Shown here: in pieces, positions 1 through 64,000 of the stretch
Position numbering within the stretch: position 1 is the stretch's first letter
Layout of the letters: every line of letters starts with the position of its first letter
Source of the DNA: Dehalococcoidia bacterium
GTDB taxonomy: Bacteria > Chloroflexota > Dehalococcoidia > UBA2979
Length of the DNA: 64,000 nt
Assembly: GCA_965249675.1 (NCBI GenBank)
Contig: OZ252250.1
Location: forward strand, 300,941 to 364,940
Direction: 5' to 3'
The notes under the pieces: generated by a model
Database searches by the model: none
The model's input: the letters and a program-made list of their open reading frames with translations, nothing else
What the model was told of the DNA's origin: nothing
Made by a program: the position numbers and the translations under genes

Positions 1-497
1 CCCTCCCCGTCGAGGAAGCGGAACGTGAACCCGGCCCGGCTGCTCGTCGGAATCTCGTCGTTGTAGATGATCCGGTTGAAGGTGAACTCCACATCGTGCG
101 CGGTGAAGGGTGCCCCGTCGTGCCACTTCACATCCGTGCGAAGGCGAAACGTCCAGCTCAAGCCGTCGCTCGAGTGCTCCCACGACTCGGCCAGCGATGG
201 CTCGACCTCGTCGGTCAGCCACGAGACTTCGGTCAGACCCTCGAACAGATAGCCCAGTACGCCCGACGACGAGGCGTCGTTGGCGATGGCCAGGTTGAAG
301 GTCAGCGGGTCGGAGATGGTCGCAACGGTCAGAACACCGCCGTGCTCGCCGGCGCGGTAGCCGAACTCGGCGGCGTTCGCCCGTAGCCGGTCCGCGGTCG
401 AGTTCCCGATCGCGGGTGCAGGCGAAGGACTCTCGCTACCGCCCTCGTCATCGCCCCTGCAGGCGGGCGCCACGAGTAGAGCAAGAAGGGCCAACAC
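1..497 (-). CDS. ABC transporter substrate-binding protein, family 5 (peptide/nickel type), N-terminal part; gene runs off the left edge
   Basis: Not in the ORF track (partial, probable GTG start at 497). Minus-strand translation: LALLALLVAPAC (lipobox) RGDDEGG...GGVLTVATISDPLTFNLAIANDASSSGVLGYLFEGLTEVSWLTDEVEPSLAESWEHSSDGLSWTFRLRTDVKWHDGAPFTAHDVEFTFNRIIYND. This is the typical DppA/OppA-type N-terminus, with strong GC3 bias. Confidence 0.75.
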   Translation of the reverse strand, partial: MLALLALLVAPACRGDDEGGSESPSPAPAIGNSTADRLRANAAEFGYRAGEHGGVLTVATISDPLTFNLAIANDASSSGVLGYLFEGLTEVSWLTDEVEPSLAESWEHSSDGLSWTFRLRTDVKWHDGAPFTAHDVEFTFNRIIYNDEIPTSSRAGFTFRFLDGE

Positions 498-1036
498 GAC
501 GAGACTCAGCCGGCCGGGCCCGGCTCGTGTGCTGTGGTCGTTGGCGCGGCATCGCCTCAGAAGTGGTCACGGCGCCTCCCAGGCAAGACTCGTTGAACAG
601 CTGCGAGCTTAGCCCGGATCCACCGGAGCCTGACGCGATGTCGTTCGGGAACGGGCAACAGGTGCCCTCTGCAAGCGGAATACTGGTGGGTGCATCGACG
701 AAGCCGATGCATTTGCGGGCTGGCGGAACGCCCCCGTGTTCCCGGCTACATCGTCAAGGCGCCATCAACCCCGGGCACGCTTCTGCGCAGCTTCGGGTGA
801 GGGGCACGTCTGCGGCGATAGCTGCCGTACAACGCCCCAGGGAGCTGTCGCTCGAGCGTGCTCGTCTCCGCCTTCCCGCATCGCGTAGCTCGCGCTGCGC
901 CGCAGCGCTCCCTGGCCCCGGGACGTCTGACAAGGGCTGCACGTAGGCGACCGACGGGGGAAAATGCCCGGAACGGCGGTCTGACCGGAGATGTCGGCAG
1001 ATGACCGGCGGAAGACGGACAGCAGGAAGCGAAACC

Positions 1037-4000
1037 ATGAACCAGACCCTCGCGCTCCCGGTCGCCCTGGTCCTCACCGCCGTCGTGCTCGTGGCCGTCC
1101 TGGGCTACGGCCGGGGGTTCGCCCCGGGCGCCGATCCGGCGCCAGCCCCCACCGCGGCAACCCCCACGCCCACGGCCACAGCGACGCCCACCCCCACCGC
1201 CACTCCCACGGCGACGCCCACCGCCACGGCGATGCCCACCGCCACGGCGACGCCCACCGCCACGGCGACGCCCACCGCCATGGCGACGCCCACCGCCACG
1301 GCGACGCGCACCGCCACGGCGACGCCCCGCCCGGAGACGGCGCCGGCCGGAGCGCTGCCCCTCGATCCGGCGGTAGTCCGCGGGACGCTCACCAATGGTC
1401 TGACCTACTACATCAGGCACAACGAAGAGCCGCCTGGGCGCGCCCACCTGTCGCTCGTCGTCAGGGCCGGCTCAGTCCTCGAGGAAGAGGAGCAGCGCGG
1501 GCTCGCCCACTTCGTCGAGCACATGGCTTTCAACGGAACGGAACGCTTCGCCAAGCAGCAGATCGTCGAGTACCTGGAATCGATCGGGAGCACCTTCGGC
1601 GCCGATCTGAACGCCGCGACCGGTTACGACGAGACCATCTACTTCCTCGAGATCCCGACCGATGATCCCGAGATCCTCGAAACGGCGTTCCAGATCCTCA
1701 GTGACTGGGCCTACGCCAGCTCCTTCTCGCCTGACGAGGTGGAGCTGGAGCGGAGCGTCGTCCTGGAGGAGTGGCGCAGATCCCAGGGGGTCGCGTCTCG
1801 CTGGCGCGACAGCCTCTTCCCGCTGCTCTTCGGCGACTCCCGCTACAGCGACCGAAGCCCGATCGGCCTGCCCGAGGTGATCGAGACCGCACCCGTGGAG
1901 CAGCTCCGGGCCTACTACGAGCGCTGGTACCGGCCCGATCTGATGGCCGTCGTCGCCGTCGGCGACTTCGATCTAGAGCTGATCGAGGCCAAGGTGGCAG
2001 AGCACTTCGCACCGCCTCCTGAGGGCGCAGCCACCCAGCCACGGGCAGCCGTCGCCCCGGCGACCAGCCGGCCGAGCTTCGGGATCCCCGAACACGACAA
2101 CCCGCGCATCCAGGTGTTCACCGATCCTGAGGCGCCCGCCTCGCAGCTGACCGTGGTCCTCAAGGTGTCGCCCGAAGCGGGCCGGGACCAGGCGGCATTC
2201 CGGCGCGGCATCGTGGAGAGCCTCGCCTTCCAGGCGCTGAACGCGCGGCTCTTCGAGCGCGGCCAGGTCACCGATCCCCCCTATCTGGCGTCTTCGGCCG
2301 GCAGCGGCCCCTTCGTTGAGCCGGTGGATATCGTGGACTTCTCGCTGCTCGTCGAGCAGGACGGCGTTGAGCGGGGAATCGCGGCTCTCCTGGAGGAGAT
2401 CCAGCGCGCTCGCCAGCACGGCTTCACCGAGAGCGAGCTGGCCAGGGAGAAGGCGAACCTCCTGCGTTCGGTGGAGCGCGCCTACACGCAGCGGGACCAG
2501 GTCAACTCGGTCGTCCTAGCCGGCTCGTATCGCCACCACTTCTTCCGCGGAACGTCGGTCCCCGGCATCGAGGCTGCGTGGGCGCTCTACCAAGAGCTCC
2601 TGCCCACCATCTCGCTTCCGGAGATCGATGACGTGGCCGTCTCCTGGACAGAGCCCGGGAACACCGTGGTCCTGGTCCTCAGGCCGGAGGGCCCCGACAG
2701 CACCCCGGACGAGGAGCTGGCCCGGGCGGTCGAGTCGCAGATCGAAGCGGCCAGCAGCCTGAGCGTCGAACCCTACGTTGACACCTTCGACGACGTGCCG
2801 CTGCTGGCCACCCTCCCGACCGCGGGGAGCATTACCCGAGAAGCGTCGATCGAGTCGATCGACGCCGTCGAGTGGACACTCTCCAACGGCATCACCGTGA
2901 TCGCCAAGCAGACCGACTTCAAAAACGACGAGGTGCTGTTCAGTGCCTATAGCCCCGGTGGGCACTCGCTGGTGGCGGACCCGGATCACGTCTCCGCCCT
3001 CTTCGCCTCGGCGCTGGCGGACGGCAGTGGCGTCGGTCTGCACGACAGCGTCACGCTGAACAAGCTGCTCACGGGCAAGACGGTTTCGCTCTCCCCCTAC
3101 ATCGGGGAGCTGTTCGAAGGCCTGAGCGGCAGCGCCTCCCCGCAGGACCTGGAGAGCCTCTTCCAGCTGATCACGCTTTACGCGACCGAGCCCAGGTTCG
3201 ATCCGACCTACTTCTCGACGTTCGAGACCCGGCTGCGCAGCGCCGCCGAGACTCGCTCCTCGCAGCCGGACGCCGTGCTCTACGACACCGCCAACACCAT
3301 CCTGAGCCAGGGTCACTTCCGACAGCGACCGCTCACCCTGGAGATGCTTGAGGAGCTCAGCCTTGAGCGGGCCGAGGCGATCTACGCTGACCGGTTTGCC
3401 GACCTGGGCGATGCGACCTTCATCTTCGCCGGCGCCTTCGACTGGGACGAGTTGCGCTCGCTGACGACCACCTACCTGGCCAGCCTGCCGACCATCGGGC
3501 GCACCGAGGAGTGGCGGGACCCGGGCATCGACCCGCCGCCGGGGCTTGAGGATCACGTCGTCCGCAAGGGCATCGAGCCGAGGAGCACGACGATCCTCGT
3601 CTTCACAGGAGAGATGGAGTGGAGCCGCGAGAACGCGCTGGCACTGGACGTGGCAGGCGAGATCCTCGGGATTCGCCTCAGGGAGCGCGTGCGCGAAGAG
3701 CTGGGAGGGAGCTACAGCATCAGCGTGAGCGTCGACTCCTCGCCCCATCCGGACCCCGAGTACCACGTGGCGATCATCTTCGGCAGCGACCCCTCGCGCG
3801 CAGATGAGCTCGCCGATGAGGTGGCCGCGGAGGTCGATTGGCTGCGTCTGGCCGGTGAGCAGGAGTACCTGGACACGGTCAAGGAGCTGCTGCGGACCTC
3901 CCGTGAGGAGGCCGTCCGCGAGAACGGGTTCTGGCTCAGCCAGGTGCGGGCCGCCCTGCAGCGCGGCGAGTCGCTCGAAGAGATCACGCGCTTCGACGAG

Positions 4001-4099
4001 CGGTTGGAGGCGCTGACGCTCGAGCAGGTTGCGGCGGCCGCTCGCCTCTACCTGCCGGCCGACCGCTACGTGCGGGTGGTGCTCCTCCCGGAGAACTGA
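1037..4099 (+). CDS. M16 family zinc peptidase (insulinase/PqqL-like, two-module), membrane-anchored or secreted with a Thr/Pro/Ala linker
   Basis: 1032-aa ORF. Likely start is ATG 1037 (MNQTLALPVALVLTAVVLVAVL hydrophobic anchor, AGGAAG upstream). It carries the HFVEH inverted zincin motif (HxxEH) followed by NGTERF. The length fits paired active plus inactive M16 halves. Confidence 0.9.
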   Translation: MNQTLALPVALVLTAVVLVAVLGYGRGFAPGADPAPAPTAATPTPTATATPTPTATPTATPTATAMPTATATPTATATPTAMATPTATATRTATATPRPETAPAGALPLDPAVVRGTLTNGLTYYIRHNEEPPGRAHLSLVVRAGSVLEEEEQRGLAHFVEHMAFNGTERFAKQQIVEYLESIGSTFGADLNAATGYDETIYFLEIPTDDPEILETAFQILSDWAYASSFSPDEVELERSVVLEEWRRSQGVASRWRDSLFPLLFGDSRYSDRSPIGLPEVIETAPVEQLRAYYERWYRPDLMAVVAVGDFDLELIEAKVAEHFAPPPEGAATQPRAAVAPATSRPSFGIPEHDNPRIQVFTDPEAPASQLTVVLKVSPEAGRDQAAFRRGIVESLAFQALNARLFERGQVTDPPYLASSAGSGPFVEPVDIVDFSLLVEQDGVERGIAALLEEIQRARQHGFTESELAREKANLLRSVERAYTQRDQVNSVVLAGSYRHHFFRGTSVPGIEAAWALYQELLPTISLPEIDDVAVSWTEPGNTVVLVLRPEGPDSTPDEELARAVESQIEAASSLSVEPYVDTFDDVPLLATLPTAGSITREASIESIDAVEWTLSNGITVIAKQTDFKNDEVLFSAYSPGGHSLVADPDHVSALFASALADGSGVGLHDSVTLNKLLTGKTVSLSPYIGELFEGLSGSASPQDLESLFQLITLYATEPRFDPTYFSTFETRLRSAAETRSSQPDAVLYDTANTILSQGHFRQRPLTLEMLEELSLERAEAIYADRFADLGDATFIFAGAFDWDELRSLTTTYLASLPTIGRTEEWRDPGIDPPPGLEDHVVRKGIEPRSTTILVFTGEMEWSRENALALDVAGEILGIRLRERVREELGGSYSISVSVDSSPHPDPEYHVAIIFGSDPSRADELADEVAAEVDWLRLAGEQEYLDTVKELLRTSREEAVRENGFWLSQVRAALQRGESLEEITRFDERLEALTLEQVAAAARLYLPADRYVRVVLLPEN
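1208..1325 (+). repeat. In-frame 18-bp tandem repeat ACGGCGACGCCCACCGCC, six full copies plus a partial seventh
   Basis: Read directly. Units at 1208, 1226, 1244, 1262, 1280, 1298 and 1316, with 0-1 mismatch each. They encode (TATPTA)n within the M16 peptidase linker. Confidence 0.9.
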
Positions 4100-4156
4100 G
4101 GCGGGCTCGCTCCGCCCCCGTCCACGGGCGCACCCGGGCGCACCGAAGGGGTCTCG

Positions 4157-5166
4157 ATGGCGACACAGAATCCAGCGATCCGGGCGGAGGGGCTCGTTCG
4201 AGACTTCCCCGCTGTCCGTGCCGTCGACGGCCTCGACCTCGAGGTCGGCCGCGGCCAGGTGTTCGGCTTCCCCGGCGCCAACGGTTCGGGCAAGACGACC
4301 ACCATCCGCATGCTGACGACGCTGCTCAGGCCGACGGCCGGTCGGGCCTGGGTCGCCGGACTGGATGTCGCCCGCGAGCCAGACAGGGTTCGCCCGCGCA
4401 TCGGCGTCGCCCTCTAGGAGGCCGGGCTCGACGACCTCCAGACCGGTCGCGAGCTCCTCACGCTGCAGGGACGCCTGCAGGGGCTCCCCGCCGCCGACGC
4501 TCGCAAGCGCGCCGGCGAGCTGCTCGCGATCGTCGAACTGACAGACGACGCCGACCGCCGCATCGTCGGCTATTCAGGTGGCATGAAGCGCCGCATCGAC
4601 CTGGCCACGGCACTCGTTCACCGACCCCCCATCGTCTTCCTCGACGAGCCGACGAGCGGGCTCGACCCGATCAGCCGAGACGCCCTCTGGCGCTACGTCG
4701 AGCAGCTCAATCGCGATGAAGGCGCGACCTTCTTCCTGACCACCCAGTACCTCGAGGAGGCCGACCGGCTGGCGGACGAGGTGGCGATCATCGCGGCCGG
4801 GCGCGTCGTCGCCCAGGGCGCGCCGCGCGCCCTCAAGGCCGCCGTCGGCGCCGATGTGATCACGCTCCGGATCGCGGGCCAGGCCGACCGTGCGGTCCTG
4901 GACGACATCACTCGCCGTCTCACCGCGCTCGGCGGGCTCGAGGAGATCCGCAAAACCGGGGACTCGCTCGTGATCTACATCCGCGAGGGCACCCAGCGCC
5001 TGGCGCCGATCGTGACGCTCGCCAACGAGTGCGGACTCGATGTGCTCGAGGTGATGCTGTGCTCGAGGTGACGCTGGCCCACCCCACCCTCGACGACGTC
5101 TTCCTGCGAGCCACCGGACGGCACCTCGAGGACGAGAGCTCCGCGACCGCCGAGGCCGCCGGGTAG
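4157..5166 (+). pseudogene. ABC transporter ATP-binding protein (DrrA/ABC-2 exporter type), disrupted by an in-frame TAG and a 17-bp tandem duplication
   Basis: Walker [10 protein letters not shown], signature YSGGMKRR and Walker B IVFLDEPTSGLD lie in one frame (ORFs 4157-4417 and 4583-5071), interrupted by TAG at 4415-4417 in RIGVAL*EAGLD, the Q-loop position. Removing one copy of the 17-mer at 5042-5075 restores LDVLEVTLAHPTLDDVFLRATGRHLEDE...* ending at 5166. Confidence 0.85.
5042..5075 (+). repeat. 17-bp tandem duplication GTGCTCGAGGTGA(T/C)GCT x2 inside the ABC ATPase gene
   Basis: Copies at 5042-5058 and 5059-5075 differ at one base. The length is not a multiple of 3, so it shifts the frame and creates the TGA at 5069-5071. 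Confidence 0.9.
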
Positions 5167-5189
5167 CGCCGCTGCTCGTCACCGCGACG

Positions 5190-5918
5190 GTGCAGCTCTG
5201 CTGGCGAGCGCTCCGCCAGCCGGGCGTCGAAGCCGGCAACCTCTTCATCCCGATCTTCTTCTTCTTCGTGACAGTGGGCGCGATCAGGAACATCGCCGGG
5301 GAGGCGTTTGGCGTCACCGACTACCAGGGTTGCCAGCTACCGGTGGGCGTGATCCAGGCGGTCGCCGGCGCCGCCGCAGCCTCGGGCGTGGCGATCGTAC
5401 GAGACATGGAGAGCGGCTACTTCGACAAGCTGCTGCTGACCCCGAGCCCGCGCCTGGCGATCGTGCTTGGGCGGCTGATCGCGGACGGTGTCCGAGCGGC
5501 GTTCTTCTCGGCCGTCATGCTCGCCGTGGCCGCCCTGGCCGGCGCCGGGATGGAGGCCGGTCCGGCCGGCTATCTCGTGATCCTGCTGCTCGCCGGACTG
5601 TTCGGCACCGCCTACTCAGGGATCGGCGTCGCGATCGGACTGCGCACGGGCAGCCTGCAGGCCGTCCAGGCCGGCTTCCTCCTGTTCTTCCCGCTGCTCT
5701 TCCTCTCGCCGGCGTTCGCTCCCAAGGAAGTCTTCGACCCCTGGCTCGAGCTGCTGGCCTCGATCAACCCCGTGACCTACCTCCTTGAGGGGATGCGTTC
5801 GCTGGTGCTCTCCGGCTGGCACTGGGATCACCTCGCCGGCGGGTTCGCCTCGGTGCTCGGCCTCGGCTCGGTGACGACGACGCTGGCGCTCTGGGCGCTT
5901 CGCTCGCGCACGCCCTGA
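5190..5918 (+). CDS. ABC-2 type transporter permease (DrrB-like)
   Basis: 242-aa ORF with a GTG start and about six hydrophobic segments. It sits directly downstream of the ATPase remnant and ends INPVTYLLEGMRSLVL, as ABC-2 permeases do. Confidence 0.8.
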   Translation: MQLCWRALRQPGVEAGNLFIPIFFFFVTVGAIRNIAGEAFGVTDYQGCQLPVGVIQAVAGAAAASGVAIVRDMESGYFDKLLLTPSPRLAIVLGRLIADGVRAAFFSAVMLAVAALAGAGMEAGPAGYLVILLLAGLFGTAYSGIGVAIGLRTGSLQAVQAGFLLFFPLLFLSPAFAPKEVFDPWLELLASINPVTYLLEGMRSLVLSGWHWDHLAGGFASVLGLGSVTTTLALWALRSRTP

Positions 5919-6072
5919 GGTCGCGCGGGTGCCGACCCGGCCCGCCGACTGCGGCCCGCACGGCCGGGGCCACCCGCTCCTATGATGGGAGCCCACCCGC
6001 GCGGCCCGGGCGAGCAGAGCGCCGGGACGAGAGCGGGGGAGGGCCGGGGGAAGTGCCAGGGAGGGAACGCCC

Positions 6073-6948
6073 GTGACGACGCTACGCCAGCTGCTCGATC
6101 AGCCGGAGCCGGTGGTGGCCACGCTCGTCTCCAATCCGCTCATGGCGCGGCTCGCCGAGCGCGCCGGATTCCGCGCCCTCTACCTCGGCGGCGGCATGCT
6201 CGGCTACTCAAAGGTAGTCCTTGAGGCCAACCTCAACATCAGTGAGCTGGCGGCAGCGGGCGTGGACATCAAGGCGGTCTCCGCGCTCCCACTGATCCTC
6301 GACGGAGCGACCGGCTTCGGGGACCCGATGCACATGCACCGCACGATCCCGATGGCCGAGGCGGCCGGCTTCGCGGCGATCGAGATCGAAGACCAGCTCG
6401 TGCCGAAGCGCGCCCACCATCACGTCGGCATCGAGCACATGGTGCCGGCCGAGCTGATGGCGGCAAAGGTGCGTGAGGCGGTGCGGGCGCGCCGAGACCC
6501 GGACTTCCTGATCATCGCCCGCACCAACGCCATTCGCTCGACCGACTTCCCAGACGCCTTGCGCCGCGCCCGCGCCTACAAGGAGGCCGGCGCCGACCTC
6601 CTGATGCTCTCACCGCAGGGCCCGGACCAGCTCCGCGAGATCGCACGCCAGCTGCCGCCGCCCTTCCAGCTGCTCGTGCCAGCCGGCGGGTTCGGGCGAC
6701 TGGCCGACTCTCGCGAGGAGCTCGCCGCCCTCGGGTTCAAGCTGCTGATCGACGCCTCGCAACCGATGCTGGCGGCCTTCCGCGCCTGGCGTGAGCTTTA
6801 CGGCTCGATCTCCGCCGATCTGTCGAGCCCATTCCTGCCGCGCGAAGAGGCGGCGGAGCTGGCCGCGGAACTGAACGAGGCCGTCGGGATCGGGGAGCTC
6901 CTGGCGATCGAGCGGGCGACCGTCGAAGGGGAGTCGGGCGACGGGTAG
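6073..6948 (+). CDS. Isocitrate lyase/PEP mutase family enzyme (2-methylisocitrate lyase or oxaloacetate decarboxylase-like)
   Basis: 291 aa with ILDGATGFGDP, IEIEDQ..PKR and IIARTNA motifs typical of the ICL/PEPM superfamily. GTG start with GGGAGGGA upstream. Confidence 0.85.
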   Translation: MTTLRQLLDQPEPVVATLVSNPLMARLAERAGFRALYLGGGMLGYSKVVLEANLNISELAAAGVDIKAVSALPLILDGATGFGDPMHMHRTIPMAEAAGFAAIEIEDQLVPKRAHHHVGIEHMVPAELMAAKVREAVRARRDPDFLIIARTNAIRSTDFPDALRRARAYKEAGADLLMLSPQGPDQLREIARQLPPPFQLLVPAGGFGRLADSREELAALGFKLLIDASQPMLAAFRAWRELYGSISADLSSPFLPREEAAELAAELNEAVGIGELLAIERATVEGESGDG

Positions 6949-7024
6949 CCGAGCGGGCGGCTCGGGGAGCGTGGCAGGCAGGGACGGCCCGGGCATCGGG
7001 CAAGAGACAGATGGAGGGATCACG

Positions 7025-7901
7025 ATGACGACACTGCCGGGGCTACTGGTCCAGAGCGACTGGCTGGAGAGCCATCTCGCAGACGAGGGACTCCGCATCC
7101 TCGAATGCACGACCATCCTCAGGCCGGGGCCGGACGGCCGGCTGCGGGCGACGAGCGGCCGCGAGGCCTGGCAGCAGGGCCACATCCCCGGCAGCGCCTT
7201 CGCCGATCTTCCCGGCGATCTCTCGGACCAGAGCCAGAGGCTGCGCTTCATGATGCCGCCGGCCGACCAGTTCGCCCGGGCGATGTCGGGCTATGGCGTG
7301 GGAGAGGGCAGCCGCGTCGTGCTCTACGACCGGGCCGGAGGCGCCTGGGCCGCCCGCGTCTGGTGGATGCTGCGCGTCATGGGATTCGACGATGCGGCAG
7401 TTCTCGACGGCGGGTGGGCGAAGTGGTCGGCCGAAGGACGCCCCACCTCGAGCGCGGCGAGCAGCTACCCCGAGGCGGCGTTCACCCCACGCCCTCGCAC
7501 GAGCATGTTCGCCGACCGCGATGAGGTCCTTCAGGCAATTGACGATCGGGGATCGTGCATCATCAACGCCCTCAGCCCCGAGCAGCACGCCGGTGAAGGC
7601 GCCGCCCGCTACGGGCGTCCGGGACGGATCCCGGGGAGCGTCAACGTCCCCTCGGGGCACCTCCTCGATCCCGAAAGCAACGCCTAATCTGCCGCTCGAA
7701 ACGCTCCGGGAGCAATTCCAGGCCGTCGGCGCCGACCAGGCCGATCGGGTGATCACCTACTGCGGCGGGGGGATCGCGGCCAGCAACGACGCCTTCGCGC
7801 TGACCCTGCTCGGCTATCAGAACGTCGCGATCTACGACGCCTCGCTCTCAGAGTGGGCGGCCGATCCCGAGCTCCCGATGGAGGTTGGACCCGGCCAGTG
7901 A
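7025..7901 (+). pseudogene. Two-domain rhodanese (thiosulfate/3-mercaptopyruvate sulfurtransferase, SseA-like) with a +1 frame break near 7685
   Basis: Domain 1 and the start of domain 2 (GHIPGS...RIPGSVNVPSGHLLDPESNA*) are in one frame ending at TAA 7685-7687. The remainder (NLPLETLREQFQAVGADQADRVITYCGGGIAAS...YDASLSEWAAD, with the active-site Cys loop) is in the +1 frame to 7901. Confidence 0.8.
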
Positions 7902-7961
7902 AGTTCGGCCGCGGCCGGGGGCTGCCCCGTCGGGCCCGTAGGCGGGTTGCCTGATCTGCGG

Positions 7962-8120
7962 CTACCCGACTGACCGCTGCCCGACTGACCGCTGCCCGAC
8001 TGACCGCTGCCCGACTGGGCCGCTGCCCGACTGACCGCTGCCCGACTGGCCGCTGCCCGACTGGCCGCTGCCCGACTGACCGCTGCCCGACTGGCCGCTG
8101 CCCGACTGGCCGCTGCCCGA
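7962..8120. repeat. 15-bp minisatellite CTGCCCGACTG(A/G)CCG, about 10.5 contiguous copies (one 16-bp unit)
   Basis: Read directly. Units start at 7962, 7977, 7992, 8007 (16 bp), 8023, 8038, 8053, 8068, 8083 and 8098, with a partial unit at 8113. The array lies between the convergent rhodanese and GNAT genes and runs into the GNAT stop codon (8121-8123). Confidence 0.95.
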
Positions 8121-8579
8121 TCAGAAGTCGAGATCCATCCAGCGATGGTCGATCCCGGCGTCGAGGAAGATCGGTCCGCGCGCCCGGTAGCCGAGCCGTT
8201 CGTAGAAGCCGATCGCATGCTCCTGTGCGGCCAGGGTGATGCCGGGGCGACCGAGTTCACGGGCACGCCCGGCCAGCCAGTCCATCACCGCCCGCCCGGC
8301 GCCGGTACGGCGCTCGGACGCGAGCACGGCGACGCGGCCGACGTGCGCACGCTCTTCGGGCGGGTGATCGAGCAGGAGCCGGCCCGTTGCGACGGGCTCT
8401 ACGGCGCGGCTGACGAGCACGTGGACGGCGTCGGTGACGGTCCGGGGATCTCCGTCGAAGCGGTCGATCTCCTCTTCCTCCGGCACCCCCTGCTCGTCGA
8501 TGAAGACCAGCCGACGAATGCCGAGCGCCAGCTCCATCTGCTGCACGGTCTCGATCGGCCGGGCCTGGAAGCCGCTCAT
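8121..8579 (-). CDS. GNAT family N-acetyltransferase
   Basis: 152 aa. It has the acetyl-CoA binding core RVAVLASERRTGAGRAVMDWL (Q/RxxGxG/A) and a FYERLGY tail. Confidence 0.85.
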   Translation of the reverse strand: MSGFQARPIETVQQMELALGIRRLVFIDEQGVPEEEEIDRFDGDPRTVTDAVHVLVSRAVEPVATGRLLLDHPPEERAHVGRVAVLASERRTGAGRAVMDWLAGRARELGRPGITLAAQEHAIGFYERLGYRARGPIFLDAGIDHRWMDLDF

Positions 8580-8656
8580 CCGCTCAGACTACCGCCCGCC
8601 GGCGGGCGTGGTCGACGGGGGGCACCGTCCTGCACCCGTAGCCCCCGGGCAGGCGT

Positions 8657-9862
8657 TCAGCTGCCGGCGCCTCCCAGCGCCCGCCCGAGCTCGCGGGCGA
8701 GGTTGCCCTGGGGGCTCACCTCCACCCGCTCAAGGCCGAGCCAGCCCGACATCAGCGCGAGCTCCGTGGCGAGCGCGCTGGCGACCTGCGGTGGGTTCGC
8801 ATCCCGTTCGACGTGCGCCGCGCGGACCGCCAGGGTGCCCCGCTGGCGGTCGGCCTTGAGGTCGACCCGACCGACCAGCTGCCCATCGAGCAGGAAGGGC
8901 AGCACGTAGTAGCCGTACTGGCGCCGGGGTTCGGGGACGTAGATCTCCAGCCGATAGTCGAAGCCGAAGAGGCGCAGCGTGCGGTCCCGTTCCCAGACGA
9001 GCGAGTCGAAGGGTGAGAGCAGCGCCTGGCCCCGCACCGTGCGCGGCAGCCGCGCCTCGGGGTGGAGGTAGGCCGGCTGCGACCAGCCGGCGACGGTCAC
9101 CTCCTGGAGCCGCCCGGAGGAGACGAGTTCGGCCAGGAGGGGCCGGGCGATGGGCACGGTCAGCCGGTAGTAGTCGGCGAGGTCTCTGGCCGTGCCGACG
9201 CCATGCGCACCGGCGGCGCGCAAGAGGAGCTGACGACGCGCCTCGTCGGGGCCGGGGACGGGCGCGTCCAGCCACTCGCGGGGCAAGACCCGCTCCGTCA
9301 GGTCATAGACCCGGGTGAAGCCGCGGCGGTCACTGGTGGTCAGCCGCCCGGCCCGGAAGTGCCACTCGAGCGCGACCTTCCCGGGGCCGTGTCCCCACCA
9401 GGGCCCGGTGCGACCACCGGGGTCCTCGAGGTCGTCGACGCCAAGCGGCCCGCGCTGGCGTACCTCATCGAGGATCGCCTCGACGTAGCCGGGGCGCTCC
9501 TCCATCAAGGGTCCGGCGCGGTGCCGCCCGGGCTCGGCCGCATCCATGCGGTGGCGCAGGAGCGGGTAGTGGTCGACCGGCAGCAGCGAGGCGACATGCC
9601 CCCAGTACTCAAAGAGCTCGCGGCGGCGGTAGGCCAGCTGGGCGAGCAGCTCCGGTCGGTAGGGGCCGAGACGCGAGAAGAAGGGGAGGTAGTGCGACCG
9701 CACCAGGACGTTCACCGAGTCGAGCTGGACGAGCTTGATCTGCTCGAGCACCGCGCGGAGGTGGCGCAGGGAGACGCGCACCCGCGGGCGGGCGCGGCCG
9801 AACCCCTGGGCCGCCAGGGCGATGCGACGAGCTTCGTAGGCGGAGAGATGGGCGCCGGGCAT
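8657..9862 (-). CDS. Winged-helix DNA-binding protein of the YcaQ/AlkZ (HTH_42) family, possible interstrand-crosslink DNA glycosylase
   Basis: ORF 8657-10084 trimmed to ATG 9862 (MPGAHLSAYEARRIALAAQGF). Family-typical stretches LVQLDSVNVLVRSHYLPFFSRLGPY and ELFEYWGHVASLLP are present. The upstream extension is repeat-derived (ADGA)n. Confidence 0.8.
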   Translation of the reverse strand: MPGAHLSAYEARRIALAAQGFGRARPRVRVSLRHLRAVLEQIKLVQLDSVNVLVRSHYLPFFSRLGPYRPELLAQLAYRRRELFEYWGHVASLLPVDHYPLLRHRMDAAEPGRHRAGPLMEERPGYVEAILDEVRQRGPLGVDDLEDPGGRTGPWWGHGPGKVALEWHFRAGRLTTSDRRGFTRVYDLTERVLPREWLDAPVPGPDEARRQLLLRAAGAHGVGTARDLADYYRLTVPIARPLLAELVSSGRLQEVTVAGWSQPAYLHPEARLPRTVRGQALLSPFDSLVWERDRTLRLFGFDYRLEIYVPEPRRQYGYYVLPFLLDGQLVGRVDLKADRQRGTLAVRAAHVERDANPPQVASALATELALMSGWLGLERVEVSPQGNLARELGRALGGAGS

Positions 9863-9924
9863 CAGGGATCCTGTTCGGGGAGCCGCGGCTCGGGGCGGCG
9901 ATCCAGCGTAGCGCGGGGGCGCCG

Positions 9925-9972
9925 CCCCGTCCGCTGCTCCGTCCGCTGCCCCGTCCGCTGGCCCATCCGCCA
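9925..9972. repeat. Degenerate 12-bp tandem repeat CCCCGTCCGCTG x4
   Basis: Units at 9925, 9937, 9949 and 9961, the last degenerate. Intergenic, upstream of the YcaQ-like gene. Confidence 0.6.
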
Positions 9973-9990
9973 ACGCCTTCGCCGGCCCCG

Positions 9991-10710
9991 CTACTCCTCC
10001 CAGGTCGAGCCCCGCCCGCCGAGGGGCACGAGGCTGCGGGGCGGATCGAAGAATTCGGGGTGCAGGTGATCTCGCCCCAGCCACTCGACGTAGAAGCGAC
10101 CGCGCGCGAGGTCCGGATCACCGCAGCCGGCGACGCCGGCCGCCAGCGGCAGCTCGGTGCGGGCATCGAAGTCGAGCTCGATGTCGATACAGAAGAGGAT
10201 TCGATCACCCTCCCGGGGCGCCAGCCCCGACTGCCGGAGCCGCCACACCGGCTCGCCGTCTAGCTCGGCCCGCGAGACCCGGGCCTCGGGACCGGCCAGC
10301 CGCAGGAGCAGCAGGGGCAGGACGAGCACCTCGAGCGGGGCCACGGCCTGACCGCCGACCTCGCGGGCGACCTGCACCGACGTCGGGTCGGGCGGGTAGT
10401 ACTGGCGCTGGCCGACGACCAGGGTCGGTGGCGGCGGGTCGCCGGAGTGGTCGTAGGCGCCCTGGCGGATGCTCTGCCGCCTCCAGTCCACCCAGGTCTC
10501 GCGGATCACCTCGTCGATGCCGATCGGGGAGCGGGTCGAGAATTCAAGATGCAGGATCTGCTCGCCGTCGCCCCGCAGCGCCGTCCAGACGCGATCACGG
10601 AGTTCCGCCGTATCGGCCGGTTGCTCGGCCCGATCCGCACCGCAGGCCGCGAGCGAGAGGAGCGCAACCAGGGCGACCGCGAGGCGACCAGCAGAGCGGC
10701 GCCGGGTCAC
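9991..10710 (-). CDS. Hypothetical lipoprotein
   Basis: 239 aa with a GTG start. Signal peptide with lipobox MTRRRSAGRLAVALVALLSLAAC. No recognisable catalytic motif. Good GC3 bias. Confidence 0.6.
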   Translation of the reverse strand: MTRRRSAGRLAVALVALLSLAACGADRAEQPADTAELRDRVWTALRGDGEQILHLEFSTRSPIGIDEVIRETWVDWRRQSIRQGAYDHSGDPPPPTLVVGQRQYYPPDPTSVQVAREVGGQAVAPLEVLVLPLLLLRLAGPEARVSRAELDGEPVWRLRQSGLAPREGDRILFCIDIELDFDARTELPLAAGVAGCGDPDLARGRFYVEWLGRDHLHPEFFDPPRSLVPLGGRGSTWEE

Positions 10711-10716
10711 ACGCGG

Positions 10717-11631
10717 CTAGCGGAAGGCCGGCGCGACCTCGCTGATGAAGCGATCGGCCGTGGCCGTGCTCCGCTCAAGCCCGGCGCCGCCCGTGCGCAG
10801 CGAGAAGATCGGGACGACCAGCTCATCGACCCCGGCCTCGATGAAGGCTCCCAGCGACTCGGTGATCTGGCCGGCAGGTCCGGCCAGGACGCGCCCGCCG
10901 TAACGCTCCTCTGCCCGCGCCGCCTCTTCGGCATCGTCGGTCACCTGAACGAAGATGTTGGCCGACCGGTGGATCTCGGCGGGGTCCCGACCGAGCGCCT
11001 CGCAGTGCCGCTCCAGGACCCCGATCTTGTGGGCGAGAACGTCGGGCGTCCCCCAGACGTTCCACTCGTCGGCGTACTGGGCGGCGATCCGCAGAGTCAC
11101 CCGCTCGCCGCCCCCGCCGACCAGAAGCGGCGGCCCCGGACGCTGCACGGGCTTCGGCGCGAGGGGCGCGTTGCGCAGCTGGTAGAACCGTCCGTCGAAG
11201 TCCGTCCGCTCATTGGCAAAGAGCGAACGGATCACCTGGATCGCCTCCTCGAGGCGCCTGAGGCGTCCGCCGACCGTGCCGAAGGGGATGCCGTAGGCCT
11301 CGTGCTCGTTCTCCTGCCAGGCCGATCCGATGCCGAGTACCAGGCGGCCGCCGCTGATCAGGTCGACGCCTGCCGCCATCTTGGCGAGCACGGCCGGGTG
11401 CCGGTAGGTGTTGCCCGTGACCATCGTGCCCAGGCGGATCCTCGGCACGGTCGCGGCGAGCGCCGCCAGGTTGGTCCATGCCTCGCCGGTCGGACCGCTG
11501 TTGTCCTGGGCGTTCGGCATGAAGTGGTCGGCCACCCAGAGGCCATCCCAGCCGCTCTCTTCGATGTGGGCGGCGAAGTCCCTCAGGGTCTCCCAGTCAC
11601 CGGGTTGGTTCGGCCAGGCGCTGAACTGCAC
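10717..11631 (-). CDS. LLM-class F420-dependent oxidoreductase (luciferase-like)
   Basis: 304 aa. WVADHF, RIRLGTMVTGNTYRHPAVLAKM, GGRLVLGIGSAW and QRPGPPLLVGGGGE are typical of the Rv1855c-type LLM family. Confidence 0.85.
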   Translation of the reverse strand: MQFSAWPNQPGDWETLRDFAAHIEESGWDGLWVADHFMPNAQDNSGPTGEAWTNLAALAATVPRIRLGTMVTGNTYRHPAVLAKMAAGVDLISGGRLVLGIGSAWQENEHEAYGIPFGTVGGRLRRLEEAIQVIRSLFANERTDFDGRFYQLRNAPLAPKPVQRPGPPLLVGGGGERVTLRIAAQYADEWNVWGTPDVLAHKIGVLERHCEALGRDPAEIHRSANIFVQVTDDAEEAARAEERYGGRVLAGPAGQITESLGAFIEAGVDELVVPIFSLRTGGAGLERSTATADRFISEVAPAFR

Positions 11632-11681
11632 GGGGCTGCTCCTCTCCCCCGCGGCTCGGGGGTCTGTGGTCAGGGTTTTCC

Positions 11682-12440
11682 TCAGGCGTGGGCCTCGATG
11701 AAGGCCAGCACGCGCTCCCAGGCGTCCTCGGACTCGGCCGCGAACTCCTCGTATGCGCGATCGAAGAAGGAGTGCGGGGCGCCCGGGTAGGTGTGGAGCT
11801 CGTGCGGGTGGTCGTCCCCCTCCAGCGCCACGCGGTACTGCTCAACGACATCGGGACCGATGCCCGGGTCGCCGCCGCCCATCAGGCCGAGCACCGGGCA
11901 CTCGAAGTCCGGAACCAGGTCGACGACCGCCGGGGCGCCCTGTGGCCGGTCGCCCCTGGTCGGGTGCCCGTAGAACCCGATCGCGCCGGAGAGCCCGTGG
12001 CCCTGGGCCGCCTGCTGCCATGAGCCGCTGCCGCCGAAACAGAACCCGATCGTGAAGATGGGGCGAGCGGCATCTGCCTGGCGCAGGTAGTCGACGCAGG
12101 CGCGCACGTCATCGCGCAGCCCGCCGTAGATCGTCTGGGCGACGTGCGGTCCGTAGTCGAACTCGGCGTCGCGCCGCCCGACCCCGGCGCTGCGCCCGAA
12201 GTAGTCCATCGCCACCGAGTCGTAGCCGCGCTCGGCGAAGCGCAGGGCAAGCTCCTCGTAGAACGGGAAGAGTCCCCGCACGTCGGGGAGCACGACGACC
12301 GCCGGACCCGTCTCGCCGGAACGGGCCGCGAAGGCGGCGAACTGGTTTCCGTCGGCGGCGGTCAGGGTCAGCGACTCGCTGTTGACCGCGGCACCGGTGA
12401 TGGCGCGCACCGGCGGCATCGCCTCGTAGGGAACACACAT
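11682..12440 (-). CDS. Dienelactone hydrolase family protein
   Basis: 252 aa. VVVLPDVRGL..FYEELALRFAERGY, nucleophile elbow GFCFGG and C-terminal GAPHSF. Confidence 0.85.
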   Translation of the reverse strand: MCVPYEAMPPVRAITGAAVNSESLTLTAADGNQFAAFAARSGETGPAVVVLPDVRGLFPFYEELALRFAERGYDSVAMDYFGRSAGVGRRDAEFDYGPHVAQTIYGGLRDDVRACVDYLRQADAARPIFTIGFCFGGSGSWQQAAQGHGLSGAIGFYGHPTRGDRPQGAPAVVDLVPDFECPVLGLMGGGDPGIGPDVVEQYRVALEGDDHPHELHTYPGAPHSFFDRAYEEFAAESEDAWERVLAFIEAHA

Positions 12441-12561
12441 CTAGAGCCTCCTTCGCTCGGTTGGGGCAGGATCTGGCCGGGGCGGCGCCGATCTCGCGGC
12501 TGCGCCAGCGGGCCATTCGGATGAGGCTAAGGTACCACCCGACGGGGGCCGAACACCCCCA

Positions 12562-13809
12562 TCAGACCGCGCCGAGCTCCTCTTCCAGCGCCAGGAGGTC
12601 GTCGATCGTCTGTCGGCGGCGGATCAGGCGCGGCTCGCCCCCCTCCACCAGCACCTCGGCAGCCAGGCCCCGGCTGTTGTAGTTGCTCGACATCGAGGAG
12701 CCGTAGGCGCCGGCGTTTCCGAAGACGACGTAGTCGCCGACCCGGGCCTCGGGCAGGCCGCGCGGCACGACCAGTCCGCCCTCCTCCTGTGTGAAGACAT
12801 CGCCCGACTCGCACAGCGGGCCACCGACCACGGTCGGGCCGACGGCACCGCGGGCCACCCGGCCGTCCGCTCGGACGACCGTGATCTCGTGGTAGCTGCC
12901 GTACATCGCCGGCCTGACCAGGTCGTTGAACCCGGCATCGACCAGGACGAAGCGGGCCAGCGGCGTCTCCTTGACGGCGTAGACCCTGGCGATCAGCTGC
13001 CCGGCTTCGGCGACCAGGTAGCGCCCCGGTTCGATCTCCAGAGAGACCGGGTGGCCGAGCTGCTGCTCGATCTCGCTGCGGGCCCCATCCCAGACGGCAA
13101 AGTAGGCAGCGAGGTCGATCCCCCGGTCGCCGGGGCCGTAGACGACGGGTAGTCCGCCGCCGGCCGAGATCGCCTGGATGTCGCGGTCGGCCCGGCCGAC
13201 CAGCTCGACCATCGCGCCGGCCACCAGGGCGAGGTGCTCGAAGTCCGTACCGGAGCCGATGTGCATGTGCAGGCCGACCAGGTCCAGTCCGTGCTCGTCC
13301 ACGACTGAGAGAGCGAGCTCCAGGTCTTCGTGCCAGATGCCGTGCTTGCTCGACTCGCCGCCGGTATTGGTCTTGAGGCTGTGGCCGTGGCCGAACCCGG
13401 GGTTGATGCGCAGCCAGACACGGTGCCCGGGAGAGTGGCGACCGAGCTGGCGGAGCATGTCGACCGAGCCGGCGTTGACCGGGATCTGGTGCCTGAGGAC
13501 GAGCGCGAGCGCCTCCTCGTCGAGGAGATCGGCGGTCAGCACGAGGTCCGAGGGCTCGCCCGTGCCGCGGTAGCCGACCCTGAGCGCCCGCTCGGTCTCC
13601 CCGGCCGAGACGGCGTCGACGGCAACGCCCTGCGCGCGCAGGAGCCGGAGGAGGTGGATGTTCGAGCTTGCCTTCTGGGCGTAGCGGACGAGATCGAAGC
13701 TCTCGAGGTCGGCGACCCGGGCGGTGATCACCTCGGCCTCGTAGCTGTAGACGGGCGTCCCGAATCGTCGAGCGATCTCGACCGCCAGCTCGGGATTGGG
13801 TTCTGGCAT
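12562..13809 (-). CDS. lysA: Diaminopimelate decarboxylase
   Basis: 415 aa. FGTPVYSY, YAQKASSN (PLP lysine), HMHIGSG, EPGRYLVA and CESGD motifs of the PLP-dependent group IV decarboxylases. Confidence 0.9.
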   Translation of the reverse strand: MPEPNPELAVEIARRFGTPVYSYEAEVITARVADLESFDLVRYAQKASSNIHLLRLLRAQGVAVDAVSAGETERALRVGYRGTGEPSDLVLTADLLDEEALALVLRHQIPVNAGSVDMLRQLGRHSPGHRVWLRINPGFGHGHSLKTNTGGESSKHGIWHEDLELALSVVDEHGLDLVGLHMHIGSGTDFEHLALVAGAMVELVGRADRDIQAISAGGGLPVVYGPGDRGIDLAAYFAVWDGARSEIEQQLGHPVSLEIEPGRYLVAEAGQLIARVYAVKETPLARFVLVDAGFNDLVRPAMYGSYHEITVVRADGRVARGAVGPTVVGGPLCESGDVFTQEEGGLVVPRGLPEARVGDYVVFGNAGAYGSSMSSNYNSRGLAAEVLVEGGEPRLIRRRQTIDDLLALEEELGAV

Positions 13810-13927
13810 GGCGCTCCCCGCTATCGGTCAAGAACCCCGGTCTGCCCGCCAGCTGGCAGCGGATCCGGCGCGGTCACCGAGTATAGGATGCCGCCTCTCG
13901 GGAAATGACTGACGAGAGGCAGCAGGG

Positions 13928-15052
13928 TCAGGCCGGAACCTCGCCGACCTCCCCGAGCCCCTCGTGGCGGAGAGCCGTGCCGACGACCAGTCGGTGGAGC
14001 TCGGCGCGGCGCGCCTCGGCCTGGCCCTGCTGCCCCATCTCGACCAGCACCGGCAGGACGCCGGGGACGAAGCGGCCGATCCCCAGCGAGCTCGTGCCGC
14101 CCGTCGGCCAGGAGGAATCGCGCGGAGCGGTGTCGGCGATGCGGCCCCAGCGACGCCGGTCGCGTGCGATGAACTGCTCGCGGTCGCTGACCCGCGGGTT
14201 GAGGTCGGCGAGGAGGGCGTCGATCCGGGAAGACTCCGCGGGCTCGCCGCCGCTCGTGATCGTCTGGCCGAGCGACGAGGTCCCGTTCTGGGTGCGCTCG
14301 GCGTAGAACATCCAGGACTCATGGAGGTCGAGCAAGAGGCTCGGCCGAAACTCCCGCACGAGGTCGATGATCGCCCGCGCCATCCGCTGCATCGGCAGCA
14401 CGCCCCGGCTCTCCGGGGGCTCCCCCGGGTAGAGACGGTTGAGGTCTCCCAGTTCGGGCAGCGTGCGCACGAAGTCTCGAATGGCCAGCTGATTGGCCCT
14501 CGGCAACACCACCAGTGTGCCCCGCTCGGGCATCCAGTCGGTGATCGAGTCCCCGGCCGCCCACGCGCCCGGTTCGTTGCCGTGGACGCCCGACAACACG
14601 ACGGCGGTCGGACCCACCCGATCGCTGCGGTTGATCGCCAGCGGAGCCTCCCAGGGAGTCCCGGCCAGGAGCAGGCGGCGATCCTGGCGAGGTGCGGCGG
14701 GCAGGATGGGCCGCCTCGTGTACGGCCGGGGGGAAGGTTCGGCCGCCGGACTCGCGACCGCGGGTGCGACCTGCTCGGCCAGGGGCGTGCTCACGGACCG
14801 CGGCGCCGCGCTAGGGGCAGGATCAGGGGCTCGACCGGCCGAGGTGGGCGCCGCTGTTGGAGCCTCTGCCTCCGGCGAGCGCTCACCTGTCCGGCAGGCG
14901 GCAAGCAGCGCGAGGCCCACCGCTCCGACGGTACCCCCGGCGAGAAGCGAGAGGGCCGCTCGTCGCGTCCGAGGCCTCGGTCCACCGCTCGCGGGGAGGC
15001 GACCGGCAGACGGCTCACTCGGCGGGAAGCTGCCTTCGCTCATACGCCGCAT
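13928..15052 (-). CDS. Secreted M14-like zinc hydrolase of the succinylglutamate desuccinylase/aspartoacylase (AstE/AspA) family
   Basis: 374 aa. Tat-like RTRRAALSLLAGG plus lipobox LLAAC. GVHGNEPGAW (HxxE zinc site) and LLLDLHES are present. Confidence 0.7.
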   Translation of the reverse strand: MRRMSEGSFPPSEPSAGRLPASGGPRPRTRRAALSLLAGGTVGAVGLALLAACRTGERSPEAEAPTAAPTSAGRAPDPAPSAAPRSVSTPLAEQVAPAVASPAAEPSPRPYTRRPILPAAPRQDRRLLLAGTPWEAPLAINRSDRVGPTAVVLSGVHGNEPGAWAAGDSITDWMPERGTLVVLPRANQLAIRDFVRTLPELGDLNRLYPGEPPESRGVLPMQRMARAIIDLVREFRPSLLLDLHESWMFYAERTQNGTSSLGQTITSGGEPAESSRIDALLADLNPRVSDREQFIARDRRRWGRIADTAPRDSSWPTGGTSSLGIGRFVPGVLPVLVEMGQQGQAEARRAELHRLVVGTALRHEGLGEVGEVPA

Positions 15053-15087
15053 CCCCGGTGGCTGCTGAGCGACCGCTGGCAGCCTGG

Positions 15088-15792
15088 TTAGTAGCTCGAG
15101 ACGTCCGTCTGATGTCGCTCACCTGTCACGACGTAGACGGTCCGCTCGGCGATATTGGTCGCTCGGTCGGCCACTCGCTCAAGGTTGTGGGCCACCCACA
15201 GCAGGTGTGTGGCGGGCTCGACCTTGGTCGGATCGGCGATCATCACCTGCACCAGATCGCCGTAGATCGTGTCGTAGAGCGCGTCGACCTCGTCGTCGTC
15301 GCGGCCGACCTGGTAGGCGCTCACAACGTCCTTGTCGACAAAAGACTGGACAGCCTTGCCGAGCATCGCGCGAGCCTTCTCGGCCTGTAGAGGGAGATCG
15401 ACCAGGGGTTTGACGAGCGGCTCGTCGCGCATCATCACGACGATCTTGGCAATCCCCTCGGCGTGGTCGGCGATCCGTTCGAGCTCATCGGCAATCGCGG
15501 AGACCGAGACGATCAGCCGCAGGTCACCGGCCAGTGGGTTCTGGCGAGCGAGCAGCGCCACGCAGTCGTTCTGGATCTGCCACGCCGTCTCGTCGATCAC
15601 GCTGTCTTCGCTGATGATCACCTGGGCAAGCGGGAGATCTCGATTGATCAGGGCCGACATCGCGCGCTGCACGGCGCGGTCGACCATCGAACCTATCTCC
15701 AACACGAGGTCCTGGAGCTCGGCAAGCTGCCGATGAAAGTCCTTGCGTGGCTCACCCTGCGACAGCGGTTCCGGGGGCGGTTGACTGACCAT
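15088..15792 (-). CDS. phoU: Phosphate signalling complex protein PhoU
   Basis: ORF 15088-15813 trimmed to ATG 15792. Duplicated PhoU helices with ELERIADHAEGIA and NLERVADRATNIAE. Confidence 0.9.
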   Translation of the reverse strand: MVSQPPPEPLSQGEPRKDFHRQLAELQDLVLEIGSMVDRAVQRAMSALINRDLPLAQVIISEDSVIDETAWQIQNDCVALLARQNPLAGDLRLIVSVSAIADELERIADHAEGIAKIVVMMRDEPLVKPLVDLPLQAEKARAMLGKAVQSFVDKDVVSAYQVGRDDDEVDALYDTIYGDLVQVMIADPTKVEPATHLLWVAHNLERVADRATNIAERTVYVVTGERHQTDVSSY

Positions 15793-15843
15793 GGTGAGGT
15801 TTATCCTACACAATTCCCAGACCCCGTTGAGAAGACCAGTGGT

Positions 15844-15869
15844 GGGCGGGGCGGGGCCCCGCCCCGCCC
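15844..15869. terminator. Perfect 13+13 GC palindrome GGGCGGGGCGGGG/CCCCGCCCCGCCC, terminator-like hairpin without a U tract
   Basis: Read directly. It lies between the stop of the 814-aa gene (16020) and the phoU start (15792), both on the minus strand. Confidence 0.4.
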
Positions 15870-16019
15870 GGGCGCAGCCCTCCGGTCCAGAATCGCCGAT
15901 CGATCGAGGCTCACGCCGGAGCCCATCAGGAGGTCACCCGCCTGACGGCCCAGGACAATCAGACCGACGCCGTCCCCTGGTCCCCGAGGTAGAGGCAGGT
16001 GCTGGCATCCCAGAAGCGG

Positions 16020-18464
16020 CTACCGACAGGACGAGCCTTCGGGCAGCCTCAGGTCAAGGCCGGTCACGTCGCCGCCCCGGACCACGATGTCCCCGACTGA
16101 GTGCAGCCTCGCATCTGACTCGAACTCGCATGACGCGTTCAGCCGGTCGATGATGAGGTGGTAGGTACCGTCCCTCAGGGGGAGGTCAAACGCTCCATCC
16201 GACCCCGTCCGAAAGGTCCCTTCCCAATCCCACGCTTCGTCCCCCCGGTGGGCACCAATCCATGTCCAGGTCGCCGGGTTGCCGCTCGGATCCGACAGGA
16301 CGCCCCGAACGTGGTGCAGGGCGAAGGGCGGCGCGACCTCTGCTCGATATCGCTCGAACTCCACGTGGAAGTCGTCGACCCGGATGCCGAAAGCGGTCTC
16401 GAACGCCTGCTCCCAGTTCGCCGACGATGGCAATGCCCGGTAGTAGTCAACGAGCGCGGACTCCCCGGCTCGCTCCGCCAGCCACTCGCCGGCGAGGAAG
16501 CTCACCGCGCTCCGCGAGTCGAAGACCCCCGACAGAGCGGCCAGCGGGCCGGCGGTGCGCGCGGCCAGCCTGATCTGATCTTGCCGGATCTCCCCGAAGG
16601 TCCGCGTCCCGATGGTCGCCTCGTAGAGAGATCCGACGTAGCTCTCGGTCGCCCGGCTCAACCACCCGGGCCCCCACCGGTCGTCTCCGGGGGCCGGGTC
16701 GGGCAGCGACGCCCGGGGCGCGAGCCGGTGGCAGAGGCTGTCGAAGTGGGCCCCGGCCAGGCGCGGATCGCCGCTGTCGCAGGCAAGTGTCAGGATCACC
16801 GCCATCGCGGTGACCGTCTCGCTGCAGAAGTTCTCTTCAATCTCCCGTCCGAACAGCAATTTGAACGCGCCGGCGAGCGACTCCGCGTTCGCCCCGACGT
16901 AGACGGTGTAGTCGCCCGTCCCCGCATCGAAGCGTTCTGCGAAGAAGGTCTGCACGTTGGCGAACCTGGTGCGGATCCGTGCCTCTTCCTCTGGCGACAT
17001 CTCGCCCAGTAGTACGAGGACCGGTTCATCACTCTCGTCGACCAGGTGCGGCAATCGCGGCGCAACCTCGGCTCGATATCGCTCGAACTCCCCGTAGAAG
17101 TCATCGACTGCCACGCCGAAGGCGGACTCGAACGCCCTCCTCCAGCTCCGGCCCGGCCCCAGAGCGCTGTAGAAGTCGAAGAGCGCCTGCTCCGACGAGT
17201 GGTCGACAAGCCAGTCCGTCGCGACAAACCCCAGGTCGTAGCCGGCGCCGCCGTACGGGGAGAAGGTGACGCCTCTCTCCAGGTCCATCAGCGCCGGGAG
17301 GTCGGCCCGGATCGTTACGGATATCGATGAGCCGAGCTGGAGATCGAGCCGCTCACGGAGCGTCAACTCGCGAGACGTGACCCCCTGGTAGACCCACCCC
17401 GCCCAGGATGCCGATCCCTCCTTTAGCCATGCCGGTCCATTACCGCCTCGGGCCAGCGCGTCCTGGAGGACGTGGAAGTGCTCATGGGGATAGGTGCCGC
17501 GCGAGAGGCAATCCGTCCGGGCGAACACCACGCCGCTCGAATAGTCGGCGCAGAAGCCATCGGGGACCTGGTGGCCGCGGATCTCATGGTAGGTTGGCGT
17601 CAGGGCGGCAAGCTCGCCGACATAGCTTGAGAACGTCGCCTCGACCGCCCAGCGTTCGGCGAAGACGGCCCTGGTCTCATCCACCCACTCGCGGATCTCC
17701 GCCTGGTCCTCCTCCAGAACATCGCCCACGAACAGGACCGGCACCGGGCTCCGCCCCGACTGCCACCACCGCGCATCCCCCGTCAACTCGATCCACAGTG
17801 CATCGCCATGGTTGAGCACGGTGAGGGTGTTCGCTGATTCCGAGCCGCCCTCGCTGTAGCGCAGGAACAGCTGCGATTCGGCATCCCAGCGCGAAGCGTG
17901 GATGAGCTGCGAGCGGAAGCGCGCGGTCGCCCCCGCGATCGCGGTGCCGTCACGGCCAGCCCACCCCACGAGGTTGCGCCCGGGGCGCAGCGAGAGCACC
18001 ACACTGTCCGCCCGGGCAGGGCGTCTCCACTCGAATGGTTCGTCCCCGCCGAGCTGGAGCCAGATCCCCATCCCCGCGGTCAGTCTCTCCAGCCCGTTCG
18101 GGGGGATGCTGGTGCCGGTCCGCCGTCGGTAGAGCTGCTCTTCTCCGTCCCAGGCAGAGACGCGCCTGAGGGCCGGGATGGCATCGAAGAGGTCGGTCGC
18201 CGGCGCGTCGCTCCCGAGCCAGCCGACCATGTTCCAGCCGGGGTGCAAGACCGTCGTGATCGTGTCCGCCTCGCTCGCCCCCACCGTCTGGGCGGAGGCG
18301 CGCGCAGGTACCCCAGCGACGGCGGCGACCACGACGAGCCCCGCGAGGGAGGCGCTCAGCGCGTACCGAATCAGGGGACGCAGGTTGCAAGAGCGGGTGG
18401 AGACCACGACACCTGAGCCATCGGCAAACGACCTCTTCCGTCTCTCTCGCTCACGAGCAGGCAC
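16020..18464 (-). CDS. Secreted multidomain protein: two ~80-aa N-terminal repeats, an HExxH peptidase-MA-like module, a degenerate second copy of that module, and a C-terminal beta-sandwich-like domain
   Basis: 814 aa. Signal ...VVVAAVAGVPARASA. Repeats PGWNMVGWLG.../PGRNLVGWAG.... Module 1 has HEHFHVLQ...AWLKEGSASWAG (HExxH plus EG.A, peptidase MA-like). Module 2 lacks HExxH but repeats ...FESAFG(V/I).VDDF..EFERYRAEVAP. Confidence 0.6.
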   Translation of the reverse strand: MPARERERRKRSFADGSGVVVSTRSCNLRPLIRYALSASLAGLVVVAAVAGVPARASAQTVGASEADTITTVLHPGWNMVGWLGSDAPATDLFDAIPALRRVSAWDGEEQLYRRRTGTSIPPNGLERLTAGMGIWLQLGGDEPFEWRRPARADSVVLSLRPGRNLVGWAGRDGTAIAGATARFRSQLIHASRWDAESQLFLRYSEGGSESANTLTVLNHGDALWIELTGDARWWQSGRSPVPVLFVGDVLEEDQAEIREWVDETRAVFAERWAVEATFSSYVGELAALTPTYHEIRGHQVPDGFCADYSSGVVFARTDCLSRGTYPHEHFHVLQDALARGGNGPAWLKEGSASWAGWVYQGVTSRELTLRERLDLQLGSSISVTIRADLPALMDLERGVTFSPYGGAGYDLGFVATDWLVDHSSEQALFDFYSALGPGRSWRRAFESAFGVAVDDFYGEFERYRAEVAPRLPHLVDESDEPVLVLLGEMSPEEEARIRTRFANVQTFFAERFDAGTGDYTVYVGANAESLAGAFKLLFGREIEENFCSETVTAMAVILTLACDSGDPRLAGAHFDSLCHRLAPRASLPDPAPGDDRWGPGWLSRATESYVGSLYEATIGTRTFGEIRQDQIRLAARTAGPLAALSGVFDSRSAVSFLAGEWLAERAGESALVDYYRALPSSANWEQAFETAFGIRVDDFHVEFERYRAEVAPPFALHHVRGVLSDPSGNPATWTWIGAHRGDEAWDWEGTFRTGSDGAFDLPLRDGTYHLIIDRLNASCEFESDARLHSVGDIVVRGGDVTGLDLRLPEGSSCR

Positions 18465-18676
18465 CTCGCGGCCACGATCGGGAGCGCTGCCGGGTGGCCG
18501 CAGAGAGTCACGCGGGCAGTATAGCGGGGACCAGTTCCGGGCCGGTCTCGCTCACCGAGCTGATGTGATCGCGTCGGCCGTCCCGTCCCCCTGCCTCGCC
18601 GCTGCCACCTGATCCCGCCGTCGATGCGCCACCACGATGCGAAGGCCCAGACCCAGACGAGGACCAGCTCCCCCCG

Positions 18677-18693
18677 TTAATCGCGCTTTAACG
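18677..18693 (+). promoter_or_regulatory. Candidate Pho box: TTAATC-N5-TTAACG direct repeat with 11-bp periodicity
   Basis: Hexamers at 18677-18682 and 18688-18693, about 75-90 bp upstream of the pstS start. They resemble PhoP/PhoB-type direct repeats. Only two units, so support is weak. Confidence 0.3.
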
Positions 18694-18766
18694 ACCGCCG
18701 TCCATCCTGAAGGGGAGCAAGAGGGAATCGACGAGACGATTTCGGGACGAGGAGGTACTGAGACCG

Positions 18767-19741
<975 letters not shown>

Positions 19742-19790
19742 TGGGGCAGCCGGGCGGTGGCCCGGCTCGCTCAGTGAGGAGTCCGGGCTG

Positions 19791-20738
19791 GTGGTGAATC
19801 CTCCGCTGCCTGCTCGGTTCGCCCCTCGTCCGGCGTCAAGGTTCACGCGGCGCCGGACGAGGCACATCTTCGAACAGCTGATCGGCGTCGCCCTCTTCGC
19901 GTGCGCCGCCGTCACCGTCGTGACGACGGTCGGCATCGTCGCCATCCTGCTGGCCGAGGGGCTGTCCTTCTTCCGTGAGGTCAACCCGATCGACTTCTTC
20001 ACCGGGACACGCTGGACGCCGCTCTACAGTTCGGCCGGCTTCGGCGTCCTGCCGCTGGTCAGCGGGACGCTCCTGATTGCGGTCGGCGCCTCGCTGGTCT
20101 CCTTGCCGATCGGCTCTCTCGCCGCCATCTACCTCGCCGAATACGCCGCGCCGGCGACTCGCAACGTGCTGAAGCCGATCCTCGAGGTGCTGGCAGGTGT
20201 CCCGACCATCGTCTACGGCTACTTCGCCCTGACCTGGGTGACGCCGCTCCTGCAGGCCACGATCTTCCCCGAGCTCGGCATCTTCAACGCGCTCTCGGCG
20301 ATGATCGTCGTCGGGATCATGACGATCCCGATGGTCTCCTCGATCTCAGACGATTCGCTGCGGGCGGTGCCGGCATCGCTCCGCGAGGCGGCCTACGCCG
20401 TCGGAGCGACCAAGTTCGAGGTCGTCACCCGCGTCACCTTCCCGGCGGCCCTGAGCGGCATCGTCGCCTCCTACATCCTCGCGATCTCGCGCGCCGTCGG
20501 GGAGACGATGGCCGTCACCCTGGCAGCGGGAGCGACCCCGCGCATCACCGCCGACCCGCTCGAGTCGGTGCAGACGATGACGGCATACATCGTCCAGGTC
20601 TCACTCGGCGAGCAACCCCACGGGACGACTGCGTTCCGCACGATCTTCGCCGTCGCCCTGACGCTCTTCGCGATCACGCTCGTGATGAACGTCATCAGCG
20701 ACCGCGTCGTCTCCAGGTTCCGGGAGCGCTACGAATGA
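19791..20738 (+). CDS. pstC: Phosphate ABC transporter permease PstC
   Basis: 315 aa multi-TM protein with the EAA-type loop [16 protein letters not shown]. Confidence 0.9.
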
Positions 20739-21682
20739 GCGGCCCGCCAGAGACCTCTCACCTGGCCCCGAACCGCCAACTGTTCGCGGTCCGGCTGCAG
20801 CGCCGGCACGCCGTCGGGCGGGTCTTCCAGCTGATCGCACTGGCCGGCAGCCTGGTCGGGATCCTGATGCTCGGCATCCTGCTCGTCGAGGTCTGGCGGG
20901 ACGGCATCGTCTTCCTGCGCTGGGAGTTCCTTGAGAATTTCCCCTCGCGCTTCCCCGAGCGGGCCGGTTTCAAGTCGGCCTTCTGGGGGTCGCTCTGGGT
21001 GATCACGACGACCGCGGTCGTCTCCTTCCCGGTCGGCGTGGCGGCCGCCGTCTACCTCGAGGAGTACGCCCCGAAGAACCGGATCACGAGCCTCCTCCAG
21101 ACCAACATCTCTAACCTCGCCGGCGTCCCCTCGATCGTCTACGGCCTGCTCGGGCTGCAGCTCTTCGTGCGTGGCACGCTCGGCACCGGCCCGACGCTCG
21201 ACGACGTTGGGCTGGGGGCGCTCGGCCGATCGGTGCTGGCCGGCGGGCTGACCCTGGCACTACTCGTGCTGCCGGTCGTGATCGTCACCGCGCAGGAGGC
21301 CCTCAAGGCGGTACCGCCGTCGCTGCGCGAGGCCTCCTACGGGGTCGGCGCCACCCGCTGGCAGACCGTCAGCCAGCACGTCCTGCCGGAGGCGATGCCG
21401 GGGATCATGACGGGTGCGATCCTCGCCATCTCGCGCGCGATCGGGGAGACGGCCCCCCTGATCGCGATCGGCGCCCTGACCTTCGTCGCCTTCACGCCGC
21501 AGAGTCCGCTCGACAGCTTCACCGTGATGCCGATCCAGATCTACAACTGGGCCTCCAGGCCTCAGCACGACTTCCAGGACCTGGCCGCCACCGGGATCAT
21601 CGTGCTGCTGATGACGCTACTGACGATGAACGCGATCGCCGTCTTCATGCGCCATCGATTCGCCCGTGGTCGCGGGCGGTAG
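20735..21682 (+). CDS. pstA: Phosphate ABC transporter permease PstA
   Basis: 315 aa. Its start overlaps the pstC stop (ATGA). [17 protein letters not shown] loop. Confidence 0.9.
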
Positions 21683-21690
21683 GGGGTATA

Positions 21691-22626
21691 TTGATGTTCG
21701 TTCGCCGAAGAGCCGACGGGGGCACGAAGGTGGTTGATGAGCCGGCGATGGGCCAGACCCCAGCGCAACCTGCCGACCTCACTGCGACCCAGCCGGTAAC
21801 GGCCGCGGGGCCCCTTCCCCGATCGAGTGTCGCGCCCCGGCCACCCGAGCCCGAGGTGATCGAGGATGCCGTCGTCGAGATCCGGGATCTCTCGCTCTGG
21901 TACGGAGCCAAGCAGGCCCTCGGCGCCATCTCGCTCGACGTACCGCGCCACCAGATCACGGCGCTGATCGGCCCCTCGGGCTGCGGCAAAAGCACGCTCC
22001 TACGCTGCATCAACCGCATGAACGACCTGATTCCCCGCGTCCGCATCAGCGGTCAGGTGCGGATCGACGGGGAGAGCCTCTACCGCCCCAATGTCGACCC
22101 GGTGGAGGTCAGGCGGGTCGTCGGCATGGTCTTCCAGAAGCCCAACCCTTTCCCCAAGAGCATCTACGAGAACGTCGCATTCGGCGCCCGCGTCAACGGC
22201 TACCGGGGAGACATGGACGAACTCGTGCAGCGCTCCCTGGAACAGGCCGCACTGTGGGACGAGGTCAAGGACAAGCTCAAGGACTCGGGGCTCGAGCTCT
22301 CAGGCGGGCAGCAACAGCGACTCTGTATCGCGCGCGCGATCGCCGTCCAGCCGGAAGTGATCCTGATGGACGAGCCCTGCTCGGCGCTGGATCCGATCGC
22401 CACCCAGCGGATCGAGGACCTGATCCGCGAGCTCGCCTCCGACTACACGATCGTGATCGTTACCCACAACATGCAGCAGGCCGCCAGGGTCTCCGACCGC
22501 ACGGCCTTCATGCTCGCCCGCGAGGACCTGGTCGGGCGTCTGATCGAGTACGGGCCGACCGACAGTGTCTTCCTCAGCCCGCAGGACCGTCGCACCGAGG
22601 ACTACCTGACCGGGCGATTCGGCTAG
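21691..22626 (+). CDS. pstB: Phosphate ABC transporter ATP-binding protein PstB (N-terminal extension; the true start may be an internal ATG near 21748)
   Basis: [35 protein letters not shown] and the PstB-typical C-terminus YLTGRFG. Confidence 0.9.
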
Positions 22627-23175
22627 CGGCCCCGGCGAGCCGCCACCGACCTCAGCAGGGCTTGCATCAGTCGGTCACCTCGTCCAAACGGCCCGAGCTC
22701 ATCGAGTGCAGCCTCCACGGACGTGCGCTGCTCCTGCGGCACGCGACTCGCCCATCGGTCGATCTGTCGCTTCTTCCACTCTGTACAAGCGCACCGGGTG
22801 CGAACGAACTCGCAGCAGGCCGCACGTGACATTTGACCAGAAGCAACGCCGAGCGCCATCGCCTTCACTTCGTCGTCGCTCGCAATCAGCGATGCACCGT
22901 TGACCAGCAGGAACGTCTCCATCGCGGCAACAGCGAGTCGCTTGTTCCCGTCGACCTACGGGTACCCGCGATTGAGGTGCCAGTGGAGTGCCCCGGCCTT
23001 GTCCTGGAGATGTCGGTGGTTTGCTTGCCTGGGGACGGCGAGGGCACCGAGGAGCCTGTTGTGTCCATCGGTGCCCAGGAGCTGGAAGGCAGGGGCCCCC
23101 TGGGTAAAGTTGGTACGTGAGTTCCTCTACGATCGACTTGCTGTGGTTCTCGCCGAGCTAGAAAAGCCTTGCCAC
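22623..23175 (-). pseudogene. doc: Doc (death-on-curing, Fic-fold) toxin remnant with an in-frame TAG and at least one frameshift
   Basis: Minus-strand reading gives ...GHNRLLGALAVPRQ...DKAGALHWHLNRGYP*VDGNKRLAVAAMETFLLVNGASL.... TAG at 22956-22958 sits inside the HxFxDGNKR motif. The N-terminal VEELTYQL segment is in another frame, and no credible start codon was found. Confidence 0.7.
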
Positions 23176-23181
23176 GTCGGG

Positions 23182-23439
23182 CTAGTGCTTCTCGAGTTCC
23201 CGTAGCACCTTTTGGCGACGACGGATCACCTCGCGTGCGGCAACACGGACACGCTCATCCACGCGACTGCGCGTGCGCTTGAAGGGGCGTACCTGTCCGC
23301 TCCTGCGTTCCTGGTCTCGCTCTGTCGTCTTGGTCTCGGGTACCGTACTACTCTCTCGCGACGCTGGCGGGAGCCGATCCAGCCGGACCGTATCTGGCGG
23401 GACAGGGTACCGCAAGCGCTGTCTTGCCATCGCACGCAC
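23182..23439 (-). CDS. Possible AbrB/MazE-type antitoxin partner of doc (may itself be degenerate)
   Basis: 85-aa ORF ending 7 nt upstream of the doc remnant. The C-terminus DERVRVAAREVIRRRQKVLRELEK resembles antitoxin C-terminal helices. The N-terminal DNA-binding part is ambiguous between two frames. Confidence 0.3.
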   Translation of the reverse strand: MRAMARQRLRYPVPPDTVRLDRLPPASRESSTVPETKTTERDQERRSGQVRPFKRTRSRVDERVRVAAREVIRRRQKVLRELEKH

Positions 23440-23653
23440 GTTGGACGTACCGCGTAGATCATGTCCGGTCGTCCTCCATTTTCGGGGACTCGATGGCCTG
23501 GCGCCGGAGGCGCCCCTTGGTGCCCGGTCCCGACCGTCCAGTGCTCGTCTTCAAGGCTTCCGGACGAACATCACTGCAGCGGGCACGCCTGTCAGGATCT
23601 GCCGCCGACGCTCGTGCGCGAGCCTTCGCTCCGGCGAGTCGTTCTGGACGTCC

Positions 23654-24469
23654 CTACCGGCGCAGTGCCTCAGAGAACTCGCCGTCGGCCACCAGCACGG
23701 GCTGTCTCCAGCCGGCGAGCGCCGCGGGCTCGAAACGGTCGAGGGGCTCCCAGCCGTTCCCGCCCCTGGTCCAGATCTCGCGTCCCGATGCCGGGACGAG
23801 CACGGCGCTCGCGGCCACATCCCAGACGTGCGGGTCGGGGTTTCGGGCGGCCGCCAGCACGCCGGCCGCGACCAGGGCGCCCTCGAGGGCCGTCGAGCCG
23901 AGGGAGCGAAGCTCCCAGCTCGGCCCACGCTGCTGGTGACCCATCGGCGTCGCCACGATGCGCCGCTGGCGGCCGTGGCTCGCGCGCCCGCCCGGGTCCA
24001 GCGGCTCACCGTCAAAGGAGAGGACCCCGCCTCGGTGGGCGTGATAGACGCCGGGCCGCAGCGTATGCGTCGCTGCCCCCCAGACGGCCGCCGCGATCGG
24101 CGTCCCGTCGTGGAGCACCGCGATCGAGGAGCTGTAGAAGGGGAGGCCGTTGACGAAGTTCTGGGTGCCGTCGATCGGGTCGACCGCCCAGACGTAGCCC
24201 TGGCCGCCCTGGAACGACCACGCGCTCTCCTCGCCGAGGAACCCGTGATCGGGAAAGGCCTCGCGTACCCGGCGGGCGACCAGCGCCTCGACCTGGTGGT
24301 CGATGTCTGAGACCGGATCGACGGGCGCCGACCCGCCCTTCTGCTCGTCCTTGTAGCTGACGGTGATGGCGCCGCTCAGCGCCCGGACGATCGCGGCGCC
24401 CGCCTCAGAGGCGATCGCCAGAGCGGCCTGCTCCAGCGCAGCCGGATCGAGCTCGCCCCGGTCGGGCAT
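23654..24469 (-). CDS. Inositol monophosphatase family protein (SuhB/ImpA/HisN-like)
   Basis: ORF trimmed to ATG 24469 (MPDRGELD). FLGEE, WAVDPIDGTQNF and WDVAA motifs are present. Confidence 0.85.
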   Translation of the reverse strand: MPDRGELDPAALEQAALAIASEAGAAIVRALSGAITVSYKDEQKGGSAPVDPVSDIDHQVEALVARRVREAFPDHGFLGEESAWSFQGGQGYVWAVDPIDGTQNFVNGLPFYSSSIAVLHDGTPIAAAVWGAATHTLRPGVYHAHRGGVLSFDGEPLDPGGRASHGRQRRIVATPMGHQQRGPSWELRSLGSTALEGALVAAGVLAAARNPDPHVWDVAASAVLVPASGREIWTRGGNGWEPLDRFEPAALAGWRQPVLVADGEFSEALRR

Positions 24470-24536
24470 CACGGGCAGCCGGCCGGCGCCGGGCTGCTCC
24501 GGCGCTGCCCGCAGGTGAGACCTGTCGGATCCGGCC

Positions 24537-26567
24537 TCACGCCGTGACCGGAGCGCGCTCCGCCTCGAGGACGTCGAAGAGGGAGCCGAGGAGCTGGGCC
24601 AGGTCGAAGTCCTGCGGCGTGAAGACCTGCCGGACGCCGAGGCGGGTGAGCACCGGGACATCGTCCGGCGGGATGATGCCGCCGACGATGACCCGGATCT
24701 CATCGCTCGCCCCGGCCAGCCGCAGACACTCCATGGTCTGCTCGGCCAGCTCCAGGTGGGAACCGCTCAGGACCGAGATCCCGATCAGATCCGCCCCCTC
24801 GTCGATCGCCGACTGAACGACCTCCTCGGGGGTCAGCCGGATCCCGGCATAGACGACCTCGAAACCGGCGTCGCGGGCGGCCAGCGCGATCACCTCGGCG
24901 CCGTTGGAGTGGCCGTCGAGGCCGGGCTTGCCGAGCACAATCCGCGGGCGCCGGCCGACGCGGGCGGCGAAGTCATCGGAGCGCCGGCGCAGCGCCTCCA
25001 TCTCAGCGGAACCGAGTCCGAGGTGCTGACCCTCAATCCCGGTGGGCGGGCGGTACTCGCCGAAGGCCTGCCTGAGTGCATCGCTCCATTCACCCGTGGT
25101 GACCCTGGCGAGCGCGCACTCGATCGAGGCCTCCATCAGGTTCTCGCCACTGCGAGCCTCGCGGCCGAGTCGGTCCAGCGCCGCCCGAACGCGAGCGGGG
25201 TCGCGCTGGCGCCTGGTCTCCTCGAGCCGGCTCCTGGTGTAGCGCACCTCTTCCGGGTCGACCCGGAAGATCCCGCCCTGCTCGCCGCCGACCAGCGGCG
25301 AGGGGAGCGAGTCGGTCCAGCGATTGACGCCGACCACCACCCGCTCACCGGAGTTGATGGCGCTCACCCGATCCGCCATCGAGCGCACGAGCTGCGATTT
25401 CATGTAGCCGGACTCGACGGCCGGGCGGATGCCGCCCTGATCGAGGATGCGGTCGATCTCGAGGCGCGCCAGACGCTTCAGATCGGCGACCTTCGACTCC
25501 ACCACAGGCGACCCGTCGAAGAGATCGGGGTACTCCAGGAGATCGCTCTCGTAGGCCAGGATCTGCTGCAGCCGCAGCGCCCACTGCTGATCCCACGGCC
25601 TGGGAAGCCCGAGCGCCTCGTTCCAGGCCGGCAGCTGCAGCGCCCGGCAGCGGGCGTTCCGGCTGAGGGTGACACCGAGCGTCTCGAGCAGGATCCGCCA
25701 GGCGTTGTTCTCTGGCTGCTGCTCGGTCAGGCCGAGAGAATTGACCTGCACGCCGTAGCGGAAGCGGCGGAAGCGCGGGTTCTCGACGCCGTAGCGCTCG
25801 GTCGTAATCTCGTCCCAGAGCTCGGTGAAGGCGCGCATCTTCGACATCTCTTCGACGAAGCGGATGCCTGAGTTCACGAAGAAGCTGATCCGTCCGACCA
25901 GCGCCTCGAAACGCTCGGGCGAGACCTGGCCGCGCTCGCGGATCAGGTCGAGCGTGCCGATCGCGTTGGCCAGCGCGAAGGCCAGCTCCTGCGCCGGTGA
26001 CGCGCCGGCCTCCTGCAGGTGGTAGGAGCAGATGTTGGAGGGGTTCCAGCGCGGGATCGCGTCTAGGCAGTACTCGTACATCTCGGCGATCAGCCGCAGG
26101 CTCGCCTCCGGCGGGAAGATGTAGGTTCCGCGCGCCAGGTACTCCTTGACGATGTCGTTCTGCGTCGTGCCCTGCAGCTTGCCCGGGTCCTCACCCCGCT
26201 CCTGCGCGAGCGCGATATAGAGCGCCAGCATCCACATCGCGGTCGCGTTGATCGTCATCGACGTGTTCATCTGCTCGAGCGGGATGCCCTCGAACAGGAC
26301 GTGGAAGTCATCGAGGCTGTTGACCGGGACGCCGACCTTGCCGACCTCCGGTCTGGCCAGTGGGTGGTCGGACGAGTAGCCGGTCTGGGTCGGCAGGTCG
26401 AAGGCGATCGAGAGCCCGACCTGGCCGGCGCCGAGGTTCGCCCGGTAGAGCTCATTCGAGGCCCGCGCGCTGGTGTGGCCGGCATAGGTGCGGAAGATCC
26501 AGGGGCGATCCGCGGTCGGTGAGTCATCGCCGTCGTAGAGCAGATGCGCCTGTCGCTCTTCGCCCAT
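24537..26567 (-). CDS. Adenosylcobalamin-dependent acyl-CoA mutase, fused substrate and B12-binding domains (MeaA/ethylmalonyl-CoA mutase-like)
   Basis: ORF trimmed to ATG 26567. RTYAGHTSARASNELYRANLGAGQVGLSIAFDLPTQTGY and NTSMTINATAMW mark the mutase barrel. The C-terminal GKPGLDGHSNGAEV carries the DxHxxG B12-binding motif. Confidence 0.9.
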   Translation of the reverse strand: MGEERQAHLLYDGDDSPTADRPWIFRTYAGHTSARASNELYRANLGAGQVGLSIAFDLPTQTGYSSDHPLARPEVGKVGVPVNSLDDFHVLFEGIPLEQMNTSMTINATAMWMLALYIALAQERGEDPGKLQGTTQNDIVKEYLARGTYIFPPEASLRLIAEMYEYCLDAIPRWNPSNICSYHLQEAGASPAQELAFALANAIGTLDLIRERGQVSPERFEALVGRISFFVNSGIRFVEEMSKMRAFTELWDEITTERYGVENPRFRRFRYGVQVNSLGLTEQQPENNAWRILLETLGVTLSRNARCRALQLPAWNEALGLPRPWDQQWALRLQQILAYESDLLEYPDLFDGSPVVESKVADLKRLARLEIDRILDQGGIRPAVESGYMKSQLVRSMADRVSAINSGERVVVGVNRWTDSLPSPLVGGEQGGIFRVDPEEVRYTRSRLEETRRQRDPARVRAALDRLGREARSGENLMEASIECALARVTTGEWSDALRQAFGEYRPPTGIEGQHLGLGSAEMEALRRRSDDFAARVGRRPRIVLGKPGLDGHSNGAEVIALAARDAGFEVVYAGIRLTPEEVVQSAIDEGADLIGISVLSGSHLELAEQTMECLRLAGASDEIRVIVGGIIPPDDVPVLTRLGVRQVFTPQDFDLAQLLGSLFDVLEAERAPVTA

Positions 26568-26749
26568 CCCACACCCCTCTCGATCGCAGGCTCGCTCACC
26601 GGCGGTCCGGACGATCATACCGGTGGCGAGCGGGAGAGCCGACCTCCGCGCCGAGGCGCCGGCCCGGGCCGGCGCGCCCGGGCGTGAGCGCCCGGGCGTG
26701 GGCGGGCTGCCGTCACCGCTCGCGGCGGAGCACGGCTCAGGGAGCCTCG

Positions 26750-27553
26750 CTAGTCGCCCGCAGCGGGAGGAGTCTGGAGCATCGGGACGATGATCGGCCT
26801 GTCGTGAGCGGGGTGACGGAGGACGGTCACGCCCGGGCCGTAGAGGCGGTCCACCTGCTCGGGGGTGATCACCTCATCGGGCCGTCCACTGGCGATCACA
26901 CGTCCCTCGGCAAGCAGCACGATGCGATCGCAGGTGGCCGCCGCCAGCGTCAGGTCGTGGAAGACCACGAGCACCCCGTGGCCGTGGCGGGCGAGCTCGC
27001 GCACAAGGCTGCCGATCTCCGCGGCGGCTCCGGCATCGAGGTTGGCGGTCGGCTCGTCGAGCAGCAGGAGCGGGGCCTGCTGGGCGAGGCCGCGGGCGAT
27101 GAAGGCGCGGCGGCGTTCACCGCCTGAGAGGGTCGACAGCAGGCGATCGGCGAGTGGCAGGCAGCCGGCGCGGCTCATCGCCGCGGTCGCCAGCTGCCGA
27201 TCGGCGGCCGTCTCCCAGTCGAACCAGCCCTGGTGCGGGTGGCGACCGAGCAGGACCAGCTCCCCGACTCGCATCGTCGGCGGCGCCTCGGGGAGCTGCT
27301 GCACGACAGCCACCCGCCGGGCAAGCTCGCGGCGTCCGAGCCGCTCCCGCGCGAGCCCGGCGATGGCGATCGAGCCGCTTGAGTCCTGGACGCCCGTGAT
27401 CGCCCGCAGCACCGTGCTCTTGCCGGCACCGTTGGGGCCGACCAGCCCGACCACCTCGCCGGCCCCGACCGTAAGCGAAATCCCCGACACGATCTGGCGA
27501 CCGGCTCTCACCACCCCGACCTGGCGCACCTCGAGGAGCAGCTCGCCGCTCAT
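26750..27553 (-). CDS. Iron-siderophore/cobalamin-type ABC transporter ATP-binding protein (BtuD/FepC-like)
   Basis: Starts MSGELLLEVRQV at 27553. GPNGAGKST, LSGGERRR and LLLLDEPTANLD motifs. The longer 696-aa track ORF is a read-through artefact. Confidence 0.9.
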   Translation of the reverse strand: MSGELLLEVRQVGVVRAGRQIVSGISLTVGAGEVVGLVGPNGAGKSTVLRAITGVQDSSGSIAIAGLARERLGRRELARRVAVVQQLPEAPPTMRVGELVLLGRHPHQGWFDWETAADRQLATAAMSRAGCLPLADRLLSTLSGGERRRAFIARGLAQQAPLLLLDEPTANLDAGAAAEIGSLVRELARHGHGVLVVFHDLTLAAATCDRIVLLAEGRVIASGRPDEVITPEQVDRLYGPGVTVLRHPAHDRPIIVPMLQTPPAAGD

Positions 27554-28641
27554 CGGATCTCGTCCAACCGGCGCGTGCGCAGGAGGTAGAGGAAGAAGGG
27601 GCCACCCAGGAGCGCCGTGAGGACGCCGACCGGGAGTTCCTGGGGTGCGAGCAGCATCCGTGAGGCCAGGTCGACGACGATCAGGAAGGCCGCCCCGCCG
27701 ATCGCCGCCACGGGCAGGAGCCGAAGATGGTCCCAGCCGACCAGGAGGCGCGCGGCGTGAGGCACGATCAGGCCGACGAACCCGATGATGCCGGCAACGG
27801 CGACGGCGGCCGCCGCCATCAGCGAAGCGGCGGCCAGCACCAGCACCGTCGATCTCCTGACGTTGACGCCGAGCTGGGCGGCCTGCTCGGGATCCAGCTG
27901 GAAGACGTTGAGGATGCGCGCGTGCAGCGCGACCACGAGGCCGCCCACGAGGATGTAGGGAGCGGCAGCCCAGATACGCAGCCATGAGACGGTGTTGAAG
28001 CCGCCGAAGACGAAGCTGAGCACCGGCTGTACGCGATTGCCGCCGGTCAGGAGGATGAACGAGATGCCGGCGGAGAGCACGGCCGAGAGGGCGACGCCGG
28101 CCAGGATCAGGGTCGCGCCCCCGCTGCCGGGCGCCTGCCTGGCGAGCAGGTAGACCACCCCGACGGTCGCGATCGCGCCGACGAAGGCGGCCACCGGCAC
28201 CCAGCCGAAGCCGTAGGCGCTGCCCGGCAGGGGCGAGACGATCACCAGTGCCGCGCCGAAGCCGGCGCCCGAGGCGACGCCGAGCAGGAAGGGGTCGGCC
28301 AGGGGGTTGCGGAAGACCCCCTGGTAGGCGGCGCCGGAGGTCGAGAGGGCGGCGCCGACCAGAGTCGCCGCGACGACGCGGGGCAGGCGCACCTGGAAGA
28401 GGATCCGGTCCCAGGCCGCCGGGACATCCTGCTCCAGGGAGACGAGCGGCAGCCGGTCCCAGAGGAGGCCGAGCGCCACGCCCGGCGGGATATCGGCCGC
28501 TCCCTGCGTGAGCGCGGCGAGGGCGACGACCACGAGCAGGAGGCCGGCCCCGAGCGCCGGGGCGTGGCGGGCAACCCGTCCACGCGCCAGGCGCCAGAGG
28601 CTCGACGAGCCGGCCGGCCGGGCGCTGCTGCTCACCGTCAC
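27550..28641 (-). CDS. FecCD-family ABC permease (BtuC-like)
   Basis: 363 aa, about 9-10 TM segments. Its stop overlaps the ATPase start (ATGA). GAADIP..., RLPRVVAA and LLGGPFFLYLL signatures. Confidence 0.9.
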   Translation of the reverse strand: MTVSSSARPAGSSSLWRLARGRVARHAPALGAGLLLVVVALAALTQGAADIPPGVALGLLWDRLPLVSLEQDVPAAWDRILFQVRLPRVVAATLVGAALSTSGAAYQGVFRNPLADPFLLGVASGAGFGAALVIVSPLPGSAYGFGWVPVAAFVGAIATVGVVYLLARQAPGSGGATLILAGVALSAVLSAGISFILLTGGNRVQPVLSFVFGGFNTVSWLRIWAAAPYILVGGLVVALHARILNVFQLDPEQAAQLGVNVRRSTVLVLAAASLMAAAAVAVAGIIGFVGLIVPHAARLLVGWDHLRLLPVAAIGGAAFLIVVDLASRMLLAPQELPVGVLTALLGGPFFLYLLRTRRLDEIR

Positions 28642-28658
28642 GCCCCTGCCCGCCGCGG

Positions 28659-29759
28659 CTACGGGAACAGCTCTGGGTAGAGCAGTGCCGCGATCTCCTC
28701 GATGGCGTCGACGATACGCGGCCCCGGCCGATTGCCCGTGTCCGGGTCAACCGGGTAGACCCGTCCTTCGCGCACCGCCTGGACGGCGTCCCAGCCGGGC
28801 CGGGCGGCGACCGTCTCCAGGCTTTCGCCCCAGACCCCATCGGCGAGGAGGATCACCTCGGGATTGGAGTCAATCAGGGCTTCGGCGGTCAACTGCGGGA
28901 AGGGGGTGAGCGCTCCGGCCGCGATGTTCTGGGCCTTGAGCAGGGTCAGGGTGCCACCGATGAAGCTCTCAGGCGCCGCCGAATAGAGATCGGACGTCAG
29001 CTCGTAGAAGACGCGCGGCCCATCCTCGACGCCTGAGAGCCGCTCCGCAATGTAGGCAATCCTGGCCCTCATCTCGGCCGCGAGCTGCTCGGCGGCCGAG
29101 TCTTGCCCGGTCACCTGGCCGAGCAGGATGACGTTTTCGAGCACACCCTCAAGGCTCTCCGGTGCGCGGTTGAAGAGGACGGTCAGCCCGAGCGATCGGA
29201 AGTGCTCCACCGAGGGCTCGTGGGCGGTTGCGAGCAGCACCAGGTCGGGCTCAAGCGCGAGCACCTGCTCCGGATCGGGGTCGCGGTAGGCGACCCGCTC
29301 CAGCTGTTCGGTCTCGGGCGGGTAGTCGGAGAACTGGTCGGCACCGACCACCTGGTCGCCGGCGCCGATCGCGAAGAGGATCTCGGTCGCACCCGGCGAG
29401 AAGGAGATGATGCGGCCGGGCGGCCGCTCGAAGGAGAGCGTGAAGCCCTCGGAATCGGTGACGGTGACGGGCGTGGGTGCGGCCGCCGCCCTCTCCGTCG
29501 GGGCAACCGTCGGCGCAGCTGTGGGAGCGGCAGTCGCCGTCCCCGTCGGAGCGGCGGTGGGAGCAGTCGTCGGAGCAGCGGTGGCCGCCGCGGCCGCGAC
29601 CCGGGTCGCGAGCGGCGTGGCGGGGGCCGGCTCAGGTGGGCCGGCATCGTCCCCGTCTGAACAGGCGGCCACGAAGAGCAGCAGCGCCGCCACGAGCGGC
29701 GCGAACTTCGGCACGGCGGGCAGGCGTCGTGCGCGTCCGATTCGCAGATTGGTGATCAT
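28659..29759 (-). CDS. Periplasmic-binding-protein type (BtuF/FepB-like) ABC substrate-binding lipoprotein with an Ala/Pro/Thr linker
   Basis: ORF trimmed to ATG 29759 (MITNLRIGRARRLPAVPKFAPLVAALLLFVAAC lipobox). RIISFSPGATEILFAIGAGDQVVG is typical of cluster A-II binding proteins. It sits directly downstream of the riboswitch. Confidence 0.85.
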   Translation of the reverse strand: MITNLRIGRARRLPAVPKFAPLVAALLLFVAACSDGDDAGPPEPAPATPLATRVAAAAATAAPTTAPTAAPTGTATAAPTAAPTVAPTERAAAAPTPVTVTDSEGFTLSFERPPGRIISFSPGATEILFAIGAGDQVVGADQFSDYPPETEQLERVAYRDPDPEQVLALEPDLVLLATAHEPSVEHFRSLGLTVLFNRAPESLEGVLENVILLGQVTGQDSAAEQLAAEMRARIAYIAERLSGVEDGPRVFYELTSDLYSAAPESFIGGTLTLLKAQNIAAGALTPFPQLTAEALIDSNPEVILLADGVWGESLETVAARPGWDAVQAVREGRVYPVDPDTGNRPGPRIVDAIEEIAALLYPELFP

Positions 29760-29769
29760 CCCTCGTTCG

Positions 29770-29975
29770 CTCCCTCTCGGCGCGAGAAACAGGTGCTCGC
29801 GAGTGAGAGGGTGGGAGAGACGGATCGGGGGACCCGCTTCGCCGTCGCCTGTCCTCGCAGGTTCGACAATCTGACGCGGGCCGGTGTTCTGACTCCTGGT
29901 AGCGCCGATAGCGGCCGACCAGTCACAGTTGCGGGACAGCGCCGGACTCACACCGGCTTCCCCGAACACCGCGTC
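29770..29975 (-). promoter_or_regulatory. Cobalamin (B12) riboswitch with an SD-sequestering expression platform
   Basis: The minus-strand RNA reads GGUGUUCGGGGAAGCCGGUGUGAGUCCGGCGCUGUCCCGCAACUGUGA...CCAGGAGUCAGAACACCGGCC. This matches the conserved GGGAA..GGUG..CC..CCCGC.ACUGU core and the B12 box, and GGUGUUC pairs with GAACACC. The downstream hairpin CCCUCUC..UCGCGAG...CUCGCG..GAGAGGG overlaps the AGGGAG just 5-prime of the start codon. Confidence 0.8.
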
Positions 29976-30091
29976 GAAATCGGGTCGAAGTGTAGCACGG
30001 TGACCGGGCCCCGCTCGGTCGGCGTAGGGCGCCCCGGGGGTTCGGGCGTGGCACGGCGGGCCCAGGATGCGCCAGGCCACCGTGCCGGGCG

Positions 30092-31297
30092 ATGATGGGT
30101 GCGGCGGCCGGCCGCGGGCCGGCCGCCCGAGCTGGGAGGGGAGCTCCTGTGGACACGGCTTTTGAGCAGCGCCTTGCGAATCTGGTCGAGCCGGCGATCG
30201 AGGAGGCCATCCGCATCGCCGAGATCGCGGCGCCGACCTTCGAAGAGCACGAGAGAGCGGCCTACGTTGAGAGTCGCCTCGGCGACATCGGCGGCTGGGC
30301 GCATCTCGAGCGGGACGATGCGGGCAACGTCGCCGCGCTGCTCCCCGGCGATCCCGAGCTCGGGCGCGTGCTGGTCGCCGCCCACCTCGACACCGTCTTC
30401 CCCGAGCACGAGATCTCGATCGAGCGGAAGCCGGGGGTGCTGTCCGGTCCCGGTATCGGCGACAACTCCCTCTCGGTGGCGGCCCTGCTCGCCGTCGGCG
30501 AGGCGCTCAGTGACAGCGCCCCCACGGGCATCGGCGACATCCTGCTCTGCTGGAACGTCGGCGAGGAGGGACGCGGAGACCTCGGCGGCATCCGCACGCT
30601 CTGCCGGCGCTACCAGGGCCGGTTCGACCGCGTGATCGCGGTCGAGGGGCTGGCGCTCGACCGCGTGCAGACGGCAGCCGTCGGCAGCCTGCGCTACGAA
30701 GTGCAGGTGACCGCCCGGGGCGGCCACTCCTGGAGCGCCTACGGGCGCCCCAACGCGATCCGGCTCCTGGCCGGGGCGATCACGGCCCTCGAGCCGCTCT
30801 ACCCGGTCCCGGGCAGCCTCCCCAAGGCGACCCTCAACGTCGGCGTGATCCGGGGCGGCCGTTCGGTCAACACGATCGCGCCCGAGGCGCGCTGCGAGCT
30901 CGACCTGCGCTCAGACGACCCGGCCGCTCTCCACGAACTGGACCGGGCCGCGAGGGAGCTCATCGAGCGCTCCGTTACGGAGGATGGTGCGGAGCTCGCG
31001 ATTCGCGAGATCGGGCGTCGTCCGGCCGGTCAGATCGACCGCCACGACCCCCTGATCGAGGCGGTCGTGGCCGCTCGCGGGGAGAGCGGGCTCGGGCCGG
31101 CGGACTTCAACAGCGGCAGCACGGATGCCAACCACGCGCTCGGTCTCGGGATCCCGGCCACCTGCGTCGGCGTCACCACCGGCGGCGAGGCGCACACCCC
31201 CCGTGAGTGGATCCGGACGGGACCGGTGGTGCAGGGGCTGCCCTACGTCGGGCGGGCCGTGGTGGCGGCGGCCCGCCTGTCCCGCCTCGGCGGCTGA
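30092..31297 (+). CDS. M20 family metallopeptidase (ArgE/DapE/PepT-like)
   Basis: 401 aa; an alternative GTG start near 30152 is possible. AAHLDTVFP, GIGDNSLSVAALL and NVGEEGRGDLGG metal-site motifs. Confidence 0.8.
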   Translation: MMGAAAGRGPAARAGRGAPVDTAFEQRLANLVEPAIEEAIRIAEIAAPTFEEHERAAYVESRLGDIGGWAHLERDDAGNVAALLPGDPELGRVLVAAHLDTVFPEHEISIERKPGVLSGPGIGDNSLSVAALLAVGEALSDSAPTGIGDILLCWNVGEEGRGDLGGIRTLCRRYQGRFDRVIAVEGLALDRVQTAAVGSLRYEVQVTARGGHSWSAYGRPNAIRLLAGAITALEPLYPVPGSLPKATLNVGVIRGGRSVNTIAPEARCELDLRSDDPAALHELDRAARELIERSVTEDGAELAIREIGRRPAGQIDRHDPLIEAVVAARGESGLGPADFNSGSTDANHALGLGIPATCVGVTTGGEAHTPREWIRTGPVVQGLPYVGRAVVAAARLSRLGG

Positions 31298-31332
31298 GGG
31301 CGCCGATTGGCGCCGATTGGCAACTCGCCTAG

Positions 31333-32247
31333 CTAGGGATCGCCGCCCTGGCTGAGGAAGCGCTCGACATCACGCATGATGTCATCGAGAGGCGGCAGGC
31401 CACCGGGCAGCTGGTCGCCCGGCTCGATACCGGTGAACTGCCGTACCACCTTCTCGTAGCCGCGCTCCATCTCGACAACCGCCTCGCGGAACTCATCGGA
31501 CTTGACCATCTCCTCATCGGCGCGGGCGCGCAGGTCGACGGCCGACTCACGCACGTCGTCGAGCGGCGTCTCGCTGCCGGCCAAGCGATCGAGCACCTCG
31601 GTCAGGGCCAGCATCGCAAAGGGGCTGGGGATGACACCGAGGTAGTTGGGGACGATGGCCGTGAGGCCACCGGAGAGACCACCGGCGTTGCCGTGCTCAG
31701 CACTCAAGAGCCCGCCGAAGTCGAGCGGGCCGCGGTAGTCGTTCTCGACCGCCGGCAGACCGAGCGCCGAGGCCAGCCCCTCGCTCGTGGTGGTCAGTCG
31801 CAGCATCGCCGGCCTGGTGTGGGGCACGCTTCCGGGCCAGGTGCGGAGCACGACCACGCGGTCGATCTCGTGCTGCCCGAGGAAGTCGAGGATCGCCCCG
31901 GCGAAGGCTGGCCAACTCAGATGGGGCTCGATCCCGGTCAACGCCAGCACGTCGTGCGGTCCGTCCGGCTTTCGCACCAGCGCGATCTCATTCTTCGGCC
32001 ACTCGATCTCGCGGCGACCATCCTGAGAGCGAACGCTGGGCGGCGTCACCGAGAAGTCGTAGAAGCGATCGGCCTCGATCGAGGCGACGATCTCCGCGCC
32101 GTGGTACCTGACGAACTCGGTCAGTGTCGCCGTAGCCGTCGAGTTGAAGCCGTTTCGCCTGACGAAGGAGGCGACCAGCACCGGCTGCCTGAGCTCGGCG
32201 GCATCGGGCATGGCGTCCGTCGTTCGCAGTGGTGTCCAGTCCGCCAT
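31333..32247 (-). CDS. PAC2 (proteasome assembly chaperone 2-like) family protein
   Basis: ORF trimmed to ATG 32247 (MADWTPL). LVASFVRRNGFNSTATATL, ALTGIEPHLSW and IVPNYLG are typical of the bacterial PAC2 family. Confidence 0.8.
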   Translation of the reverse strand: MADWTPLRTTDAMPDAAELRQPVLVASFVRRNGFNSTATATLTEFVRYHGAEIVASIEADRFYDFSVTPPSVRSQDGRREIEWPKNEIALVRKPDGPHDVLALTGIEPHLSWPAFAGAILDFLGQHEIDRVVVLRTWPGSVPHTRPAMLRLTTTSEGLASALGLPAVENDYRGPLDFGGLLSAEHGNAGGLSGGLTAIVPNYLGVIPSPFAMLALTEVLDRLAGSETPLDDVRESAVDLRARADEEMVKSDEFREAVVEMERGYEKVVRQFTGIEPGDQLPGGLPPLDDIMRDVERFLSQGGDP

Positions 32248-32310
32248 CACCGCCCCTCTCCCTCCGCCCGCTCGCGGGGCGACGTTGCCACGGCGCCCCC
32301 GGAGACGTGG

Positions 32311-32356
32311 ACGCGTCCACGCCCTGAGGCGGCACGCGTCCACGCCCTGAGGCGGC
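32311..32356. repeat. Perfect 23-bp tandem duplication ACGCGTCCACGCCCTGAGGCGGC x2
   Basis: Copies at 32311-32333 and 32334-32356 are identical. Intergenic, upstream of the PAC2 gene. Confidence 0.95.
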
Positions 32357-32405
32357 GGGCGGCAACCTCCAGCTTACGCGGGCCACCTGCGGATCCGGCG
32401 CGCGA

Positions 32406-32903
32406 TCAGAACCCGTGGATCGTGCAACCGGGGCGCAGCGCCGGCGCCGCGCCTTCGGGGATCTCCACAGGCGGTAGCCCGGTGTGGTCTGCGAGCGCTG
32501 CCGAGATGTCGTTGAGCGCCGCACGTTCGAACCCCTGGTGGCTGGCCGTGACGGTACCGTCGGCGGAGACCAGGAAGACGGCCGGAGTGGCCGAGGGACC
32601 GTAGCTGCGGACGACCCTCAGCCCCTCATCGACCAGCATCGGGAACTCGACGCCGGAGCGCTCAACGAAGTCGGCGGCGTCCTCGGGGCTGTCCAGCGAG
32701 ATCGCCCACAGCTCACAACCGCGCTCTGCGTACCGCTCGTGGATCTGGTCCCAGAAGAGGTAGGCCAGATCGCAGGTCTGGCAGTCAAGCGCCGAAAACG
32801 CCAGCACCAGCGGGCCGCTGGCGATGCCCGCGGCGAGCGTGCGGCGCCCGCCCAGGGTGTCGGGGAGATCGAAGGCCGGGGCACGGTCACCGGCTGAGAG
32901 CAT
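32406..32903 (-). CDS. Thioredoxin-fold redoxin (TlpA/AhpC-TSA-like) with a CxxC motif
   Basis: 165 aa. DRAPAFDLPD, LVLAFSALDCQTCD (CQTC) and PAVFLVSADG are present. Confidence 0.85.
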   Translation of the reverse strand: MLSAGDRAPAFDLPDTLGGRRTLAAGIASGPLVLAFSALDCQTCDLAYLFWDQIHERYAERGCELWAISLDSPEDAADFVERSGVEFPMLVDEGLRVVRSYGPSATPAVFLVSADGTVTASHQGFERAALNDISAALADHTGLPPVEIPEGAAPALRPGCTIHGF

Positions 32904-32963
32904 CGCCGGGGCTCCTCACAGGATTTGCAGTCGCGAGTGTATACTTTGCAGACGGCCTGAGCC

Positions 32964-33018
32964 CCTGTGAATGAGCCCCCCCTGTGGATTACCTGTGAAT
33001 GAGCCCCCCTCTGGATTA
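32964..33018 (+). repeat. 28/27-bp tandem duplication CCTGTGAATGAGCCCCCC(C)T(G/C)TGGATTA x2 in the 5-prime leader of the CoA-transferase operon
   Basis: Units at 32964-32991 and 32992-33018. They end at the AGGAG Shine-Dalgarno and ATG 33029. The pair contains four TGTGRAT-like half-sites. Confidence 0.9.
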
Positions 33019-33028
33019 GGAGCGCCCG

Positions 33029-33889
33029 ATGCGAACGAAGCTCGTAGAACTCAGCGATGCGGTGAAGATGATCCGCGACGGCGACGAGGTCGTAATGAGT
33101 TCGGGCTTCACCGACAGCCCGATGGCACTCCTCCGTGAGATCGTGCGATCAGATGTGCAGGACCTGAGGGTCGTCGGCGTCGTCGGCGGATCCATCAACC
33201 TCGACTTCCTGGTCGGCAGCGGCCAGACCTCGGTGATGGACTGCTGCTCGATCGGCTTTGACCCCTTCCGCCGTGAGGCCCCGAACTTCGACCGCTATCT
33301 CAGAGAAGGTCGCATCTACTCGATGGACAACACCTGAGGCGTCCACTACTCAATGATCCAGGCTGGATCAATGGGCGTCCCCTACGTGCCGGTGAGAGGC
33401 CTTGCCGGGACAGATGTCTTCGAGCGACGCGACGACATGATCATGGCAGAAGACCCCTTCGGTTCGGGCGAGGTCAACGTCGTCGCCCGCGCACAGAACC
33501 CCGACATCGCGCTCCTGCACGCCCGCAAGGCCGACCCGGCAGGCAACGCCCTGCTGCGCCCGCACGGCGAGGACGTGATGATCGCCCAGGCCTCGCGCCG
33601 CGTGATCATCAGCGCCGAAGAGATCGTGCCCCAGGTGACAGCCGACGACATCGGCGGGAACTACATCTCGGCGATCAACGTCACGGCGGTCGTGCATGCC
33701 CCCTGTGGCGCCCACCCGACCGGCGTCGACGGCCGCTACGAGATGGACGGCGAGCACATCGAGGAATACATCCGGGCCTCGGCGGACGACGACTCGTTCC
33801 GCGCCTACCTTGAGCGCTACGTGATCGGCAAGAGCGAGGCGGAGTACCAGGCGCTCGTGTCGGGACGCGTGCTCGAGCCCGCCCGTTGA
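33029..33889 (+). pseudogene. CoA-transferase subunit A (glutaconate/3-oxoacid CoA-transferase family I alpha) interrupted by an in-frame TGA at 33335-33337
   Basis: ORFs 33029-33337 and 33353-33889 share one frame. The joined sequence ...GRIYSMDNT*GVHYSMIQAGSMGVPYVPVRGLAGTDV... is continuous with the family alpha subunit. It may be a true nonsense mutation, a split gene or a recoding site. Confidence 0.75.
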
Positions 33890-34638
33890 GCCCGACCGCG
33901 GGCCCACCGTGCAGTACGGAGGAGCTCCTGATCGTGCTGATGTCGCGAGACATCCGCGATTGGGAGACCTGCGCCTGCGGCGCTCTGTCGATGATCCCGG
34001 CGGCCTCGATGCTCCTCGCCGAGGAGACCCACGCGCCCCAGATCGAGGTGATCATCCTTGGCAGCCGGGACCTCGATCGCAATCTCGGCAAGGACATCCA
34101 CTTCCTCGCCCAGCGCGGGAAGCTCGATCTCTTCTACCACTCGGCCGTGCAATTCGATGCCGAGGGGAACTTCAACCTTCACGTGCTCGGCGATCCCGAC
34201 TCACCGGATCGCCGGCTACCCGGGGGATACGGCTCGGGGCTCCTCTCCTACATGTCGAGGCGGGTCTTCTTCTTCCGCACCGAGCACTCGACGCGCACCT
34301 TTGTGCCGAAGGTCGACTTCATCTCCGGTGCGGGGTTGACCCCTCCTGAGATCAAGCGCGCCTCAGAACCCTTCCGCGTCTACACGACGATGGCGATCAT
34401 GACCTTTGATCGGCAGCGCGCTCGCTACGAGGTGGAGTCGATCCACCAGGGATTCACGGCCGACGACGTGCGCGCCAACACCGGCTTCGATGTGGACATC
34501 CCCGAGGCCTGCCCGGTCACCCCGCCGCCGTCAGAGGCCGAACTTGAGACGCTGCGCACGACGGTGCGCCAGCGCATGATCGACACCGGCACCTACCCGG
34601 AGTGGGCCACGGCGGCGCTCCAGCCGGTGGCCAGCTGA
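33886..34638 (+). CDS. CoA-transferase subunit B (family I beta)
   Basis: 250 aa. Its start overlaps the subunit A stop. HSAVQFDAEGNFNLHVLG (the family's GN.N segment), GGYGSG, and a C-terminal part typical of GctB-like subunits. Confidence 0.85.
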   Translation: MSPTAGPPCSTEELLIVLMSRDIRDWETCACGALSMIPAASMLLAEETHAPQIEVIILGSRDLDRNLGKDIHFLAQRGKLDLFYHSAVQFDAEGNFNLHVLGDPDSPDRRLPGGYGSGLLSYMSRRVFFFRTEHSTRTFVPKVDFISGAGLTPPEIKRASEPFRVYTTMAIMTFDRQRARYEVESIHQGFTADDVRANTGFDVDIPEACPVTPPPSEAELETLRTTVRQRMIDTGTYPEWATAALQPVAS

Positions 34639-34726
34639 ACGACCGGCGCCCGGTCGCCCTCCCGGCCACGACCCTCATCACCACCAGCTACCAGCCACCA
34701 GCCACCAGCCCGCTGGCTCGCTGGCT

Positions 34727-34751
34727 CGCGCCGCGCCGCGCCGCGCCGCGC
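34727..34751. repeat. (CGCGC)5 pentanucleotide microsatellite within a low-complexity GC-rich spacer
   Basis: Read directly. It is flanked by CCAGCCACCAGCCACCAGCC and GCTGGCTCGCTGGCTCG imperfect inverted segments, downstream of the CoA-transferase B stop. Confidence 0.85.
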
Positions 34752-34944
34752 CGCCGCTGTGACCGGGGATCCCCCGCTAGCCAACGAGCGCTATCGGCTC
34801 TGCACCTGCTGGGCTACGCCACCGAGGCCAGCCGCGGCCGCTCCCAGCACTGCCTCCGGGACATCACCGGGGCGCCGATCCTGGAGCCCGAGGCGGCTCG
34901 CGCGACAGGCGGAGACCGCGAGCACGGTCCTGGACGGGCAGTAG

Positions 34945-35512
34945 GTGGCGACCGCGACGGGCAACCGCTTGCCGGGCTTCGGACCTACTTCTACGAGTTC
35001 GAGCGCGCGCATCCCTACGCCATCGCCCTCGACCAGGGGGTCGTCTTCACCTTCTCGAGTCGCCTCGGGACCGGGTACGAGGTCGATTCGAGGGCCCCGT
35101 GGTGGGAGGGGATCGGCGCCGTCTGGGAGCAGTTCTGGATCTGGGGCACGGCCCCCGAAGTGCCCGGCCGGCGATCTGGGTAGCGACGAACCCGCCAGGC
35201 GATGGATACCCGTCCGCCCTGACGGCCACGTCGCTGCTGGTCGCAACGCCCGACGGTGTGGTGGGGACGATCGACCATCTGGACGGACGTGAGCAGTGGC
35301 AGGTCAGGCGGGCCCGCGTCGTCGCTCCTCCCGTCGCGACCGGCGCGGGCCTGCTCGTCGTCCACGAGCACCAGCTCGCGCTCTATGGCCTGGCCGACGG
35401 CGGACTGCTGGAGGAGCGTCTCTTCCCCGGAGAGCTGTTCCCGGCGGCGGTGATCATGAGCAGCGGGACCTTCGTGACGACGGCGGCGGGCGAAGTGATC
35501 GCCCTCCGCTAG
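34945..35512 (+). pseudogene. PQQ-like/BamB-like beta-propeller repeat protein fragment spread over three reading frames
   Basis: High-GC3 coding signal switches frame near 34978 and near 35165. The last segment, ...LLVATPDGVVGTIDHLDGREQWQV...LLVVHEHQLALYGLADGG..., resembles PQQ-type propeller blades. The total length is too short for a full propeller. Confidence 0.35.
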
Positions 35513-35583
35513 AGGGCCGGCCCGGGCTGCTCGCACGCTTCGGGTACGGGAGCGGGCGTCGGCTCCCTGTCAGTCGGGACGCC

Positions 35584-36036
35584 TCAGCCGGGGTGCGAGG
35601 AGCCCTGCGGCCGCCTGAGGCGTCGTTCCTGCCATCTCCAGCCGACCACCCGCGACGGGTCGATCCGGATCAGCGGCCCTCCCTCAAGCTCCATCGAGCG
35701 GTACTGGGGGTAGCGTTGCCGTAAGTGTGCGAGTGCCTCGGGCCACATTGCACCCCGAGGCAACACCCGGGCAGCCCCCTCCAGCCGCAGCCAGGCCAGT
35801 CGATCCCACCGATCCTCGTAATGATCGACGAGCAGGACCGCGCGGGGGTCCCGCTCGATGTTCCGAACCCGCGCGAGAATCGCGCCCGTCTTCGGCTTCT
35901 CATCGATCGCGATCGCGATCGCCCCGCCGACCACGGCGAAGCAGACCGGGACGAGCTGCGGAAGCCCGCTCGCCGCCACCGTCCCGAGCGTGCCCGACCG
36001 CGCGGTCGCCAGCAGCTGCTCCTGCCAGTCTTCCAT
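35584..36036 (-). CDS. PPOX-class F420-dependent oxidoreductase (pyridoxamine 5-phosphate oxidase fold)
   Basis: ORF trimmed to ATG 36036 (MEDWQEQLL). GTLGTVAASGLPQLVPVCF, AIDEKPK and WLRLEGAARVL are present. Confidence 0.8.
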   Translation of the reverse strand: MEDWQEQLLATARSGTLGTVAASGLPQLVPVCFAVVGGAIAIAIDEKPKTGAILARVRNIERDPRAVLLVDHYEDRWDRLAWLRLEGAARVLPRGAMWPEALAHLRQRYPQYRSMELEGGPLIRIDPSRVVGWRWQERRLRRPQGSSHPG

Positions 36037-36202
36037 CGTCGAAGCGTGCCGCGCCGGCCCGGTGCTGTCCACCGACACCCCGCCACGGCTCTGGTCCGGG
36101 TGGCGATCGGGATGACCGACCGGCGTCATGACGACATCGAGCGCAGCGGCCTATGCTGCGGGCAGGCCGCTCGCTGCCTGAGCTTGCGGCAGGAGGTCGG
36201 TG

Positions 36203-37591
36203 ATGATCGCGCTCACGAGGTCGGTTCTGGGGAGACGCCGCCTGCTCGCTGTGCTGGTCGTCACGCTGGTCCCGGTGGTCTGTTACCTCGCCTGGCCCGG
36301 CGCGGCACACGCCGCGGAGCTTGACGACGAGACCCAGTTCATCCTCAACACCTTCTCCTTCCTGGTCTGGGGGGCGCTGGTGATGTGGATGTGTGCCGGA
36401 TTCACGATGCTCGAGTCCGGCTCGGTGCGAACCAAGAACGCCTCGATGATCTGTCTCAAGAACATCGGGGTCTATTCGATCGCCGGTCTCGCCTACTTCT
36501 TCGTCGGCTACAACCTGATGTACGTCGACGTCCGGGAGGTGATCGGCTCCCTCCAGTTCCTCTACGGACCGACCACGGCCGAGCTCGACCTGCTCGCGGG
36601 CACAGGCGATGCCGCCCGTGTCGCCGCCGAGTTGAGCTCCTCGACCATGTCCGACTGGTTCTTCCAGATGGTCTTCGTGGCGACGACCGCCTCGATCGTC
36701 TCAGGCGCCCTGGCCGAACGGGCGAAGATGTGGCCCTTCTTCGTCTTCACGCTCGTGCTGACTGCGGTCCTCTACCCGATCGTCGGATCGTGGACCTGGG
36801 GCGGAGGCTGGCTCGACGACCTGGGATTCCAGGACTTCGCCGGATCAACCGTCGTGCACAGCACCGGCGGCTGGGCGGCGCTGGCCGGGATCCTGGTACT
36901 CGGACCGAGGCTGGGCAAGTTCCGCCGAGACGGTTCAGTACGAGCTACGCCGCCTTCCAACGTGCTCGTGGTGACACTCGGCGTCTTCATCCTCTGGTTC
37001 GGCTGGTTCGGATTCAACGGCGGTTCGCAGCTGGCACTGGGGAGCGTCTCAGATGCGATCACGATGAGTCACGTGCTGGTCAACACAAACCTCGGCGGAG
37101 CCGCCGGGGCGATCGCGGCCCTCGCCGTCTCCAGGCACCTGCTCGGTCGCGTCGACATGTTCGCAGGCCTCAACGGTGCGATCGCGGGGCTCGTCTCGAT
37201 CACCGCCGGCCCGGCGATCACCGAGCACTACTGGGCCGTCATCATCGGGGCCATCGGCGGCGTGATCGCCACGGCCGGCATCCGGCTGCTCGAGCGGGCG
37301 AAGCTCGATGATGTCGTGGGGGCGGTGCCGGCACACCTCTTTGCCGGGGTCTGGGGCACGCTCGCGGTCTCGATCGTCGCCGGAGGGAACGTCGGCGTTC
37401 AGTTCGTGGGCATCGTCGCCGTCGGGATCTTCACGTTCAGCGTCTCCTACGGGGTCTGGCTCCTGATCGACCGGACGATCGGCCTGCGTCTCTCCCGCCA
37501 GGCAGAAGAACTCGGGCAAGACGCCAGTGAACTTGGCCTCGAGGCCTATCCGGAGTTCGTGCTCATGCCGGAGAGCTTCGACGAGGACTAG
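36203..37591 (+). CDS. amt: Ammonium transporter
   Basis: About 462 aa. AGGAGG sits 6 nt upstream of ATG 36203. Signal-like N-terminus. AGFTMLESGSVRTKN, DFAGSTVVHSTGGWAAL and WFGWFGFNGG motifs. Confidence 0.9.
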   Translation: MIALTRSVLGRRRLLAVLVVTLVPVVCYLAWPGAAHAAELDDETQFILNTFSFLVWGALVMWMCAGFTMLESGSVRTKNASMICLKNIGVYSIAGLAYFFVGYNLMYVDVREVIGSLQFLYGPTTAELDLLAGTGDAARVAAELSSSTMSDWFFQMVFVATTASIVSGALAERAKMWPFFVFTLVLTAVLYPIVGSWTWGGGWLDDLGFQDFAGSTVVHSTGGWAALAGILVLGPRLGKFRRDGSVRATPPSNVLVVTLGVFILWFGWFGFNGGSQLALGSVSDAITMSHVLVNTNLGGAAGAIAALAVSRHLLGRVDMFAGLNGAIAGLVSITAGPAITEHYWAVIIGAIGGVIATAGIRLLERAKLDDVVGAVPAHLFAGVWGTLAVSIVAGGNVGVQFVGIVAVGIFTFSVSYGVWLLIDRTIGLRLSRQAEELGQDASELGLEAYPEFVLMPESFDED

Positions 37592-37600
37592 GTTGGGGGT

Positions 37601-37630
37601 GGGCCGGCCGCCCCTGGTGGCGGGCGGCCC
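37601..37630 (+). terminator. GC-rich hairpin downstream of amt (11 of 12 bp paired), no U tract
   Basis: GGGCCGGCCGCC..TGGT..GGCGGGCGGCCC, starting 10 nt after the amt stop. Confidence 0.35.
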
Positions 37631-37864
37631 TGTGCAGACGAGGGGAGAGGTGCTCACCTCCCCGGGAGAAGCTGGGCACCAGGAAGAGGCGATCGTGACC
37701 ATCGCCGTCGTCGGTCTGGGAGAGCGCCAGAGCGGGACCTGCGCCTGCCCCCCGCCCTGCCCGCCCAGCCTTCCCACTCCCGCCAGGGACCAGATCTCGC
37801 GAGCGGCCATCGGGAGAGCACCGCCGGACGGGCCCGGGCGGCGACGGGCGCGGGCGGAAGACCG

Positions 37865-39274
37865 ATGACCGGCTACGACTACGACCTGGTGACCATCGGA
37901 TCGGGGCCGGCCGCGCACGGTGCCGCGATCCAGGCGGCGAAGCTCGGCAAGCGCGTCGCCGTGATCGAGCGGTACCGGGAGATCGGCGGCGACGACGTCA
38001 ACGCCGGCAGCGCCAGCAAGACGTTGCGCGAGGCGACGCTCTACCTGACGGGCTATCGCGAACAGTCGACGTACGGCGACTCCTACGCCGTCAAGCAGAA
38101 CGTCACCATGAGCGACCTGCTGGTGCGGACGAGCCACGTGATGGAGGAGCAGACGCACGTCCTGCGCCGTCAGCTCGCCAGGAACCGCATCGAGATCATC
38201 ACGGCGCACGGCTCGTTCGTCGATCCGCACACGATCCGCCTCTCCACAGACGATGACAACGCGAGCCGCACGATCACTGCGGAGAAGGTGATCATCGCCG
38301 TCGGCACCTCATCCACCCCGCCGCCCCGGATCTACGCCGACGGGCGGCTGATCTTCGTCAGCGACGATGTCCTGAAACTGCCCGACGTACCGAGAACGTT
38401 GACGATCATCGGTGCCGGGCCGATCGGTCTGGAGTACTGCTCGAACTTCGCGGTGCTCGGCTCCCGGGTGACCCTCGTCGACCGCAGTCCCCAGCTCCTG
38501 CCGTTCGCCGACCAGGAGCTCGTCGAGACGCTCGCCTACCACCTCCGTCAGAGCGGCGTGACGCTGCGCATGAACGAAGAGGTGCTTGACATTGAGTACT
38601 TCAAGGACAGGCGCGGCGACCGCGTCCGGATCATCTTCTCCAGCGGCAAGCAGCTCGTCAGTGATGCCGTTATGTACTGTGTCGGACGCACGGGGAACAC
38701 CCGCTCGCTCGAGTTGCAGGCGATCGGCATCGAGCCCGACGAGCGGGGACGTCTGCAGGTCGACGACAACTACGAGACGCCGGTCAGTGGTGTCTATGCC
38801 GTGGGCGGCGTGGTCGGTTTCCCCGACCTCGTCTCGACCTCGCGGATGCAGGGCCGGCTGGCCGTCTGCCACGCCTTCGGCGTTGACACCAACCTCTCCC
38901 CGAGGTCCTTTCCCTACAGCGTCCGGACGATCCCCGAAGTGGCGATGGTCGGCATGACCGAGTCGGAGCTGACCGACCAGGGAATTCCCTATGAGGTCGG
39001 CAAGGCCGTCTACCGGGAGACCGTCAACAGCATCATCAAGGGGTACGAGGTCGGATTCCTCAAGCTGCTCTTCGACATCGAGACCCGCAAGGTGCTCGGT
39101 GTCCACATCCTCGGTGAGGGAGCGGCCGAGCTGATCCACATCGGTCAGGCGGTGATCGCACTGGGCGGAACGATCGACTACTTCGAGGAGACGGTGATCA
39201 GCTACCCATCGCTCGCCGAGTGCTACATGACCGCGGCGCTGAACGGGCTGGGCCGCCTCTCCGGATCAGGCTGA
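37865..39274 (+). CDS. sthA: Soluble pyridine nucleotide transhydrogenase-like flavoprotein (SthA-like, class I pyridine nucleotide-disulfide oxidoreductase fold without the redox disulfide)
   Basis: 469 aa. YDLVTIGSGPAA, VAVIERYREIGG, IIGAGPIGLEY and a C-terminal dimerisation domain ending AALNGLGRL closely recall E. coli SthA. The usual CxxxxC position reads GGDDVNAGSASK, with no Cys. Confidence 0.7.
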   Translation: MTGYDYDLVTIGSGPAAHGAAIQAAKLGKRVAVIERYREIGGDDVNAGSASKTLREATLYLTGYREQSTYGDSYAVKQNVTMSDLLVRTSHVMEEQTHVLRRQLARNRIEIITAHGSFVDPHTIRLSTDDDNASRTITAEKVIIAVGTSSTPPPRIYADGRLIFVSDDVLKLPDVPRTLTIIGAGPIGLEYCSNFAVLGSRVTLVDRSPQLLPFADQELVETLAYHLRQSGVTLRMNEEVLDIEYFKDRRGDRVRIIFSSGKQLVSDAVMYCVGRTGNTRSLELQAIGIEPDERGRLQVDDNYETPVSGVYAVGGVVGFPDLVSTSRMQGRLAVCHAFGVDTNLSPRSFPYSVRTIPEVAMVGMTESELTDQGIPYEVGKAVYRETVNSIIKGYEVGFLKLLFDIETRKVLGVHILGEGAAELIHIGQAVIALGGTIDYFEETVISYPSLAECYMTAALNGLGRLSGSG

Positions 39275-39505
39275 CCCGAGGGTCAGCCGACCAGCTCGGG
39301 TGGCGTGCGCCGGCGCTCGGCTCGCGTGACCCCGCGGTCAGTCCCGCGCGAGGAGGGTGAGCCCGACCCCTGGATCGAGCCGGCCCGACCGATGGTCGGC
39401 GGGAGGGCGTCGACTGACAGCGCAGGAATCGAGACCGGGGCGGGAGCAGAGGAGTGCTCGGGTGACGCCGCGGGGGCCCACTCCCGGGTGGCAGGAGGTT
39501 CAGAG

Positions 39506-40402
39506 GTGTCAGTGACCATCGACTGGCTCGGCTGCGCCACCTTTCGGCTGGCAGTCGACGGGCTCGTCATCTACCTCGACACCTATATCGATCGGCCGTC
39601 CGGCGCCCCGGACGCCGGGATCACGATCGACTCGATCAGCGAGGCCGACTATGCACTGATCGGACACAGCCACTGGGACCACATCGCCGGGGCTGACCGG
39701 CTCGCCCTCAATAGCGGCGCCACTGTGATCTGTTCCAACAAAGTCGGCGCGGGTCCTCAGGGGGCGTGGCGTGCCCGATGATCAGCTCTGGGCTGCGCAG
39801 GGGGGCGAACGGTTTCGTCTCGACGAGCGTATGACGGTGCGCATCCTGCCGAGTCTCCACTCCTGCATCTGGAGCAGAGCCGCCAGGCCCGGCACCGTCG
39901 TCACGGGAGACCTGGGATCACCGAGAACGAGCGCAACGCCCGCCTCGCCGAGCGCCGCGCTGATCGCCGGAAAGACCCCTCGGGAAGCGTTGCCGAACTG
40001 CGCCAGCTGATCGACTCGAGCGCTCACAGCGACAGCATCGGCGGAGCGCTCGACTACGTGATCGAGACGCCCCACGGCGACATTCTCTTTCAGGACATCA
40101 TGGGCTTCTTCACCGGCCTCTACACCGATAGGCGGGTCGATGTGACGCTGCTCGCGGCGCCTGGGCGCGGACACATCGACGGCGAGCCGATCCAGGGAGC
40201 GGTCGAGCACGTGATCGCCCGCGAGTGTGAGCTGCTGCGCCCCGCCCGCGTGGTGCTGAGCCATCACGACAACTTCGCCGGCATAGCGGACGCACCCGAG
40301 GTCGCAGATGTCACGCCGGTTCATGAAGAGCTCGCGCGCAGGCAGCCGGAGGTCGACATCCTGACGATGCAGCTCGGGGGCAGCATCACGCTCTTCGAGT
40401 AG
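39506..40402 (+). pseudogene. MBL-fold metallo-hydrolase with two 1-nt frameshifts
   Basis: AGGAGG then GTG 39506. Segment 1 is VSVTIDWLGCATF...IGHSHWDHIAGADRLA...ATVICS. Segment 2, in another frame, is SARVLRGRGVPDDQLWAAQGGERF...LPSLHSCIW...GDLG. Segment 3, in a third frame, is ITENERNARL...VIETPHGDILFQD...VVLSHHDNF...LFE*. The breaks lie near 39738-39744 and 39914-39917. Confidence 0.75.
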
Positions 40403-40604
40403 CCCCCGCGGGCCTGACCGGGGGCGTGATCTCTGGGCCCGGGCTCGGTCGCGGCAGCGTGCCGCCCCCCGGCCGCGACGGGGGAGCCCGGGCCGACTAG
40501 GCGGCGGGTCCTCCCCTCCCGGGGGGACCGGCCGATGCTCCGAAGGTCCCTCGTTTTGGTATAACCACCCTGTCACAGACACCCAAGTTCAGGGAGCGTC
40601 TTCC

Positions 40605-42008
40605 ATGGCGACCGCAGCAATCGAACTCCGTGCACACCTGATGCGCCGCGTCGGCGTGGGCGCCACCAGAGACGAGCTCGAGGAACTCAGCCTTCGGCCC
40701 TACGAGGAGATCGTCGAGGAGCTGCTCCATCCTGAGGAGCAAGTCAACCCCAACGCCGACCTGATCGATCGCTACTTCCCGGCCACCCACAGTCCCGATG
40801 CCCCGGGGACGCACGCCTCCGTCTGGATCTTCAACATGGCCCACAGCGGGGCCCCGTTGCGCGAGAAGATGGCGCTCTTCTGGCATCAGGTCTTCGCCAC
40901 CGCCTGGTTCAAGGGCGAACATGGGCCGGCGATCGTGCAGCAGCACCACACGTTCCGCGAGAACGGCCTCTGCAATCTCCGCGAGATCTTGCTCGACCTC
41001 TCCCGTGACCCGGCGATGATCAACTGGCTGGACAACTGCGAGAACCATGCCGAAGAGATCAACGAGAACTACGGGCGTGAGCTGCTCGAGCTCTTCTCGA
41101 TGGGCATCGGCAACTACTCAGAGGACGACATCAAGTCGGCGGCACGCGCCTTCACCGGCTGGACCTTCGAGCAGCCGATCCCGCTCTATCCGGCAGGCGG
41201 CTATCCCACTCACTTCGTCTACCGGCCAGACGATCACGACGATGGGGAGAAGACCTTCCTCGGCCGCACCGGCCGCTTCGGCGGCGAGGACATCATCGAC
41301 ATCATCGTCGCGCAGGAGGCCACCGCCCGCTTCATCGGGCGCCACCTCTACAACTTCTTCGTCGCCGACGAGCCGCAGGTGCCGGCCTGGAGCATCGCCC
41401 CGCCCCGCGATCCCGAGGCGATCGAGAGACTGGTGCGGGCCTACCAGGAGTCCAACGCCGACATCCGCCAGGTGATGCGGGTGCTGCTCAACTCCGACTT
41501 CTTCAAGGAGGCGCGCTTCGCGCGCGTCAAGAGCCCGCTCGAGCTGGTCGGCAGCGCCGCCAAGCTGGCGAACTGGCCGCAAGAGCCCGATCCGGTGATC
41601 GGCACCTGGTCGCCGGCGACGGCGGCGATGGGCCAGAAGCTGATGGACCCGCCGAGCGTGGAGGGCTGGCACACCGGTCAGGAGTGGCTGGATGCCGGCA
41701 CGCTGACCGAGCGCGTCAACTTCGCCGTCGAGCAGGTCATGGACACCTCGAGACCGGGCGTGCAGTCGATCGTCTCGCGCATCCGGAGCGAGGGTGACTC
41801 CGTGTCGCCCGAGCGGTTCGTTGAGCAGTGCCTCGACCTCGCCGGTCCCTTGCACGCCAGCGATTCGACGCGCCGCACGCTCGCCGAGTTTGCAGCCGAG
41901 GATGGCCCGCTCACCTTCGCCACCGAGTCCGAGCGGGACCGCAGCGAGGCACGCATCGGTCACATGCTGCAACTCGTCGTCGCCAGCCCCGAGTACCAGT
42001 TTGCCTAG
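40605..42008 (+). CDS. DUF1800 family protein
   Basis: 467 aa. HLMRRVGVGAT, LFWHQVFAT and NENYGRELLELFSMGIGNYSEDDIK are characteristic DUF1800 stretches. No signal peptide is evident. Confidence 0.8.
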   Translation: MATAAIELRAHLMRRVGVGATRDELEELSLRPYEEIVEELLHPEEQVNPNADLIDRYFPATHSPDAPGTHASVWIFNMAHSGAPLREKMALFWHQVFATAWFKGEHGPAIVQQHHTFRENGLCNLREILLDLSRDPAMINWLDNCENHAEEINENYGRELLELFSMGIGNYSEDDIKSAARAFTGWTFEQPIPLYPAGGYPTHFVYRPDDHDDGEKTFLGRTGRFGGEDIIDIIVAQEATARFIGRHLYNFFVADEPQVPAWSIAPPRDPEAIERLVRAYQESNADIRQVMRVLLNSDFFKEARFARVKSPLELVGSAAKLANWPQEPDPVIGTWSPATAAMGQKLMDPPSVEGWHTGQEWLDAGTLTERVNFAVEQVMDTSRPGVQSIVSRIRSEGDSVSPERFVEQCLDLAGPLHASDSTRRTLAEFAAEDGPLTFATESERDRSEARIGHMLQLVVASPEYQFA

Positions 42009-42041
42009 ACGCCCTGCCGGGCGACGGTCAGGAGTTCGCCG

Positions 42042-43199
42042 ATGAAGAGGATCAACGGTCAGGACCCCGTGCTGGTGGTGATCCAGCTGACAGGCGGGCT
42101 CGACTTCATGAACACCCTGATCCCACACACCAACGAGCACTACCGAGACGCCCGACCGACCGTGGGCATCGCCTCAGAAGAGGTGCTGCCCCTCAACGGC
42201 GGGAACGGCGACCTCGGCTGGCACCCGGCCGGCGCGGCGCTCAAGGAGCTTTACGACGCCGGCAACGTGGCCGTCGTGCAGGGCATCGGCTATGAGAACT
42301 CCAGCCGATCGCACTTCCGGGCGATGGACATCTGGCACACCTGCGAGCCGACCAAGATCTCGACCGAAGGATGGCTCGCCCGGGCCACCCGGGAGCTCGA
42401 TCCCGGCAGCGAGAATCCGCTCACCGCGGTCAGCTTCGGCCGCGGGCTGCCGCGCGCGCTCGCCGCACCCGGCGTCACGACGACCTCGATCGGTGACCTC
42501 GACCACTTCGGACTGATGACCAAGATCGAGGCCGAAGATGAGCGTCAGCGTGGGCTCGAGGTCTTCAAGCGGATGTATACGCCCGGGGTCGGCACCGGGA
42601 TCGTCGGCGACTACCTCGCCATGACCGGTCGCAACGTCCTGACCGGGATCGACATGCTGCGCGACGTACCGGGGCAGTACCACTCGACCGTGGAGTACGG
42701 CCAGAACCCGATCGCCAAGGCCCTGCGTGACGTCGCCCGGGTGCACACGGCGCGCCTCGGCACCCGGCTCTTTTACACCCAGCACTTCGGCTACGACTAC
42801 CACGCGCTACAGCCCGAGACGCATCCCAAGCTCCTCACCGACCTGACCGAAGCGATCTCCGACTTCATGGCCGATCTCCGCGAGCACAACGCCGCGGAGG
42901 AGGTGACGGTGATGGTCTTCACCGAGTTCGGGCGCCGCATCAAGGACAACGGCTCGGGGACCGATCACGGCTCAGGAGGCGGCGCCTACCTGATCGGCGA
43001 GCACGTCGATGGCGGCCTCTACTCCGAGTACCCGTCGATCTCGCCCGGTGACTGGCTGAACGGTGAGGACATGCGCCACACCTTTGACTTCCGGGGTCTC
43101 TACGGCACGGTCCTCGAGCAGTGGATGAAGCTGGACCCGACGGAGATCGTGAACGGTCACTACGAGCAGCTGAACCCCTACCGCTTGACCGCGAGCTAG
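42042..43199 (+). CDS. DUF1501 family protein (alkaline-phosphatase/sulfatase-like fold)
   Basis: 385 aa. VVIQLTGGLDFMNTLIP, SRSHFRAMDIWHT and EFGRRIKDNGSGTDHGSGG are present. There is no twin-arginine leader. Confidence 0.8.
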   Translation: MKRINGQDPVLVVIQLTGGLDFMNTLIPHTNEHYRDARPTVGIASEEVLPLNGGNGDLGWHPAGAALKELYDAGNVAVVQGIGYENSSRSHFRAMDIWHTCEPTKISTEGWLARATRELDPGSENPLTAVSFGRGLPRALAAPGVTTTSIGDLDHFGLMTKIEAEDERQRGLEVFKRMYTPGVGTGIVGDYLAMTGRNVLTGIDMLRDVPGQYHSTVEYGQNPIAKALRDVARVHTARLGTRLFYTQHFGYDYHALQPETHPKLLTDLTEAISDFMADLREHNAAEEVTVMVFTEFGRRIKDNGSGTDHGSGGGAYLIGEHVDGGLYSEYPSISPGDWLNGEDMRHTFDFRGLYGTVLEQWMKLDPTEIVNGHYEQLNPYRLTAS

Positions 43200-43240
43200 C
43201 GGGCCCGGGCCCCGGGTCTGAGGTCTGAGCGGGTGGAGAG

Positions 43241-44275
43241 ATGAGCGAAGAGATGAGCGAGAACGGCCAGCGCGCGGGCTACGCCGCCCACGAGGTGCTG
43301 CTGCGGGCGGGCTTCCCCTACCTGAAGACGCTGGGGATGCGCCGATTGACCTGGTATCCCGTCGACTTCGCGCTCGGCGATGAGGGGCGCATCTACTCGC
43401 TCTCACGATTCGAGCGCGCCGGTACGATCCGGGCGGTGAGCTACGACGATGTCGACCTCGGCGGCGTCGGTGGGGCCTACGTCTGGCCGGCCGGGATCGT
43501 TCGCGACCGGGACGAGCACCTCTACATCTCTGACGAGGCGACGCACCAGGTCACCGTACTGACACGGGAGGGCGAGGAGGTCGCTCGCTGGGGTGAGCAC
43601 GGCTCGGAACCGGGGCAGCTCAACCGGCCCTCACATATGGTCTTCGACTCAGAGGAGCATCTCTGGGTCAGCGACAGCATGAATCACCGGGTGCAGCTCT
43701 TCACGAAGGATGGCTCCTACATCCGGGGCTTCGGCAGCCACGGCCGGGAGCCCGGTCAGTTCGACACGCCGTGGGGCATCACGGTCGATCCGGAGGGCTC
43801 TGTCTACGTGGTCGACTGGCGGAACGACCGGGTCCAGAAGTTCACAGCTGGGGGCGAGTTCATCATGGAGTTCGGTCGCACGGGCACGGGCACGGGACAG
43901 CTCAACCGGCCCGCCGGCATCGCCGTCGACATGGACGGCGATATCTATGTCGCAGATCGCGGCAATGACCGGGTGCTGCTGTTCGATCGCAGCGGCCGCT
44001 ACGTCGAGCAGTTCATCGGCGACGCCACGCTCTCCCGGATGGGTCGCGACTACGTCCTGGCGAACCCGCGCGTGCTGCGCCTCCGCGACATGACGACGTT
44101 GGAGCAGCAGAAGCGCCTGCGCGCGCCGGTCTCCGTGCACGTCGACTGCGAGGGCCGCCTCTTCATCGGCGACTACGGCTGTCACCGCATCCAGATCTAC
44201 CAAAAGGAGGCCTACGCCCTCGGGGCGGCGGACGTCATGCCCCTCCCGCGCTCGCCGACGCTGGCAACGGTCTAG
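43241..44275 (+). CDS. NHL-repeat beta-propeller protein
   Basis: 344 aa. Repeated G..PGQ(L/F)(N/D)(R/T)P.G(I/M).(V/F)D..G..(Y/W)V.D..N.RV..F units, about six blades. Confidence 0.8.
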   Translation: MSEEMSENGQRAGYAAHEVLLRAGFPYLKTLGMRRLTWYPVDFALGDEGRIYSLSRFERAGTIRAVSYDDVDLGGVGGAYVWPAGIVRDRDEHLYISDEATHQVTVLTREGEEVARWGEHGSEPGQLNRPSHMVFDSEEHLWVSDSMNHRVQLFTKDGSYIRGFGSHGREPGQFDTPWGITVDPEGSVYVVDWRNDRVQKFTAGGEFIMEFGRTGTGTGQLNRPAGIAVDMDGDIYVADRGNDRVLLFDRSGRYVEQFIGDATLSRMGRDYVLANPRVLRLRDMTTLEQQKRLRAPVSVHVDCEGRLFIGDYGCHRIQIYQKEAYALGAADVMPLPRSPTLATV

Positions 44276-44316
44276 CCGACCGCTGACGCGGCCACCCTCG
44301 GGGCCGGGGTCACCAG

Positions 44317-44658
44317 ATGCCGATGATGTTCGGGTTTGCGGTCCAGCGTCGCCAGATGCTTGAGGCGGAGCTCGTGCGGATCGTCGAGGAGCTGCCGTCG
44401 CTCGGGGTCCTGCGCCTCTACGTCACCGGCGCCTTCGGCCGCCGCGAGGTGCGGGCCGACACCCCGCTTGAGGTGGTCGTCGTGCACGAGACCGGAGAGC
44501 CCTTCCGCCGCCGCGCCGAGTTCTTCGTCGATCACCTCCGGCCACGCCTCGAGACCCACTTCTGGGTCTACACGCCCGAGGAATTTCGGAGGCACGCTCA
44601 GGATGACCCGGTGCTGGCGGGCGCGATCGCCCTCGCCGAACCCGCCTATGCCCGCTGA
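44317..44658 (+). CDS. Minimal nucleotidyltransferase (MNT) domain protein, putative antitoxin of a HEPN/MNT pair
   Basis: 113 aa. LRLYVTGAFGRREVRADTPLEVVVV aligns with the GS...DxD NTase core, but reads GA...DTP. Its 3-prime end overlaps the HEPN ORF. Confidence 0.7.
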   Translation: MPMMFGFAVQRRQMLEAELVRIVEELPSLGVLRLYVTGAFGRREVRADTPLEVVVVHETGEPFRRRAEFFVDHLRPRLETHFWVYTPEEFRRHAQDDPVLAGAIALAEPAYAR

Positions 44659-45064
44659 CGAGACGGCCAGGTGGCGCAGGCAGGCCGGCTTCGACCTGGA
44701 GGACGCCCGCCTCTGCCGGGAGGCCGGCCGGCATGCTCCCGCCTGCTTCTTCAGCCACCAGGCTGCCGAGAAAGCCGTCGTCGCCTACCTCCACGCGCGC
44801 GGCGCCGATCTGGTCTGGGGGCACGGGCTCGCCGACCTCTGCGAGGACGCGATGGCCTTCGACCCCTCCTTCGACCTGCTGAAGTCGAGCGCCGTTCACC
44901 TCGATCGGCACTACCTCGGCGCCCGCTACCCGATCGGGCTGCCGGCCGGTGTGCCGTCTGAGGTCTACGACGAGGTCGACTCGGGCCGCGCGATCGAGAT
45001 CGCCACGGAGGCGCTGCGTTTCATCGACACGCAGCTCGAGGCGCTCCGGGCCGACGGGAGCTGA
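44648..45064 (+). CDS. HEPN domain protein, putative toxin of a HEPN/MNT pair
   Basis: ATG 44648 overlaps the MNT stop by 11 nt. A..DLEDARLC....H..ACFFSHQAAEKAVVAYL and LDRHYLGARYP are classic HEPN (PF05168-like) helices. Confidence 0.75.
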   Translation: MPADETARWRRQAGFDLEDARLCREAGRHAPACFFSHQAAEKAVVAYLHARGADLVWGHGLADLCEDAMAFDPSFDLLKSSAVHLDRHYLGARYPIGLPAGVPSEVYDEVDSGRAIEIATEALRFIDTQLEALRADGS

Positions 45065-45219
45065 AGGCCTCCGGCGCAGCTCAGCGGCCGAGCAGCCTGC
45101 CGGACTGCATGCCGTCCCGGGTCGCGGCCTCTTCCCGATCGCTGCGGTGAGGTCGGGGCGGCTGATCTCGTCTCTCCCGGTTGAGCCGCGTCCCGATCCC
45201 TTCGCTGCCGGACAGGGAG

Positions 45220-46035
45220 TTACGTTCGATCCGCCCCCTCTCGGATGGCGTCACGGACCGCCGCCGCGATCACCGGGAGCAGCGACTCCGCCGCATCGCG
45301 CTGCCGGTCAAGGTGAGCGAGCTCGCCGTCGCGGACCATGCGCAGGAACGGCGCTGAACCGGCCGCTGCCTTGCGCTCGACGCTTCGCCGGCAGCCGGCG
45401 ATCACCTCTCTGACCATCGGCGCAATCCCCTCGCCACCGGAGCGAGCAACTCCATATCCCTGAACGAGCGCCCGGATCCGCCCGTAGCGGTCCGGGGGTG
45501 CGGGGCAGTGCTCGAGCCACGGATCCTGATCGTCGCAGACGGGCGCAAACTGCCAGATGGCGTGGCAGAGGTCCCACAGTGGGTCGGAGATCCAGATGCC
45601 GTCCCAGTCGATCAACGCCACCGCCAGGTCGTCTCGAAACACCGTGTTGCGAGGAGCGACATCACCATGGCAGACCAGGGTTCCGGCTTGCAGGGCACTC
45701 GGCCCTTCCTCGAAACCGCCGGTCGGCGCGAAGTCAGCGACGGCCTCGTGATAGGAGCGCAGCAGCCGTCCGACGGAGGTGAGGGCCTCCTCGCCGAGCA
45801 TCCAGCTCTCATCTTCTCCCGGCACCCAGCCATCCACCCAGGAGACCCACATGGCACCGTCGGGCTCCATCGAGACGAGCTCCGGGGCACCGTCGAACCG
45901 CCGCCCGGCGAGGTGCTCCAGGAGTTGCCCGACCGACCGGGAGCTCGCGGTCGCCGGGCGCCACATCCTGCCACCGTCGCGACGAAACTCCGTGACCCGG
46001 CTCACGGCGGTCTCCCGTTCTGCGGCTCCTGCCAC
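45220..46035 (-). CDS. Phosphotransferase enzyme family protein (APH/choline-kinase fold)
   Basis: 271 aa. The catalytic loop VCHGDVAPRNTVF and the metal-binding LIDWDG are present. Confidence 0.75.
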   Translation of the reverse strand: MAGAAERETAVSRVTEFRRDGGRMWRPATASSRSVGQLLEHLAGRRFDGAPELVSMEPDGAMWVSWVDGWVPGEDESWMLGEEALTSVGRLLRSYHEAVADFAPTGGFEEGPSALQAGTLVCHGDVAPRNTVFRDDLAVALIDWDGIWISDPLWDLCHAIWQFAPVCDDQDPWLEHCPAPPDRYGRIRALVQGYGVARSGGEGIAPMVREVIAGCRRSVERKAAAGSAPFLRMVRDGELAHLDRQRDAAESLLPVIAAAVRDAIREGADRT

Positions 46036-46126
46036 GCTCCCCGAGAGCGTGCCAGCGGCGACGTGATCTTGCTGTCGCCCTTGCGATCTCAGGCGCAGCG
46101 CGCGATCCTACCGTAGGCCGCTCAGC

Positions 46127-46564
46127 GTGGGCGTAGTCTCCAGTGCCGGGGGAGGTGTGGAGATGGATACATGGCGGGGCAGACTGGCGATCGTCGGTGG
46201 GGCTACCGCGCTCCTCGTCCTGCTCAATGAGCTCTACTTTCCCTACAACAGGTCGGCCAGTCAGTTCATCTGGGACTGGATCGCCGACCCGTTGGCGATT
46301 GTCGTGATCGCGCTCATGATCGTGGTCAACGTTCGTGATTCTCTGGCGGTCCGCAACGGCCCGGGCGATCATCTGGCGCAACTGCCGCGCGACGTGATCA
46401 CCGCACTGGTGGCCGTCGTCTGGGTCCGTTTCCTCATGCAATACGCCGATAAGATCGCGCCCGACCATGAGCCGACATCGGGGTTGTGGGGGCACCTGAC
46501 GGCGCTCGCGATCGTGATCCTGGCCTTCGAGGCCCTCTCCCTCTGGCGCTCCGCCAGGCGATAG
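46127..46564 (+). CDS. Hypothetical integral membrane protein
   Basis: 145 aa; a start at MDTWRGR near 46163 is possible. Four hydrophobic segments. No known motif. Confidence 0.5.
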   Translation: MGVVSSAGGGVEMDTWRGRLAIVGGATALLVLLNELYFPYNRSASQFIWDWIADPLAIVVIALMIVVNVRDSLAVRNGPGDHLAQLPRDVITALVAVVWVRFLMQYADKIAPDHEPTSGLWGHLTALAIVILAFEALSLWRSARR

Positions 46565-46711
46565 GAGAGCGGGCGACGATTCTGGCGAGGTCGGTCGCCC
46601 GGGGCGGCGGTGCGGCGGGGCATCCAGATCGATGACCCGACCCCCAGCCTGCGGGATACCTCCGCGGGCGGGGCGCCTCGTATCGTCGTCCGGGCGCCCG
46701 AGGAGGATGCC

Positions 46712-47170
46712 GTGCGTTCTGAGGCCAGAACGGTCGCAGAGTACCTCGCCAGTCTCCCGGAGGAGCGCCGGGAAGCCATCGGGGCGGTGCGCACGGTGGT
46801 GCTCCACAACCTCCCCGATGGCTACGTGGAGACGATGAACTGGGGGATGATCAGTTACGAGATCCCCCTTCAGGTCTATCCCGACACCTACAACAAGAAG
46901 CCCTTGATGTACGCCGCGCTCGCCTCGCAGAAACGCCACATGGCGCTCTACCTGACGAGCGTCTATGCGCTTCCCGGCGCCGCGGAACAGTTCGAACGGG
47001 AGTACCGGGCGACCGGGAAGCGCTACGACATGGGCAAGTCCTGCGTGCGCTTCCGGCGCATCGAGGACCTGCCGCTCGCGCTGATCGGGCGCACCATCGC
47101 CGCCGTCGATCCCCGCTCGTTGATCGCGCGCTTCGAGGAGGTGCGCGCCGCTCGCCGCCCGAGACGCTAG
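46712..47170 (+). CDS. DUF1801 (YdhG-like) domain protein
   Basis: ORF trimmed to GTG 46712, preceded by GAGGAGGA. VAEYLASLPEERREAIGAVRTVV and KRHMALYL are present. Confidence 0.75.
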   Translation: MRSEARTVAEYLASLPEERREAIGAVRTVVLHNLPDGYVETMNWGMISYEIPLQVYPDTYNKKPLMYAALASQKRHMALYLTSVYALPGAAEQFEREYRATGKRYDMGKSCVRFRRIEDLPLALIGRTIAAVDPRSLIARFEEVRAARRPRR

Positions 47171-47181
47171 CAGACACCGTG

Positions 47182-48090
47182 ATGGGGAACCGAGTGCGCG
47201 CGCCGCGATGGTGGTCGGTGAGGAGCGTCGACGACGTGATCGGCCGGCTCCCAGTGATCGACGCTTGAACCCTTGACGTGCAAGCCGTAGACCTCCCGAT
47301 CGTTCTCACGATGGTGCTTCTGAATAGGCCGGAGTATCGCGCCGTTCTCGACGGATTGGTCGAATTCCGTCGCAGTGTCGCCGTCCACCTTGAAGACAAC
47401 GCTCTCGACGCCCCTCTGGAGAATCTCCCTTATCTCTATCAGCGGTGGTGCTTGCTTGAAGTTGTCGACTCCGCGACGCGCGTGGCACGGGAACGAGGCT
47501 TCCGGATCGTCGAGGAGCGCCTGTCCCGCCGGCGGCAGGCGGCGCTGTTTATCGAAGTGCTCCCCGCAGGGCAGCCCCTCCTCAGGTACCGACACGACGA
47601 GTCAGGCACGGAGGCCACGCTTACGCATGAGCGGACATTCGGTCGCACCGGGTCGCCCCGTTCGGTGAGCTTCCAACAGCGGCCCGACATAGTGCTCGAA
47701 GTTCGAGCGCCTGACTCCGCGCCACGGCTCTTCGTGTTCGACCCCAAGTACAAACTCGACAGCGAAGACCGTGATGACGAAGAAGGGTTGACTGGGCGTC
47801 CCAAGAAGTCCGATATCGACAAGTGCACGCGTACCGCGACGCAATACGCGAAGAGGACGGTGAGCGAGTGATTGAGTACGCGGCGATCCTCTATCCGGGC
47901 CCCAGCCGGCACTTCGGTGACGACGTTGCGGCGCTTGAGGCGGTCGCGGGGCGTGAGACCGAACTCCAGGTTGAGCTCGACTCGGTACCTGAGCGGCGCC
48001 TTGAAGACAACTACGCGGTGAGGGCCGCACCCTGCACGATTGCGTCGCCGATCGACTTCGCCTCTACCCAGGGCGATCCAGCGCACGACC
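47182..48090 (+). pseudogene. DUF2357-like PD-(D/E)xK restriction-type nuclease remnant (N-terminally truncated, with an in-frame TGA and a 1-nt deletion)
   Basis: LNRPEYRAVL..., LYQRWCLLEVV and QQRPDIVLEV...RLFVFDPKYKLD...KKSDIDK, then a frame break at 47823/47824 before (M)HAYRDAIRE...EYAAILYPG. In-frame TGA at 47266-47268. The natural 3-prime end is unclear. Confidence 0.55.
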
Positions 48091-48094
48091 GGTC

Positions 48095-48859
48095 TCAGAC
48101 CTTCTGCTGCCACTGCGCCCGCGCGAGCACAAGTCCGTCGACGGCGACGGCCCCTGCCAGCCTGAGCGCCCTTGCGACCTCGAGCATGTCGTGGCCCGTC
48201 GTGAACACATCGTCAATGACCAGGACCCGCTGGGAGACGGCCGCAGGGTCAGGTATCTGGAGGGCGGCGCGAAGCTGTTCACTCGCGATGTCGTGGCGCC
48301 GCTTCCACCCTTTCCCGCTCATTGTGTCGGTCTCCGCAGTCTTCACGATCAGCGGACGATCCCGACGAAAGGGCCAACCGCCCGGATCCTCAATCACGGC
48401 GTGTTGCACGATTCGATCGATCTGGCTCCACGAACGGTGCGCGCCAGGACCCGTGAAGGCGGGCATCGGAATCAGGGCGTCGTAGTCGTGGAACTCGTCT
48501 GCGTTCTCCTCCAGATAGCCGAGAATCACGCGCGCGAGGATGGGTGCCCATACCGTTTTCTCGTCGTACTTATACCGGCGAATGACGCGACGCATGGGGT
48601 CGGAGTCGAGTGCGACTGCGCGAACCCGCCCGTACCAGCGCTCGTCGGGCGTCCAGTTGCAGATTGGGTTGCCGCAGGGGGCATGAGGCTCCGCCAGCGG
48701 GTGGCTACAGAGTGCACAGCGCGCGAGCGGGGGCAGGTGCGTGTATCTGGACGCGCAGGTGAAGCAGATTTCGACCGAGCCCGATCTTCGGTAGGCGCAG
48801 TGCTGGCACTGGCCGAAGCCTGGAGGCTGTGGGCTGAGACTGTCGAACCGCTGTGGCAC
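48095..48859 (-). CDS. ComF-family phosphoribosyltransferase with an N-terminal double zinc ribbon
   Basis: ORF trimmed to GTG 48859, 15 nt after the dprA-like stop. CQHC..CFTC...CALC..CGNPIC Cys pairs. RRVIRRYKYDEK. PRPP loop VLVIDDVFTTGHDM. Confidence 0.8.
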   Translation of the reverse strand: MPQRFDSLSPQPPGFGQCQHCAYRRSGSVEICFTCASRYTHLPPLARCALCSHPLAEPHAPCGNPICNWTPDERWYGRVRAVALDSDPMRRVIRRYKYDEKTVWAPILARVILGYLEENADEFHDYDALIPMPAFTGPGAHRSWSQIDRIVQHAVIEDPGGWPFRRDRPLIVKTAETDTMSGKGWKRRHDIASEQLRAALQIPDPAAVSQRVLVIDDVFTTGHDMLEVARALRLAGAVAVDGLVLARAQWQQKV

Positions 48860-48873
48860 GGCGGGGCGTCTTG

Positions 48874-49824
48874 TCAGTCGCCCAAGCTGAAGGCGAGCTG
48901 CTGACGTCCATCTGTGATCTGCGCAATGCGCTCGGGCGTGCGAAGACGTTCCAGCACGTCGTCGAGGTCGGACACCTCGATGGCCCGCTGCGGGTAGCGG
49001 CGTCGGTAGCCCTGTGCCCAAGCCTGCCTGGTAACGAGCGATCTGAGCAGGAATGCGTACTTGCCATGCTCCAGCGCGAGGCGCGCCTGCATCTTCGCGC
49101 CTGACGTGCTGCCCGCCTCGATCACGACTGTCCCCTGGCTGATGCCGGACATCGTGACGTTCCGCTTCGGGAAGTTGTAGCTCGCTGGCGGGCTATCCGG
49201 CCAGAACTGCGAGACGATGGCACCCGTGGCGGCTATCCGCTCGGCCAGGCCTCGGTTCTCAGGAGGGTAGGTCCGCGTGATCCCGGAGCCGACCACGGCG
49301 ATGGTCCGGCCGCCGGCGTCGAGGGTGGCCGTGTGTGCCGTAGTGTCGATCCCGCGGGCCAGTCCGGAGACCACGGTGACACCAGCCGCGGTGAGCATCG
49401 TCGCCATCCTCTGCGCACGGGAGAGGCCTTCTGCCGACGCCTGGCGCGTACCGACGACGGCTACTGATCGCGCGTCCGATGCGCGCAGCGAGCCACGGAC
49501 GAAGAGGAACGGCGGAAGGTTGAAGACAAGCTCGAGGTTCGCTGGGTACTGCTCGTCGAGCACGCTGATTAGCCGCGCCCCTGCTTGCTCCGCGCGCTCG
49601 ATCTGGTCGTCGACCCACGCAAGACGCTCGTCTTCGGTCTCGCGCGACGAATTGATGAGTCTTCGCGCTTTCGATGCGACATCCGACCGTTCGACGGGTG
49701 TTCCCGCAAGGAGGTGACCGATGCCACCTTCGGCGAGCGCCTCGCGAGCAAGGAGGTGCCAGTCAATGCCCTTGATCGCGCAGAGGGAGAGCAGTTGCCG
49801 GACGTCTCGGGAGTCACTCATCAT
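48874..49824 (-). CDS. DprA/Smf-family (SLOG Rossmann) protein
   Basis: ORF trimmed to ATG 49824 (GGAGGTGG upstream). YPANLELVFNLPPFLFVRGSL, VAVVGTRQAS, VVSGLARGIDTTAH, FPKRNVTMSGISQGTVVIEAGSTSGA. Confidence 0.85.
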   Translation of the reverse strand: MMSDSRDVRQLLSLCAIKGIDWHLLAREALAEGGIGHLLAGTPVERSDVASKARRLINSSRETEDERLAWVDDQIERAEQAGARLISVLDEQYPANLELVFNLPPFLFVRGSLRASDARSVAVVGTRQASAEGLSRAQRMATMLTAAGVTVVSGLARGIDTTAHTATLDAGGRTIAVVGSGITRTYPPENRGLAERIAATGAIVSQFWPDSPPASYNFPKRNVTMSGISQGTVVIEAGSTSGAKMQARLALEHGKYAFLLRSLVTRQAWAQGYRRRYPQRAIEVSDLDDVLERLRTPERIAQITDGRQQLAFSLGD

Positions 49825-49879
49825 GAGTACCCGCCCACCTCCAGAGAACGACCGTTCCAAACTTAGATGCGAACACCTA

Positions 49880-50194
49880 TTAGTTGCTCCACGCGCGACC
49901 CCGAAGCAGTCCTTCGACTTCGGCTGTGAGGGGATGGACTTCTCCGGTGGCGACATCGAGAGCCTTGAGGACGCCAAGGCTGGGCTGATCACCCACTCTC
50001 CAATCAGGTTCGGGAGCCAGTTCGTTGAAGAAGACGTGGCGCCGATCCTCCCAGGTCGGCTCCTTGTCGAGGCCCGGTCCCCACCAACTGTCGCCAGCCT
50101 GGTACAGGTGCGGATACAGGCCATCGCCCTCCTGAGCCTGGACAGCCAGCAGAACGGGTATCGCTGCCAGCGATGCGAGGAGTCCGCGCGTCAT
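49880..50194 (-). CDS. Small hypothetical secreted protein (first gene of the dprA-like/comF-like operon)
   Basis: 104 aa. Signal peptide MTRGLLASLAAIPVLLAVQAQ. Coding-like codon usage. Its stop lies 55 nt upstream of the dprA-like start. No homology recognised. Confidence 0.45.
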   Translation of the reverse strand: MTRGLLASLAAIPVLLAVQAQEGDGLYPHLYQAGDSWWGPGLDKEPTWEDRRHVFFNELAPEPDWRVGDQPSLGVLKALDVATGEVHPLTAEVEGLLRGRAWSN

Positions 50195-50199
50195 GAAGC

Positions 50200-51291
50200 G
50201 AGCATAGCTGCGGCGAAGTCGAGGTTCCAGACCTCGTCTCGCTCCCGGACTTCACGAGCCGGGAGACCCTCTCAATGGGCTCCCTCGTGGTGGACGAGAG
50301 AGGCGCTCAGGTGGTGCGGCGCATGTTCACGCTGCACCCGCAGGGTCACTCGACCGCTTGCTGGTATCAGCGGCGAACGCCGAGGGACCGCGAACGAGAC
50401 TGGGCCGGCCGTTCACTCGCGGAGCTGTCGAGGAGATCCTGCGGAATCGCGTGTACACCGGAGTCTTGATCTGGTCGCCCGGAACCGCGGACGAGGATGT
50501 GGTCGATGGTGCTCACCAAGCGATTGTCGATGCGGAGGTGTTTCGCGACGTGGCAGCGGTACGACGCGAGCGGCGGACCTAGACCGGACCGAGGGGGCGC
50601 AAGGGCACAGTGCGCACCTACCCGCTCACCCGGCGCGCGTCCCGCTACTACTGCGGCGGTTCCCTTTTTCGGCGACACGGGCAGCCGGACGAACAAGCGC
50701 CGGATGCGCCACGCCGCCGGTTCGTGTGTCTATCGCCAGTCCTTTAGCTCAGACCTCCTTGAGCGGCAGGCCCGCGAGTTGGCGGTGGAGCGGCCGAGAC
50801 TGCCACCCGACAGCATCAAGCGCATCGCCATCGCCGCGACGAGAGCACCGGAGGGCAGCCATGCTGTGAAAGTGCAACGGCTGCAGAGCGCACTCGAGAA
50901 GTTGCGACAGCTATACACCTGGGACGACATCGACAAGGCCGAACACCGCAAGCGGCGCGGTGAAATTGAGCGTCAGTTGAAGGAGGTGTCCCCGAACCCA
51001 CCGGTCGAGCTCAGGAAGTTCGAGCGGGGGATGGAGTACCTCTCGCCGCTCGGCCAGACGTGGGATGACGCGCCGCTGGAGGAACGTCGCGAGATCGTCA
51101 ATCTGGTGTTTGAGGAGGTACGGATCGGAGCCAGAGGCATCCAACACGTCGAGCTTCAGGAGCCCGACCGGTCGCTCCTCAGCGCACGTGGTCGGATTGG
51201 TCGGGGAGGCCGGAGTCTCCCCGACAAACTCGACCACCTGTGGAGCCCGTCGGAAGTCACCATCGGGGGCGTTGACCGGGCGGTCGGATAG
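50200..51291 (+). pseudogene. Large serine recombinase, 3-prime fragment only (recombinase domain, zinc ribbon and coiled coil), frameshifted; the catalytic resolvase domain is missing
   Basis: LVVDERGAQVVRRMF..GHST, then a frame break, then LLVSAANAEGPRTRLGRPFTRGAVEEILRNRVYTG...AIVDAEVF. This is followed by a degenerate zinc ribbon (RYYCGGSLF in an alternate frame) and the coiled coil LQSALEKLRQLYTWDDIDKAEHRKRRGEIERQL. Confidence 0.7.
50539..51214 (+). repeat. 676-bp direct repeat, copy 1 (recombinase 3-prime end plus the 17-nt tRNA-Pro core)
   Basis: Matches 56501-57176 at a constant offset of 5962 bp. One mismatch was noticed (A/G within GCAAGGGCAC(A/G)GTG). The match ends exactly after TGGTCGGGGAGGCCGGA. 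Confidence 0.9.
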
Positions 51292-51671
51292 CGCGGGTAC
51301 AGGCTGGCAGACGTGAGAGGTCCGGGGTTCGTTGCATTCTGCACGCCCGGACCGCAATGGCAGGCACAAGTGGTGGTCTCGAGGATCGCAGGTTCGACCC
51401 TGGTGGCCCGACATCGAGCTTTGGTCCTGAGTCGGCTACTCGCGGAACGATCGCGATGAGCGGTCGGTCATGGTGGGTCGCCGGAACGCTGCCTGAAATG
51501 TTCATCAGGATAGACAAGTCCTACGGCGATGACACTTGCGTGTTCCGCGTCTAAATGGCCGCACAATCTGGACATCGGAGCGTCCCATAGTCTAATCACT
51601 GGACCCTCGGCGCTCTTCGGTCTATATTTCCTTGAAGAATTAGACTGGTTGTAGGCAGGGGACATCGTGAG

Positions 51672-52835
51672 ATGGACAGCGAACTGTTCACGAAACCATC
51701 CGGACGGCTGGTTGAAGTCGAGCGTGACCCCCCCTTGCCGACGTACGTCGCCTACGTCCCCGACCCCCTCCCTCCGGAATCCGAAGGTGGAGCGATCGCA
51801 GCCGTGGCTCGGGAGCTGGGAGAGGCCAGCCTTGCGCTCGGCCAGCTGACCGGCATCGGTGAGTTCTTCCCGAACCCCGATCTGCTCGTGCGCTCTTACC
51901 TGCGGCGCGAGGCCGTCGCAAGCTCCCGCATCGAAGGCACGATGGCTTCATTCTCCGACATCGTCTCCTTCGAAGCCGGCATACGTCCTCCGCCCGGGAG
52001 CGACGCGAAAGATGTCCTCAACTACATTACGGCTCTCAATGGCGGCCTCCGGGCTAGCCCGGACGAGGTGTTTTCGCTCGATTTCGTCCGTTCGCTCCAC
52101 AGGCAGCTGATGACGGGGGCGCGCGGTGAAGCGTTCAGCAATCCCGGGGAGTTCCGCTTCATCCAGAACCATGTCGGCATCCTGAACGGGATCGAGAACG
52201 CCACCTACGTACCACCGCCACCCGCGGAGATGCACACGGCCCTCGATCAGCTCCTTGGGTACGTGAATGCGGCGAAGCCGGGAACACCGCCGTTGGTCGA
52301 GGTCGCGTGGATGCACTACCAGTTCGAGGCGGTTCACCCCTTCCTCGACGGCAACGGCCGCGTGGGCCGCCTCCTCATCCCACTTCTCCTAGCCGCGCGC
52401 CACAAGGTCAGCCATCCGCTGCTCTATCTCAGCCCCTACTTCGAGCGACGACGGGTCGACTACTACCGGCTCTTACTCGCGGTCAGTTCGACTTCGGCCT
52501 GGGAGGAGTGGCTTCGTTTCTTCCTCGTCGGAGTGGCCGAGCAGGCGCGAGAGGCCATCTCCGCGGCACGTCAGGTGCTCGCGCTCCGAGAAGATTGGAG
52601 GGAGCAGCTCACGGCCGCTGGCGCCACTCCGTCGGCCCACCGCCTTGCCGAGCTCGTCTGCGAGTACGTGGCGGTGACGCCCAAGCTCGTCGAGCTGCGC
52701 CTCGACGTAGCTCGACAGACCGCGTACAACGCGATCCACGTGCTTGTGGACGTAGGCATCCTGGAGCCGGTGCCGGTAGGCCAGCGAGGGAGCGTCTACA
52801 TCGCCCATCGACTCGTGAGAGTCCTCAGTCCGTAG
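51672..52835 (+). CDS. Fic family protein (AMPylase-type), class II auto-inhibited, with a C-terminal winged helix
   Basis: 387 aa. Active site HPFLDGNGRVGR. The N-terminal inhibitory motif SSRIEG fits (S/T)xxxE(G/N). Appears intact. Confidence 0.9.
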   Translation: MDSELFTKPSGRLVEVERDPPLPTYVAYVPDPLPPESEGGAIAAVARELGEASLALGQLTGIGEFFPNPDLLVRSYLRREAVASSRIEGTMASFSDIVSFEAGIRPPPGSDAKDVLNYITALNGGLRASPDEVFSLDFVRSLHRQLMTGARGEAFSNPGEFRFIQNHVGILNGIENATYVPPPPAEMHTALDQLLGYVNAAKPGTPPLVEVAWMHYQFEAVHPFLDGNGRVGRLLIPLLLAARHKVSHPLLYLSPYFERRRVDYYRLLLAVSSTSAWEEWLRFFLVGVAEQAREAISAARQVLALREDWREQLTAAGATPSAHRLAELVCEYVAVTPKLVELRLDVARQTAYNAIHVLVDVGILEPVPVGQRGSVYIAHRLVRVLSP

Positions 52836-52875
52836 ACCATATGGCGTGACCGAGAGTTCAAGAACTGCTACTCGT

Positions 52876-53201
52876 CTAGAGTGTGGCAAGACCGAGGTTC
52901 ACGAGCCGGAACGCCATCGCTGACTGGCTCACGCCGTAGCGGCGAGCTAGGTTCCCAACAGCTTCGTCACCAGCGGCGTCGATACCCAGCTCGCCAACGT
53001 CGGCAAGCAGCCAGTCCCTCGGCATCAGGAGCTCTGCCGCGAACATGTGCGCCTGGATCTCCTCCCGGTCGCTTCCCGCAGCAGCCTTTTGATCTCGCCG
53101 GAAACACGAAGCGCCTGTCGACAAAGGTCTGCGGCCCATGCAGACAAAAGATGCCCGAGTTCATGCGCGATCGTGAATCGCTGGCGCACGCCGCTCTGTG
53201 C
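52876..53201 (-). pseudogene. ImmA/IrrE-family zinc metallopeptidase remnant (3-prime part; the 5-prime part continues at 55700-55780 across the IS21 insertion), also frameshifted
   Basis: RQRFTIAHELGHLL (HExxH) abuts the IS21 end. The downstream part EEIQAHMFAAELLMP is in another frame. Joining the IS flanks restores ...LPDVNSAQSGVRQRFTIAHELGH. Confidence 0.7.
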
Positions 53202-53266
53202 TGGGAATGACAACCCGTTCTGGCCCCACCTTGATCCTCTGAACTGGCCCCACCCCCGGGATGTGG

Positions 53267-54049
53267 TCAGCTGGTCGGAGCACCTCCCTTCGAGGCGGTG
53301 GTGACCCGCAGGCGATAGGACTCGCTGCCGGTCTCGATGATGTGGGCGCGGAACGTGAGCCGGTCGACGACCGCGGCGGCGAGGCGGGGGTCGGCGAAGG
53401 TGCGGCCCCACTCCGAGAACGGCGCGTTGGAGGCGACTGCCACCGAGGCCCGCTCCTCGCGCTCGGTGAGGACCTGGAAGAGCAGTTCGGCTCCGCGCGG
53501 GTCGAGGTGGACGTAGCCGAACTCGTCGAGGCAGAGCAGGTCGAGCCGGCCGTAGCGGGCGACCAGGCGTGAGAGCGTGCGCTCGTCGGCGGCTTCGGCC
53601 AGTTCGTTCACGAGCTGTGCCGCCGTCGTGTAGCGCACCCGCAGCCCGCGCTGGCAGGCGGCCATGCCGAGCCCGATCAGCAGGTGCGACTTGCCGGTGC
53701 CGCTGTCTCCGAGCAGCACGACCGGCTGGCCCGAGGCGATCCACTCGCCGCGCTCGAGCGTGGCGAGCATGGTCGGGTCGACCGTGGGGGCCGCCGCCAG
53801 GTCGAAGTCGGCGAGGTGCTTGAGCCGGGGGAAACGGGCCTCGTGGATGCGGCGCTCACGGCGGCGCGCATCGCGGTCGTCGAGCTCGGATTGGAGCACC
53901 TCGGCGAGGTAGGCGAGATGGGTGAGCCGGTCGCGCAGCGCGGCCTCGGCGAGCGCGCCGGCCTGCTGACGGACCGTGGGGAGGTGCAGCGCACGGCTGG
54001 TCGCCTCGACCTGAAGCGCCGCCGCCTGCTCGGTCACAGGTGTGCTCAT
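53267..54049 (-). CDS. istB: IS21 helper ATPase IstB
   Basis: 260 aa. Walker A LLGDSGTGKSHL and Walker B LLCLDEFGY. Its start overlaps the istA stop. Confidence 0.9.
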   Translation of the reverse strand: MSTPVTEQAAALQVEATSRALHLPTVRQQAGALAEAALRDRLTHLAYLAEVLQSELDDRDARRRERRIHEARFPRLKHLADFDLAAAPTVDPTMLATLERGEWIASGQPVVLLGDSGTGKSHLLIGLGMAACQRGLRVRYTTAAQLVNELAEAADERTLSRLVARYGRLDLLCLDEFGYVHLDPRGAELLFQVLTEREERASVAVASNAPFSEWGRTFADPRLAAAVVDRLTFRAHIIETGSESYRLRVTTASKGGAPTS

Positions 54050-55575
54050 CGCGTGCTCGCGGCGAGCAGCGCGTCGTAGCCGGCCAGGCTCGGCGCCGGG
54101 CGTTCGAAGCGCCTGAGCGCCGGCCGCTCCACAACGGCGGTCTCGCGGCGGCCGTCGGCGACGCGGCGCGCCTCGATGGCGATCAGCGCCGGGTCCACCG
54201 CGCCCAGCTGCTCCACCGCATCGAGTGCTGCGTGCACCGAGGCGGCGGGGAGGTGGCGGTGCAATAGCAGCACCTCGATGAGCGCCCGCGTCCCGGCGCC
54301 GTCACCGAGCTTGCGGCGGGCACGCTGCCAGAAGCGTTCGTGCGCGGCGGTGAAGCCACCGCCTGAGCGCGCCTGCGCGAGCGCGATCGAGCCGGGCAGC
54401 GCCCCGGGCTTGCGGGACAGCACCTCGAGGAAGTGGTCCAGCACGAGGACCTCGGATCCCTTGTGCGCGCTGCGCTCGTGGCGGGCAACCACCCGGCCCG
54501 CGACGAGGGCGGTCACGGTCCCGCCGCCCAGGCGGACGTCCACCGTGCGGCCCGCGAACGCCGCGGGGACCGAGTAGCGCGAGCCACGCACGGAGATGCG
54601 CGCCTTGCGGTCGGCCTTCGCTTGCAGTGCGACCGTGGGGTCGAAGGGTTCGGCGGGGAGGGGCCGCAGCGCGGGCCGCTCTGCCTCCGCCGTCTGGCCG
54701 ACGGTGGCGAGCCGGCCAGCGATGTGGCGGGCTCCGTCTGCGCGGTCGGCCGCCTCGAGCAGCGCGTTCAGCTCGGCCAGGCTCTCGACGCGCGGGACCG
54801 GCACGAGGTGGCGCCGGCGGAAGCGCCCGACCTCGCCCTCCACGCCCCCCTTCTCGTGCGCGCCCGCGATGCCGGGCTCGCAGAAGAAGCTGTCGAAGCC
54901 GTAGTGCGAGCGCAGTGCGGTGAAGCGGTCGCTCTCGATGCGGTCGCGCCCCAGGAGCACGCGCGTGACGGCCGAGCTCAGATTGTCGTAGCGGATCCGC
55001 CGCGGCACCCCGCCGAGGCGCTCGAGGGCGAGCGTGTGGCCCTCGAGGAACGCCTCCTGGCCCTCGCCCGGGAAGCACACGTGGACCGCCCGCCCCGAGT
55101 GCGAGAGCCGCAGCACGAACATCGACAGCTCGGTCAGCACGCCGTCCAGCCAGACGCTGACCCCGCCGAAGTCGACCTCCGCCTCCTCGCCCGGCGGATG
55201 CAACTGGGGGATCGTCACGACTGAGCGACCGGACTCCAGCTCGCGGCGCACGCGGCCGACGTAGGCGCGCACCGTCGCCTCGGCGACCGTCGCGCCGTAC
55301 TCATCGACGAGGCGCTCCCAGACCCGCCGCGCCGTGTGCCGCTGCTTGCGCGGCGCGCTCAGGTCGGCGACGAGCCACTCCCGGATGATCTCTACGTACG
55401 GACCGAGCTTCGGCGCCGCTCGAGACGCCTGCTTGCGTTGTGGCGGCAGCGCCGACTGCAGCGCCTGCCGTACCGTGCGCCGGTGCACGTGGTGGCGGCG
55501 CGCCAGCTCGCGTATGGGCAGCCCCTCCTCTCGCCATGCCCGTCGGATATCCTCGAACAACTCCACCCTCGACAC
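54046..55575 (-). CDS. istA: IS21 transposase IstA
   Basis: 509 aa. N-terminal HTH (IRELARRHHVHRRTVRQAL) and a DDE integrase core (EVDFG...YDNL...). Confidence 0.9.
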   Translation of the reverse strand: MSRVELFEDIRRAWREEGLPIRELARRHHVHRRTVRQALQSALPPQRKQASRAAPKLGPYVEIIREWLVADLSAPRKQRHTARRVWERLVDEYGATVAEATVRAYVGRVRRELESGRSVVTIPQLHPPGEEAEVDFGGVSVWLDGVLTELSMFVLRLSHSGRAVHVCFPGEGQEAFLEGHTLALERLGGVPRRIRYDNLSSAVTRVLLGRDRIESDRFTALRSHYGFDSFFCEPGIAGAHEKGGVEGEVGRFRRRHLVPVPRVESLAELNALLEAADRADGARHIAGRLATVGQTAEAERPALRPLPAEPFDPTVALQAKADRKARISVRGSRYSVPAAFAGRTVDVRLGGGTVTALVAGRVVARHERSAHKGSEVLVLDHFLEVLSRKPGALPGSIALAQARSGGGFTAAHERFWQRARRKLGDGAGTRALIEVLLLHRHLPAASVHAALDAVEQLGAVDPALIAIEARRVADGRRETAVVERPALRRFERPAPSLAGYDALLAASTR

Positions 55576-55710
55576 ACTCCTCTTCTTTCGCTCGGGGAGG
55601 TCTCAGTTGCCCGAGCGTAGCTGCTGGATGGGTCGGGGGTGGGGCCAGTTCAGAGGATCAAAACGGCCCAGATGGGGCCAAATCAGAGTAGCGTTCCCAC
55701 TGTGCGGAGT

Positions 55711-56498
55711 TCACGTCGGGCAGCGGCGGTGGCGGGCTTGCAGGTCGTCGGACAACTCCACACACACCCGGGCACGCCTACCTTCAAGCAGCTCCGCCAG
55801 GCTCGTCGACGTCATCTGGGCGCCACGGTCTGAGTGCAGCGTCAACTGCTGCGGCGAGATCCCGTTGCGGTCGCAGGCGGTGCCCACCAGCGTCCTGGCA
55901 ACCTCGGTCGACTCCGCCGGATCGACCGCCCAGGCGACGATCTTGCGGCTGAAGATGTCGATCACTACGTAGAGGTAGAACCAGCTGCGGTGGTGAGGGC
56001 CGCGGAGGCGCGAGATGTCCCACGACCAGACCTCGTTCGGGCCGCTCGCCTGCACCTGGGGTGCATGGTGGGTCGTGCGTCGGTGACCGCGACGCCGTTC
56101 TCTGACCAGGCCGCGTTCCTCGAGGATGCGGTACATCTGGCGGATCGAGCAGACGTACGAGCCCTCGTCCAGCAGCTGGTAGTAGACCTGGGCGGGCGCC
56201 TGGTCACGAAAGCGTGGTGAGCACAGCAGCTCGGCGATGTGATCGCGCAGCTGGTCGGGGATGCGTGACGGCTGCGGCTGGTGCTGCTCGCGCGGCTTCG
56301 CCTGTGACGGCCGCCTGGCGGCGGCTGCGGTCGGTCCGCTCTGAGTATCCGAAGACCCGACAGGCGCGGGCACGGCCAACCCGCTGGGCCCATGCGTCCA
56401 TAGCGGCGAGCATCTGCGCCCGCCAGTTGGCGTATGCCTGTGCTGGCCGTTCGGCTCGTGTCGGCGCTACCCGTTCTGGCTGCTCGGTCGTTGCGGCA
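55711..56498 (-). mobile_element. IS3-family element fragment (HTH plus rve transposase, frameshifted and 3-prime truncated)
   Basis: ACRVFGYSERT HTH, then LRDHIAELLCSPRFRDQAPAQVYYQLLDEGSYVCSIRQMYRIL, PNEVWSWDISRL, LYVVIDIFSRKIVAWAV and LHSDRGAQMTS. The family sequence stops after LAELLEG. A possible TG... terminus lies at 56498. Confidence 0.7.
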
Positions 56499-56500
56499 TA

Positions 56501-57176
56501 TGTTTCGCGACGTGGCAGCGGTACGACGCGAGCGGCGGACCTAGACCGGACCGAGGGGGCGCAAGGGCACGGTGCGCACCTACCCGCTCACCCGGCGCGC
56601 GTCCCGCTACTACTGCGGCGGTTCCCTTTTTCGGCGACACGGGCAGCCGGACGAACAAGCGCCGGATGCGCCACGCCGCCGGTTCGTGTGTCTATCGCCA
56701 GTCCTTTAGCTCAGACCTCCTTGAGCGGCAGGCCCGCGAGTTGGCGGTGGAGCGGCCGAGACTGCCACCCGACAGCATCAAGCGCATCGCCATCGCCGCG
56801 ACGAGAGCACCGGAGGGCAGCCATGCTGTGAAAGTGCAACGGCTGCAGAGCGCACTCGAGAAGTTGCGACAGCTATACACCTGGGACGACATCGACAAGG
56901 CCGAACACCGCAAGCGGCGCGGTGAAATTGAGCGTCAGTTGAAGGAGGTGTCCCCGAACCCACCGGTCGAGCTCAGGAAGTTCGAGCGGGGGATGGAGTA
57001 CCTCTCGCCGCTCGGCCAGACGTGGGATGACGCGCCGCTGGAGGAACGTCGCGAGATCGTCAATCTGGTGTTTGAGGAGGTACGGATCGGAGCCAGAGGC
57101 ATCCAACACGTCGAGCTTCAGGAGCCCGACCGGTCGCTCCTCAGCGCACGTGGTCGGATTGGTCGGGGAGGCCGGA
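56501..57176 (+). repeat. 676-bp direct repeat, copy 2 (recombinase 3-prime fragment running into tRNA-Pro)
   Basis: Matches 50539-51214. ORF 56666-57181 repeats the recombinase C-terminus and stops at a TGA inside the tRNA T-loop. The left edge abuts the IS3 fragment. Confidence 0.9.
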
Positions 57177-57236
57177 TTTGAACCGACGACCACCTGTCCC
57201 CCAGACAGGTGCGCTACCAGACTGCGCCACTCCCCG
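57160..57236 (-). tRNA. tRNA-Pro (anticodon GGG), 77 nt with encoded CCA
   Basis: The minus strand reads CGGGGAG TG GCGC AGTCTGGTA GCGC A CCTGT CTGGGGG ACAGG TGGTC GTCGG TTCAAAT CCGGC CTCCCCG A CCA. All four stems pair, with one G-U pair in the T stem. U33 and G37 are present. Confidence 0.85.
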
Positions 57237-57429
57237 AGCGGCACTCATGCTACCAGAGCTCCCCCACCAACCCGCCGTCTCTGACCGGCTCGGCTCGTCC
57301 CATCTCTGAACGGGAGCGCCAGGCCAGTGCCGGCACCAGGCGCCGCGCGGCCAGCAGCCGGCCGCGCTATCTTGGAGCGGTCCGGCGTGGCGGGCCAACG
57401 AACCGCCTGGGAGAGAGGGAACCAAGACG

Positions 57430-57864
57430 ATGCCCGAGTACATTCCGAGCCCTGCCCAATGGGTTCGTGATCAGGTCGAGGTCTATGAACGAACCAGTGG
57501 CGCCGAGGGGACGACACTGCGCGAGAGCGGCATGCCGGTGATCATCGTGACCAACACCGGCAACCAGACGGGAGCGATCCGCAAGACGCCGCTCATGCGC
57601 GTCAGGGACGGGGACAACTACGTGCTCGTCGGCTCCAAGGGCGGGGCACCCGAGCACCCTGTCTGGGTGTACAACCTGCGCGCCAACGGCGCCGTCGAGA
57701 TCCGCGATATCGCCGAGGTCACGGCGATGCAGGTGCACGAGGTTCATGACGAGGCGGAACGATCGCGGCTGTGGTCGATCGCCATCGAGGCCTACCCCCC
57801 ATACGCTGACTATCAGGAGCGAACCGACCGGAAGATCCCGGTCTTCGTCGCCGAACCGGTCTGA
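57430..57864 (+). CDS. Deazaflavin (F420H2)-dependent nitroreductase family protein (DDN-like)
   Basis: 144 aa. IRKTPLMRV..GDNYVLVGSKGGAPEHPVWVYNLRANG and AYPPYADYQERTDRKIPVFV are present. Confidence 0.85.
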   Translation: MPEYIPSPAQWVRDQVEVYERTSGAEGTTLRESGMPVIIVTNTGNQTGAIRKTPLMRVRDGDNYVLVGSKGGAPEHPVWVYNLRANGAVEIRDIAEVTAMQVHEVHDEAERSRLWSIAIEAYPPYADYQERTDRKIPVFVAEPV

Positions 57865-58002
57865 GGGGACCCTCGGCGCTTCCCCGGGGACCGGGGCCGC
57901 GGCGAGCCCGAGGGGCGGTCCGCACTCGAACGCCCGCAGCCGGTTGATCGAGGTCGCCGCTCCTCCCGATAATCGTTCGAGGAACGGACGCTGGGAGGCG
58001 AT

Positions 58003-58797
58003 GTGGGCCGCAATCGCAGGCGACGACGGGGCCGGCTACCGACCAGAGACGAGACGCGCCAACCCTCGGCAACGGGTTCTCCGCCCTCCGCTAAACCACC
58101 GTGGCGCGAGACCATCGACTCCTGGGGTGGCCTGACCGTCGTCGGCTCGCTCGCCGGCATCGTGATCCTCGTGGTCGTCATCGTCGTCTTCAACGCTCGT
58201 GGCGGCACAGCCGGCGGCGGCGGCAACGACTACGTTCCAACCGAGCGGAGCCAGGTCGACGGCCGGGTCGAGGGCGACCCGAATGCGCCCGTTCGCATCA
58301 TCATCTTTGAGGATTTCCAGTGCCCTGCCTGCAAGCGATTCAACGACGAGATCGCGCCCGGACTCCTCGCGGACTTCGTCGAAACCGGCGTCGCATCAGT
58401 CGAGTTCCGGCATCTCGCATTCCTCGGCCCGGAGTCAGTAGAGGCGGCCGCGGCCTCTGAGTGCGCCCTGGACCAGAATCGGTTCTGGGACTACCACGAC
58501 CTGCTCTTCCTCAGGCAGGGGTTTCAGAATCGTGGTGTCTTCTCGACGGGGAACCTCAAGAGCTTCGCCCGAGAACTCCAGGCGGAGTTCTCCGACTTCG
58601 ATCTCGATGCCTTCGATGACTGCCTCGGCTCAGGCCGCAAGCGCGCACTGATCGAGGCATCGCTGGTCGAGGCGAGCCGGCTCGGGGTGCGCAGCACGCC
58701 GAGCGTCTTCATCAACGGCAGTCCCTTCGGAGGAGCCGGCGCCTACGAGGACTACCGCCTGGTGATCCAGGCTGCAGCTGACGCTGCGGGCAATTAG
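58003..58797 (+). CDS. DsbA-family thiol:disulfide oxidoreductase with an N-terminal membrane anchor
   Basis: 264 aa, GTG start after GGGAGG. TM segment LTVVGSLAGIVILVVVIVVF. FEDFQCPACKRF (CPAC) is present. Confidence 0.8.
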   Translation: MGRNRRRRRGRLPTRDETRQPSATGSPPSAKPPWRETIDSWGGLTVVGSLAGIVILVVVIVVFNARGGTAGGGGNDYVPTERSQVDGRVEGDPNAPVRIIIFEDFQCPACKRFNDEIAPGLLADFVETGVASVEFRHLAFLGPESVEAAAASECALDQNRFWDYHDLLFLRQGFQNRGVFSTGNLKSFARELQAEFSDFDLDAFDDCLGSGRKRALIEASLVEASRLGVRSTPSVFINGSPFGGAGAYEDYRLVIQAAADAAGN

Positions 58798-58947
58798 CCT
58801 CGCTCCCCGCTCCGCGAGACCGGGGCTAGCGGCTCACCACAGCGGGGAGTGTCGAGCGGGCTCATCAGCGCGCTCCCGGCGCCGCTCGGGCGCTGGGGAG
58901 GTGCGGCCGCTGCCCGGCAGCGACTGGTGAGGTCGGCTACTCGCAGC

Positions 58948-59733
58948 CTAGCGAGAACCGAGCCCGAATCCTCCGATCAGCGAACCCTCGCCGCGGCTCT
59001 GACCGCCGGCGGTGGGGGCATTCTGCAGGATGCGATTGGCCAGTCTCGAGAAGGGGAGGGATTGCAGCCAGACCCGCCCATGTCCGGACAGGCTCGCCAG
59101 GAAGATCCCCTCGCCACCGAACAACATCGACTTGAGGTTGCCGGCCCGCTCAATCGAATACTCGATGCCCGGCTCCATCGCCACGAGGCACCCGGTGTCG
59201 ACCAGTATTTTCTCGCCGGCGAGACGACGTTCGACCACGGTGCCGCCGACCGAGAGGAAGGCCATGCCGTCGCCCTTCAGGCGTTGCAGGATGAAGCCCT
59301 CACCGCCGAAGAGCCCGGTGCCGAGTCGCCGCTGGAAAGCGATATCGATGCGCGTCCCCAGCGCGGCGCACAGGAAGGCATCCTTCTGCGCGATCAGCTC
59401 TCCGCCCACCTCGCGAAGGTCGACCGGCACGACCTTCCCGGGAAATTCAGCGGAGAAGGCCACGACGCGTTTGCGGCGCCCCCCATTGGTGAAGTGGGTG
59501 ATGAAGATCGACTCGTTGGCGAGTGCTCGCTTCCCCGCATCCCTCAGCTTGCCCCAGAGGCCCTGGTCGGGATTGGCACCGTCGCCCATCTTGGTCTCGA
59601 AGGAGATCTCGGAGTCGAGGAACATCATCGCCCCGGCCTCACCGATCACGGTCTCGCCGGGGTCGAGTTCCACCTCGACGAACTGCAGATCGTCTCCGTG
59701 AATCTGGTAGTCGATCACATCGCTCGGTCGCAT
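58948..59733 (-). CDS. TIGR00266/AIM24 (DUF124) family protein
   Basis: 261 aa. [25 protein letters not shown] and [19 protein letters not shown] are typical. Confidence 0.8.
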
Positions 59734-59927
59734 GGCAACTCCTCTGATCCGCTCCTCATCCTCTGATGATTGTCCTCGATCACGCCGAACGCCGCCCGCA
59801 GTGCAGCCCCGGCCACGGTCGATTTCCGCTCTGCTATTCTCTTCGCGACGGCCGTGCGGCCGTCTGGCACAAGACCCGCCCCGGCCGCCGCGACGATCAG
59901 CCGGGGTCTTTTCCCGGAGGCTATCAC

Positions 59928-60815
59928 GTGAGGATCGCGATCACCGGCAGCTCGGGACTGGTCGGCTCGGCCCTCACGCCTGCCCTGGGGGCGGCCGGCC
60001 ACAAGCTCGTTCCGATCCGTCACGGAGCGGCTTCCGAGCCGACCGCTCAGTGGGATCCCGAAGCGGGGTGGCTCCACCCGGCGATCCTTGAGGGAGCTGA
60101 TGCCGTCGTGCATCTCGCCGGGACCTCGATCGGCAACGGCCGTTGGACGGACACGCAGAGGCAGTCGATCTGGGCGAGCCGCGTGCTGGGGGCGCGTCTC
60201 CTCGTCGACCGGATCCGATCGATGACGGACCGTCCTCAGGTCCTGATCACCTCATCAGCGGTCGGATTCTATGGAGACCGGGGGGACGAGCGGCTCACCG
60301 AGCAGTCCCCCCGCGGCGAGGGGTTCCTCTCACACGTCTGTACCGACTGGGAGGCCGAGGCCTTCAAGGCCGAGGAGCTCGGCGTGCGAGTGGTCGCGGT
60401 GCGCAGTGGCGTCCTCCTGCGCAGCCTGCTGCCGGTCGTGCTGCGCCCCTTTCAGTTCGGGCTGGGTGGCCCACTGGGAAGCGGGAGGCAGTACTTCGCC
60501 TGGGCGGCCCTCGACGACGTCGTCGGGATCTATCAGCACCTGCTCGAGGCCGACGACATCAGCGGACCTGTGAACGCTGTCGGACCGACCGAGGCCTCCA
60601 ACCGCGAGTTCACGAGGGAGTTGGCGGCGGCCCTGCACCGCCCGGCCATCCTGCCGTTGCCGAGCTTCGCGCTCAACCTGATCATGGGAGCGGATAAGGC
60701 ACGCGAGACCGCACTGGTCAGTCAGAGGGTCGTCCCCGATCGCCTCCTCAAGTCGGGATACGAGTTCACGCACCCGACCATCGGCAGCGCCATCCGCGCG
60801 GCTCTTTCGGACTGA
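59928..60815 (+). CDS. TIGR01777-family SDR epimerase-like protein (NAD-binding domain plus DUF1731)
   Basis: ORF trimmed to GTG 59928 after [21 protein letters not shown] Rossmann motif and a C-terminal [18 protein letters not shown]. Confidence 0.8.
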
Positions 60816-60873
60816 CCGCACCCAGGTCGTCGCCGCTGCCCGCCGCGGCCTGGGCGGCGCCGCCCCTGTCGCG

Positions 60874-62109
60874 CTAGCCGGCGACGCGCCGGATCGGCAG
60901 GTGCTTCGGCCCCCTCAGGTTGAAGTTCGCACGGTAGGGGATCTCGTCCTCGGGGATCGCCAGTTCGAAATCCGGGAACTCCCTGAGCAGCGACAGAAGC
61001 GCGCACTTGGTCTCCAGCCGAGCCAGGTGTTGGCCGAGACAGATGTGGATCCAGTCCCCGAAGCCGACGTGGCGCTGGCGCGGCCTCGTGAAGTCGAGGA
61101 CGTTCGGGTCGGGGAAGACATCCTCGTCACGGTTCGCCGAGGCGAGCACGACCACGAGCTGCTCGCCGGCCTTGATCTCCTGCCCCTGGAACTCGACCGG
61201 CTCCAGCGCCAGGCGGGAGGTGAACTGCACCGAGCCGTCGTAGCGGAGGAACTCCTCGATCGCCACGTCAATCAGCGACGGATCGTCTCGGAGCGCCTGT
61301 TGCTGTTCGGGGAACTTCGTCATCGCCAGCACCGCGTTGGAGATCAGGTTGGTGGTGGTCTCGTTCCCGGCCAGGAGCAACAGGTTGACCGACGACAGCA
61401 CCTCGGCGTCGCTGAGCTTGCTCTCCTCATCGTGCGCCGCGACCAGCCGACCGATGAAATCGTTAGACGGATTCTCGTGCCGCACTTCGATCTGCGCCTG
61501 CAGGTATTCCCGGAACGCGACGATCTCCCGGTTGCGGGCGTGGATCTCCTCGTCCGTGCTCTCCGGCCGGAAGGGCTCGGTGGCAGCGTCGGACCACCTC
61601 TTGAACTGGTCGCCGAGCTCAGGTGGGATCCCGATCATCTCGGCGATCACCGTGACCGGTAGCGGTACCGCGAGGTCCTCGGCCACATCGAAACTCTCGC
61701 CCTGGGCCGCGCCCTCGAGTAACCGATCGGTGATCTCCTGGATGTGGGGCTCCTGTGCCCTGATCTTGGCGGGCGTGAAGTCCCGGTCGAGAAGGCGCCG
61801 TAGCCGCGTATGGTCCGGGGGGTCCGCGCCCAGCATCGTCAGGGTGCCGAGCGGTGCCACGTCCTCGCGGTGCATCTCCGGCCGGCCGCTCACCTGCACG
61901 CCGCCGCTGCGCTGCGGGCGAACGTTCGAGAATCTGCTCGGGTCGCGCAGCACCGCTCTCACGTCTTCGTACTTGGTGAGCAGCCAGGCCTGCATCTGGT
62001 CGGACCAGACGATCGGTGCATCGTGACGCAGCCGCTCGTAGAAGCGGTGCGGCCGGGCGATCGCATCGAAGTCAAAGAAATCGAAACCGATGTCGGTCTT
62101 GGTGGTCAT
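60874..62109 (-). CDS. Cytochrome P450
   Basis: ORF trimmed to ATG 62109. I-helix LLLAGNETT, EEFLRYD (ExxR), and the Cys-ligand loop FGDWIHICLG. Confidence 0.85.
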   Translation of the reverse strand: MTTKTDIGFDFFDFDAIARPHRFYERLRHDAPIVWSDQMQAWLLTKYEDVRAVLRDPSRFSNVRPQRSGGVQVSGRPEMHREDVAPLGTLTMLGADPPDHTRLRRLLDRDFTPAKIRAQEPHIQEITDRLLEGAAQGESFDVAEDLAVPLPVTVIAEMIGIPPELGDQFKRWSDAATEPFRPESTDEEIHARNREIVAFREYLQAQIEVRHENPSNDFIGRLVAAHDEESKLSDAEVLSSVNLLLLAGNETTTNLISNAVLAMTKFPEQQQALRDDPSLIDVAIEEFLRYDGSVQFTSRLALEPVEFQGQEIKAGEQLVVVLASANRDEDVFPDPNVLDFTRPRQRHVGFGDWIHICLGQHLARLETKCALLSLLREFPDFELAIPEDEIPYRANFNLRGPKHLPIRRVAG

Positions 62110-62173
62110 GGCGCTGCTCCCCACTTCCGTCTATCTCGCCGCTCGCCTCAGTGGGCGGGCCGGCACTACTCAA

Positions 62174-63079
62174 TCAACCGTTTCGGCTCACAAACCGGCC
62201 GACCGCCTCGATGGCGCGGCGGCTCTCGGGCGCGTCGGGCACGAAGAACGGGTAGACGTGGAACGCCTCGGGCTCCACGTGGAGCGTCACCTCGACTCCG
62301 GCCGCCCCGGCCCGCTCGGCCACGCGCAGCGTGTCATCGAGCAGCACCTCATCGTCCCCGACGTTCAGATAGAGCGGCGGGAAGCCCGTGAAGTCGGCAT
62401 AGGCCGGTGAGACGGTGGGACTGCGCGGGTCTCCGTCTGCGACGTAGAGCGCAGCAGCGCCTCCCACGCCCTCGGCAGAGATGATCGGGTCTCGCGTCGC
62501 CCGCGAGGCCAGCGACGGGCTCTCGCAGGCGAGGTCGGTCCAGGCCGAGAACGTTGCCGCCGCCTCGGGGAGCGTCTCGCCCCGATCGCGCAGTGAGACG
62601 ATCGTCGCCAGAGTCAGGCCGCCGCCCGCCGAGTCGCCGGCGATGAAAACGGCCGACGCGGCGCTCTCACCCTCCGGCGAGTGGGTGCGGGCGTAGAGGT
62701 AGGCGGCGACACCGTCCGCCACCGCCGCTGGATGGGGATCTTCGGGCGCCATCCGGTAGTGGACGTTGAGCACGACACAGCCTGAGGCCCTGGAGAGGTC
62801 TGCCGCCAGCCGCCGGTGGCTGATCGGTGAGCCGACGCTGTAGCCGCCGCCGTGGAAGTAGACGAGGCGGCGACCCGCGTCCGCCCCGGGGACCGACACC
62901 CAGTCGGCCGTCCACTCGTCTTCGGCGACGGGACACACGGTCGCATCGTCTGGCGCCATCTGCCCGAACATCGCATCGAACCCGGCCCGCCGCTCGGCCA
63001 GCGGTGGCTGGTTCTCCGGATCGGGGGCCGGCATCGCGGCGCGAGCGGCCAGAAAGGCGGAGAACTCGGCTGAGGGCAT
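62174..63079 (-). CDS. Alpha/beta hydrolase, hormone-sensitive-lipase-like esterase
   Basis: 301 aa. The oxyanion HGGG (YFHGGGY) and nucleophile GDSAGG motifs are present. Confidence 0.85.
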   Translation of the reverse strand: MPSAEFSAFLAARAAMPAPDPENQPPLAERRAGFDAMFGQMAPDDATVCPVAEDEWTADWVSVPGADAGRRLVYFHGGGYSVGSPISHRRLAADLSRASGCVVLNVHYRMAPEDPHPAAVADGVAAYLYARTHSPEGESAASAVFIAGDSAGGGLTLATIVSLRDRGETLPEAAATFSAWTDLACESPSLASRATRDPIISAEGVGGAAALYVADGDPRSPTVSPAYADFTGFPPLYLNVGDDEVLLDDTLRVAERAGAAGVEVTLHVEPEAFHVYPFFVPDAPESRRAIEAVGRFVSRNG

Positions 63080-63087
63080 TTCGGCTC

Positions 63088-64000
63088 CTAGTCTCCGCCG
63101 GACGCAGCGGCCGCCGCCGCCTCTTCGGCGACCGGGCGACCGTACGCCTCGAACTCGATGATCTCATCATCGGCGAGCGGCTGCATGTACTGCTTCCGTT
63201 TGAACGCCTCTTCGATATAGGGCGCGAGCTCTTCCATCTTCTTTCGCTGGCGCTCCTCCTCCTCGGCATGGAACTCGGGCATCACGTCCGATGCGAAGAG
63301 GCGCAGCGAGTCGCAGATGTCGGCGTGCTTGTTGTTACCGCCCTGCTGGATGAAGAGTGTCTGGTCGACCCCCATATCCGCGAACTGGCGCAGATGCGCG
63401 CGCACCTGGTCAGGTGTGCCGATCGCACCGCGGGCGGCCGTGATGTTGCCGGCCATGTCCCCGGACACGAGATTGTCACGCTGGGCCAGGTACTGCTGCC
63501 AGATGTCGGTGCGCCCCGGCTTGTGGTTGCCGGCCCGGTAGAAGTGACCGAGAGCGAACTGGAAGAAGCGCAGGCCGTCGATCCCTCGGTCGAGCGCCAC
63601 CTGCTCGTCAGGGTTGATCGAGAAGCCGCTGAGGAGGGCGATGTTCGGGTTCACGGCATGCCCGATCGGCACGCACTCGTTCTTGAAGGTCTCGTAGTAG
63701 TCGGTCACCCAGTGCTGCGCCTCGTCGTAGTCGACGAAGGTGAAGGTCAGCGCGCCGATCCCCAGCTGGGCCGCGAGGTGGATCGTCTCGCGATTCGAGC
63801 AGGCGACCCAGAGCGGCGGGTGCGGACGCTGCACCGGCTTCGGCACAACGTTTCGGGTCGGCATCGACCAGTATTTCCCCTGGTAGCCCGGGTAGGGGTC
63901 CATCGCCATCATGTTGGCGACCTGCTCGACGTTCTCTCGCCACTGCTCCCGCTTGATCTCCGGGTCGATCGCGAAGCCCTCAAGCTCAGAACGCGACGCC
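63088..64000 (-). CDS. LLM-class flavin/F420-dependent oxidoreductase, C-terminal part (gene continues past the right edge)
   Basis: The open frame reaches position 64000 on the minus strand. QRPHPPLWVACS and GALTFTFVDYDEA are present, and the C-terminus is typical of luciferase-like monooxygenases. Confidence 0.8.
   Translation of the reverse strand, partial: ASRSELEGFAIDPEIKREQWRENVEQVANMMAMDPYPGYQGKYWSMPTRNVVPKPVQRPHPPLWVACSNRETIHLAAQLGIGALTFTFVDYDEAQHWVTDYYETFKNECVPIGHAVNPNIALLSGFSINPDEQVALDRGIDGLRFFQFALGHFYRAGNHKPGRTDIWQQYLAQRDNLVSGDMAGNITAARGAIGTPDQVRAHLRQFADMGVDQTLFIQQGGNNKHADICDSLRLFASDVMPEFHAEEEERQRKKMEELAPYIEEAFKRKQYMQPLADDEIIEFEAYGRPVAEEAAAAAASGGD

What the first reader, a model, noticed from the sequence alone, without database searches (positions are those of the whole stretch)
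47212..57236. About 10 kb of composite, decayed island accreted at tRNA-Pro(GGG), apparently two related serine-recombinase elements in tandem
GC content drops visibly immediately after the DUF1801 stop (47170), and the gene content switches to nuclease, recombinase, Fic, ImmA and IS genes until the tRNA at 57160-57236. The last 17 nt of the tRNA (plus-strand TGGTCGGGGAGGCCGGA) recur exactly at 51198-51214 and in degenerate form (12/17, TGGTCGGTGAGGAGCGT) at 47212-47228. These copies divide the island into a left unit (nuclease remnant, comF-like, dprA-like, small ORF, recombinase fragment) and a right unit (Fic, ImmA::IS21, IS3 fragment, recombinase fragment). In both units a large-serine-recombinase 3-prime end abuts the core. 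tRNA 3-prime ends are the classic targets of tyrosine integrases, so serine-recombinase genes reading into a tRNA-derived core are unusual.
Basis: partly seen in the sequence, partly recalled or inferred. Interest (0 to 1): 0.7.

Follow-up and report, generated by a model that had tools for sequence, protein, structure and literature searches.

The report
Decayed serine-recombinase island at tRNA-Pro
This is the worn-out remains of a mobile element that a large serine recombinase inserted, in two tandem copies, into the end of a proline tRNA gene; the wreck is ordinary, but intact relatives show a small recombinase group that targets tRNA genes.

Summary
The tRNA-Pro(GGG) gene (57160-57236, minus strand) and the exact 17-nt copy at 51198-51214 are real. 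That copy is only the right end of a 676-bp direct repeat (50539-51214 = 56501-57176, 1 mismatch). The repeat is the 3' part of a large serine recombinase (LSR) pseudogene.

The junction at 51187-51240 is an LSR attP-type site. It is a pseudo-palindrome, 22 of 30 positions per arm, centred on GG 51212-13, and scores highest of all centres in the window. This supports two tandem units.

The copy at 47212 (12/17) is at chance level. It lies 62 nt left of the synteny breakpoint at 47290. No empty site and no attL were found.

Intact 503-aa relatives sit at the same tRNA in sister genomes. Others sit at tRNA-Pro(GGG or TGG) and tRNA-Gly(CCC) elsewhere. Each gene's 3' end overlaps the tRNA's 3' end.

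The two copies share a +1 frameshift. A window-specific TGA occurs in both copies, which shows gene conversion.

Cargo is SoFic and a Shosta-like pair. An IS21 (53202-55699) inserted recently.

LSR integration at tRNA genes is uncommon but published. Verdict: new member of a known kind, moderate interest.

The parts
47171..47290 (.). Spacer after the DUF1801 gene. It is conserved in all relatives and contains the 12/17 core-like site at 47212-47228. The right end (47290) is the left synteny breakpoint of the window/L007 lineage.
   Evidence: BLAST against L005, L018rc and L017rc stops at 47290. The core-like site is at chance level.
47278..47871 (+). PD-(D/E)XK nuclease (PDDEXK_7) remnant. Its 5' end is cut by the 47290 junction.
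   Evidence: Pfam PF04411, 1.6e-17. Junction position.
48095..49021 (-). ComF-like phosphoribosyltransferase, a weak ShosT-like match.
   Evidence: Pfam Pribosyltran 0.006. PADLOC ShosT 5e-5 and PsyrT 1.8e-5.
48874..49827 (-). DprA-like protein matching ShosA. With the gene above it forms a Shosta-like defence pair.
   Evidence: Pfam DNA_processg_A 1.9e-60. PADLOC ShosA 1.5e-68. Gene called as 316 aa in L007.
49882..50143 (-). N-terminal fragment of an 811-aa gene that is complete in L005/L006.
   Evidence: 93.5% identity to L005 8236-8497, inside L005 gene 7055-9490.
50255..51214 (+). Left LSR pseudogene fragment, roughly codons 184-503 of the 503-aa intact relatives. The catalytic domain is missing. 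It carries frameshifts, a TGA at 50580-50582 and a +1 C at 50662.
   Evidence: 86% nt identity to L001 10549-11507. tblastn of P0001. Pfam Recombinase 4e-12. Lesions.
50539..51214 (+). Copy 1 of the 676-bp direct repeat.
   Evidence: Base-by-base comparison at offset 5962 shows one mismatch, at 50609.
51187..51240 (.). attP-type junction (P arm - GG - P' arm) between the two units. The central dinucleotide is GG at 51212-51213. A GTGGTCG motif lies at positions 17-24 of both arms.
   Evidence: Arms match 22/30 as an inverted repeat, the single best symmetry score among all centres in the window. The junction is conserved in L005, L006 and L007.
51672..52835 (+). Fic-domain protein matching the SoFic defence protein. 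It is the cargo of the right unit.
   Evidence: Pfam Fic_N and Fic. PADLOC SoFic 8.3e-102.
52876..53201 (-). ImmA/IrrE-type metallopeptidase remnant. It is frameshifted and interrupted on its right by the IS21.
   Evidence: Pfam Peptidase_M78 3.4e-9. HELGH motif in the neighbouring frame.
53202..55699 (-). IS21-family insertion sequence of 2498 bp (istA 54046-55575, istB 53267-54049) with a 6-bp target duplication CTGTGC.
   Evidence: Absent from L007, which is 99.8% identical. Ends and target duplication. Pfam IstB_IS21 1.1e-61, plus Mu-transpos_C_2 and rve. 28-nt inverted repeats.
55711..56379 (-). IS3-type transposase (rve) fragment. It lies about 120 nt left of the truncation point (56500/56501) of the right LSR copy.
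   Evidence: Pfam rve 1.4e-18 and HTH_32.
56501..57181 (+). Right LSR pseudogene fragment, roughly codons 279-503. It is copy 2 of the repeat (to 57176). Its last 7 codons and TGA stop lie inside the tRNA gene.
   Evidence: It ends ...GRIGRGGRI*, as do the intact P0001, P0002 and P0004.
57160..57236 (-). tRNA-Pro(GGG). Its last 16-17 nt are supplied by the element's P arm, so this junction is attR.
   Evidence: ARAGORN. Rfam. Junction comparison.

Best explanation
The region between the DUF1801 gene and tRNA-Pro(GGG) is the fossil of a mobile element integrated by a large serine recombinase (LSR).

How the element works:
- The LSR's attP overlaps the 3' end of its own gene.
- Its attB is the 3' part (T-stem and acceptor stem) of the tRNA gene.
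- The P arm carries a 16-17-nt copy of the tRNA's 3' end. After crossover at a central GG the tRNA is rebuilt, and the recombinase gene ends inside it on the opposite strand (attR, 57148-57200).

How the window came to look as it does:
- In this lineage the element became a tandem pair, E-attP-E-attR. The route could be integration of a circular dimer, attL x attR exchange between sister chromosomes, or homologous recombination with a circular copy.
- The internal attP (51187-51240) survives.
- Deletions, an IS3, a cassette replacement bringing a PDDEXK remnant plus a Shosta-like pair, and a recent IS21 then removed most of both units.
- What remains is two 3' fragments of the LSR gene, the SoFic gene and an ImmA remnant.
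- Gene conversion keeps the two 676-bp LSR fragments nearly identical.
- The fragment next to the tRNA cannot be fully lost, because its last bases are now the tRNA's 3' end.

Shown: the repeat, the attP symmetry, the pseudogene lesions, the gene conversion, the IS21 insertion, and intact relatives at the same and other tRNAs.
Inferred: the crossover position, the route to tandem copies, and the order of decay events.
For: Repeat and attP:
- 676-bp repeat with one mismatch.
- The junction at 51212/13 is a pseudo-palindrome, 22/30 per arm, the best of about 64,000 centres in the window (mean 8.6, next best 20).
- A GTGGTCG motif lies at positions 17-24 in both attP arms. It lies 6 bp closer to the centre in the tRNA arm. 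This resembles the 5-bp shift of the zinc-ribbon-domain motif described for serine integrase attP versus attB (PMC3783163).

Intact relatives:
- P0001, P0129, P0002 and P0004 are 503-504 aa with Resolvase and Recombinase domains. They are 55-79% identical to the reconstructed fragment.
- All end ...GRGGRI*. In L001, L003 and L016 the gene's 3' end overlaps tRNA-Pro(GGG).
- L001 and L016 share the window's right flank at 97.8% identity.
- The element there carries relaxase, coupling-protein-like, TraG-like and primase genes.

Wider clade:
- L009 and L020 sit at tRNA-Pro(TGG) next to pyrD, and L019 sits at tRNA-Gly(CCC).
- About 11 of the 18 50%-identity representatives read have C-terminal tails that read like antisense tRNA.

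Age and decay:
- The attP junction and right unit are conserved in L005, L006 and L007.
- The TGA at 50581/56543 is present in both window copies but in neither copy of L007, L005 or L006. win_L differs from win_R at 1 site and from L007_L at 10. Both facts indicate gene conversion.
- The IS21 is absent from L007 and has a 6-bp target duplication.
- L021 and L022 retain only about 130 nt of LSR 3' end next to tRNA-Pro(GGG).
Against: - No attL (native tRNA 3' end plus P' arm) was found at the left end of the window's island.
- None was found within 21.7 kb of the intact element in L001/L018 or within 10 kb in L020.
- No empty attB was found in any relative.
- Both LSR copies share a +1 frameshift (50662/56624) in all four decayed genomes. 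If the duplication came after inactivation, the element's own recombinase cannot have made the tandem.
- The SoFic segment in L017/L018 starts 14 nt inside the P' arm, has no LSR fragment beside it, and lies about 16 kb from the tRNA. The history is therefore more tangled than a simple dimer.
- No recombination activity has been shown.
Confidence: 0.7

Rival explanations
1. Sequential accretion of two different elements. An older element (811-aa gene ... LSR) was already at the tRNA. A second related element (SoFic, ImmA ... LSR) then recombined its attP with the resident attR/tRNA site, leaving a hybrid P(old)-GG-P'(new) junction.
For: The two units carry different cargo. The same tRNA site holds different elements in sister strains, so repeated arrivals do occur. 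In L007 the two LSR copies differ at 10 of 676 positions.
Against: Serine integrases are described as recombining only attP with attB; other pairings are blocked (PMC3783163). Both copies share the same +1 frameshift in every genome. Complementary deletions in two copies of one element explain the different cargo equally well.
Confidence: 0.2
2. Plain segmental duplication of tRNA-proximal DNA by slippage, an IS-mediated event or unequal crossing-over, with no att-site recombination. On this view the attP-like look of the junction is coincidental.
For: The repeat is long (676 bp) and nearly identical, and it carries already-inactivated gene copies. IS3 and IS21 sequences lie inside the interval.
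Against: The repeat ends exactly at a 54-bp pseudo-palindrome with the best symmetry score in the window. The sequence to its right mirrors the LSR-side arm, including the GTGGTCG motif. A random duplication endpoint would not create that.
Confidence: 0.05
3. A classical tRNA island of the tyrosine-integrase type, with three direct repeats of a 17-nt tRNA core as att sites. The serine recombinase fragments would be unrelated passengers.
For: tRNA 3' ends are the usual targets of tyrosine integrases. A tyrosine integrase with an HTH_17 protein occurs on a related conjugative backbone in L017.
Against: The window's island has no tyrosine integrase gene. The left 'core' is at chance level. The LSR gene's overlap with the tRNA end is conserved across at least seven loci and three tRNA species.
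Confidence: 0.03

Closest known systems
Phage and ICE large serine integrases (A118/LI, Bxb1, phiC31, TP901-1)
   Same: Intact relatives have Resolvase and Recombinase domains in about 500 aa. The attP is a pseudo-palindrome of about 50 bp with a central dinucleotide. A distal arm motif is shifted toward the centre in the host-side half-site, as described for A118 (PMC3783163).
   Different: The target is a tRNA gene's 3' end rather than a protein-coding gene. The attP overlaps the 3' end of the recombinase gene itself, so the last codons and the stop change between the integrated form (...GRGGRI*) and the attP form (24 extra codons). The observed motif shift is 6 bp, not 5. No activity data exist.
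Serine-integrase elements reported at tRNA genes: Mycobacterium AICEs at tRNA-Leu, phage phiRSM (PMC3429521), and Thermotogota proviruses next to tRNA-Glu/Phe/Pro (bioRxiv 10.1101/2020.11.07.368316)
   Same: A serine recombinase gene lies beside a tRNA gene that appears to serve as the integration site. tRNA-Pro is among the reported targets.
   Different: The host group differs (probably Chloroflexota) and so does the LSR clade. I did not compare sequences with those published recombinases. Here an attP junction is preserved in the chromosome, which lets the site be read directly.
SCCmec / SCC composite islands (CcrAB serine recombinases at the 3' end of rlmH); comparison from my own knowledge, not tested here
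   Same: LSR-mobilised elements pile up in tandem at the 3' end of a conserved gene. Internal att-type repeats separate the units, and decayed units persist.
   Different: The target differs (rlmH versus tRNA-Pro), as do the recombinase subfamily and the host. Here the internal site is a full attP-type palindrome.
SSV-type (fusellovirus) integrases of archaea; comparison from my own knowledge, not tested here
   Same: The attP lies within the integrase gene and the target is a tRNA gene, so integration alters the integrase reading frame.
   Different: Those enzymes are tyrosine recombinases and integration splits the gene in two. Here only the last few codons of a serine recombinase are exchanged.

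Membership tests
Large serine recombinase (serine integrase) | N-terminal resolvase-type catalytic domain with the serine nucleophile | tested here: not met
   Both window copies lack it. Homology to P0001 starts at about codon 184 in the left copy and about codon 279 in the right. The intact relatives P0001, P0002 and P0004 have PF00239 and the motif Y-x-R-E-S-T-E-R-Q. The window therefore holds pseudogene fragments of family members, not a functional member.
Large serine recombinase (serine integrase) | 'Recombinase' domain (PF07508) followed by a zinc-ribbon and coiled-coil C-terminal region | tested here: met
   PF07508 at 4e-12 on 50358-50582. The rest aligns over its whole length with 503-aa LSRs at 79% identity. 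The zinc ribbon and coiled coil were not tested separately.
Large serine recombinase (serine integrase) | Short pseudo-palindromic att site with a central crossover dinucleotide | tested here: met
   51187-51240 has 22/30 symmetric positions around GG 51212-13, the top score in the window.
Large serine recombinase (serine integrase) | Catalyses attP x attB recombination | not testable with these tools
   Requires an in vivo or in vitro assay with P0001/P0129.
tRNA-integrated genomic island | Intact tRNA gene at one end, rebuilt by element sequence, with the integrase gene adjacent | tested here: met
   The LSR fragment abuts and overlaps the tRNA's 3' end.
tRNA-integrated genomic island | Displaced copy of the tRNA 3' end (attL) at the far end | tested here: not met
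   47212-47228 matches only 12/17, 90 such sites occur in the window, and the alignment p is about 0.08. No attL was found in L018rc or L020 either.
tRNA-integrated genomic island | Absent from close relatives, which show an empty site | tested here: inconclusive
   Every relative found has some LSR sequence at the tRNA (L001, L005-7, L016, L021). The content differs greatly between them. No empty site was recovered.
Tandem / composite integrative element array | Internal att site between units that share the same recombinase type | tested here: met
   The attP-type junction is flanked by an LSR 3' end on the left, and a second LSR 3' end lies at attR.
IS21 family insertion sequence | istA and istB genes, terminal inverted repeats, a target duplication, and presence/absence between strains | tested here: met
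   The element is 2498 bp with target duplication CTGTGC and is absent from L007.
Shosta (ShosTA) defence system | Adjacent ShosT (PRTase) and ShosA (DprA-like) genes | tested here: inconclusive
   The ShosA match is strong (1.5e-68). The ShosT match is weak (5e-5, 21 bits) and covers only the PRTase part.
SoFic defence protein | Full-length match to the SoFic profile, with Fic_N and Fic domains | tested here: met
   PADLOC SoFic 8.3e-102 over residues 24-385. Pfam domains. Defence function not tested.

The most novel reading that the evidence does not exclude
A distinct LSR clade, mostly in Chloroflexota-like genomes, has placed its attP inside the 3' end of its own gene and targets the 3' end of tRNA genes (Pro-GGG, Pro-TGG, Gly-CCC). 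Recombination would then swap the enzyme's C-terminal tail: 503 aa when integrated and about 527 aa from the excised circle. The tail swap could act as a built-in state sensor or directionality control. The internal P-GG-P' junction could also record a non-canonical attP x attR accretion reaction. That would explain why no attL carrying the native tRNA end is seen beside the intact elements.
Probability: 0.12. Interest if true: 0.65.

Novelty: new member of a known kind. Interest (0 to 1): 0.4.

Why it matters
The island in the window is a dead relic and matters little by itself. Its value is that it preserves a readable attP next to attR. Together with intact relatives (P0001, P0129, P0002, P0004, P0141, P0143), this defines candidate recombinase and att-site pairs whose target is a highly conserved tRNA 3' end. 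Such pairs could be useful as integration tools in poorly tractable phyla.

The region also gives three further results:
- The tRNA-Pro site is a hot spot where defence genes (SoFic, Shosta-like) and conjugative elements are exchanged between near-identical strains.
- A recombinase scar next to a tRNA is hard to lose once it supplies the tRNA's 3' end.
- Gene conversion between the two decayed copies can be seen directly.

Tried and rejected
Searches for an empty site:
- Exact look-ups of the flanking F420H2 quinone reductase and DUF1801 proteins gave only the same lineage or nothing.
- The nearest homologues of the reductase (P0007, P0009; 79-81% identity) lie in non-syntenic contexts and are probably paralogues.

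Searches for attL:
- I scanned L001, L018rc, L017rc and L020 for the native tRNA end and for P'-like arms. Nothing scored above background.
- A 12-nt match in L009 (493-504) lies inside a subtilase gene and I dismissed it.

Collection scans:
- The genome-contig scan with the LSR alignment returned one locus, L009.
- The metagenome scan for the attP/attL junction found nothing.
- The scan for attR found only the relic L021/L022.
- The viral-contig scan found no relatives.

Ideas rejected:
- 47212 as an att site.
- The 17-mer as an independent core.
- The stop codon and frameshift as independent decay in two elements. They are shared between the copies.
- ARAGORN's 'tRNA-Asp(atc)' at 34522 as a real tRNA. 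Rfam does not support it.

Not found: the 2020 NAR paper on integrative-element mapping, which I wanted for statistics on serine integrases and tRNA targets, was not in the library.

Full report
**1. Checking the observation**

tRNA-Pro(GGG) lies at 57160-57236 on the minus strand (ARAGORN; Rfam tRNA at 62.9 bits). Its last 17 nt, read on the plus strand as TGGTCGGGGAGGCCGGA, recur exactly at 51198-51214.

This 17-mer is not an isolated core. A base-by-base comparison at an offset of 5962 shows it is the right end of a 676-bp direct repeat, 50539-51214 = 56501-57176. The only mismatch is at 50609.

The window holds 90 sites with at least 12/17 matches. The best local alignment of the tRNA to 47171-47290 is reached by 7.6% of random 120-nt windows.

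The GC drop is real but small. GC is 0.693 to the left of the island and 0.63-0.66 in the island segments. The IS21 is 0.729.

**2. What the repeat is**

The repeat is the 3' part of a large serine recombinase (LSR) gene. I reconstructed the reading frame and searched with it. The search found intact proteins of 503-504 aa with Resolvase and Recombinase domains: P0001 (79% identity), P0002 (65%) and P0004 (55%).

- The left copy (50255-51214) keeps roughly codons 184-503.
- The right copy (56501-57181) keeps roughly codons 279-503.
- Both copies lack the catalytic domain, so both are pseudogenes.

The intact proteins all end ...GRIGRGGRI*, exactly like the tRNA-proximal copy. In L001 and L003 the gene's last 22 nt overlap the 3' end of a tRNA-Pro(GGG) gene on the opposite strand.

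**3. The junction at 51212/13 is an attP-type site**

Both repeat copies carry the same left arm, ...ACGTGGTCGGATTGGTCGGGGAGGCC. At 57176 the sequence continues into the tRNA body, which makes this junction attR. At 51214 it continues into GTCTCCCCGACAAACTCGACCACCTG. That sequence is the inverted image of the left arm.

- 22 of 30 positions per arm are symmetric around GG 51212-13.
- This is the single highest symmetry score among all centres in the 64-kb window. The mean is 8.6 and the next best is 20.
- A GTGGTCG motif occupies positions 17-24 of both arms. It recurs in the tRNA-side arm 6 bp closer to the centre.

Serine integrase attP sites are pseudo-palindromes with 25-bp half-sites. Their distal (zinc-ribbon-domain) motif is shifted 5 bp toward the centre in attB (PMC3783163). 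The anatomy here fits that description.

I infer, but have not shown, that crossover occurs at the GG. On that reading, the 16-17 nt of tRNA sequence in the P arm exist to rebuild the tRNA after integration. An attP retained inside a chromosome, flanked on the left by a recombinase 3' end, is what a tandem array E-attP-E-attR looks like.

**4. Comparison with relatives**

| Locus | Relation to window | What it shows |
|---|---|---|
| L007/L008 | 99.8% identical | Same structure without 53202-55699; that segment is an IS21 of 2498 bp with a 6-bp target duplication CTGTGC |
| L005/L006 | about 98% identical | Same attP junction, SoFic unit and right LSR fragment; between window positions 47290 and 49882 they hold 6.9 kb of different DNA, including the complete 811-aa gene of which the window keeps only 262 nt |
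| L001/L016/L018 | right flank 97.8% identical | Intact LSR (P0001/P0129) with relaxase, coupling-protein-like, TraG-like, primase and rve genes next to the same tRNA |
| L017/L018 | as above | The SoFic segment (window 51228-52950, 99.6%) lies about 16 kb from the tRNA, starts 14 nt inside the P' arm and has no LSR fragment beside it |

L005 and L018 share a further 164 nt beyond window position 47290. That position is therefore the junction of the window/L007-specific cassette, which holds the PDDEXK remnant and the ComF/DprA-like pair. It is not an att site. No relative showed an empty site.

**5. Age of the duplication, and gene conversion**

I compared the 676-bp copies across genomes.

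| Comparison | Differences |
|---|---|
| Window, left vs right copy | 1 |
| L007, left vs right copy | 10 |
| L005, left vs right copy | 7 |
| L006, left vs right copy | 9 |
| Window left vs L007 left | 10 |
| Window left vs L007 right | 4 |

- The TGA at 50581/56543 replaces a Trp codon found in all other sequences. It is present in both window copies and in neither copy of L007, L005 or L006. A recent mutation has therefore been copied between the two repeats by gene conversion.
- A +1 C at 50662/56624 is present in both copies of all four decayed genomes. It is absent from the intact genes.
- Either the duplication happened after the gene was already broken, or an early conversion spread the lesion. 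I could not decide between these.

**6. Breadth of the association**

A 46%-identical LSR remnant in a Dehalococcoidia MAG (L009) reads into tRNA-Pro(TGG) next to pyrD. An intact relative, P0141, does the same at the syntenic site in L020. P0143 reads into tRNA-Gly(CCC) in L019.

A full HMMER scan of 1.84 billion representatives found only 52 proteins at E <= 1e-30. About 11 of the 18 whose sequences I read have C-terminal tails that read like antisense tRNA.

L021 and L022 keep only about 130 nt of LSR 3' end beside tRNA-Pro(GGG). This fits the idea that the scar closest to the tRNA is protected because it now encodes the tRNA's 3' end.

**7. Mechanism and rivals**

My best explanation (confidence 0.7) is a fossil tandem array of an LSR element at tRNA-Pro. 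It has been eroded by deletions, an IS3, a cassette replacement and an IS21, and its two LSR fragments are homogenised by gene conversion.

The tandem could arise in three ways that need no unusual chemistry:
- integration of a circular dimer;
- attL x attR exchange between sister chromosomes;
- homologous recombination with a circular copy.

It needs an attP x attR reaction that serine integrases are described as avoiding. A plain segmental duplication (0.05) does not explain the palindrome. A tyrosine-integrase island with 17-nt cores (0.03) is contradicted by the data.

**8. What remains unexplained**

No attL carrying the native tRNA end was found for any intact element. I scanned 21.7 kb in L018rc and 10 kb in L020. 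No empty attB was recovered.

**9. Comparison with what is known, and novelty**

LSRs normally target protein-coding or intergenic sites, and tRNA targets are the hallmark of tyrosine integrases. Published exceptions exist:
- a cluster of serine-integrase AICEs at tRNA-Leu in Mycobacterium, and phage phiRSM (PMC3429521);

The finding is therefore a new member of a known kind. Two details stand out. The attP overlaps the recombinase gene's own 3' end, so the last codons differ between the integrated and the attP forms. A chromosomal fossil also preserves the attP.

**10. Other observations**

- The ComF/DprA-like pair matches the Shosta defence system. The ShosA match is strong and the ShosT match is weak.
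- The Fic gene matches SoFic. The cargo is therefore anti-phage defence.
- The host is probably a member of the Chloroflexota. This rests only on the source names of homologues.

Noticed in passing
window 48095-50124 (minus strand): The 'comF-like' and 'dprA-like' genes form a pair matching the Shosta anti-phage system in PADLOC (ShosA 1.5e-68; ShosT weak at 5e-5). With the PDDEXK remnant, the pair sits in a cassette (47291-49881) that replaces 6.9 kb of other genes in L005/L006 between identical flanks.
   Followed up: partly
window 51672-52835 (plus strand): The Fic protein is a full-length match to the SoFic defence protein (8.3e-102). The same gene, at 99.6% identity, lies in a different neighbourhood in L017/L018.
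   Followed up: partly
window 53202-55699: An IS21-family element of 2498 bp with a 6-bp target duplication CTGTGC. It is absent from the 99.8%-identical L007, so the insertion is very recent.
   Followed up: yes
window 50581 and 56543; 50662 and 56624: A window-specific TGA is present in both LSR copies, which indicates gene conversion. A +1 C frameshift is shared by both copies in four genomes.
   Followed up: yes
L017 331-9107, compared with L018 265-9107: The same conjugation backbone (rve, TraG P-loop, primase, TraG-D-like) is joined to a tyrosine integrase plus HTH_17 in one contig. In another it is joined to a relaxase plus LSR. This looks like a swap of the integration module on a shared backbone.
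   Followed up: no
L019 1060-2697 / tRNA 2613-2688; L020 10001-11590 / tRNA 11533-11610; L009 tRNA 11456-11532: Relatives of the LSR read into tRNA-Gly(CCC) and tRNA-Pro(TGG). Gene callers have translated the antisense tRNA into C-terminal tails such as SGWADSNRRPHGPKPRALP.
   Followed up: partly
L021 3648-3855 and L022: Only about 130 nt of LSR 3' end survive beside tRNA-Pro(GGG) in two JGI metagenome contigs. This is a minimal scar of the same element family.
   Followed up: partly
window 29861-29988 (minus strand): Cobalamin riboswitch (Rfam RF00174, 47.9 bits).
   Followed up: no
window 34522-34617 (minus strand): ARAGORN calls a 96-nt 'tRNA-Asp' with anticodon atc. Rfam finds no tRNA there, so it is probably a false positive.
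   Followed up: partly
L005 7055-9490 (minus strand); window 49882-50143: An 811-aa protein with no Pfam hit on record and no PADLOC match sits directly upstream of the left LSR fragment in L005/L006. The window keeps only its first ~87 codons. It may be cargo of the ancestral element.
   Followed up: no

What the first reader, a model, noticed from the sequence alone, without database searches (positions are those of the whole stretch)
48095..50194. Island-borne operon of a small secreted protein, a DprA/Smf-like SLOG protein and a ComF-like zinc-ribbon PRTase: a candidate conflict module rather than housekeeping competence genes
Three same-strand genes with gaps of 55 nt and 14 nt look intact, amid otherwise decayed mobile DNA, which suggests they are under selection. 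DprA and ComF are normally unlinked core competence/ssDNA-processing genes. Here they are adjacent, on a tRNA-linked island, next to a restriction-type nuclease remnant and a recombinase. As I recall, the toxin-antitoxin/anti-phage system PsyrTA (RqlHI) has a component combining a DprA-like SLOG domain with a PRTase domain, and SLOG plus PRTase pairings were proposed as nucleotide-centred conflict systems. This could be a split version without the RecQ-like partner. The 104-aa signal-peptide protein has no parallel in that system. Alternatively, the island simply mobilises transformation genes.
Basis: inference. Interest (0 to 1): 0.7.

Follow-up and report, generated by a model that had tools for sequence, protein, structure and literature searches.

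The report
Mobile DprA–ComF toxin–antitoxin-type gene pair
The real unit is a 1.8-kb two-gene cassette (a DprA-like single-stranded-DNA-binding protein followed by a ComF-like zinc-ribbon phosphoribosyltransferase) that moves between genomic islands and plasmids, usually sits beside anti-phage genes, and most likely works like the known ShosTA/PsyrTA toxin–antitoxin defence systems; the 'small secreted protein' gene is not part of it.

Summary
The three minus-strand ORFs exist at the stated coordinates, with gaps of 55 and 14 nt. Only two form a conserved unit: the DprA-like gene (48874-49824) and a ComF-like PRTase with eight conserved Cys (48095-48859).

The 104-aa ORF has no homologue among 5.8 billion proteins. 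It lies just outside the 1786-nt block (48094-49876) shared at 90.7% identity with the closest relative.

The DprA-like→PRTase pair recurs with a median 9-nt gap in 36 of 80 genome loci across several phyla. All 25 Streptomycetaceae plasmid hits carry it, as does one predicted viral contig. Its flanks vary and hold far more defence-model matches than the flanks of unlinked ComF genes (327 versus 19 PADLOC families).

The architecture and gene order match E. coli ShosTA, and the logic matches PsyrTA/RqlHI, whose ComF-homologous PRTase domain is genotoxic unless checked by a DprA-like partner. However, both proteins are closer to canonical DprA and ComF than to ShosA and ShosT. The PRTase lacks ShosT's PPase domain. 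The PADLOC ShosA/ShosT hits are non-specific, because E. coli Smf and GntX hit the same models.

Verdict: a ComF-type variant of the known DprA–PRTase toxin–antitoxin/defence kind. Its function is inferred, not shown.

The parts
48094..49876 (-). Extent of the mobile two-gene cassette: a 52-nt leader, the DprA-like gene, a 14-nt spacer and the PRTase gene up to its stop codon
   Evidence: blastn against the closest relative L103 gives one block of 1786 nt at 90.7% identity, covering exactly window 49876-48094. There is no homology on either side.
48874..49824 (-). DprA-like protein (316 aa; N-terminal helical SAM-like domain plus DprA Rossmann/SLOG domain, with no C-terminal winged-helix domain). 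Predicted antitoxin or sensor.
   Evidence: Pfam DNA_processg_A 9.4e-61. TIGR00732 scores 190.1, just under its 191.15 cut-off. The AF2 model has pLDDT 91 and matches S. pneumoniae DprA (TM 0.72), R. palustris DprA (0.74) and E. coli ShosA (0.69) over the full length. The ssDNA-binding arginines R127, R221 and R248 are invariant in the family. The C-terminal tail RxQLA(L/F)xL is conserved.
48095..48859 (-). ComF-like phosphoribosyltransferase (254 aa; N-terminal region with eight conserved Cys, read as a double zinc ribbon, plus a PRTase domain with the VLVIDDVFTTG PRPP loop). Predicted toxin or effector.
   Evidence: Family alignment A1: C32, C35, C48, C51, C62 and C67 are invariant; C18, C21, D216 and D217 are nearly invariant. 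hhalign to E. coli GntX gives 98.5% probability over 215 columns. hhalign to E. coli ShosT covers only 39 columns, at the PRPP loop. The AF2 model has pLDDT 93. The best PDB fold match is H. pylori ComF 7p0h (E 8e-6), and ShosT ranks 14th. One Gly codon is missing before the DD strand.
49825..49876 (-). Conserved leader holding the ribosome-binding site (GGAGG) of the DprA-like gene
   Evidence: It lies inside the block shared with L103. GGAGG sits 13 nt before the ATG. No sigma-70-like promoter was found in 47800-50400.
49880..50194 (-). 104-aa ORF with a signal-peptide-like N-terminus. This is flanking DNA and NOT part of the conserved module; whether it is a real gene is uncertain.
   Evidence: No homologue other than itself. 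No tblastn match in any of 92 related loci. It lies outside the shared block. Codon-position G+C is compatible with coding.

Best explanation
Window 48094-49876 is a self-contained, horizontally mobile two-gene operon of the DprA–PRTase toxin–antitoxin / abortive-infection kind. It is a ComF-type relative of ShosTA and of PsyrTA (RqlHI).

Shown:
- The two genes are tightly coupled: 14 nt apart here, a median of 9 nt in the family, and 4-nt overlaps in some members.
- They are inherited together.
- They move as a unit between islands, plasmids and at least one predicted prophage.
- They usually sit next to known defence genes.

Inferred by analogy:
- The downstream ComF-like PRTase binds PRPP through its DD loop. 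It perhaps binds ssDNA through its zinc ribbons, as ComFC does. When unrestrained it is genotoxic or growth-arresting. This is the case for the ComF-homologous PRTase domain of RqlH and for ShosT.
- The upstream DprA-like protein binds ssDNA and probably RecA, and keeps the damage in check indirectly.
- Phage infection tips the balance towards the PRTase and aborts the infection. The signal could be ssDNA replication intermediates that titrate the DprA-like protein, or host shut-off that depletes a labile antitoxin.

The copy in this window may be attenuated by loss of one conserved Gly next to the catalytic strand.
For: Conserved unit:
- A DprA-like gene lies immediately upstream, on the same strand, in 36 of 80 genome loci found with the PRTase. 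None of the other 44 loci has any DprA homologue within about 8 kb.
- All 25 PLSDB plasmid hits carry the pair (annotated).
- One IMG/VR contig carries it.
- The intergenic gap has a median of 9 nt and is at most 30 nt in 45 of 46 loci.
- Pairwise identities of the two proteins correlate at r = 0.85.

Mobility:
- The closest relative shares only the 1786-nt cassette, set in a different context.
- Linked PRTases form one clade, apart from the syntenic, unlinked ComF genes.

Defence context:
- The two neighbours on each side of 36 linked loci match 327 PADLOC families at E<=1e-6. These include DruE 4e-215, type I REase 1e-158, AbiEi/Eii, GajA/B and AriA.
- Neighbours of 39 unlinked loci match 19 families.
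- GmrSD or type I RM lies next to the pair in L001, L002, L009 and L012.
- In the window, a SoFic-like Fic gene (8e-102) and a HEPN gene are nearby.

Precedent:
- ShosTA has the same architecture and the same A→T order. ShosT toxicity needs the PRPP-binding DD motif, and ShosA needs ssDNA-binding arginines (PMC11961720, PMC12961424). Those arginines are conserved here.
- DefenseFinder-called ShosTA in Actinobacteria tends to be plasmid-borne (PMC10482375).
Against: - No experiment exists on this family.
- Both proteins are closer to the canonical competence proteins than to the validated defence proteins. The DprA-like family HMM scores E. coli Smf at 164 bits and ShosA at 119. The PRTase family HMM scores GntX at 68.6 bits over the full length and ShosT at 16.3 bits over the PRPP loop only (hhalign).
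- The PADLOC ShosA/ShosT/PsyrT hits are not specific. E. coli Smf scores 195 bits on the same ShosA model, and GntX hits ShosT and PsyrT as well as the window's PRTase does.
- DprA and ComFC are reported to cooperate in transformation (own knowledge), so adjacency could reflect a shared ssDNA-handling job.
- CoiA-family genes lie near the pair on two plasmids.
- Some contexts look housekeeping (L007, L103).
- A Dormibacterota/Chloroflexia subclade has partial dprA–comF adjacency within conserved synteny.
- The neighbour comparison rests on crude ORF calling, and on family counts inflated by redundant models.
Confidence: 0.6

Rival explanations
1. The pair is a mobile-element-borne ssDNA-processing module, not a toxin–antitoxin pair. 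The DprA-like and ComF-like proteins would cooperate, as DprA and ComFC do in transformation, to protect ssDNA and load RecA onto it. This would help the element establish, recombine or repair, or would give the host extra transformation capacity.
For: Both proteins are nearer to canonical DprA and ComF than to ShosA and ShosT. The best fold match of the PRTase is the competence protein H. pylori ComF. CoiA-family 'competence' genes and an A24 prepilin-type peptidase lie within a few kb of the pair on Streptomyces and Embleya plasmids. The pair is carried on plasmids and islands.
Against: Immediate neighbours are dominated by defence genes, not by DNA-uptake or conjugation genes. Uptake genes were not looked for specifically in most loci. 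Streptomyces conjugation uses dsDNA (established knowledge), so an ssDNA establishment role is unlikely there. The two validated systems with this domain pair are toxin–antitoxin/defence systems, and in both the PRTase is the toxic part.
Confidence: 0.22
2. These are simply the organism's housekeeping dprA and comF, which happen to be adjacent.
For: The DprA-like protein scores 190.1 against TIGR00732, just under the 191.15 cut-off. No second copy is present in the 64-kb window. In a Dormibacterota/Chloroflexia subclade, a divergent dprA sits next to a syntenic comF-like gene in some species.
Against: The location is a low-G+C island at tRNA-Pro, among IS and recombinase debris. The closest relative, at 90.7% nucleotide identity, carries the cassette in a different place with no flanking homology. 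The same pair occurs on 25 plasmids. ComF model scores are far below the cut-offs: 47 against 233 and 58 against 304. Canonical comF loci show conserved synteny and no dprA.
Confidence: 0.05
3. The cassette in this window is a decaying, non-functional copy: a disarmed toxin inside an eroding island.
For: One conserved Gly is lost six residues before the catalytic DD. This window copy is the only one of the 41 sequences in A1 with a gap there, and the database protein P0001, otherwise identical to it, keeps the Gly. The neighbouring recombinase, PDDEXK and M78 genes are fragments.
Against: Both ORFs are full-length with no frameshift or stop. The AF2 model of the window sequence is confident throughout, with pLDDT 93. 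A 3-nt indel could be an assembly error or a neutral change. Three family members have D and one has N at that position.
Confidence: 0.13

Closest known systems
ShosTA (E. coli P2-like prophage hotspot; Kimelman 2012, Millman 2022, Rousset 2022; structures in Pu 2025 PMC11961720 and Yang 2026 PMC12961424)
   Same: A two-gene operon with a DprA-like protein (SAM-like plus Rossmann domains, no winged helix) immediately upstream of a PRTase-domain protein. The order A→T was verified in phage 10W. The ssDNA-binding arginines of ShosA and the DD PRPP motif of ShosT are conserved. It is carried on mobile elements and defence islands. Both antitoxins end in a similar C-terminal ...QL-x-L... tail.
   Different: ShosT is 424 aa, with an N-terminal PPase-like hydrolase domain and a non-canonical PRTase. 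The protein here is 254 aa, has an N-terminal eight-Cys region read as a double zinc ribbon, and has a ComF-type PRTase. Similarity to ShosT is limited to about 40 residues at the PRPP loop. ShosT is only the 14th fold match. The DprA-like protein is closer to Smf than to ShosA.
PsyrTA / RqlHI (Sberro 2013; Russell & Mulvey 2015, PMC4670107)
   Same: A ComF-homologous PRTase domain paired with a DprA-like partner. The PRTase domain is the genotoxic part and is restrained by the DprA-like protein. The PRTase here matches the C-terminal 60 to 90 positions of the PADLOC PsyrT model.
   Different: There is no RecQ-like helicase, and nothing matches positions 1-590 of the 689-position PsyrT model. 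The gene order is opposite, since rqlH lies upstream of rqlI. RqlI carries an extra C-terminal HTH that is absent here.
Canonical competence proteins DprA/Smf and ComFC/ComF (GntX)
   Same: These are the closest sequence and fold relatives of both proteins. hhalign gives 99.9% to Smf and 98.5% to GntX, full-length, including the zinc-ribbon region. H. pylori ComF is the best PDB fold match.
   Different: Canonical genes are unlinked: E. coli smf and gntX are 0.11 Mb apart, and 44 of 80 ComF-like loci have no dprA nearby. Canonical genes sit in conserved synteny. The pair here is a distinct subfamily: members score 410-520 bits on the family HMM against 164 for Smf. It lacks the C-terminal winged-helix domain of Smf, falls below the NCBIfam cut-offs, and is mobile.

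Membership tests
ShosTA | Adjacent, co-oriented genes with a DprA-like antitoxin gene directly upstream of a PRTase toxin gene | tested here: met
   The window gap is 14 nt. In the E. coli phage 10W locus, shosA is at 129-1178 and shosT at 1180-2454. The family-wide median gap is 9 nt.
ShosTA | ShosT architecture: an N-terminal PPase-like hydrolase domain fused to a non-canonical PRTase (about 424 aa) | tested here: not met
   The protein here is 254 aa, with eight conserved Cys N-terminal to the PRTase domain. Similarity to ShosT covers only about 40 residues at the PRPP loop. The fold is nearer to ComF 7p0h than to ShosT 8zvd.
ShosTA | Sequence-family membership of both proteins (PADLOC ShosA/ShosT models) | tested here: inconclusive
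   The ShosA model PDLC03961 gives 230 bits, and the ShosT model PDLC03962 gives E 3.3e-5 over a partial match. In the controls, E. coli Smf scores 195 bits on the same ShosA model and GntX scores 27 bits on the ShosT model. The hits therefore do not separate ShosTA from DprA and ComF.
ShosTA | ShosA-type antitoxin: SAM-like plus DprA Rossmann domains, ssDNA-binding arginines, no winged-helix domain | tested here: met
   The AF2 model matches ShosA 8zva at TM 0.69 over 309 columns. R127, R221 and R248 are conserved. These features are shared with short canonical DprAs, so they are not specific.
ShosTA | The PRTase is toxic, the DprA-like partner neutralises it without stable binding, and the system protects against phage | not testable with these tools
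   This needs expression and phage-challenge experiments.
PsyrTA / RqlHI | The toxin is a RecQ-like SF2 helicase with a C-terminal PRTase domain | tested here: not met
   Only positions 629-686 of the 689-position PsyrT model are matched. There is no helicase ORF in the cassette.
PsyrTA / RqlHI | A DprA-like partner gene adjacent to the PRTase-bearing gene | tested here: met
   The PsyrA model gives 1.7e-31, but this is generic, since Smf scores 1e-26. The order is opposite to rqlH→rqlI.
Canonical DprA (TIGR00732 / NF008007) | Score at or above the curated equivalog cut-off | tested here: not met
   190.1 against 191.15 (a marginal miss) and 175.6 against 495.
Canonical ComF/ComFC (TIGR00201 / NF008616 GntX) | Score at or above the curated cut-off | tested here: not met
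   47.2 against 233.55 and 57.7 against 304. Homology is nonetheless full-length, and ComF is the best fold match.
Canonical DprA / ComF | Vertically inherited, in conserved synteny, and the only copies in the genome | tested here: inconclusive
   Synteny is not conserved and the cassette is mobile. Whether other copies exist in the 3.07-Mb source chromosome could not be tested. None is present in the 64-kb window.
Defence-island resident | Neighbourhood enriched in known defence genes relative to a control | tested here: met
   327 PADLOC families were hit by 133 neighbours of linked pairs, against 19 families by 143 neighbours of unlinked ComF genes. ORF calling was crude, and families rather than genes were counted.

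The most novel reading that the evidence does not exclude
The pair represents a third, untested family of DprA–PRTase conflict systems, derived directly from the competence proteins DprA and ComFC. On this reading, the zinc-ribbon ComF-type PRTase is itself the ssDNA-guided genotoxic effector, and the DprA-like protein is its ssDNA/RecA-dependent brake. If so, the pair is an evolutionary bridge between natural-transformation machinery and abortive-infection immunity. It would also be a tractable handle on the still unknown biochemical activity of ComFC-type PRTases.
Probability: 0.3. Interest if true: 0.6.

Novelty: new variant of a known kind. Interest (0 to 1): 0.42.

Why it matters
DprA-like plus PRTase pairs are established toxin–antitoxin/anti-phage systems (ShosTA, PsyrTA), so finding another one is not a surprise. 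Annotation tools may already label this family 'ShosTA'.

The point of interest is that both proteins here are much closer to the competence proteins DprA and ComFC than to ShosA and ShosT, yet the pair behaves like a mobile defence cassette. It is widespread in Chloroflexota, Actinomycetota (including Streptomyces plasmids), Acidobacteriota and other phyla.

If the ComF-type PRTase is toxic and DprA-restrained, two things would follow. First, competence machinery and abortive-infection immunity would be linked by descent. Second, there would be a simple genetic read-out for what ComFC-type PRTases do chemically, which is still unresolved.

There is also a caution for annotation. The PADLOC ShosA/ShosT models also hit housekeeping Smf and GntX, so calls rest on adjacency alone.

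Tried and rejected
- PADLOC hits as proof of ShosTA membership. I rejected this after the control, because E. coli Smf and GntX hit the same models nearly as well.
- The 104-aa ORF as a third component. I rejected it: there are no homologues, no match in related loci, and it lies outside the shared block.
- Canonical comF–hpf synteny as a marker of unlinked loci. Only L010 and L071 have hpf, so I used conservation of neighbours instead.
- Sequence search of the PDB with the PRTase. This gave only generic PRTase loop hits; the fold search was needed to find ComF.
- Promoter and terminator scan of 47800-50400. It found nothing above chance.
- GenBank phage collection. No PRTase homologue was found.
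- Supplement of the Actinobacteria defence survey, searched for ShosTA calls on the same plasmids. Nothing was held.
- A left att site for the island carrying the cassette. Only two exact copies of the tRNA-end 17-mer exist, and both lie to the right of the cassette.
- The first genome scan with the 41-sequence alignment. It failed for lack of conserved stretches, and I repeated it with a 14-sequence subset.
- Looking up the window's own DprA-like protein in the contig index. It is not on record.
- Testing for canonical dprA and comF elsewhere in the source genome. This was not possible with the caps and data available.
Full report
**What is in the sequence**

On the minus strand there are three consecutive ORFs.
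- 49880-50194 encodes 104 aa.
- 48874-49824 encodes 316 aa from an ATG, with GGAGG 13 nt upstream.
- 48095-48859 encodes 254 aa from a GTG that lies 14 nt after the previous stop.

The middle protein is a clear DprA/Smf-family protein. Pfam DNA_processg_A gives 9.4e-61, and there is a weak SLOG cluster4 hit. It scores 190.1 against the NCBIfam dprA equivalog cut-off of 191.15.

The last protein matches ComF/GntX models over its full length, but far below their cut-offs: 47 against 233 and 58 against 304. A 41-member family alignment shows eight (nearly) invariant cysteines in the N-terminal 67 residues, which I read as two zinc ribbons. It also shows a PRTase PRPP loop, VLVIDDVFTTG, with the DD pair nearly invariant.

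The small ORF has no family hit in Pfam, NCBIfam or PADLOC.

**The setting**

G+C is 0.63-0.655 between about 46 and 53 kb, against 0.67-0.73 around it. The neighbours are the following.
- A PDDEXK_7 fragment at 47278-47871.
- A serine-recombinase 'Recombinase' domain fragment at 50358-50582, part of a gene split over three frames.
- A full-length Fic protein at 51672-52835, matching the PADLOC SoFic model at 8e-102.
- An M78/IrrE fragment.
- IS21 istA/istB and a second rve integrase.
- A HEPN gene at about 44.7-45.1 kb.

tRNA-Pro(GGG) is at 57160-57236 on the minus strand.

A perfect 676-bp direct repeat joins 50539-51214 to 56501-57176. The second copy ends 17 bp inside the tRNA 3' end, and that 17-mer occurs exactly twice in the window. 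The region therefore looks like two islands stacked at tRNA-Pro, with the DprA/PRTase pair in the distal one.

**The small ORF is not part of the unit**

- It has no homologue except itself among 5.8 billion proteins.
- tblastn finds it in none of 92 related loci.
- The closest relative of the pair is L103, with the DprA-like protein 92% identical. It shares one 1786-nt block at 90.7% identity with the window. That block covers window 49876-48094 exactly: a 52-nt leader, both genes, and an end at the PRTase stop. There is no homology on either side, and a methionine-synthase-family gene lies upstream instead.

The ORF starts 4 nt beyond that block. Its codon-position G+C (0.76/0.47/0.68) is compatible with coding. 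It may be a lineage-specific gene, but it belongs to the flank.

**The two-gene unit is conserved and mobile**

- PRTase homologues at 37-85% identity have a DprA-like gene directly upstream in every context examined except one. The exception is L006, at 43% identity, which belongs to the unlinked clade described below.
- A genome scan recovered 80 PRTase loci. An HMM of the DprA-like family finds a member immediately upstream, on the same strand, in 36 of them. It finds no DprA homologue at all within about 8 kb in the other 44.
- The carriers are Chloroflexota, Solirubrobacterales, Acidimicrobiales, Binatia, Acidobacteriota, Dormibacterota, Frankia, Saccharothrix, Actinokineospora and Umezawaea. 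The nearest relatives are Tepidiformaceae at 62-67% PRTase identity, so the window probably comes from that family.
- The gap between the two genes has a median of 9 nt and is at most 30 nt in 45 of 46 loci. Some loci show apparent 4-nt overlaps. Pairwise identities of the two proteins correlate at r = 0.85.
- In PLSDB, all 25 plasmids with a PRTase hit have a DprA-like gene (50-54% identical) abutting it upstream. These are 23 Streptomyces, one Kitasatospora and one Embleya plasmid. RefSeq annotates the pair as 'DprA' plus 'ComF family/phosphoribosyltransferase'.
- One 65-kb IMG/VR contig carries the pair. GenBank phages carry none.
- In a neighbour-joining tree, the linked PRTases form one clade. 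Its sister is a group of unlinked actinobacterial ComF-like genes with conserved flanking genes. More distant unlinked ones include comF next to hpf.

**Defence context**

I took the two called ORFs on each side of 36 linked pairs (133 proteins) and of 39 unlinked PRTases (143 proteins), and scanned each set against PADLOC at E<=1e-6.

- Linked neighbours matched 327 families. These included DruE (4e-215), type I REase and specificity subunits (1e-158), AbiEi/AbiEii, GajA/GajB and AriA.
- Unlinked neighbours matched 19 families, mostly generic.

Individual loci show GmrSD, type I RM, integrases, transposases and TrwC beside the pair. The comparison is crude. My ORF calling was simple, and family counts are inflated by redundant models. 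The contrast is nevertheless large. Two contexts look housekeeping (L007, L103).

**How it relates to known systems**

PADLOC gave ShosA (7.4e-69) and PsyrA for the first protein, and weak ShosT and PsyrT hits for the second. 40 of the 41 PRTase family members hit ShosT and PsyrT.

A control shows these hits are not diagnostic. Housekeeping E. coli Smf scores 195 bits on the same ShosA model. GntX hits ShosT and PsyrT as well as the window's protein does.

I then fetched a genuine ShosTA locus from the P2-like phage 10W. There, shosA is followed 1 nt later by shosT, which is the same A→T order as here.

Direct comparisons place both window proteins nearer to the canonical proteins.
- The DprA-like family HMM scores Smf at 164 bits and ShosA at 119 bits.
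- The PRTase family HMM scores GntX at 68.6 bits over the full length, and ShosT at 16.3 bits over the PRPP loop only.
- hhalign gives the same picture.
- The AF2 model of the PRTase (pLDDT 93) best matches H. pylori ComF (7p0h, E 8e-6, TM 0.50). ShosT ranks 14th.
- The DprA-like model (pLDDT 91) matches S. pneumoniae DprA, R. palustris DprA and ShosA about equally, at TM 0.69-0.74.

ShosT is a 424-aa PPase–PRTase fusion (PMC11961720), and that N-terminal domain is absent here. PsyrT/RqlH is a RecQ-like helicase with a C-terminal PRTase that the authors relate to ComF. That domain is the genotoxic part, and it is restrained by the DprA-like RqlI (PMC4670107). No helicase is present here.

Shared functional residues are kept.
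- The three ssDNA-binding arginines that ShosA needs (PMC12961424) correspond to the invariant R127, R221 and R248.
- The DD pair that ShosT and RqlH need for toxicity corresponds to D216 and D217.
- The DprA-like family also has a conserved C-terminal tail, R-x-Q-L-A-L/F-x-L. It resembles the tail of ShosA (…TQQLSLLGDE), whose C-terminus makes that protein unstable. This is a lead, not a test.

**Most likely mechanism (confidence about 0.6)**

The cassette is a ComF-type member of the DprA–PRTase toxin–antitoxin / abortive-infection kind.

Shown: operon structure, co-inheritance, mobility, defence neighbourhood, and conservation of the PRPP and ssDNA-binding residues.

Inferred from ShosTA and RqlHI:
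- The PRTase is the toxic effector. It is PRPP-dependent and ultimately damages DNA.
- The DprA-like protein neutralises it indirectly through ssDNA and RecA.
- Infection releases the toxin, either through phage ssDNA or through host shut-off that depletes a labile antitoxin.

The zinc ribbons may give the PRTase ssDNA affinity, as reported for ComFC. That statement rests on my own knowledge and was not tested here.

**Rivals**

- A cooperative ssDNA-processing or competence-like module carried by mobile elements (about 0.22). Its support is the closeness to DprA and ComF, and the CoiA-family genes near the pair on two plasmids.
- Plain housekeeping genes (about 0.05). This is contradicted by mobility and plasmid carriage, but I could not check the rest of the genome.
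- This particular copy is disarmed (about 0.13; not exclusive of the others). The window's PRTase lacks one Gly, six residues before the DD. That Gly is present in 36 of 41 family members and in an otherwise 100% identical database protein.

**Verdict**

The pair fails a defining feature of ShosTA (the ShosT architecture) and of PsyrTA (the helicase). I therefore file it as a new variant of a known kind, not as a member of either family. A survey with DefenseFinder reports that 'ShosTA' in Actinobacteria tends to be plasmid-encoded (PMC10482375). This family may therefore already be labelled ShosTA in practice, but I could not verify that. Interest is moderate.

Noticed in passing
window 50539-51214 and 56501-57176: A perfect 676-bp direct repeat. 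The second copy ends 17 bp inside the 3' end of tRNA-Pro(GGG) (57160-57236, minus strand). The 17-mer TGGTCGGGGAGGCCGGA occurs exactly twice, at 51198-51214 and 57160-57176. This suggests two islands stacked at tRNA-Pro with identical recombinase 3' ends, or a duplication or assembly artefact. The 5.96-kb unit between the repeats could be lost by recombination.
   Followed up: partly
window 51672-52835 (+): An intact Fic/DOC protein with Fic_N. It matches the PADLOC SoFic defence model at 8.3e-102, but reaches only 150 bits against the NCBIfam SoFic cut-off of 550. It is a second candidate defence gene, 1.5 kb from the pair.
   Followed up: partly
window 48215-48260 (PRTase residues about 205-212): The window's PRTase reads ...AAVS-QRVLVIDD..., whereas the otherwise identical database protein P0001 and 36 of 41 family members have a Gly after the Ser. 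This is an in-frame one-codon deletion next to the catalytic strand. It could be an attenuating mutation, a neutral change or an assembly error.
   Followed up: partly
window 44317-45064 (+): A HEPN-domain ORF (Pfam 1.8e-20), preceded by and overlapping a small ORF that looks like a minimal nucleotidyltransferase. This is probably an MNT–HEPN toxin–antitoxin pair. The NTase ORF itself gave no Pfam hit.
   Followed up: partly
window 50275-51291 (+) and 56214-57181 (+): A large serine recombinase gene broken over three reading frames (the Recombinase domain is at 50358-50582). Its 3' part is duplicated next to the tRNA. The frameshifts could be real decay or long-read indel errors.
   Followed up: no
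window 53267-55575 (-) and 55711-56379 (-): IS21-type istB (53267-54049) and istA (54046-55575; rve plus Mu-transposase C-terminal domain), followed by another rve-integrase ORF. An M78/IrrE peptidase fragment lies at 52876-53139.
   Followed up: no
L095 1949-3514 and L096 658-3023 (Streptomyces venezuelae and Embleya plasmids): Genes annotated as CoiA-family competence proteins lie 1.5 to 2 kb from the DprA-like/ComF-like pair on both plasmids. On the Embleya plasmid there is also an A24 prepilin-type peptidase gene. Elsewhere in the same stretches lie a restriction endonuclease and a Tox-REase-5 protein. The CoiA association bears on the competence-like rival and was not pursued.
   Followed up: no
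L048, L059, L062, L066, L069 versus L051, L053, L055, L060, L061 (Dormibacterota / Chloroflexia): A subclade of ComF-like genes with only four N-terminal Cys has conserved downstream genes (about 210-250 aa, then about 435-470 aa). Some species have a divergent dprA (about 220-238 bits on the family HMM) directly upstream and others have none. This may be a lineage where housekeeping dprA and comF are adjacent, and a possible source of the mobile cassette.
   Followed up: partly
DprA-like family C-termini (window 48877-48940; P0095-P0214): A conserved extreme C-terminal motif, R-(R/Q)-Q-L-(A/T)-(L/F)-x-L. E. coli ShosA ends similarly (…TQQLSLLGDE), and its C-terminus is reported to make the antitoxin unstable. 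This is a possible shared degron or partner-binding tail.
   Followed up: partly
window 34522-34617 (-): ARAGORN calls a 96-nt 'tRNA-Asp' with anticodon ATC. The length and anticodon are unusual, so this is probably a false positive or a degenerate tRNA-like element.
   Followed up: no
PADLOC models PDLC03961 (ShosA), PDLC03962 (ShosT), PDLC03928 (PsyrT): Housekeeping E. coli Smf and GntX hit these defence models (195, 27 and 33 bits). Annotation of ShosTA and PsyrTA therefore depends on adjacency and thresholds, not on the HMMs being specific.
   Followed up: yes

What the first reader, a model, noticed from the sequence alone, without database searches (positions are those of the whole stretch)
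50539..57176. Two 676-bp direct repeats 5962 bp apart, each ending in the tRNA-Pro 3-prime core; the recombinase C-terminus depends on what lies beyond the core
50539-51214 and 56501-57176 are essentially identical (one mismatch noticed). They comprise the last ~220 codons of the serine recombinase plus the 17-nt core. Copy 1 is contiguous with more recombinase sequence on its left, while copy 2 begins abruptly at the end of an IS3 fragment. Beyond the core, the copy 1 reading frame runs on for 26 codons (...GGRSLPDK...AVG*). In copy 2 it stops after one more codon at a TGA inside the tRNA T-loop (...GGRI*). Repeats of this length and identity are recombinogenic and could delete or amplify the intervening Fic/ImmA/IS segment. 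The pattern fits tandem integration of sibling elements, or Campbell-type integration through the shared segment.
Basis: seen in the sequence. Interest (0 to 1): 0.65.

Follow-up and report, generated by a model that had tools for sequence, protein, structure and literature searches.

The report
Decayed tandem integrative elements at tRNA-Pro
The two 676-bp repeats are real: they are the dead tail ends of a serine-recombinase gene left by two mobile elements that inserted one behind the other at a tRNA-Pro gene, and gene conversion keeps them alike. This is a genomic fossil, but it points to a rarely described recombinase family that inserts into tRNA genes.

Summary
Window 50539-51214 and 56501-57176 are 676-bp direct repeats with one mismatch. 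Each ends in the 17 nt that form the 3' end of tRNA-Pro(GGG). The same layout occurs in four independent assemblies and in short-read unitigs, so it is not an assembly artefact.

Neither copy encodes a working recombinase. Copy 1 covers codons 184-503 only, with no catalytic domain, three frameshifts and a TAG. Copy 2 covers codons 279-503 and is fused to an internal IS3 fragment.

Intact relatives (503 aa) sit at tRNA-Pro, one at this same locus in a sister strain. All end ...GRGGRI*, with the stop supplied by the tRNA T-loop. The copy-1 junction is a perfect 9-bp inverted repeat around an 8-nt spacer. This is an attP-type site, and an independent intact relative has the same architecture.

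Best reading: a decayed tandem array of two sibling integrative elements. The repeat length was set by a deletion. The near-identity comes from gene conversion: copies differ at 7-10 sites in other strains, and strain-specific alleles are shared by both copies.

The segment between the repeats carries a SoFic defence gene and a strain-specific IS21. Serine-recombinase integration into tRNA genes, with the att site inside the recombinase gene, is rare but has precedents.

The parts
50255..51214 (+). Recombinase pseudogene, copy 1. It corresponds to codons 184-503 of intact 503-aa relatives and has no resolvase catalytic domain. Lesions: +1 at about 50277, -1 after 50353, TAG at 50581-50583, +1 at about 50662-50664.
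   Evidence: tblastn of P0001; DNA alignment with the intact genes of L004 and L011; Pfam PF07508 only.
50539..51214 (+). Direct repeat copy 1 (676 bp).
   Evidence: 1 mismatch to copy 2.
51200..51225 (.). attP-type site: GTCGGGGAG-GCCGGAGT-CTCCCCGAC, a perfect 9-bp inverted repeat with an 8-nt spacer. The predicted crossover dinucleotide is GG at 51212-51213. The left arm is the tRNA 3' end copy (51198-51214).
   Evidence: Read. Only 3 such palindromes occur in 64 kb, about 1 expected by chance. The intact relative L012 has the same architecture. Function is inferred.
51215..51671 (+). P' arm and leader of the tRNA-proximal element, upstream of the Fic gene. In copy 1 the dead recombinase frame runs 25 codons into it.
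   Evidence: L002 keeps this segment only from 51228 onward.
51672..52835 (+). Intact Fic-domain gene of the SoFic type (387 aa, motif HPFLDGNGRVGR). It is the cargo between the repeats.
   Evidence: Pfam Fic_N + Fic; PADLOC SoFic E 8e-102; translation.
52876..53139 (-). Fragment of an M78 (ImmA/IrrE-like) peptidase gene.
   Evidence: PF06114 positions 67-122 of 123 only; matches model positions 236-296 of a 377-position NCBIfam model.
53202..55699 (-). IS21-family insertion sequence, 2498 bp. IstA is at 54046-55575 and IstB at 53267-54049. Ends are TGGGAA...TTCCCA. The 6-bp target duplication CTGTGC lies at 53196-53201 and 55700-55705. Present in this strain only.
   Evidence: Absent, with an exact empty site, in L001, L008 and L009 and in runs X4 and X6 (joint 53195->55700).
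55711..56500 (-). Internal fragment of an IS3-family transposase gene, truncated at both ends.
   Evidence: NCBIfam transpos_IS3 positions 95-300 of 369; Pfam rve + HTH_32.
56501..57176 (+). Direct repeat copy 2. This is a recombinase pseudogene fragment (codons 279-503) with the same +1 frameshift and TAG. It ends ...GRGGRI* inside the tRNA (attR-type junction).
57160..57236 (-). tRNA-Pro(GGG), intact. Its 3' 17 nt are supplied by the element side.
   Evidence: ARAGORN; Rfam RF00005 62.9 bits.

Best explanation
The locus is a decayed tandem array of two closely related integrative elements at the 3' end of tRNA-Pro(GGG). Both elements belong to a family whose large serine recombinase gene runs, on the opposite strand, into the tRNA gene, so the element's att site lies inside the last codons of the recombinase gene.

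Inferred integration chemistry: the crossover is at a GG dinucleotide at the T-stem/T-loop border. The element supplies a copy of the tRNA 3' end, so the tRNA stays intact. The recombinase ORF then stops at a TGA in the T-loop (...GRGGRI*).

Inferred history: a second, sibling element entered at the tRNA-proximal junction of the first. This left an attP-type junction (51200-25) between the two elements and a new attR-type junction at the tRNA. Both elements then decayed. The distal recombinase lost codons 1-183 and picked up frameshifts. In the proximal element, everything between an ImmA-like gene and recombinase codon 279 was lost in a deletion involving an inserted IS3.

The 676-bp repeat length is therefore an accident of that deletion. 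The repeat's near-identity in this strain is due to gene conversion, mostly copy 2 into copy 1. Nothing at the locus can now move by itself. The repeats flank a 5.3-kb segment carrying a SoFic defence gene and, in this strain, a recent IS21 insertion.

Shown: the anatomy, the pseudogene state, the family habit of ending inside a tRNA, and the gene conversion. Inferred: the crossover position, the order of integration and the mode of entry.
For: 1. Repeat and core coordinates are confirmed.

2. Intact relatives P0001, P0003 and P0004 (503-504 aa, resolvase + recombinase domains) all end GRGGRI. L004 has P0001 next to the same tRNA-Pro and the same flanking genes in a sister strain, at the end of a relaxase/TraG/primase element. 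L006/L011 has P0003 abutting tRNA-Pro in a different flanking context.

3. More distant relatives run into tRNA-Gly (L015), end in tRNA antisense sequence (L014), or continue past it without a tRNA being called (L010, L013). Among 116 full-length representatives, 32 carry T-loop-antisense peptide motifs in the last 45 residues, against about 10 expected by chance.

4. The copy-1 junction is a perfect 9-bp inverted repeat with an 8-nt spacer. Three occur in 64 kb, about 1 expected. The tRNA side keeps CCGAC in the same register. L012, an intact 547-aa relative with no tRNA on its contig, has the same TGGTCGGGGAG-ACTGGAGT-CTCC... architecture, and its ORF continues about 40 codons beyond the palindrome (stop at 2208).

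5. Copy 1 covers codons 184-503 and copy 2 covers codons 279-503. The indels and the TAG are mapped. The IS3 piece is internal, model positions 95-300 of 369.

6. The two-copy layout is present in four assemblies and in short-read unitigs at about 2x depth.

7. Gene conversion. Within-strain differences are 1 (window), 10 (L001), 7 (L008) and 9 (L009). Polarised with L004 and L006, L001 copy 1 keeps ancestral states at five sites where the window's copy 1 carries copy-2 derived alleles. Two window-specific derived alleles (50581, 51059) are present in both copies.
Against: 1. All eight copies in four strains share the +1 frameshift at about 50663 and differ by at most 12 of 676 positions, whereas the nearest intact gene differs at 76-80. 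Independent functional siblings would not share a frameshift unless conversion spread it early. A duplication made after the gene died explains this more simply.

2. Serine integrases normally recombine only attP with attB. Entry into an attR-type junction is an assumption.

3. No third tRNA fragment marks the far end of the distal element. The only candidate is a 12/17 match at 47212-47228. No attL was found for the intact element of L002 + L004 either.

4. The region left of copy 1 differs among strains, so the distal 'element' cannot be reconstructed.

5. No circular form or attP junction of an intact close relative was observed.
Confidence: 0.6

Rival explanations
1. Campbell-type (RecA) entry. 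A circular sibling element, or a defective derivative carrying the recombinase 3' end with its attP junction and the Fic gene, recombined by homology within the resident recombinase gene rather than at the att site. This gives the same rec-attP-Fic...rec-attR order.
For: The product is structurally identical to the observed layout. Homologous exchange between these two sequences demonstrably happens, as gene conversion. It needs no active recombinase, which fits the shared frameshift and the dead genes.
Against: It still requires a circular sibling with an authentic attP junction. No crossover point can be identified, because conversion has erased copy-specific markers. The family clearly uses site-specific entry at tRNAs.
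Confidence: 0.17
2. Post-mortem segmental duplication. A single decayed element already had the frameshifted recombinase 3' end next to the tRNA. Unequal sister-chromatid exchange or an IS-mediated rearrangement then duplicated the 676 bp.
For: All eight copies share the +1 frameshift. Paralogues are as close to each other as orthologues are, 1-12 differences against 76-80 to the nearest intact gene. IS3 and IS21 sequences lie between the repeats.
Against: A random duplication end would not create a perfect 9-bp palindrome exactly where the tRNA identity stops. It would also not reproduce the architecture seen in the independent intact relative L012. The repeat ends to the base at the tRNA-derived 17-mer. 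The IS3 piece is an internal fragment without termini, so it cannot have transposed the segment.
Confidence: 0.15
3. Assembly artefact: collapse or expansion of a repeat.
For: None found. Repeats of 676 bp can mislead short-read assemblers in general.
Against: There are four independent assemblies with the same order, including contigs of 3.7 Mb (L009) and 7.0 Mb (L008, '56x' in its name), and they carry copy-specific differences. The short-read unitig of exactly 676 bp has about 2x the depth of its flanks in three runs.
Confidence: 0.02

Closest known systems
Tandem arrays of genomic islands at tRNA/tmRNA genes (Islander/TIGER; 125 tandems among 3919 islands, PMC4383910; SXT/R391 tandem arrays as cited in PMC3218068)
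   Same: There is an intact tRNA gene plus a displaced copy of its 3' end in direct orientation. Two elements lie head to tail and the junction between them is attP-like. Later decay and IS insertions are also typical.
   Different: Those arrays are built by tyrosine integrases. Here the associated gene is a large serine recombinase, and both copies are dead fragments. The 'repeat' is 676 bp because the att site lies inside the recombinase gene.
Streptococcal ICEs/IMEs integrated in rumA, whose attR lies inside the serine integrase gene (Ambroset et al. 2016, PMC4701971)
   Same: The att site lies within the 3' end of a serine integrase gene. Integrated and excised forms therefore encode proteins with different length and C-terminus.
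   Different: There the target is a protein-coding gene that gets its own 3' end exchanged. Here the partner is a tRNA gene on the opposite strand that is restored intact and supplies the stop codon. Sequence identity of the recombinase to annotated phage or plasmid serine recombinases is at most 27%.
Serine-recombinase elements in tRNA genes: Mycobacterium AICEs in tRNA-Leu and phage phiRSM in tRNA-Ser (Ghinet et al. 2011, PMC3218068, which calls this 'rare')
   Same: A serine recombinase is associated with site-specific insertion at the 3' end of a tRNA gene in a high-GC bacterium. The intact sister element (L004) carries conjugation and relaxase genes.
   Different: The target is tRNA-Pro(GGG), with tRNA-Gly in the distant branch. 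ORF/att overlap is not described for the Mycobacterium AICEs or phiRSM in the text I read. Relatedness to the Mycobacterium recombinases was not tested.
Myxophage Mx8 intP (attP inside a tyrosine integrase gene; cited in PMC4701971). Also mycobacteriophage integration-dependent immunity (Broussard et al. 2013), which I cite from memory only.
   Same: Integration changes the C-terminus of a protein encoded across attP, giving state-dependent activity or stability.
   Different: The enzyme family is different. No functional consequence has been shown for the family studied here. The attP-form tails are not conserved between the window and L012, which argues for a by-product.

Membership tests
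Large serine recombinase (integrase) | N-terminal resolvase catalytic domain (PF00239) with the nucleophilic serine | tested here: not met
   Homology to intact relatives starts at codon 184 in copy 1 and codon 279 in copy 2. Pfam finds only PF07508 in the conceptual translation. Intact relatives P0001, P0003 and P0004 do have PF00239 + PF07508.
Large serine recombinase (integrase) | Recombinase domain (PF07508) followed by a Cys-rich zinc ribbon and a coiled-coil region, in one open frame | tested here: not met
   PF07508 is detected (E 4.4e-10) and the CxxC...C stretch is visible. However, the frame is broken by +1, -1 and +1 indels and a TAG. It is a pseudogene of the family, not a functional member.
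Serine-integrase att site | A short central crossover dinucleotide flanked by imperfect inverted repeats; attP and attB share little beyond it | tested here: inconclusive
   Copy-1 junction: 9-bp perfect inverted repeat, 8-nt spacer, central GG. The tRNA side keeps CCGAC in register. L012 has the same layout. Recombination activity and the crossover position cannot be tested with these tools.
tDNA genomic island / tandem array (Islander signature) | Intact tDNA plus displaced 3' tDNA fragment(s) in the same orientation, with an integrase gene for each island | tested here: inconclusive
   An intact tRNA-Pro and one exact 17-nt fragment lie in direct orientation. Each unit has a recombinase remnant but no intact integrase. 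The far-end fragment is at best 12/17 (47212-47228).
IS21 family insertion sequence | istA transposase plus istB helper ATPase, terminal TG...CA inverted ends, short target duplication | tested here: met
   NCBIfam transpos_IS21 E 1.7e-73 and IS21_help_AAA E 3.6e-76. Ends are TGGGAA/TTCCCA with a 6-bp duplication CTGTGC, and the empty site is seen in L001 and in reads.
IS3 family insertion sequence | Complete orfA-orfB transposase with terminal inverted repeats | tested here: not met
   Only model positions 95-300 of 369 are present. There is no OrfA and no C-terminal part, so it is an internal fragment.
SoFic (Fic-domain anti-phage defence gene) | Single Fic_N + Fic protein matching the SoFic model, with the HPFx[D/E]GNGR motif | tested here: met
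   PADLOC SoFic E 8.3e-102 over 354 of 361 positions. The NCBIfam SoFic model scores 150 bits, below its 550 cut-off. Motif HPFLDGNGRVGR is present. Defence activity was not tested.

The most novel reading that the evidence does not exclude
The window's fossils belong to a large, essentially undescribed clade of large serine recombinases that target the dyad-symmetric T-arm or anticodon arm of tRNA genes and carry attP inside their own last codons.

Two consequences would follow:
(i) The tRNA dictates the enzyme's C-terminus and stop codon in the integrated state, while a longer, different tail is made from the excised circle. This could act as a built-in switch of activity or stability.
(ii) The element-supplied half-site equals the tRNA half-site, so the attR junction still works as a target. 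This would allow repeated accretion of elements and defence cargo at one tRNA.
Probability: 0.3. Interest if true: 0.6.

Novelty: new variant of a known kind. Interest (0 to 1): 0.42.

Why it matters
For this genome the locus is an inert scar, but it explains a variable defence island (Shosta, SoFic, PD-(D/E)XK nuclease, IS elements) next to tRNA-Pro. It also gives a clear example of gene conversion making an old repeat look recent.

More broadly, textbooks and island-finding software assume that tRNA genes are targeted by tyrosine integrases. A sizeable serine-recombinase clade that ends inside tRNA genes would be missed by such tools. It would provide new, short, highly conserved attB sites (tRNA genes) for serine-integrase genome engineering. 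It would also offer a natural test of whether the state-dependent C-terminus regulates integration versus excision.

Tried and rejected
- Third copy of the core or a sibling left end: none in the window at 3 or fewer mismatches near the island. Only a 12/17 match at 47212-47228. No long repeat between the left parts of the two units.
- attL of the intact sister element: no core copy or palindrome partner anywhere in L002 + L004, about 20 kb to the left of the tRNA. The same holds for L011 and L015 within the DNA held.
Logan unitigs of the window locus cannot show a deletion product, because the repeat is longer than the reads.
- Idea that copy 2 was originally L004-like and only partly converted: differences to L004 are spread evenly over the 676 bp, with no near-identical block.
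- Idea that the rve fragment is the element-borne rve gene of L004: unrelated (E 0.026). It is an IS3 OrfB fragment.
- IS terminus at 56500: rejected, because the IS3 is internally truncated.
- Organism name: cluster look-up returned no names. The only titled relative is a Chloroflexota MAG that shares just the recombinase and tRNA. The host of the window remains an unnamed high-GC (about 69%) bacterium whose closest assemblies include a contig of 7.0 Mb.
- Annotated phages and plasmids: nothing closer than 27% identity.
- One DOI look-up (the TIGER 2020 paper) was not held, so I cite no figure for tRNA use by serine integrases from it.

Full report
**1. The observation**

A self-comparison of 48-60 kb finds one long direct repeat at a start-to-start distance of 5962 bp. 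Base-by-base comparison gives 676 matching positions, 50539-51214 against 56501-57176, with one mismatch (50609 A / 56571 G). Similarity falls to random on both sides.

ARAGORN and Rfam place an intact tRNA-Pro(GGG) at 57160-57236 on the minus strand. The last 17 nt of each repeat, TGGTCGGGGAGGCCGGA, are the reverse complement of the tRNA's CCA end, discriminator, 3' acceptor strand, 3' T-stem strand and first T-loop base. This 17-mer occurs exactly twice in the window.

Copy 1 reads ...GRGGRSLPDK...AVG* and copy 2 reads ...GRGGRI*, with the TGA in the T-loop.

**2. It is not an assembly artefact**

Exact-protein look-ups recovered the same locus from other assemblies.
- L001/L003 is 99.7% identical over the aligned regions.
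- L008 comes from a 7.0-Mb contig and L009 from a 3.7-Mb contig. Both are about 98-99% identical to the window over the aligned regions.
- All three have both copies in the same order.

In Logan short-read unitigs of three runs, the repeat is a separate unitig of exactly 676 bp at roughly twice the depth of its unique neighbours: 3.9 vs 2, 8.4 vs about 4, and 15.7 vs about 9.

**3. What the repeated sequence is**

The conceptual translation matches only the Pfam 'Recombinase' domain (PF07508) of large serine recombinases.

A protein search found intact relatives: P0001 (503 aa, 72% identical), P0003 and P0004. Each has the resolvase catalytic domain plus PF07508.

Against P0001, copy 1 covers residues 184-503 and copy 2 covers residues 279-503. 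Nothing in the window encodes residues 1-183.

A DNA alignment with the intact genes of L004 and L011 shows four lesions in copy 1:
- a +1 insertion at about 50277;
- a -1 deletion after 50353;
- a TGG-to-TAG change at 50581-83;
- a +1 insertion at about 50662-64.

The last two lie inside the repeat and are also present in copy 2. Both copies are therefore dead fragments, so the locus encodes no recombinase whose C-terminus could vary.

**4. The neighbours**

Between the repeats lie, in order:
- a 457-bp leader;
- an intact Fic gene matching the SoFic defence model, with an intact Fic motif;
- a fragment of an M78/ImmA-like gene;
- a complete IS21-family element, 53202-55699, with a 6-bp target duplication. 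It is absent, with an exact empty site, from L001, L008, L009 and two read sets;
- an internal fragment of an IS3-family transposase gene, model positions 95-300 of 369.

The start of copy 2 at 56501 thus joins the interior of an IS3 to the interior of the recombinase gene. This is a deletion scar, not an IS terminus. The 676-bp length is simply what that deletion left.

To the left of copy 1 the sequence differs between strains. In the window it carries a Shosta-like pair and a PD-(D/E)XK nuclease gene.

**5. The family habit**

In L004, a sister strain whose flanks are 98-99% identical, P0001 sits at the same tRNA-Pro next to the same F420H2-quinone-reductase gene. It lies at the right end of an element with TraG-like, primase and relaxase genes. 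In L006/L011, a Chloroflexota MAG, P0003 abuts tRNA-Pro in a different flanking context. All three intact proteins end GRGGRI, which is the copy-2 form.

More distant relatives (40-48% identity) behave in the same way:
- L015's ORF ends inside tRNA-Gly(TCC).
- L014 breaks off in tRNA antisense sequence.
- L010 and L013 read through about 45 nt of tRNA-Gly-like sequence up to the anticodon loop, then diverge with no tRNA called.
- L012 carries an intact 547-aa gene whose 3' end reads TGGTCGGGGAG-ACTGGAGT-CTCCGG... and then continues for about 40 more codons to its stop, with no tRNA on the contig.

In an exhaustive profile search, 32 of 116 full-length representatives carry T-loop-antisense peptide motifs in the last 45 residues, against about 10 expected by chance. 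About 22 of these are unmistakable tRNA-antisense tails.

Ending inside a tRNA gene is therefore a trait of the clade.

**6. The junctions**

The copy-1 junction reads GTCGGGGAG-GCCGGAGT-CTCCCCGAC. This is a perfect 9-bp inverted repeat around an 8-nt spacer. Three such palindromes exist in the 64 kb, with about one expected by chance, and this one sits exactly where identity with the tRNA stops.

The tRNA junction reads GTCGGGGAG-GCCGGATT-TGAACCGAC and keeps CCGAC in the same register.

This is the layout expected of serine-recombinase att sites, based on established knowledge of the phiC31 and Bxb1 class: a central dinucleotide flanked by imperfect inverted repeats. I therefore infer three things:
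- The copy-1 junction is attP-type (P + P').
- The copy-2 junction is attR-type (P + B').
- The crossover is at the central GG, 51212-13 and 57174-75.

On this reading, the 17-nt identity is the shared left half-site that rebuilds the tRNA, not a tyrosine-type overlap region. These points are inferred, not shown.

**7. History**

An attP-type junction inside a chromosome is what a tandem array leaves between its two members. The simplest account has three steps. One element integrated at tRNA-Pro. A sibling then entered at the tRNA-proximal junction, either site-specifically or by homologous recombination within the recombinase gene. Both elements then decayed.

The main difficulty is that all eight copies in four strains share the +1 frameshift and differ by at most 12 positions, whereas the nearest intact gene differs at 76-80. 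Either gene conversion spread the frameshift early, or the duplication was made after the gene had died.

Against a random post-mortem duplication stand the palindrome, its recurrence in L012, and the base-exact end of the repeat at the tRNA-derived sequence.

I put the tandem-array reading at about 0.6 and Campbell-type entry of a sibling at about 0.17. Post-mortem duplication is at about 0.15 and an artefact at about 0.02.

**8. Gene conversion**

Within-strain differences between the copies are 1 in the window, 10 in L001, 7 in L008 and 9 in L009.

When the sites are polarised with L004 and L006:
- L001 copy 1 keeps the ancestral base at five sites (50643, 50783, 50795, 50946, 50961). At these sites the window's copy 1 carries the derived bases of copy 2.
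- The copy-1-specific A at 50609 survives in both L001 and the window.
- Two window-specific derived alleles (50581, which creates the TAG, and 51059) are present in both window copies.

It is not evidence of a recent duplication. It does show that the repeats recombine. No deletion or amplification product could be looked for with unitig data.

**9. Comparison with what is known**

- Tandem islands at tRNA genes are common for tyrosine integrases (PMC4383910). That paper states that serine-family integrases were not known to target tRNA genes.
- Ghinet et al. (PMC3218068) report eight Mycobacterium AICE serine recombinases at tRNA-Leu and cite phage phiRSM at tRNA-Ser. They call such cases rare.
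- Att sites inside a serine integrase gene, with a different C-terminus after excision, are described for streptococcal rumA elements. For a tyrosine integrase the example is Mx8 (PMC4701971).

I did not find the combination seen here in the literature I searched: the att site lies inside the recombinase 3' end, antisense to a tRNA that is restored and supplies the stop codon. I rate it a new variant of a known kind.

The attP-form tails of the window and L012 share only the two residues dictated by the palindrome. A functional role for the tail is therefore doubtful.

**10. Verdict**

The repeat is real and correctly described. The tandem-element idea is the best explanation, but the locus is a fossil: both recombinase copies are dead, the repeat length was set by a deletion, and its identity is maintained by gene conversion.

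Interest is moderate. It lies mainly in the recombinase clade and its tRNA-embedded att site, and in the defence cargo gathered at this tRNA.

Noticed in passing
window 48095-50124 (minus strand); also 47278-47871: A DprA-like gene matches the Shosta defence protein ShosA (E 1.5e-68). The adjacent phosphoribosyltransferase/ComF-like gene weakly matches ShosT (E 5e-5). A PD-(D/E)XK (PDDEXK_7) gene lies next to them. Together with SoFic, this makes the tRNA-Pro region a defence island.
   Followed up: partly
window 53202-55699: The IS21-family element (istA/istB, 2498 bp, 6-bp duplication CTGTGC) is a strain-specific recent insertion. It is absent from L001, L008 and L009 and from runs X4 and X6, and present in X1 and X2. 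Very high unitig depth (60-1300x, against flanks of mostly 2-18x) shows many copies in these metagenomes.
   Followed up: yes
window 47212-47228 and 47290: TGGTCGGTGAGGAGCGT matches the tRNA core at 12/17 (11 of the first 12). It sits 62 bp before 47290, where the window, L002 and L008/L009 stop being alike. It may be the decayed, displaced tRNA end of the first integration. L002 and L008 share 164 bp more beyond this point.
   Followed up: partly
L002 9557-11279 (= window 51228-52950): In another strain type the Fic segment is 99.65% identical but has different DNA on both sides and no recombinase remnant. Its left end lies 13 nt inside the P' arm, just where a core would have been. The 11 kb around it has 54-65% GC, which marks it as foreign. 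The same strain type carries the intact element (L004) at the tRNA.
   Followed up: partly
window 50526-50538 vs 56487-56500: Just left of the strict repeat, GTCGATGCGG and GTCGTTGCGG match at 9/10, followed by 3-4 unlike bases. The deletion junction may therefore lie about 14 nt further left, with a scrambled patch or microhomology.
   Followed up: no
window 51188-51204 / 57150-57166; also L004 and L011: TGGTCGG occurs twice, 10 bp apart (GTGGTCGGATTGGTCGGGG), at the end of the recombinase gene. It encodes the repeated GR-I-GR motif and is conserved in intact relatives. It could be a duplicated protein-binding motif of the P half-site.
   Followed up: no
L005 (ends 6 nt after the core) and L007 (ends 18 nt after the core): Two short-read contigs carrying intact relatives break off within the tRNA just past the core. 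This is what an assembly graph does when the sequence continues in two ways, for example integrated and excised forms or several occupied sites.
   Followed up: no
proteins P0020-P0168 (representative search): Many serine-recombinase representatives end in peptides that are plainly antisense translations of tRNA genes. Examples are ...DGIRTRDLLRDRQAC...ADSNRRP......RGFEPPTSS... and ...RGLEPPxPAPEAGALSD. This suggests a broad tRNA-targeting clade.
   Followed up: partly
window 34522-34617 (minus strand): ARAGORN calls a 96-nt 'tRNA-Asp' with the impossible anticodon ATC, inside a well-supported + strand ORF (33814-34638). Rfam was not run on this region. It is probably a false positive.
   Followed up: no
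window 1113-1346 and 7933-8139: There are two coding-type tandem repeat tracts. One has 12/18-nt periods rich in ACG/CCC (Thr/Pro/Ala-like) inside the 947-4099 ORF. The other has a 15-nt period (GCTGCCCGACTGACC).
   Followed up: no
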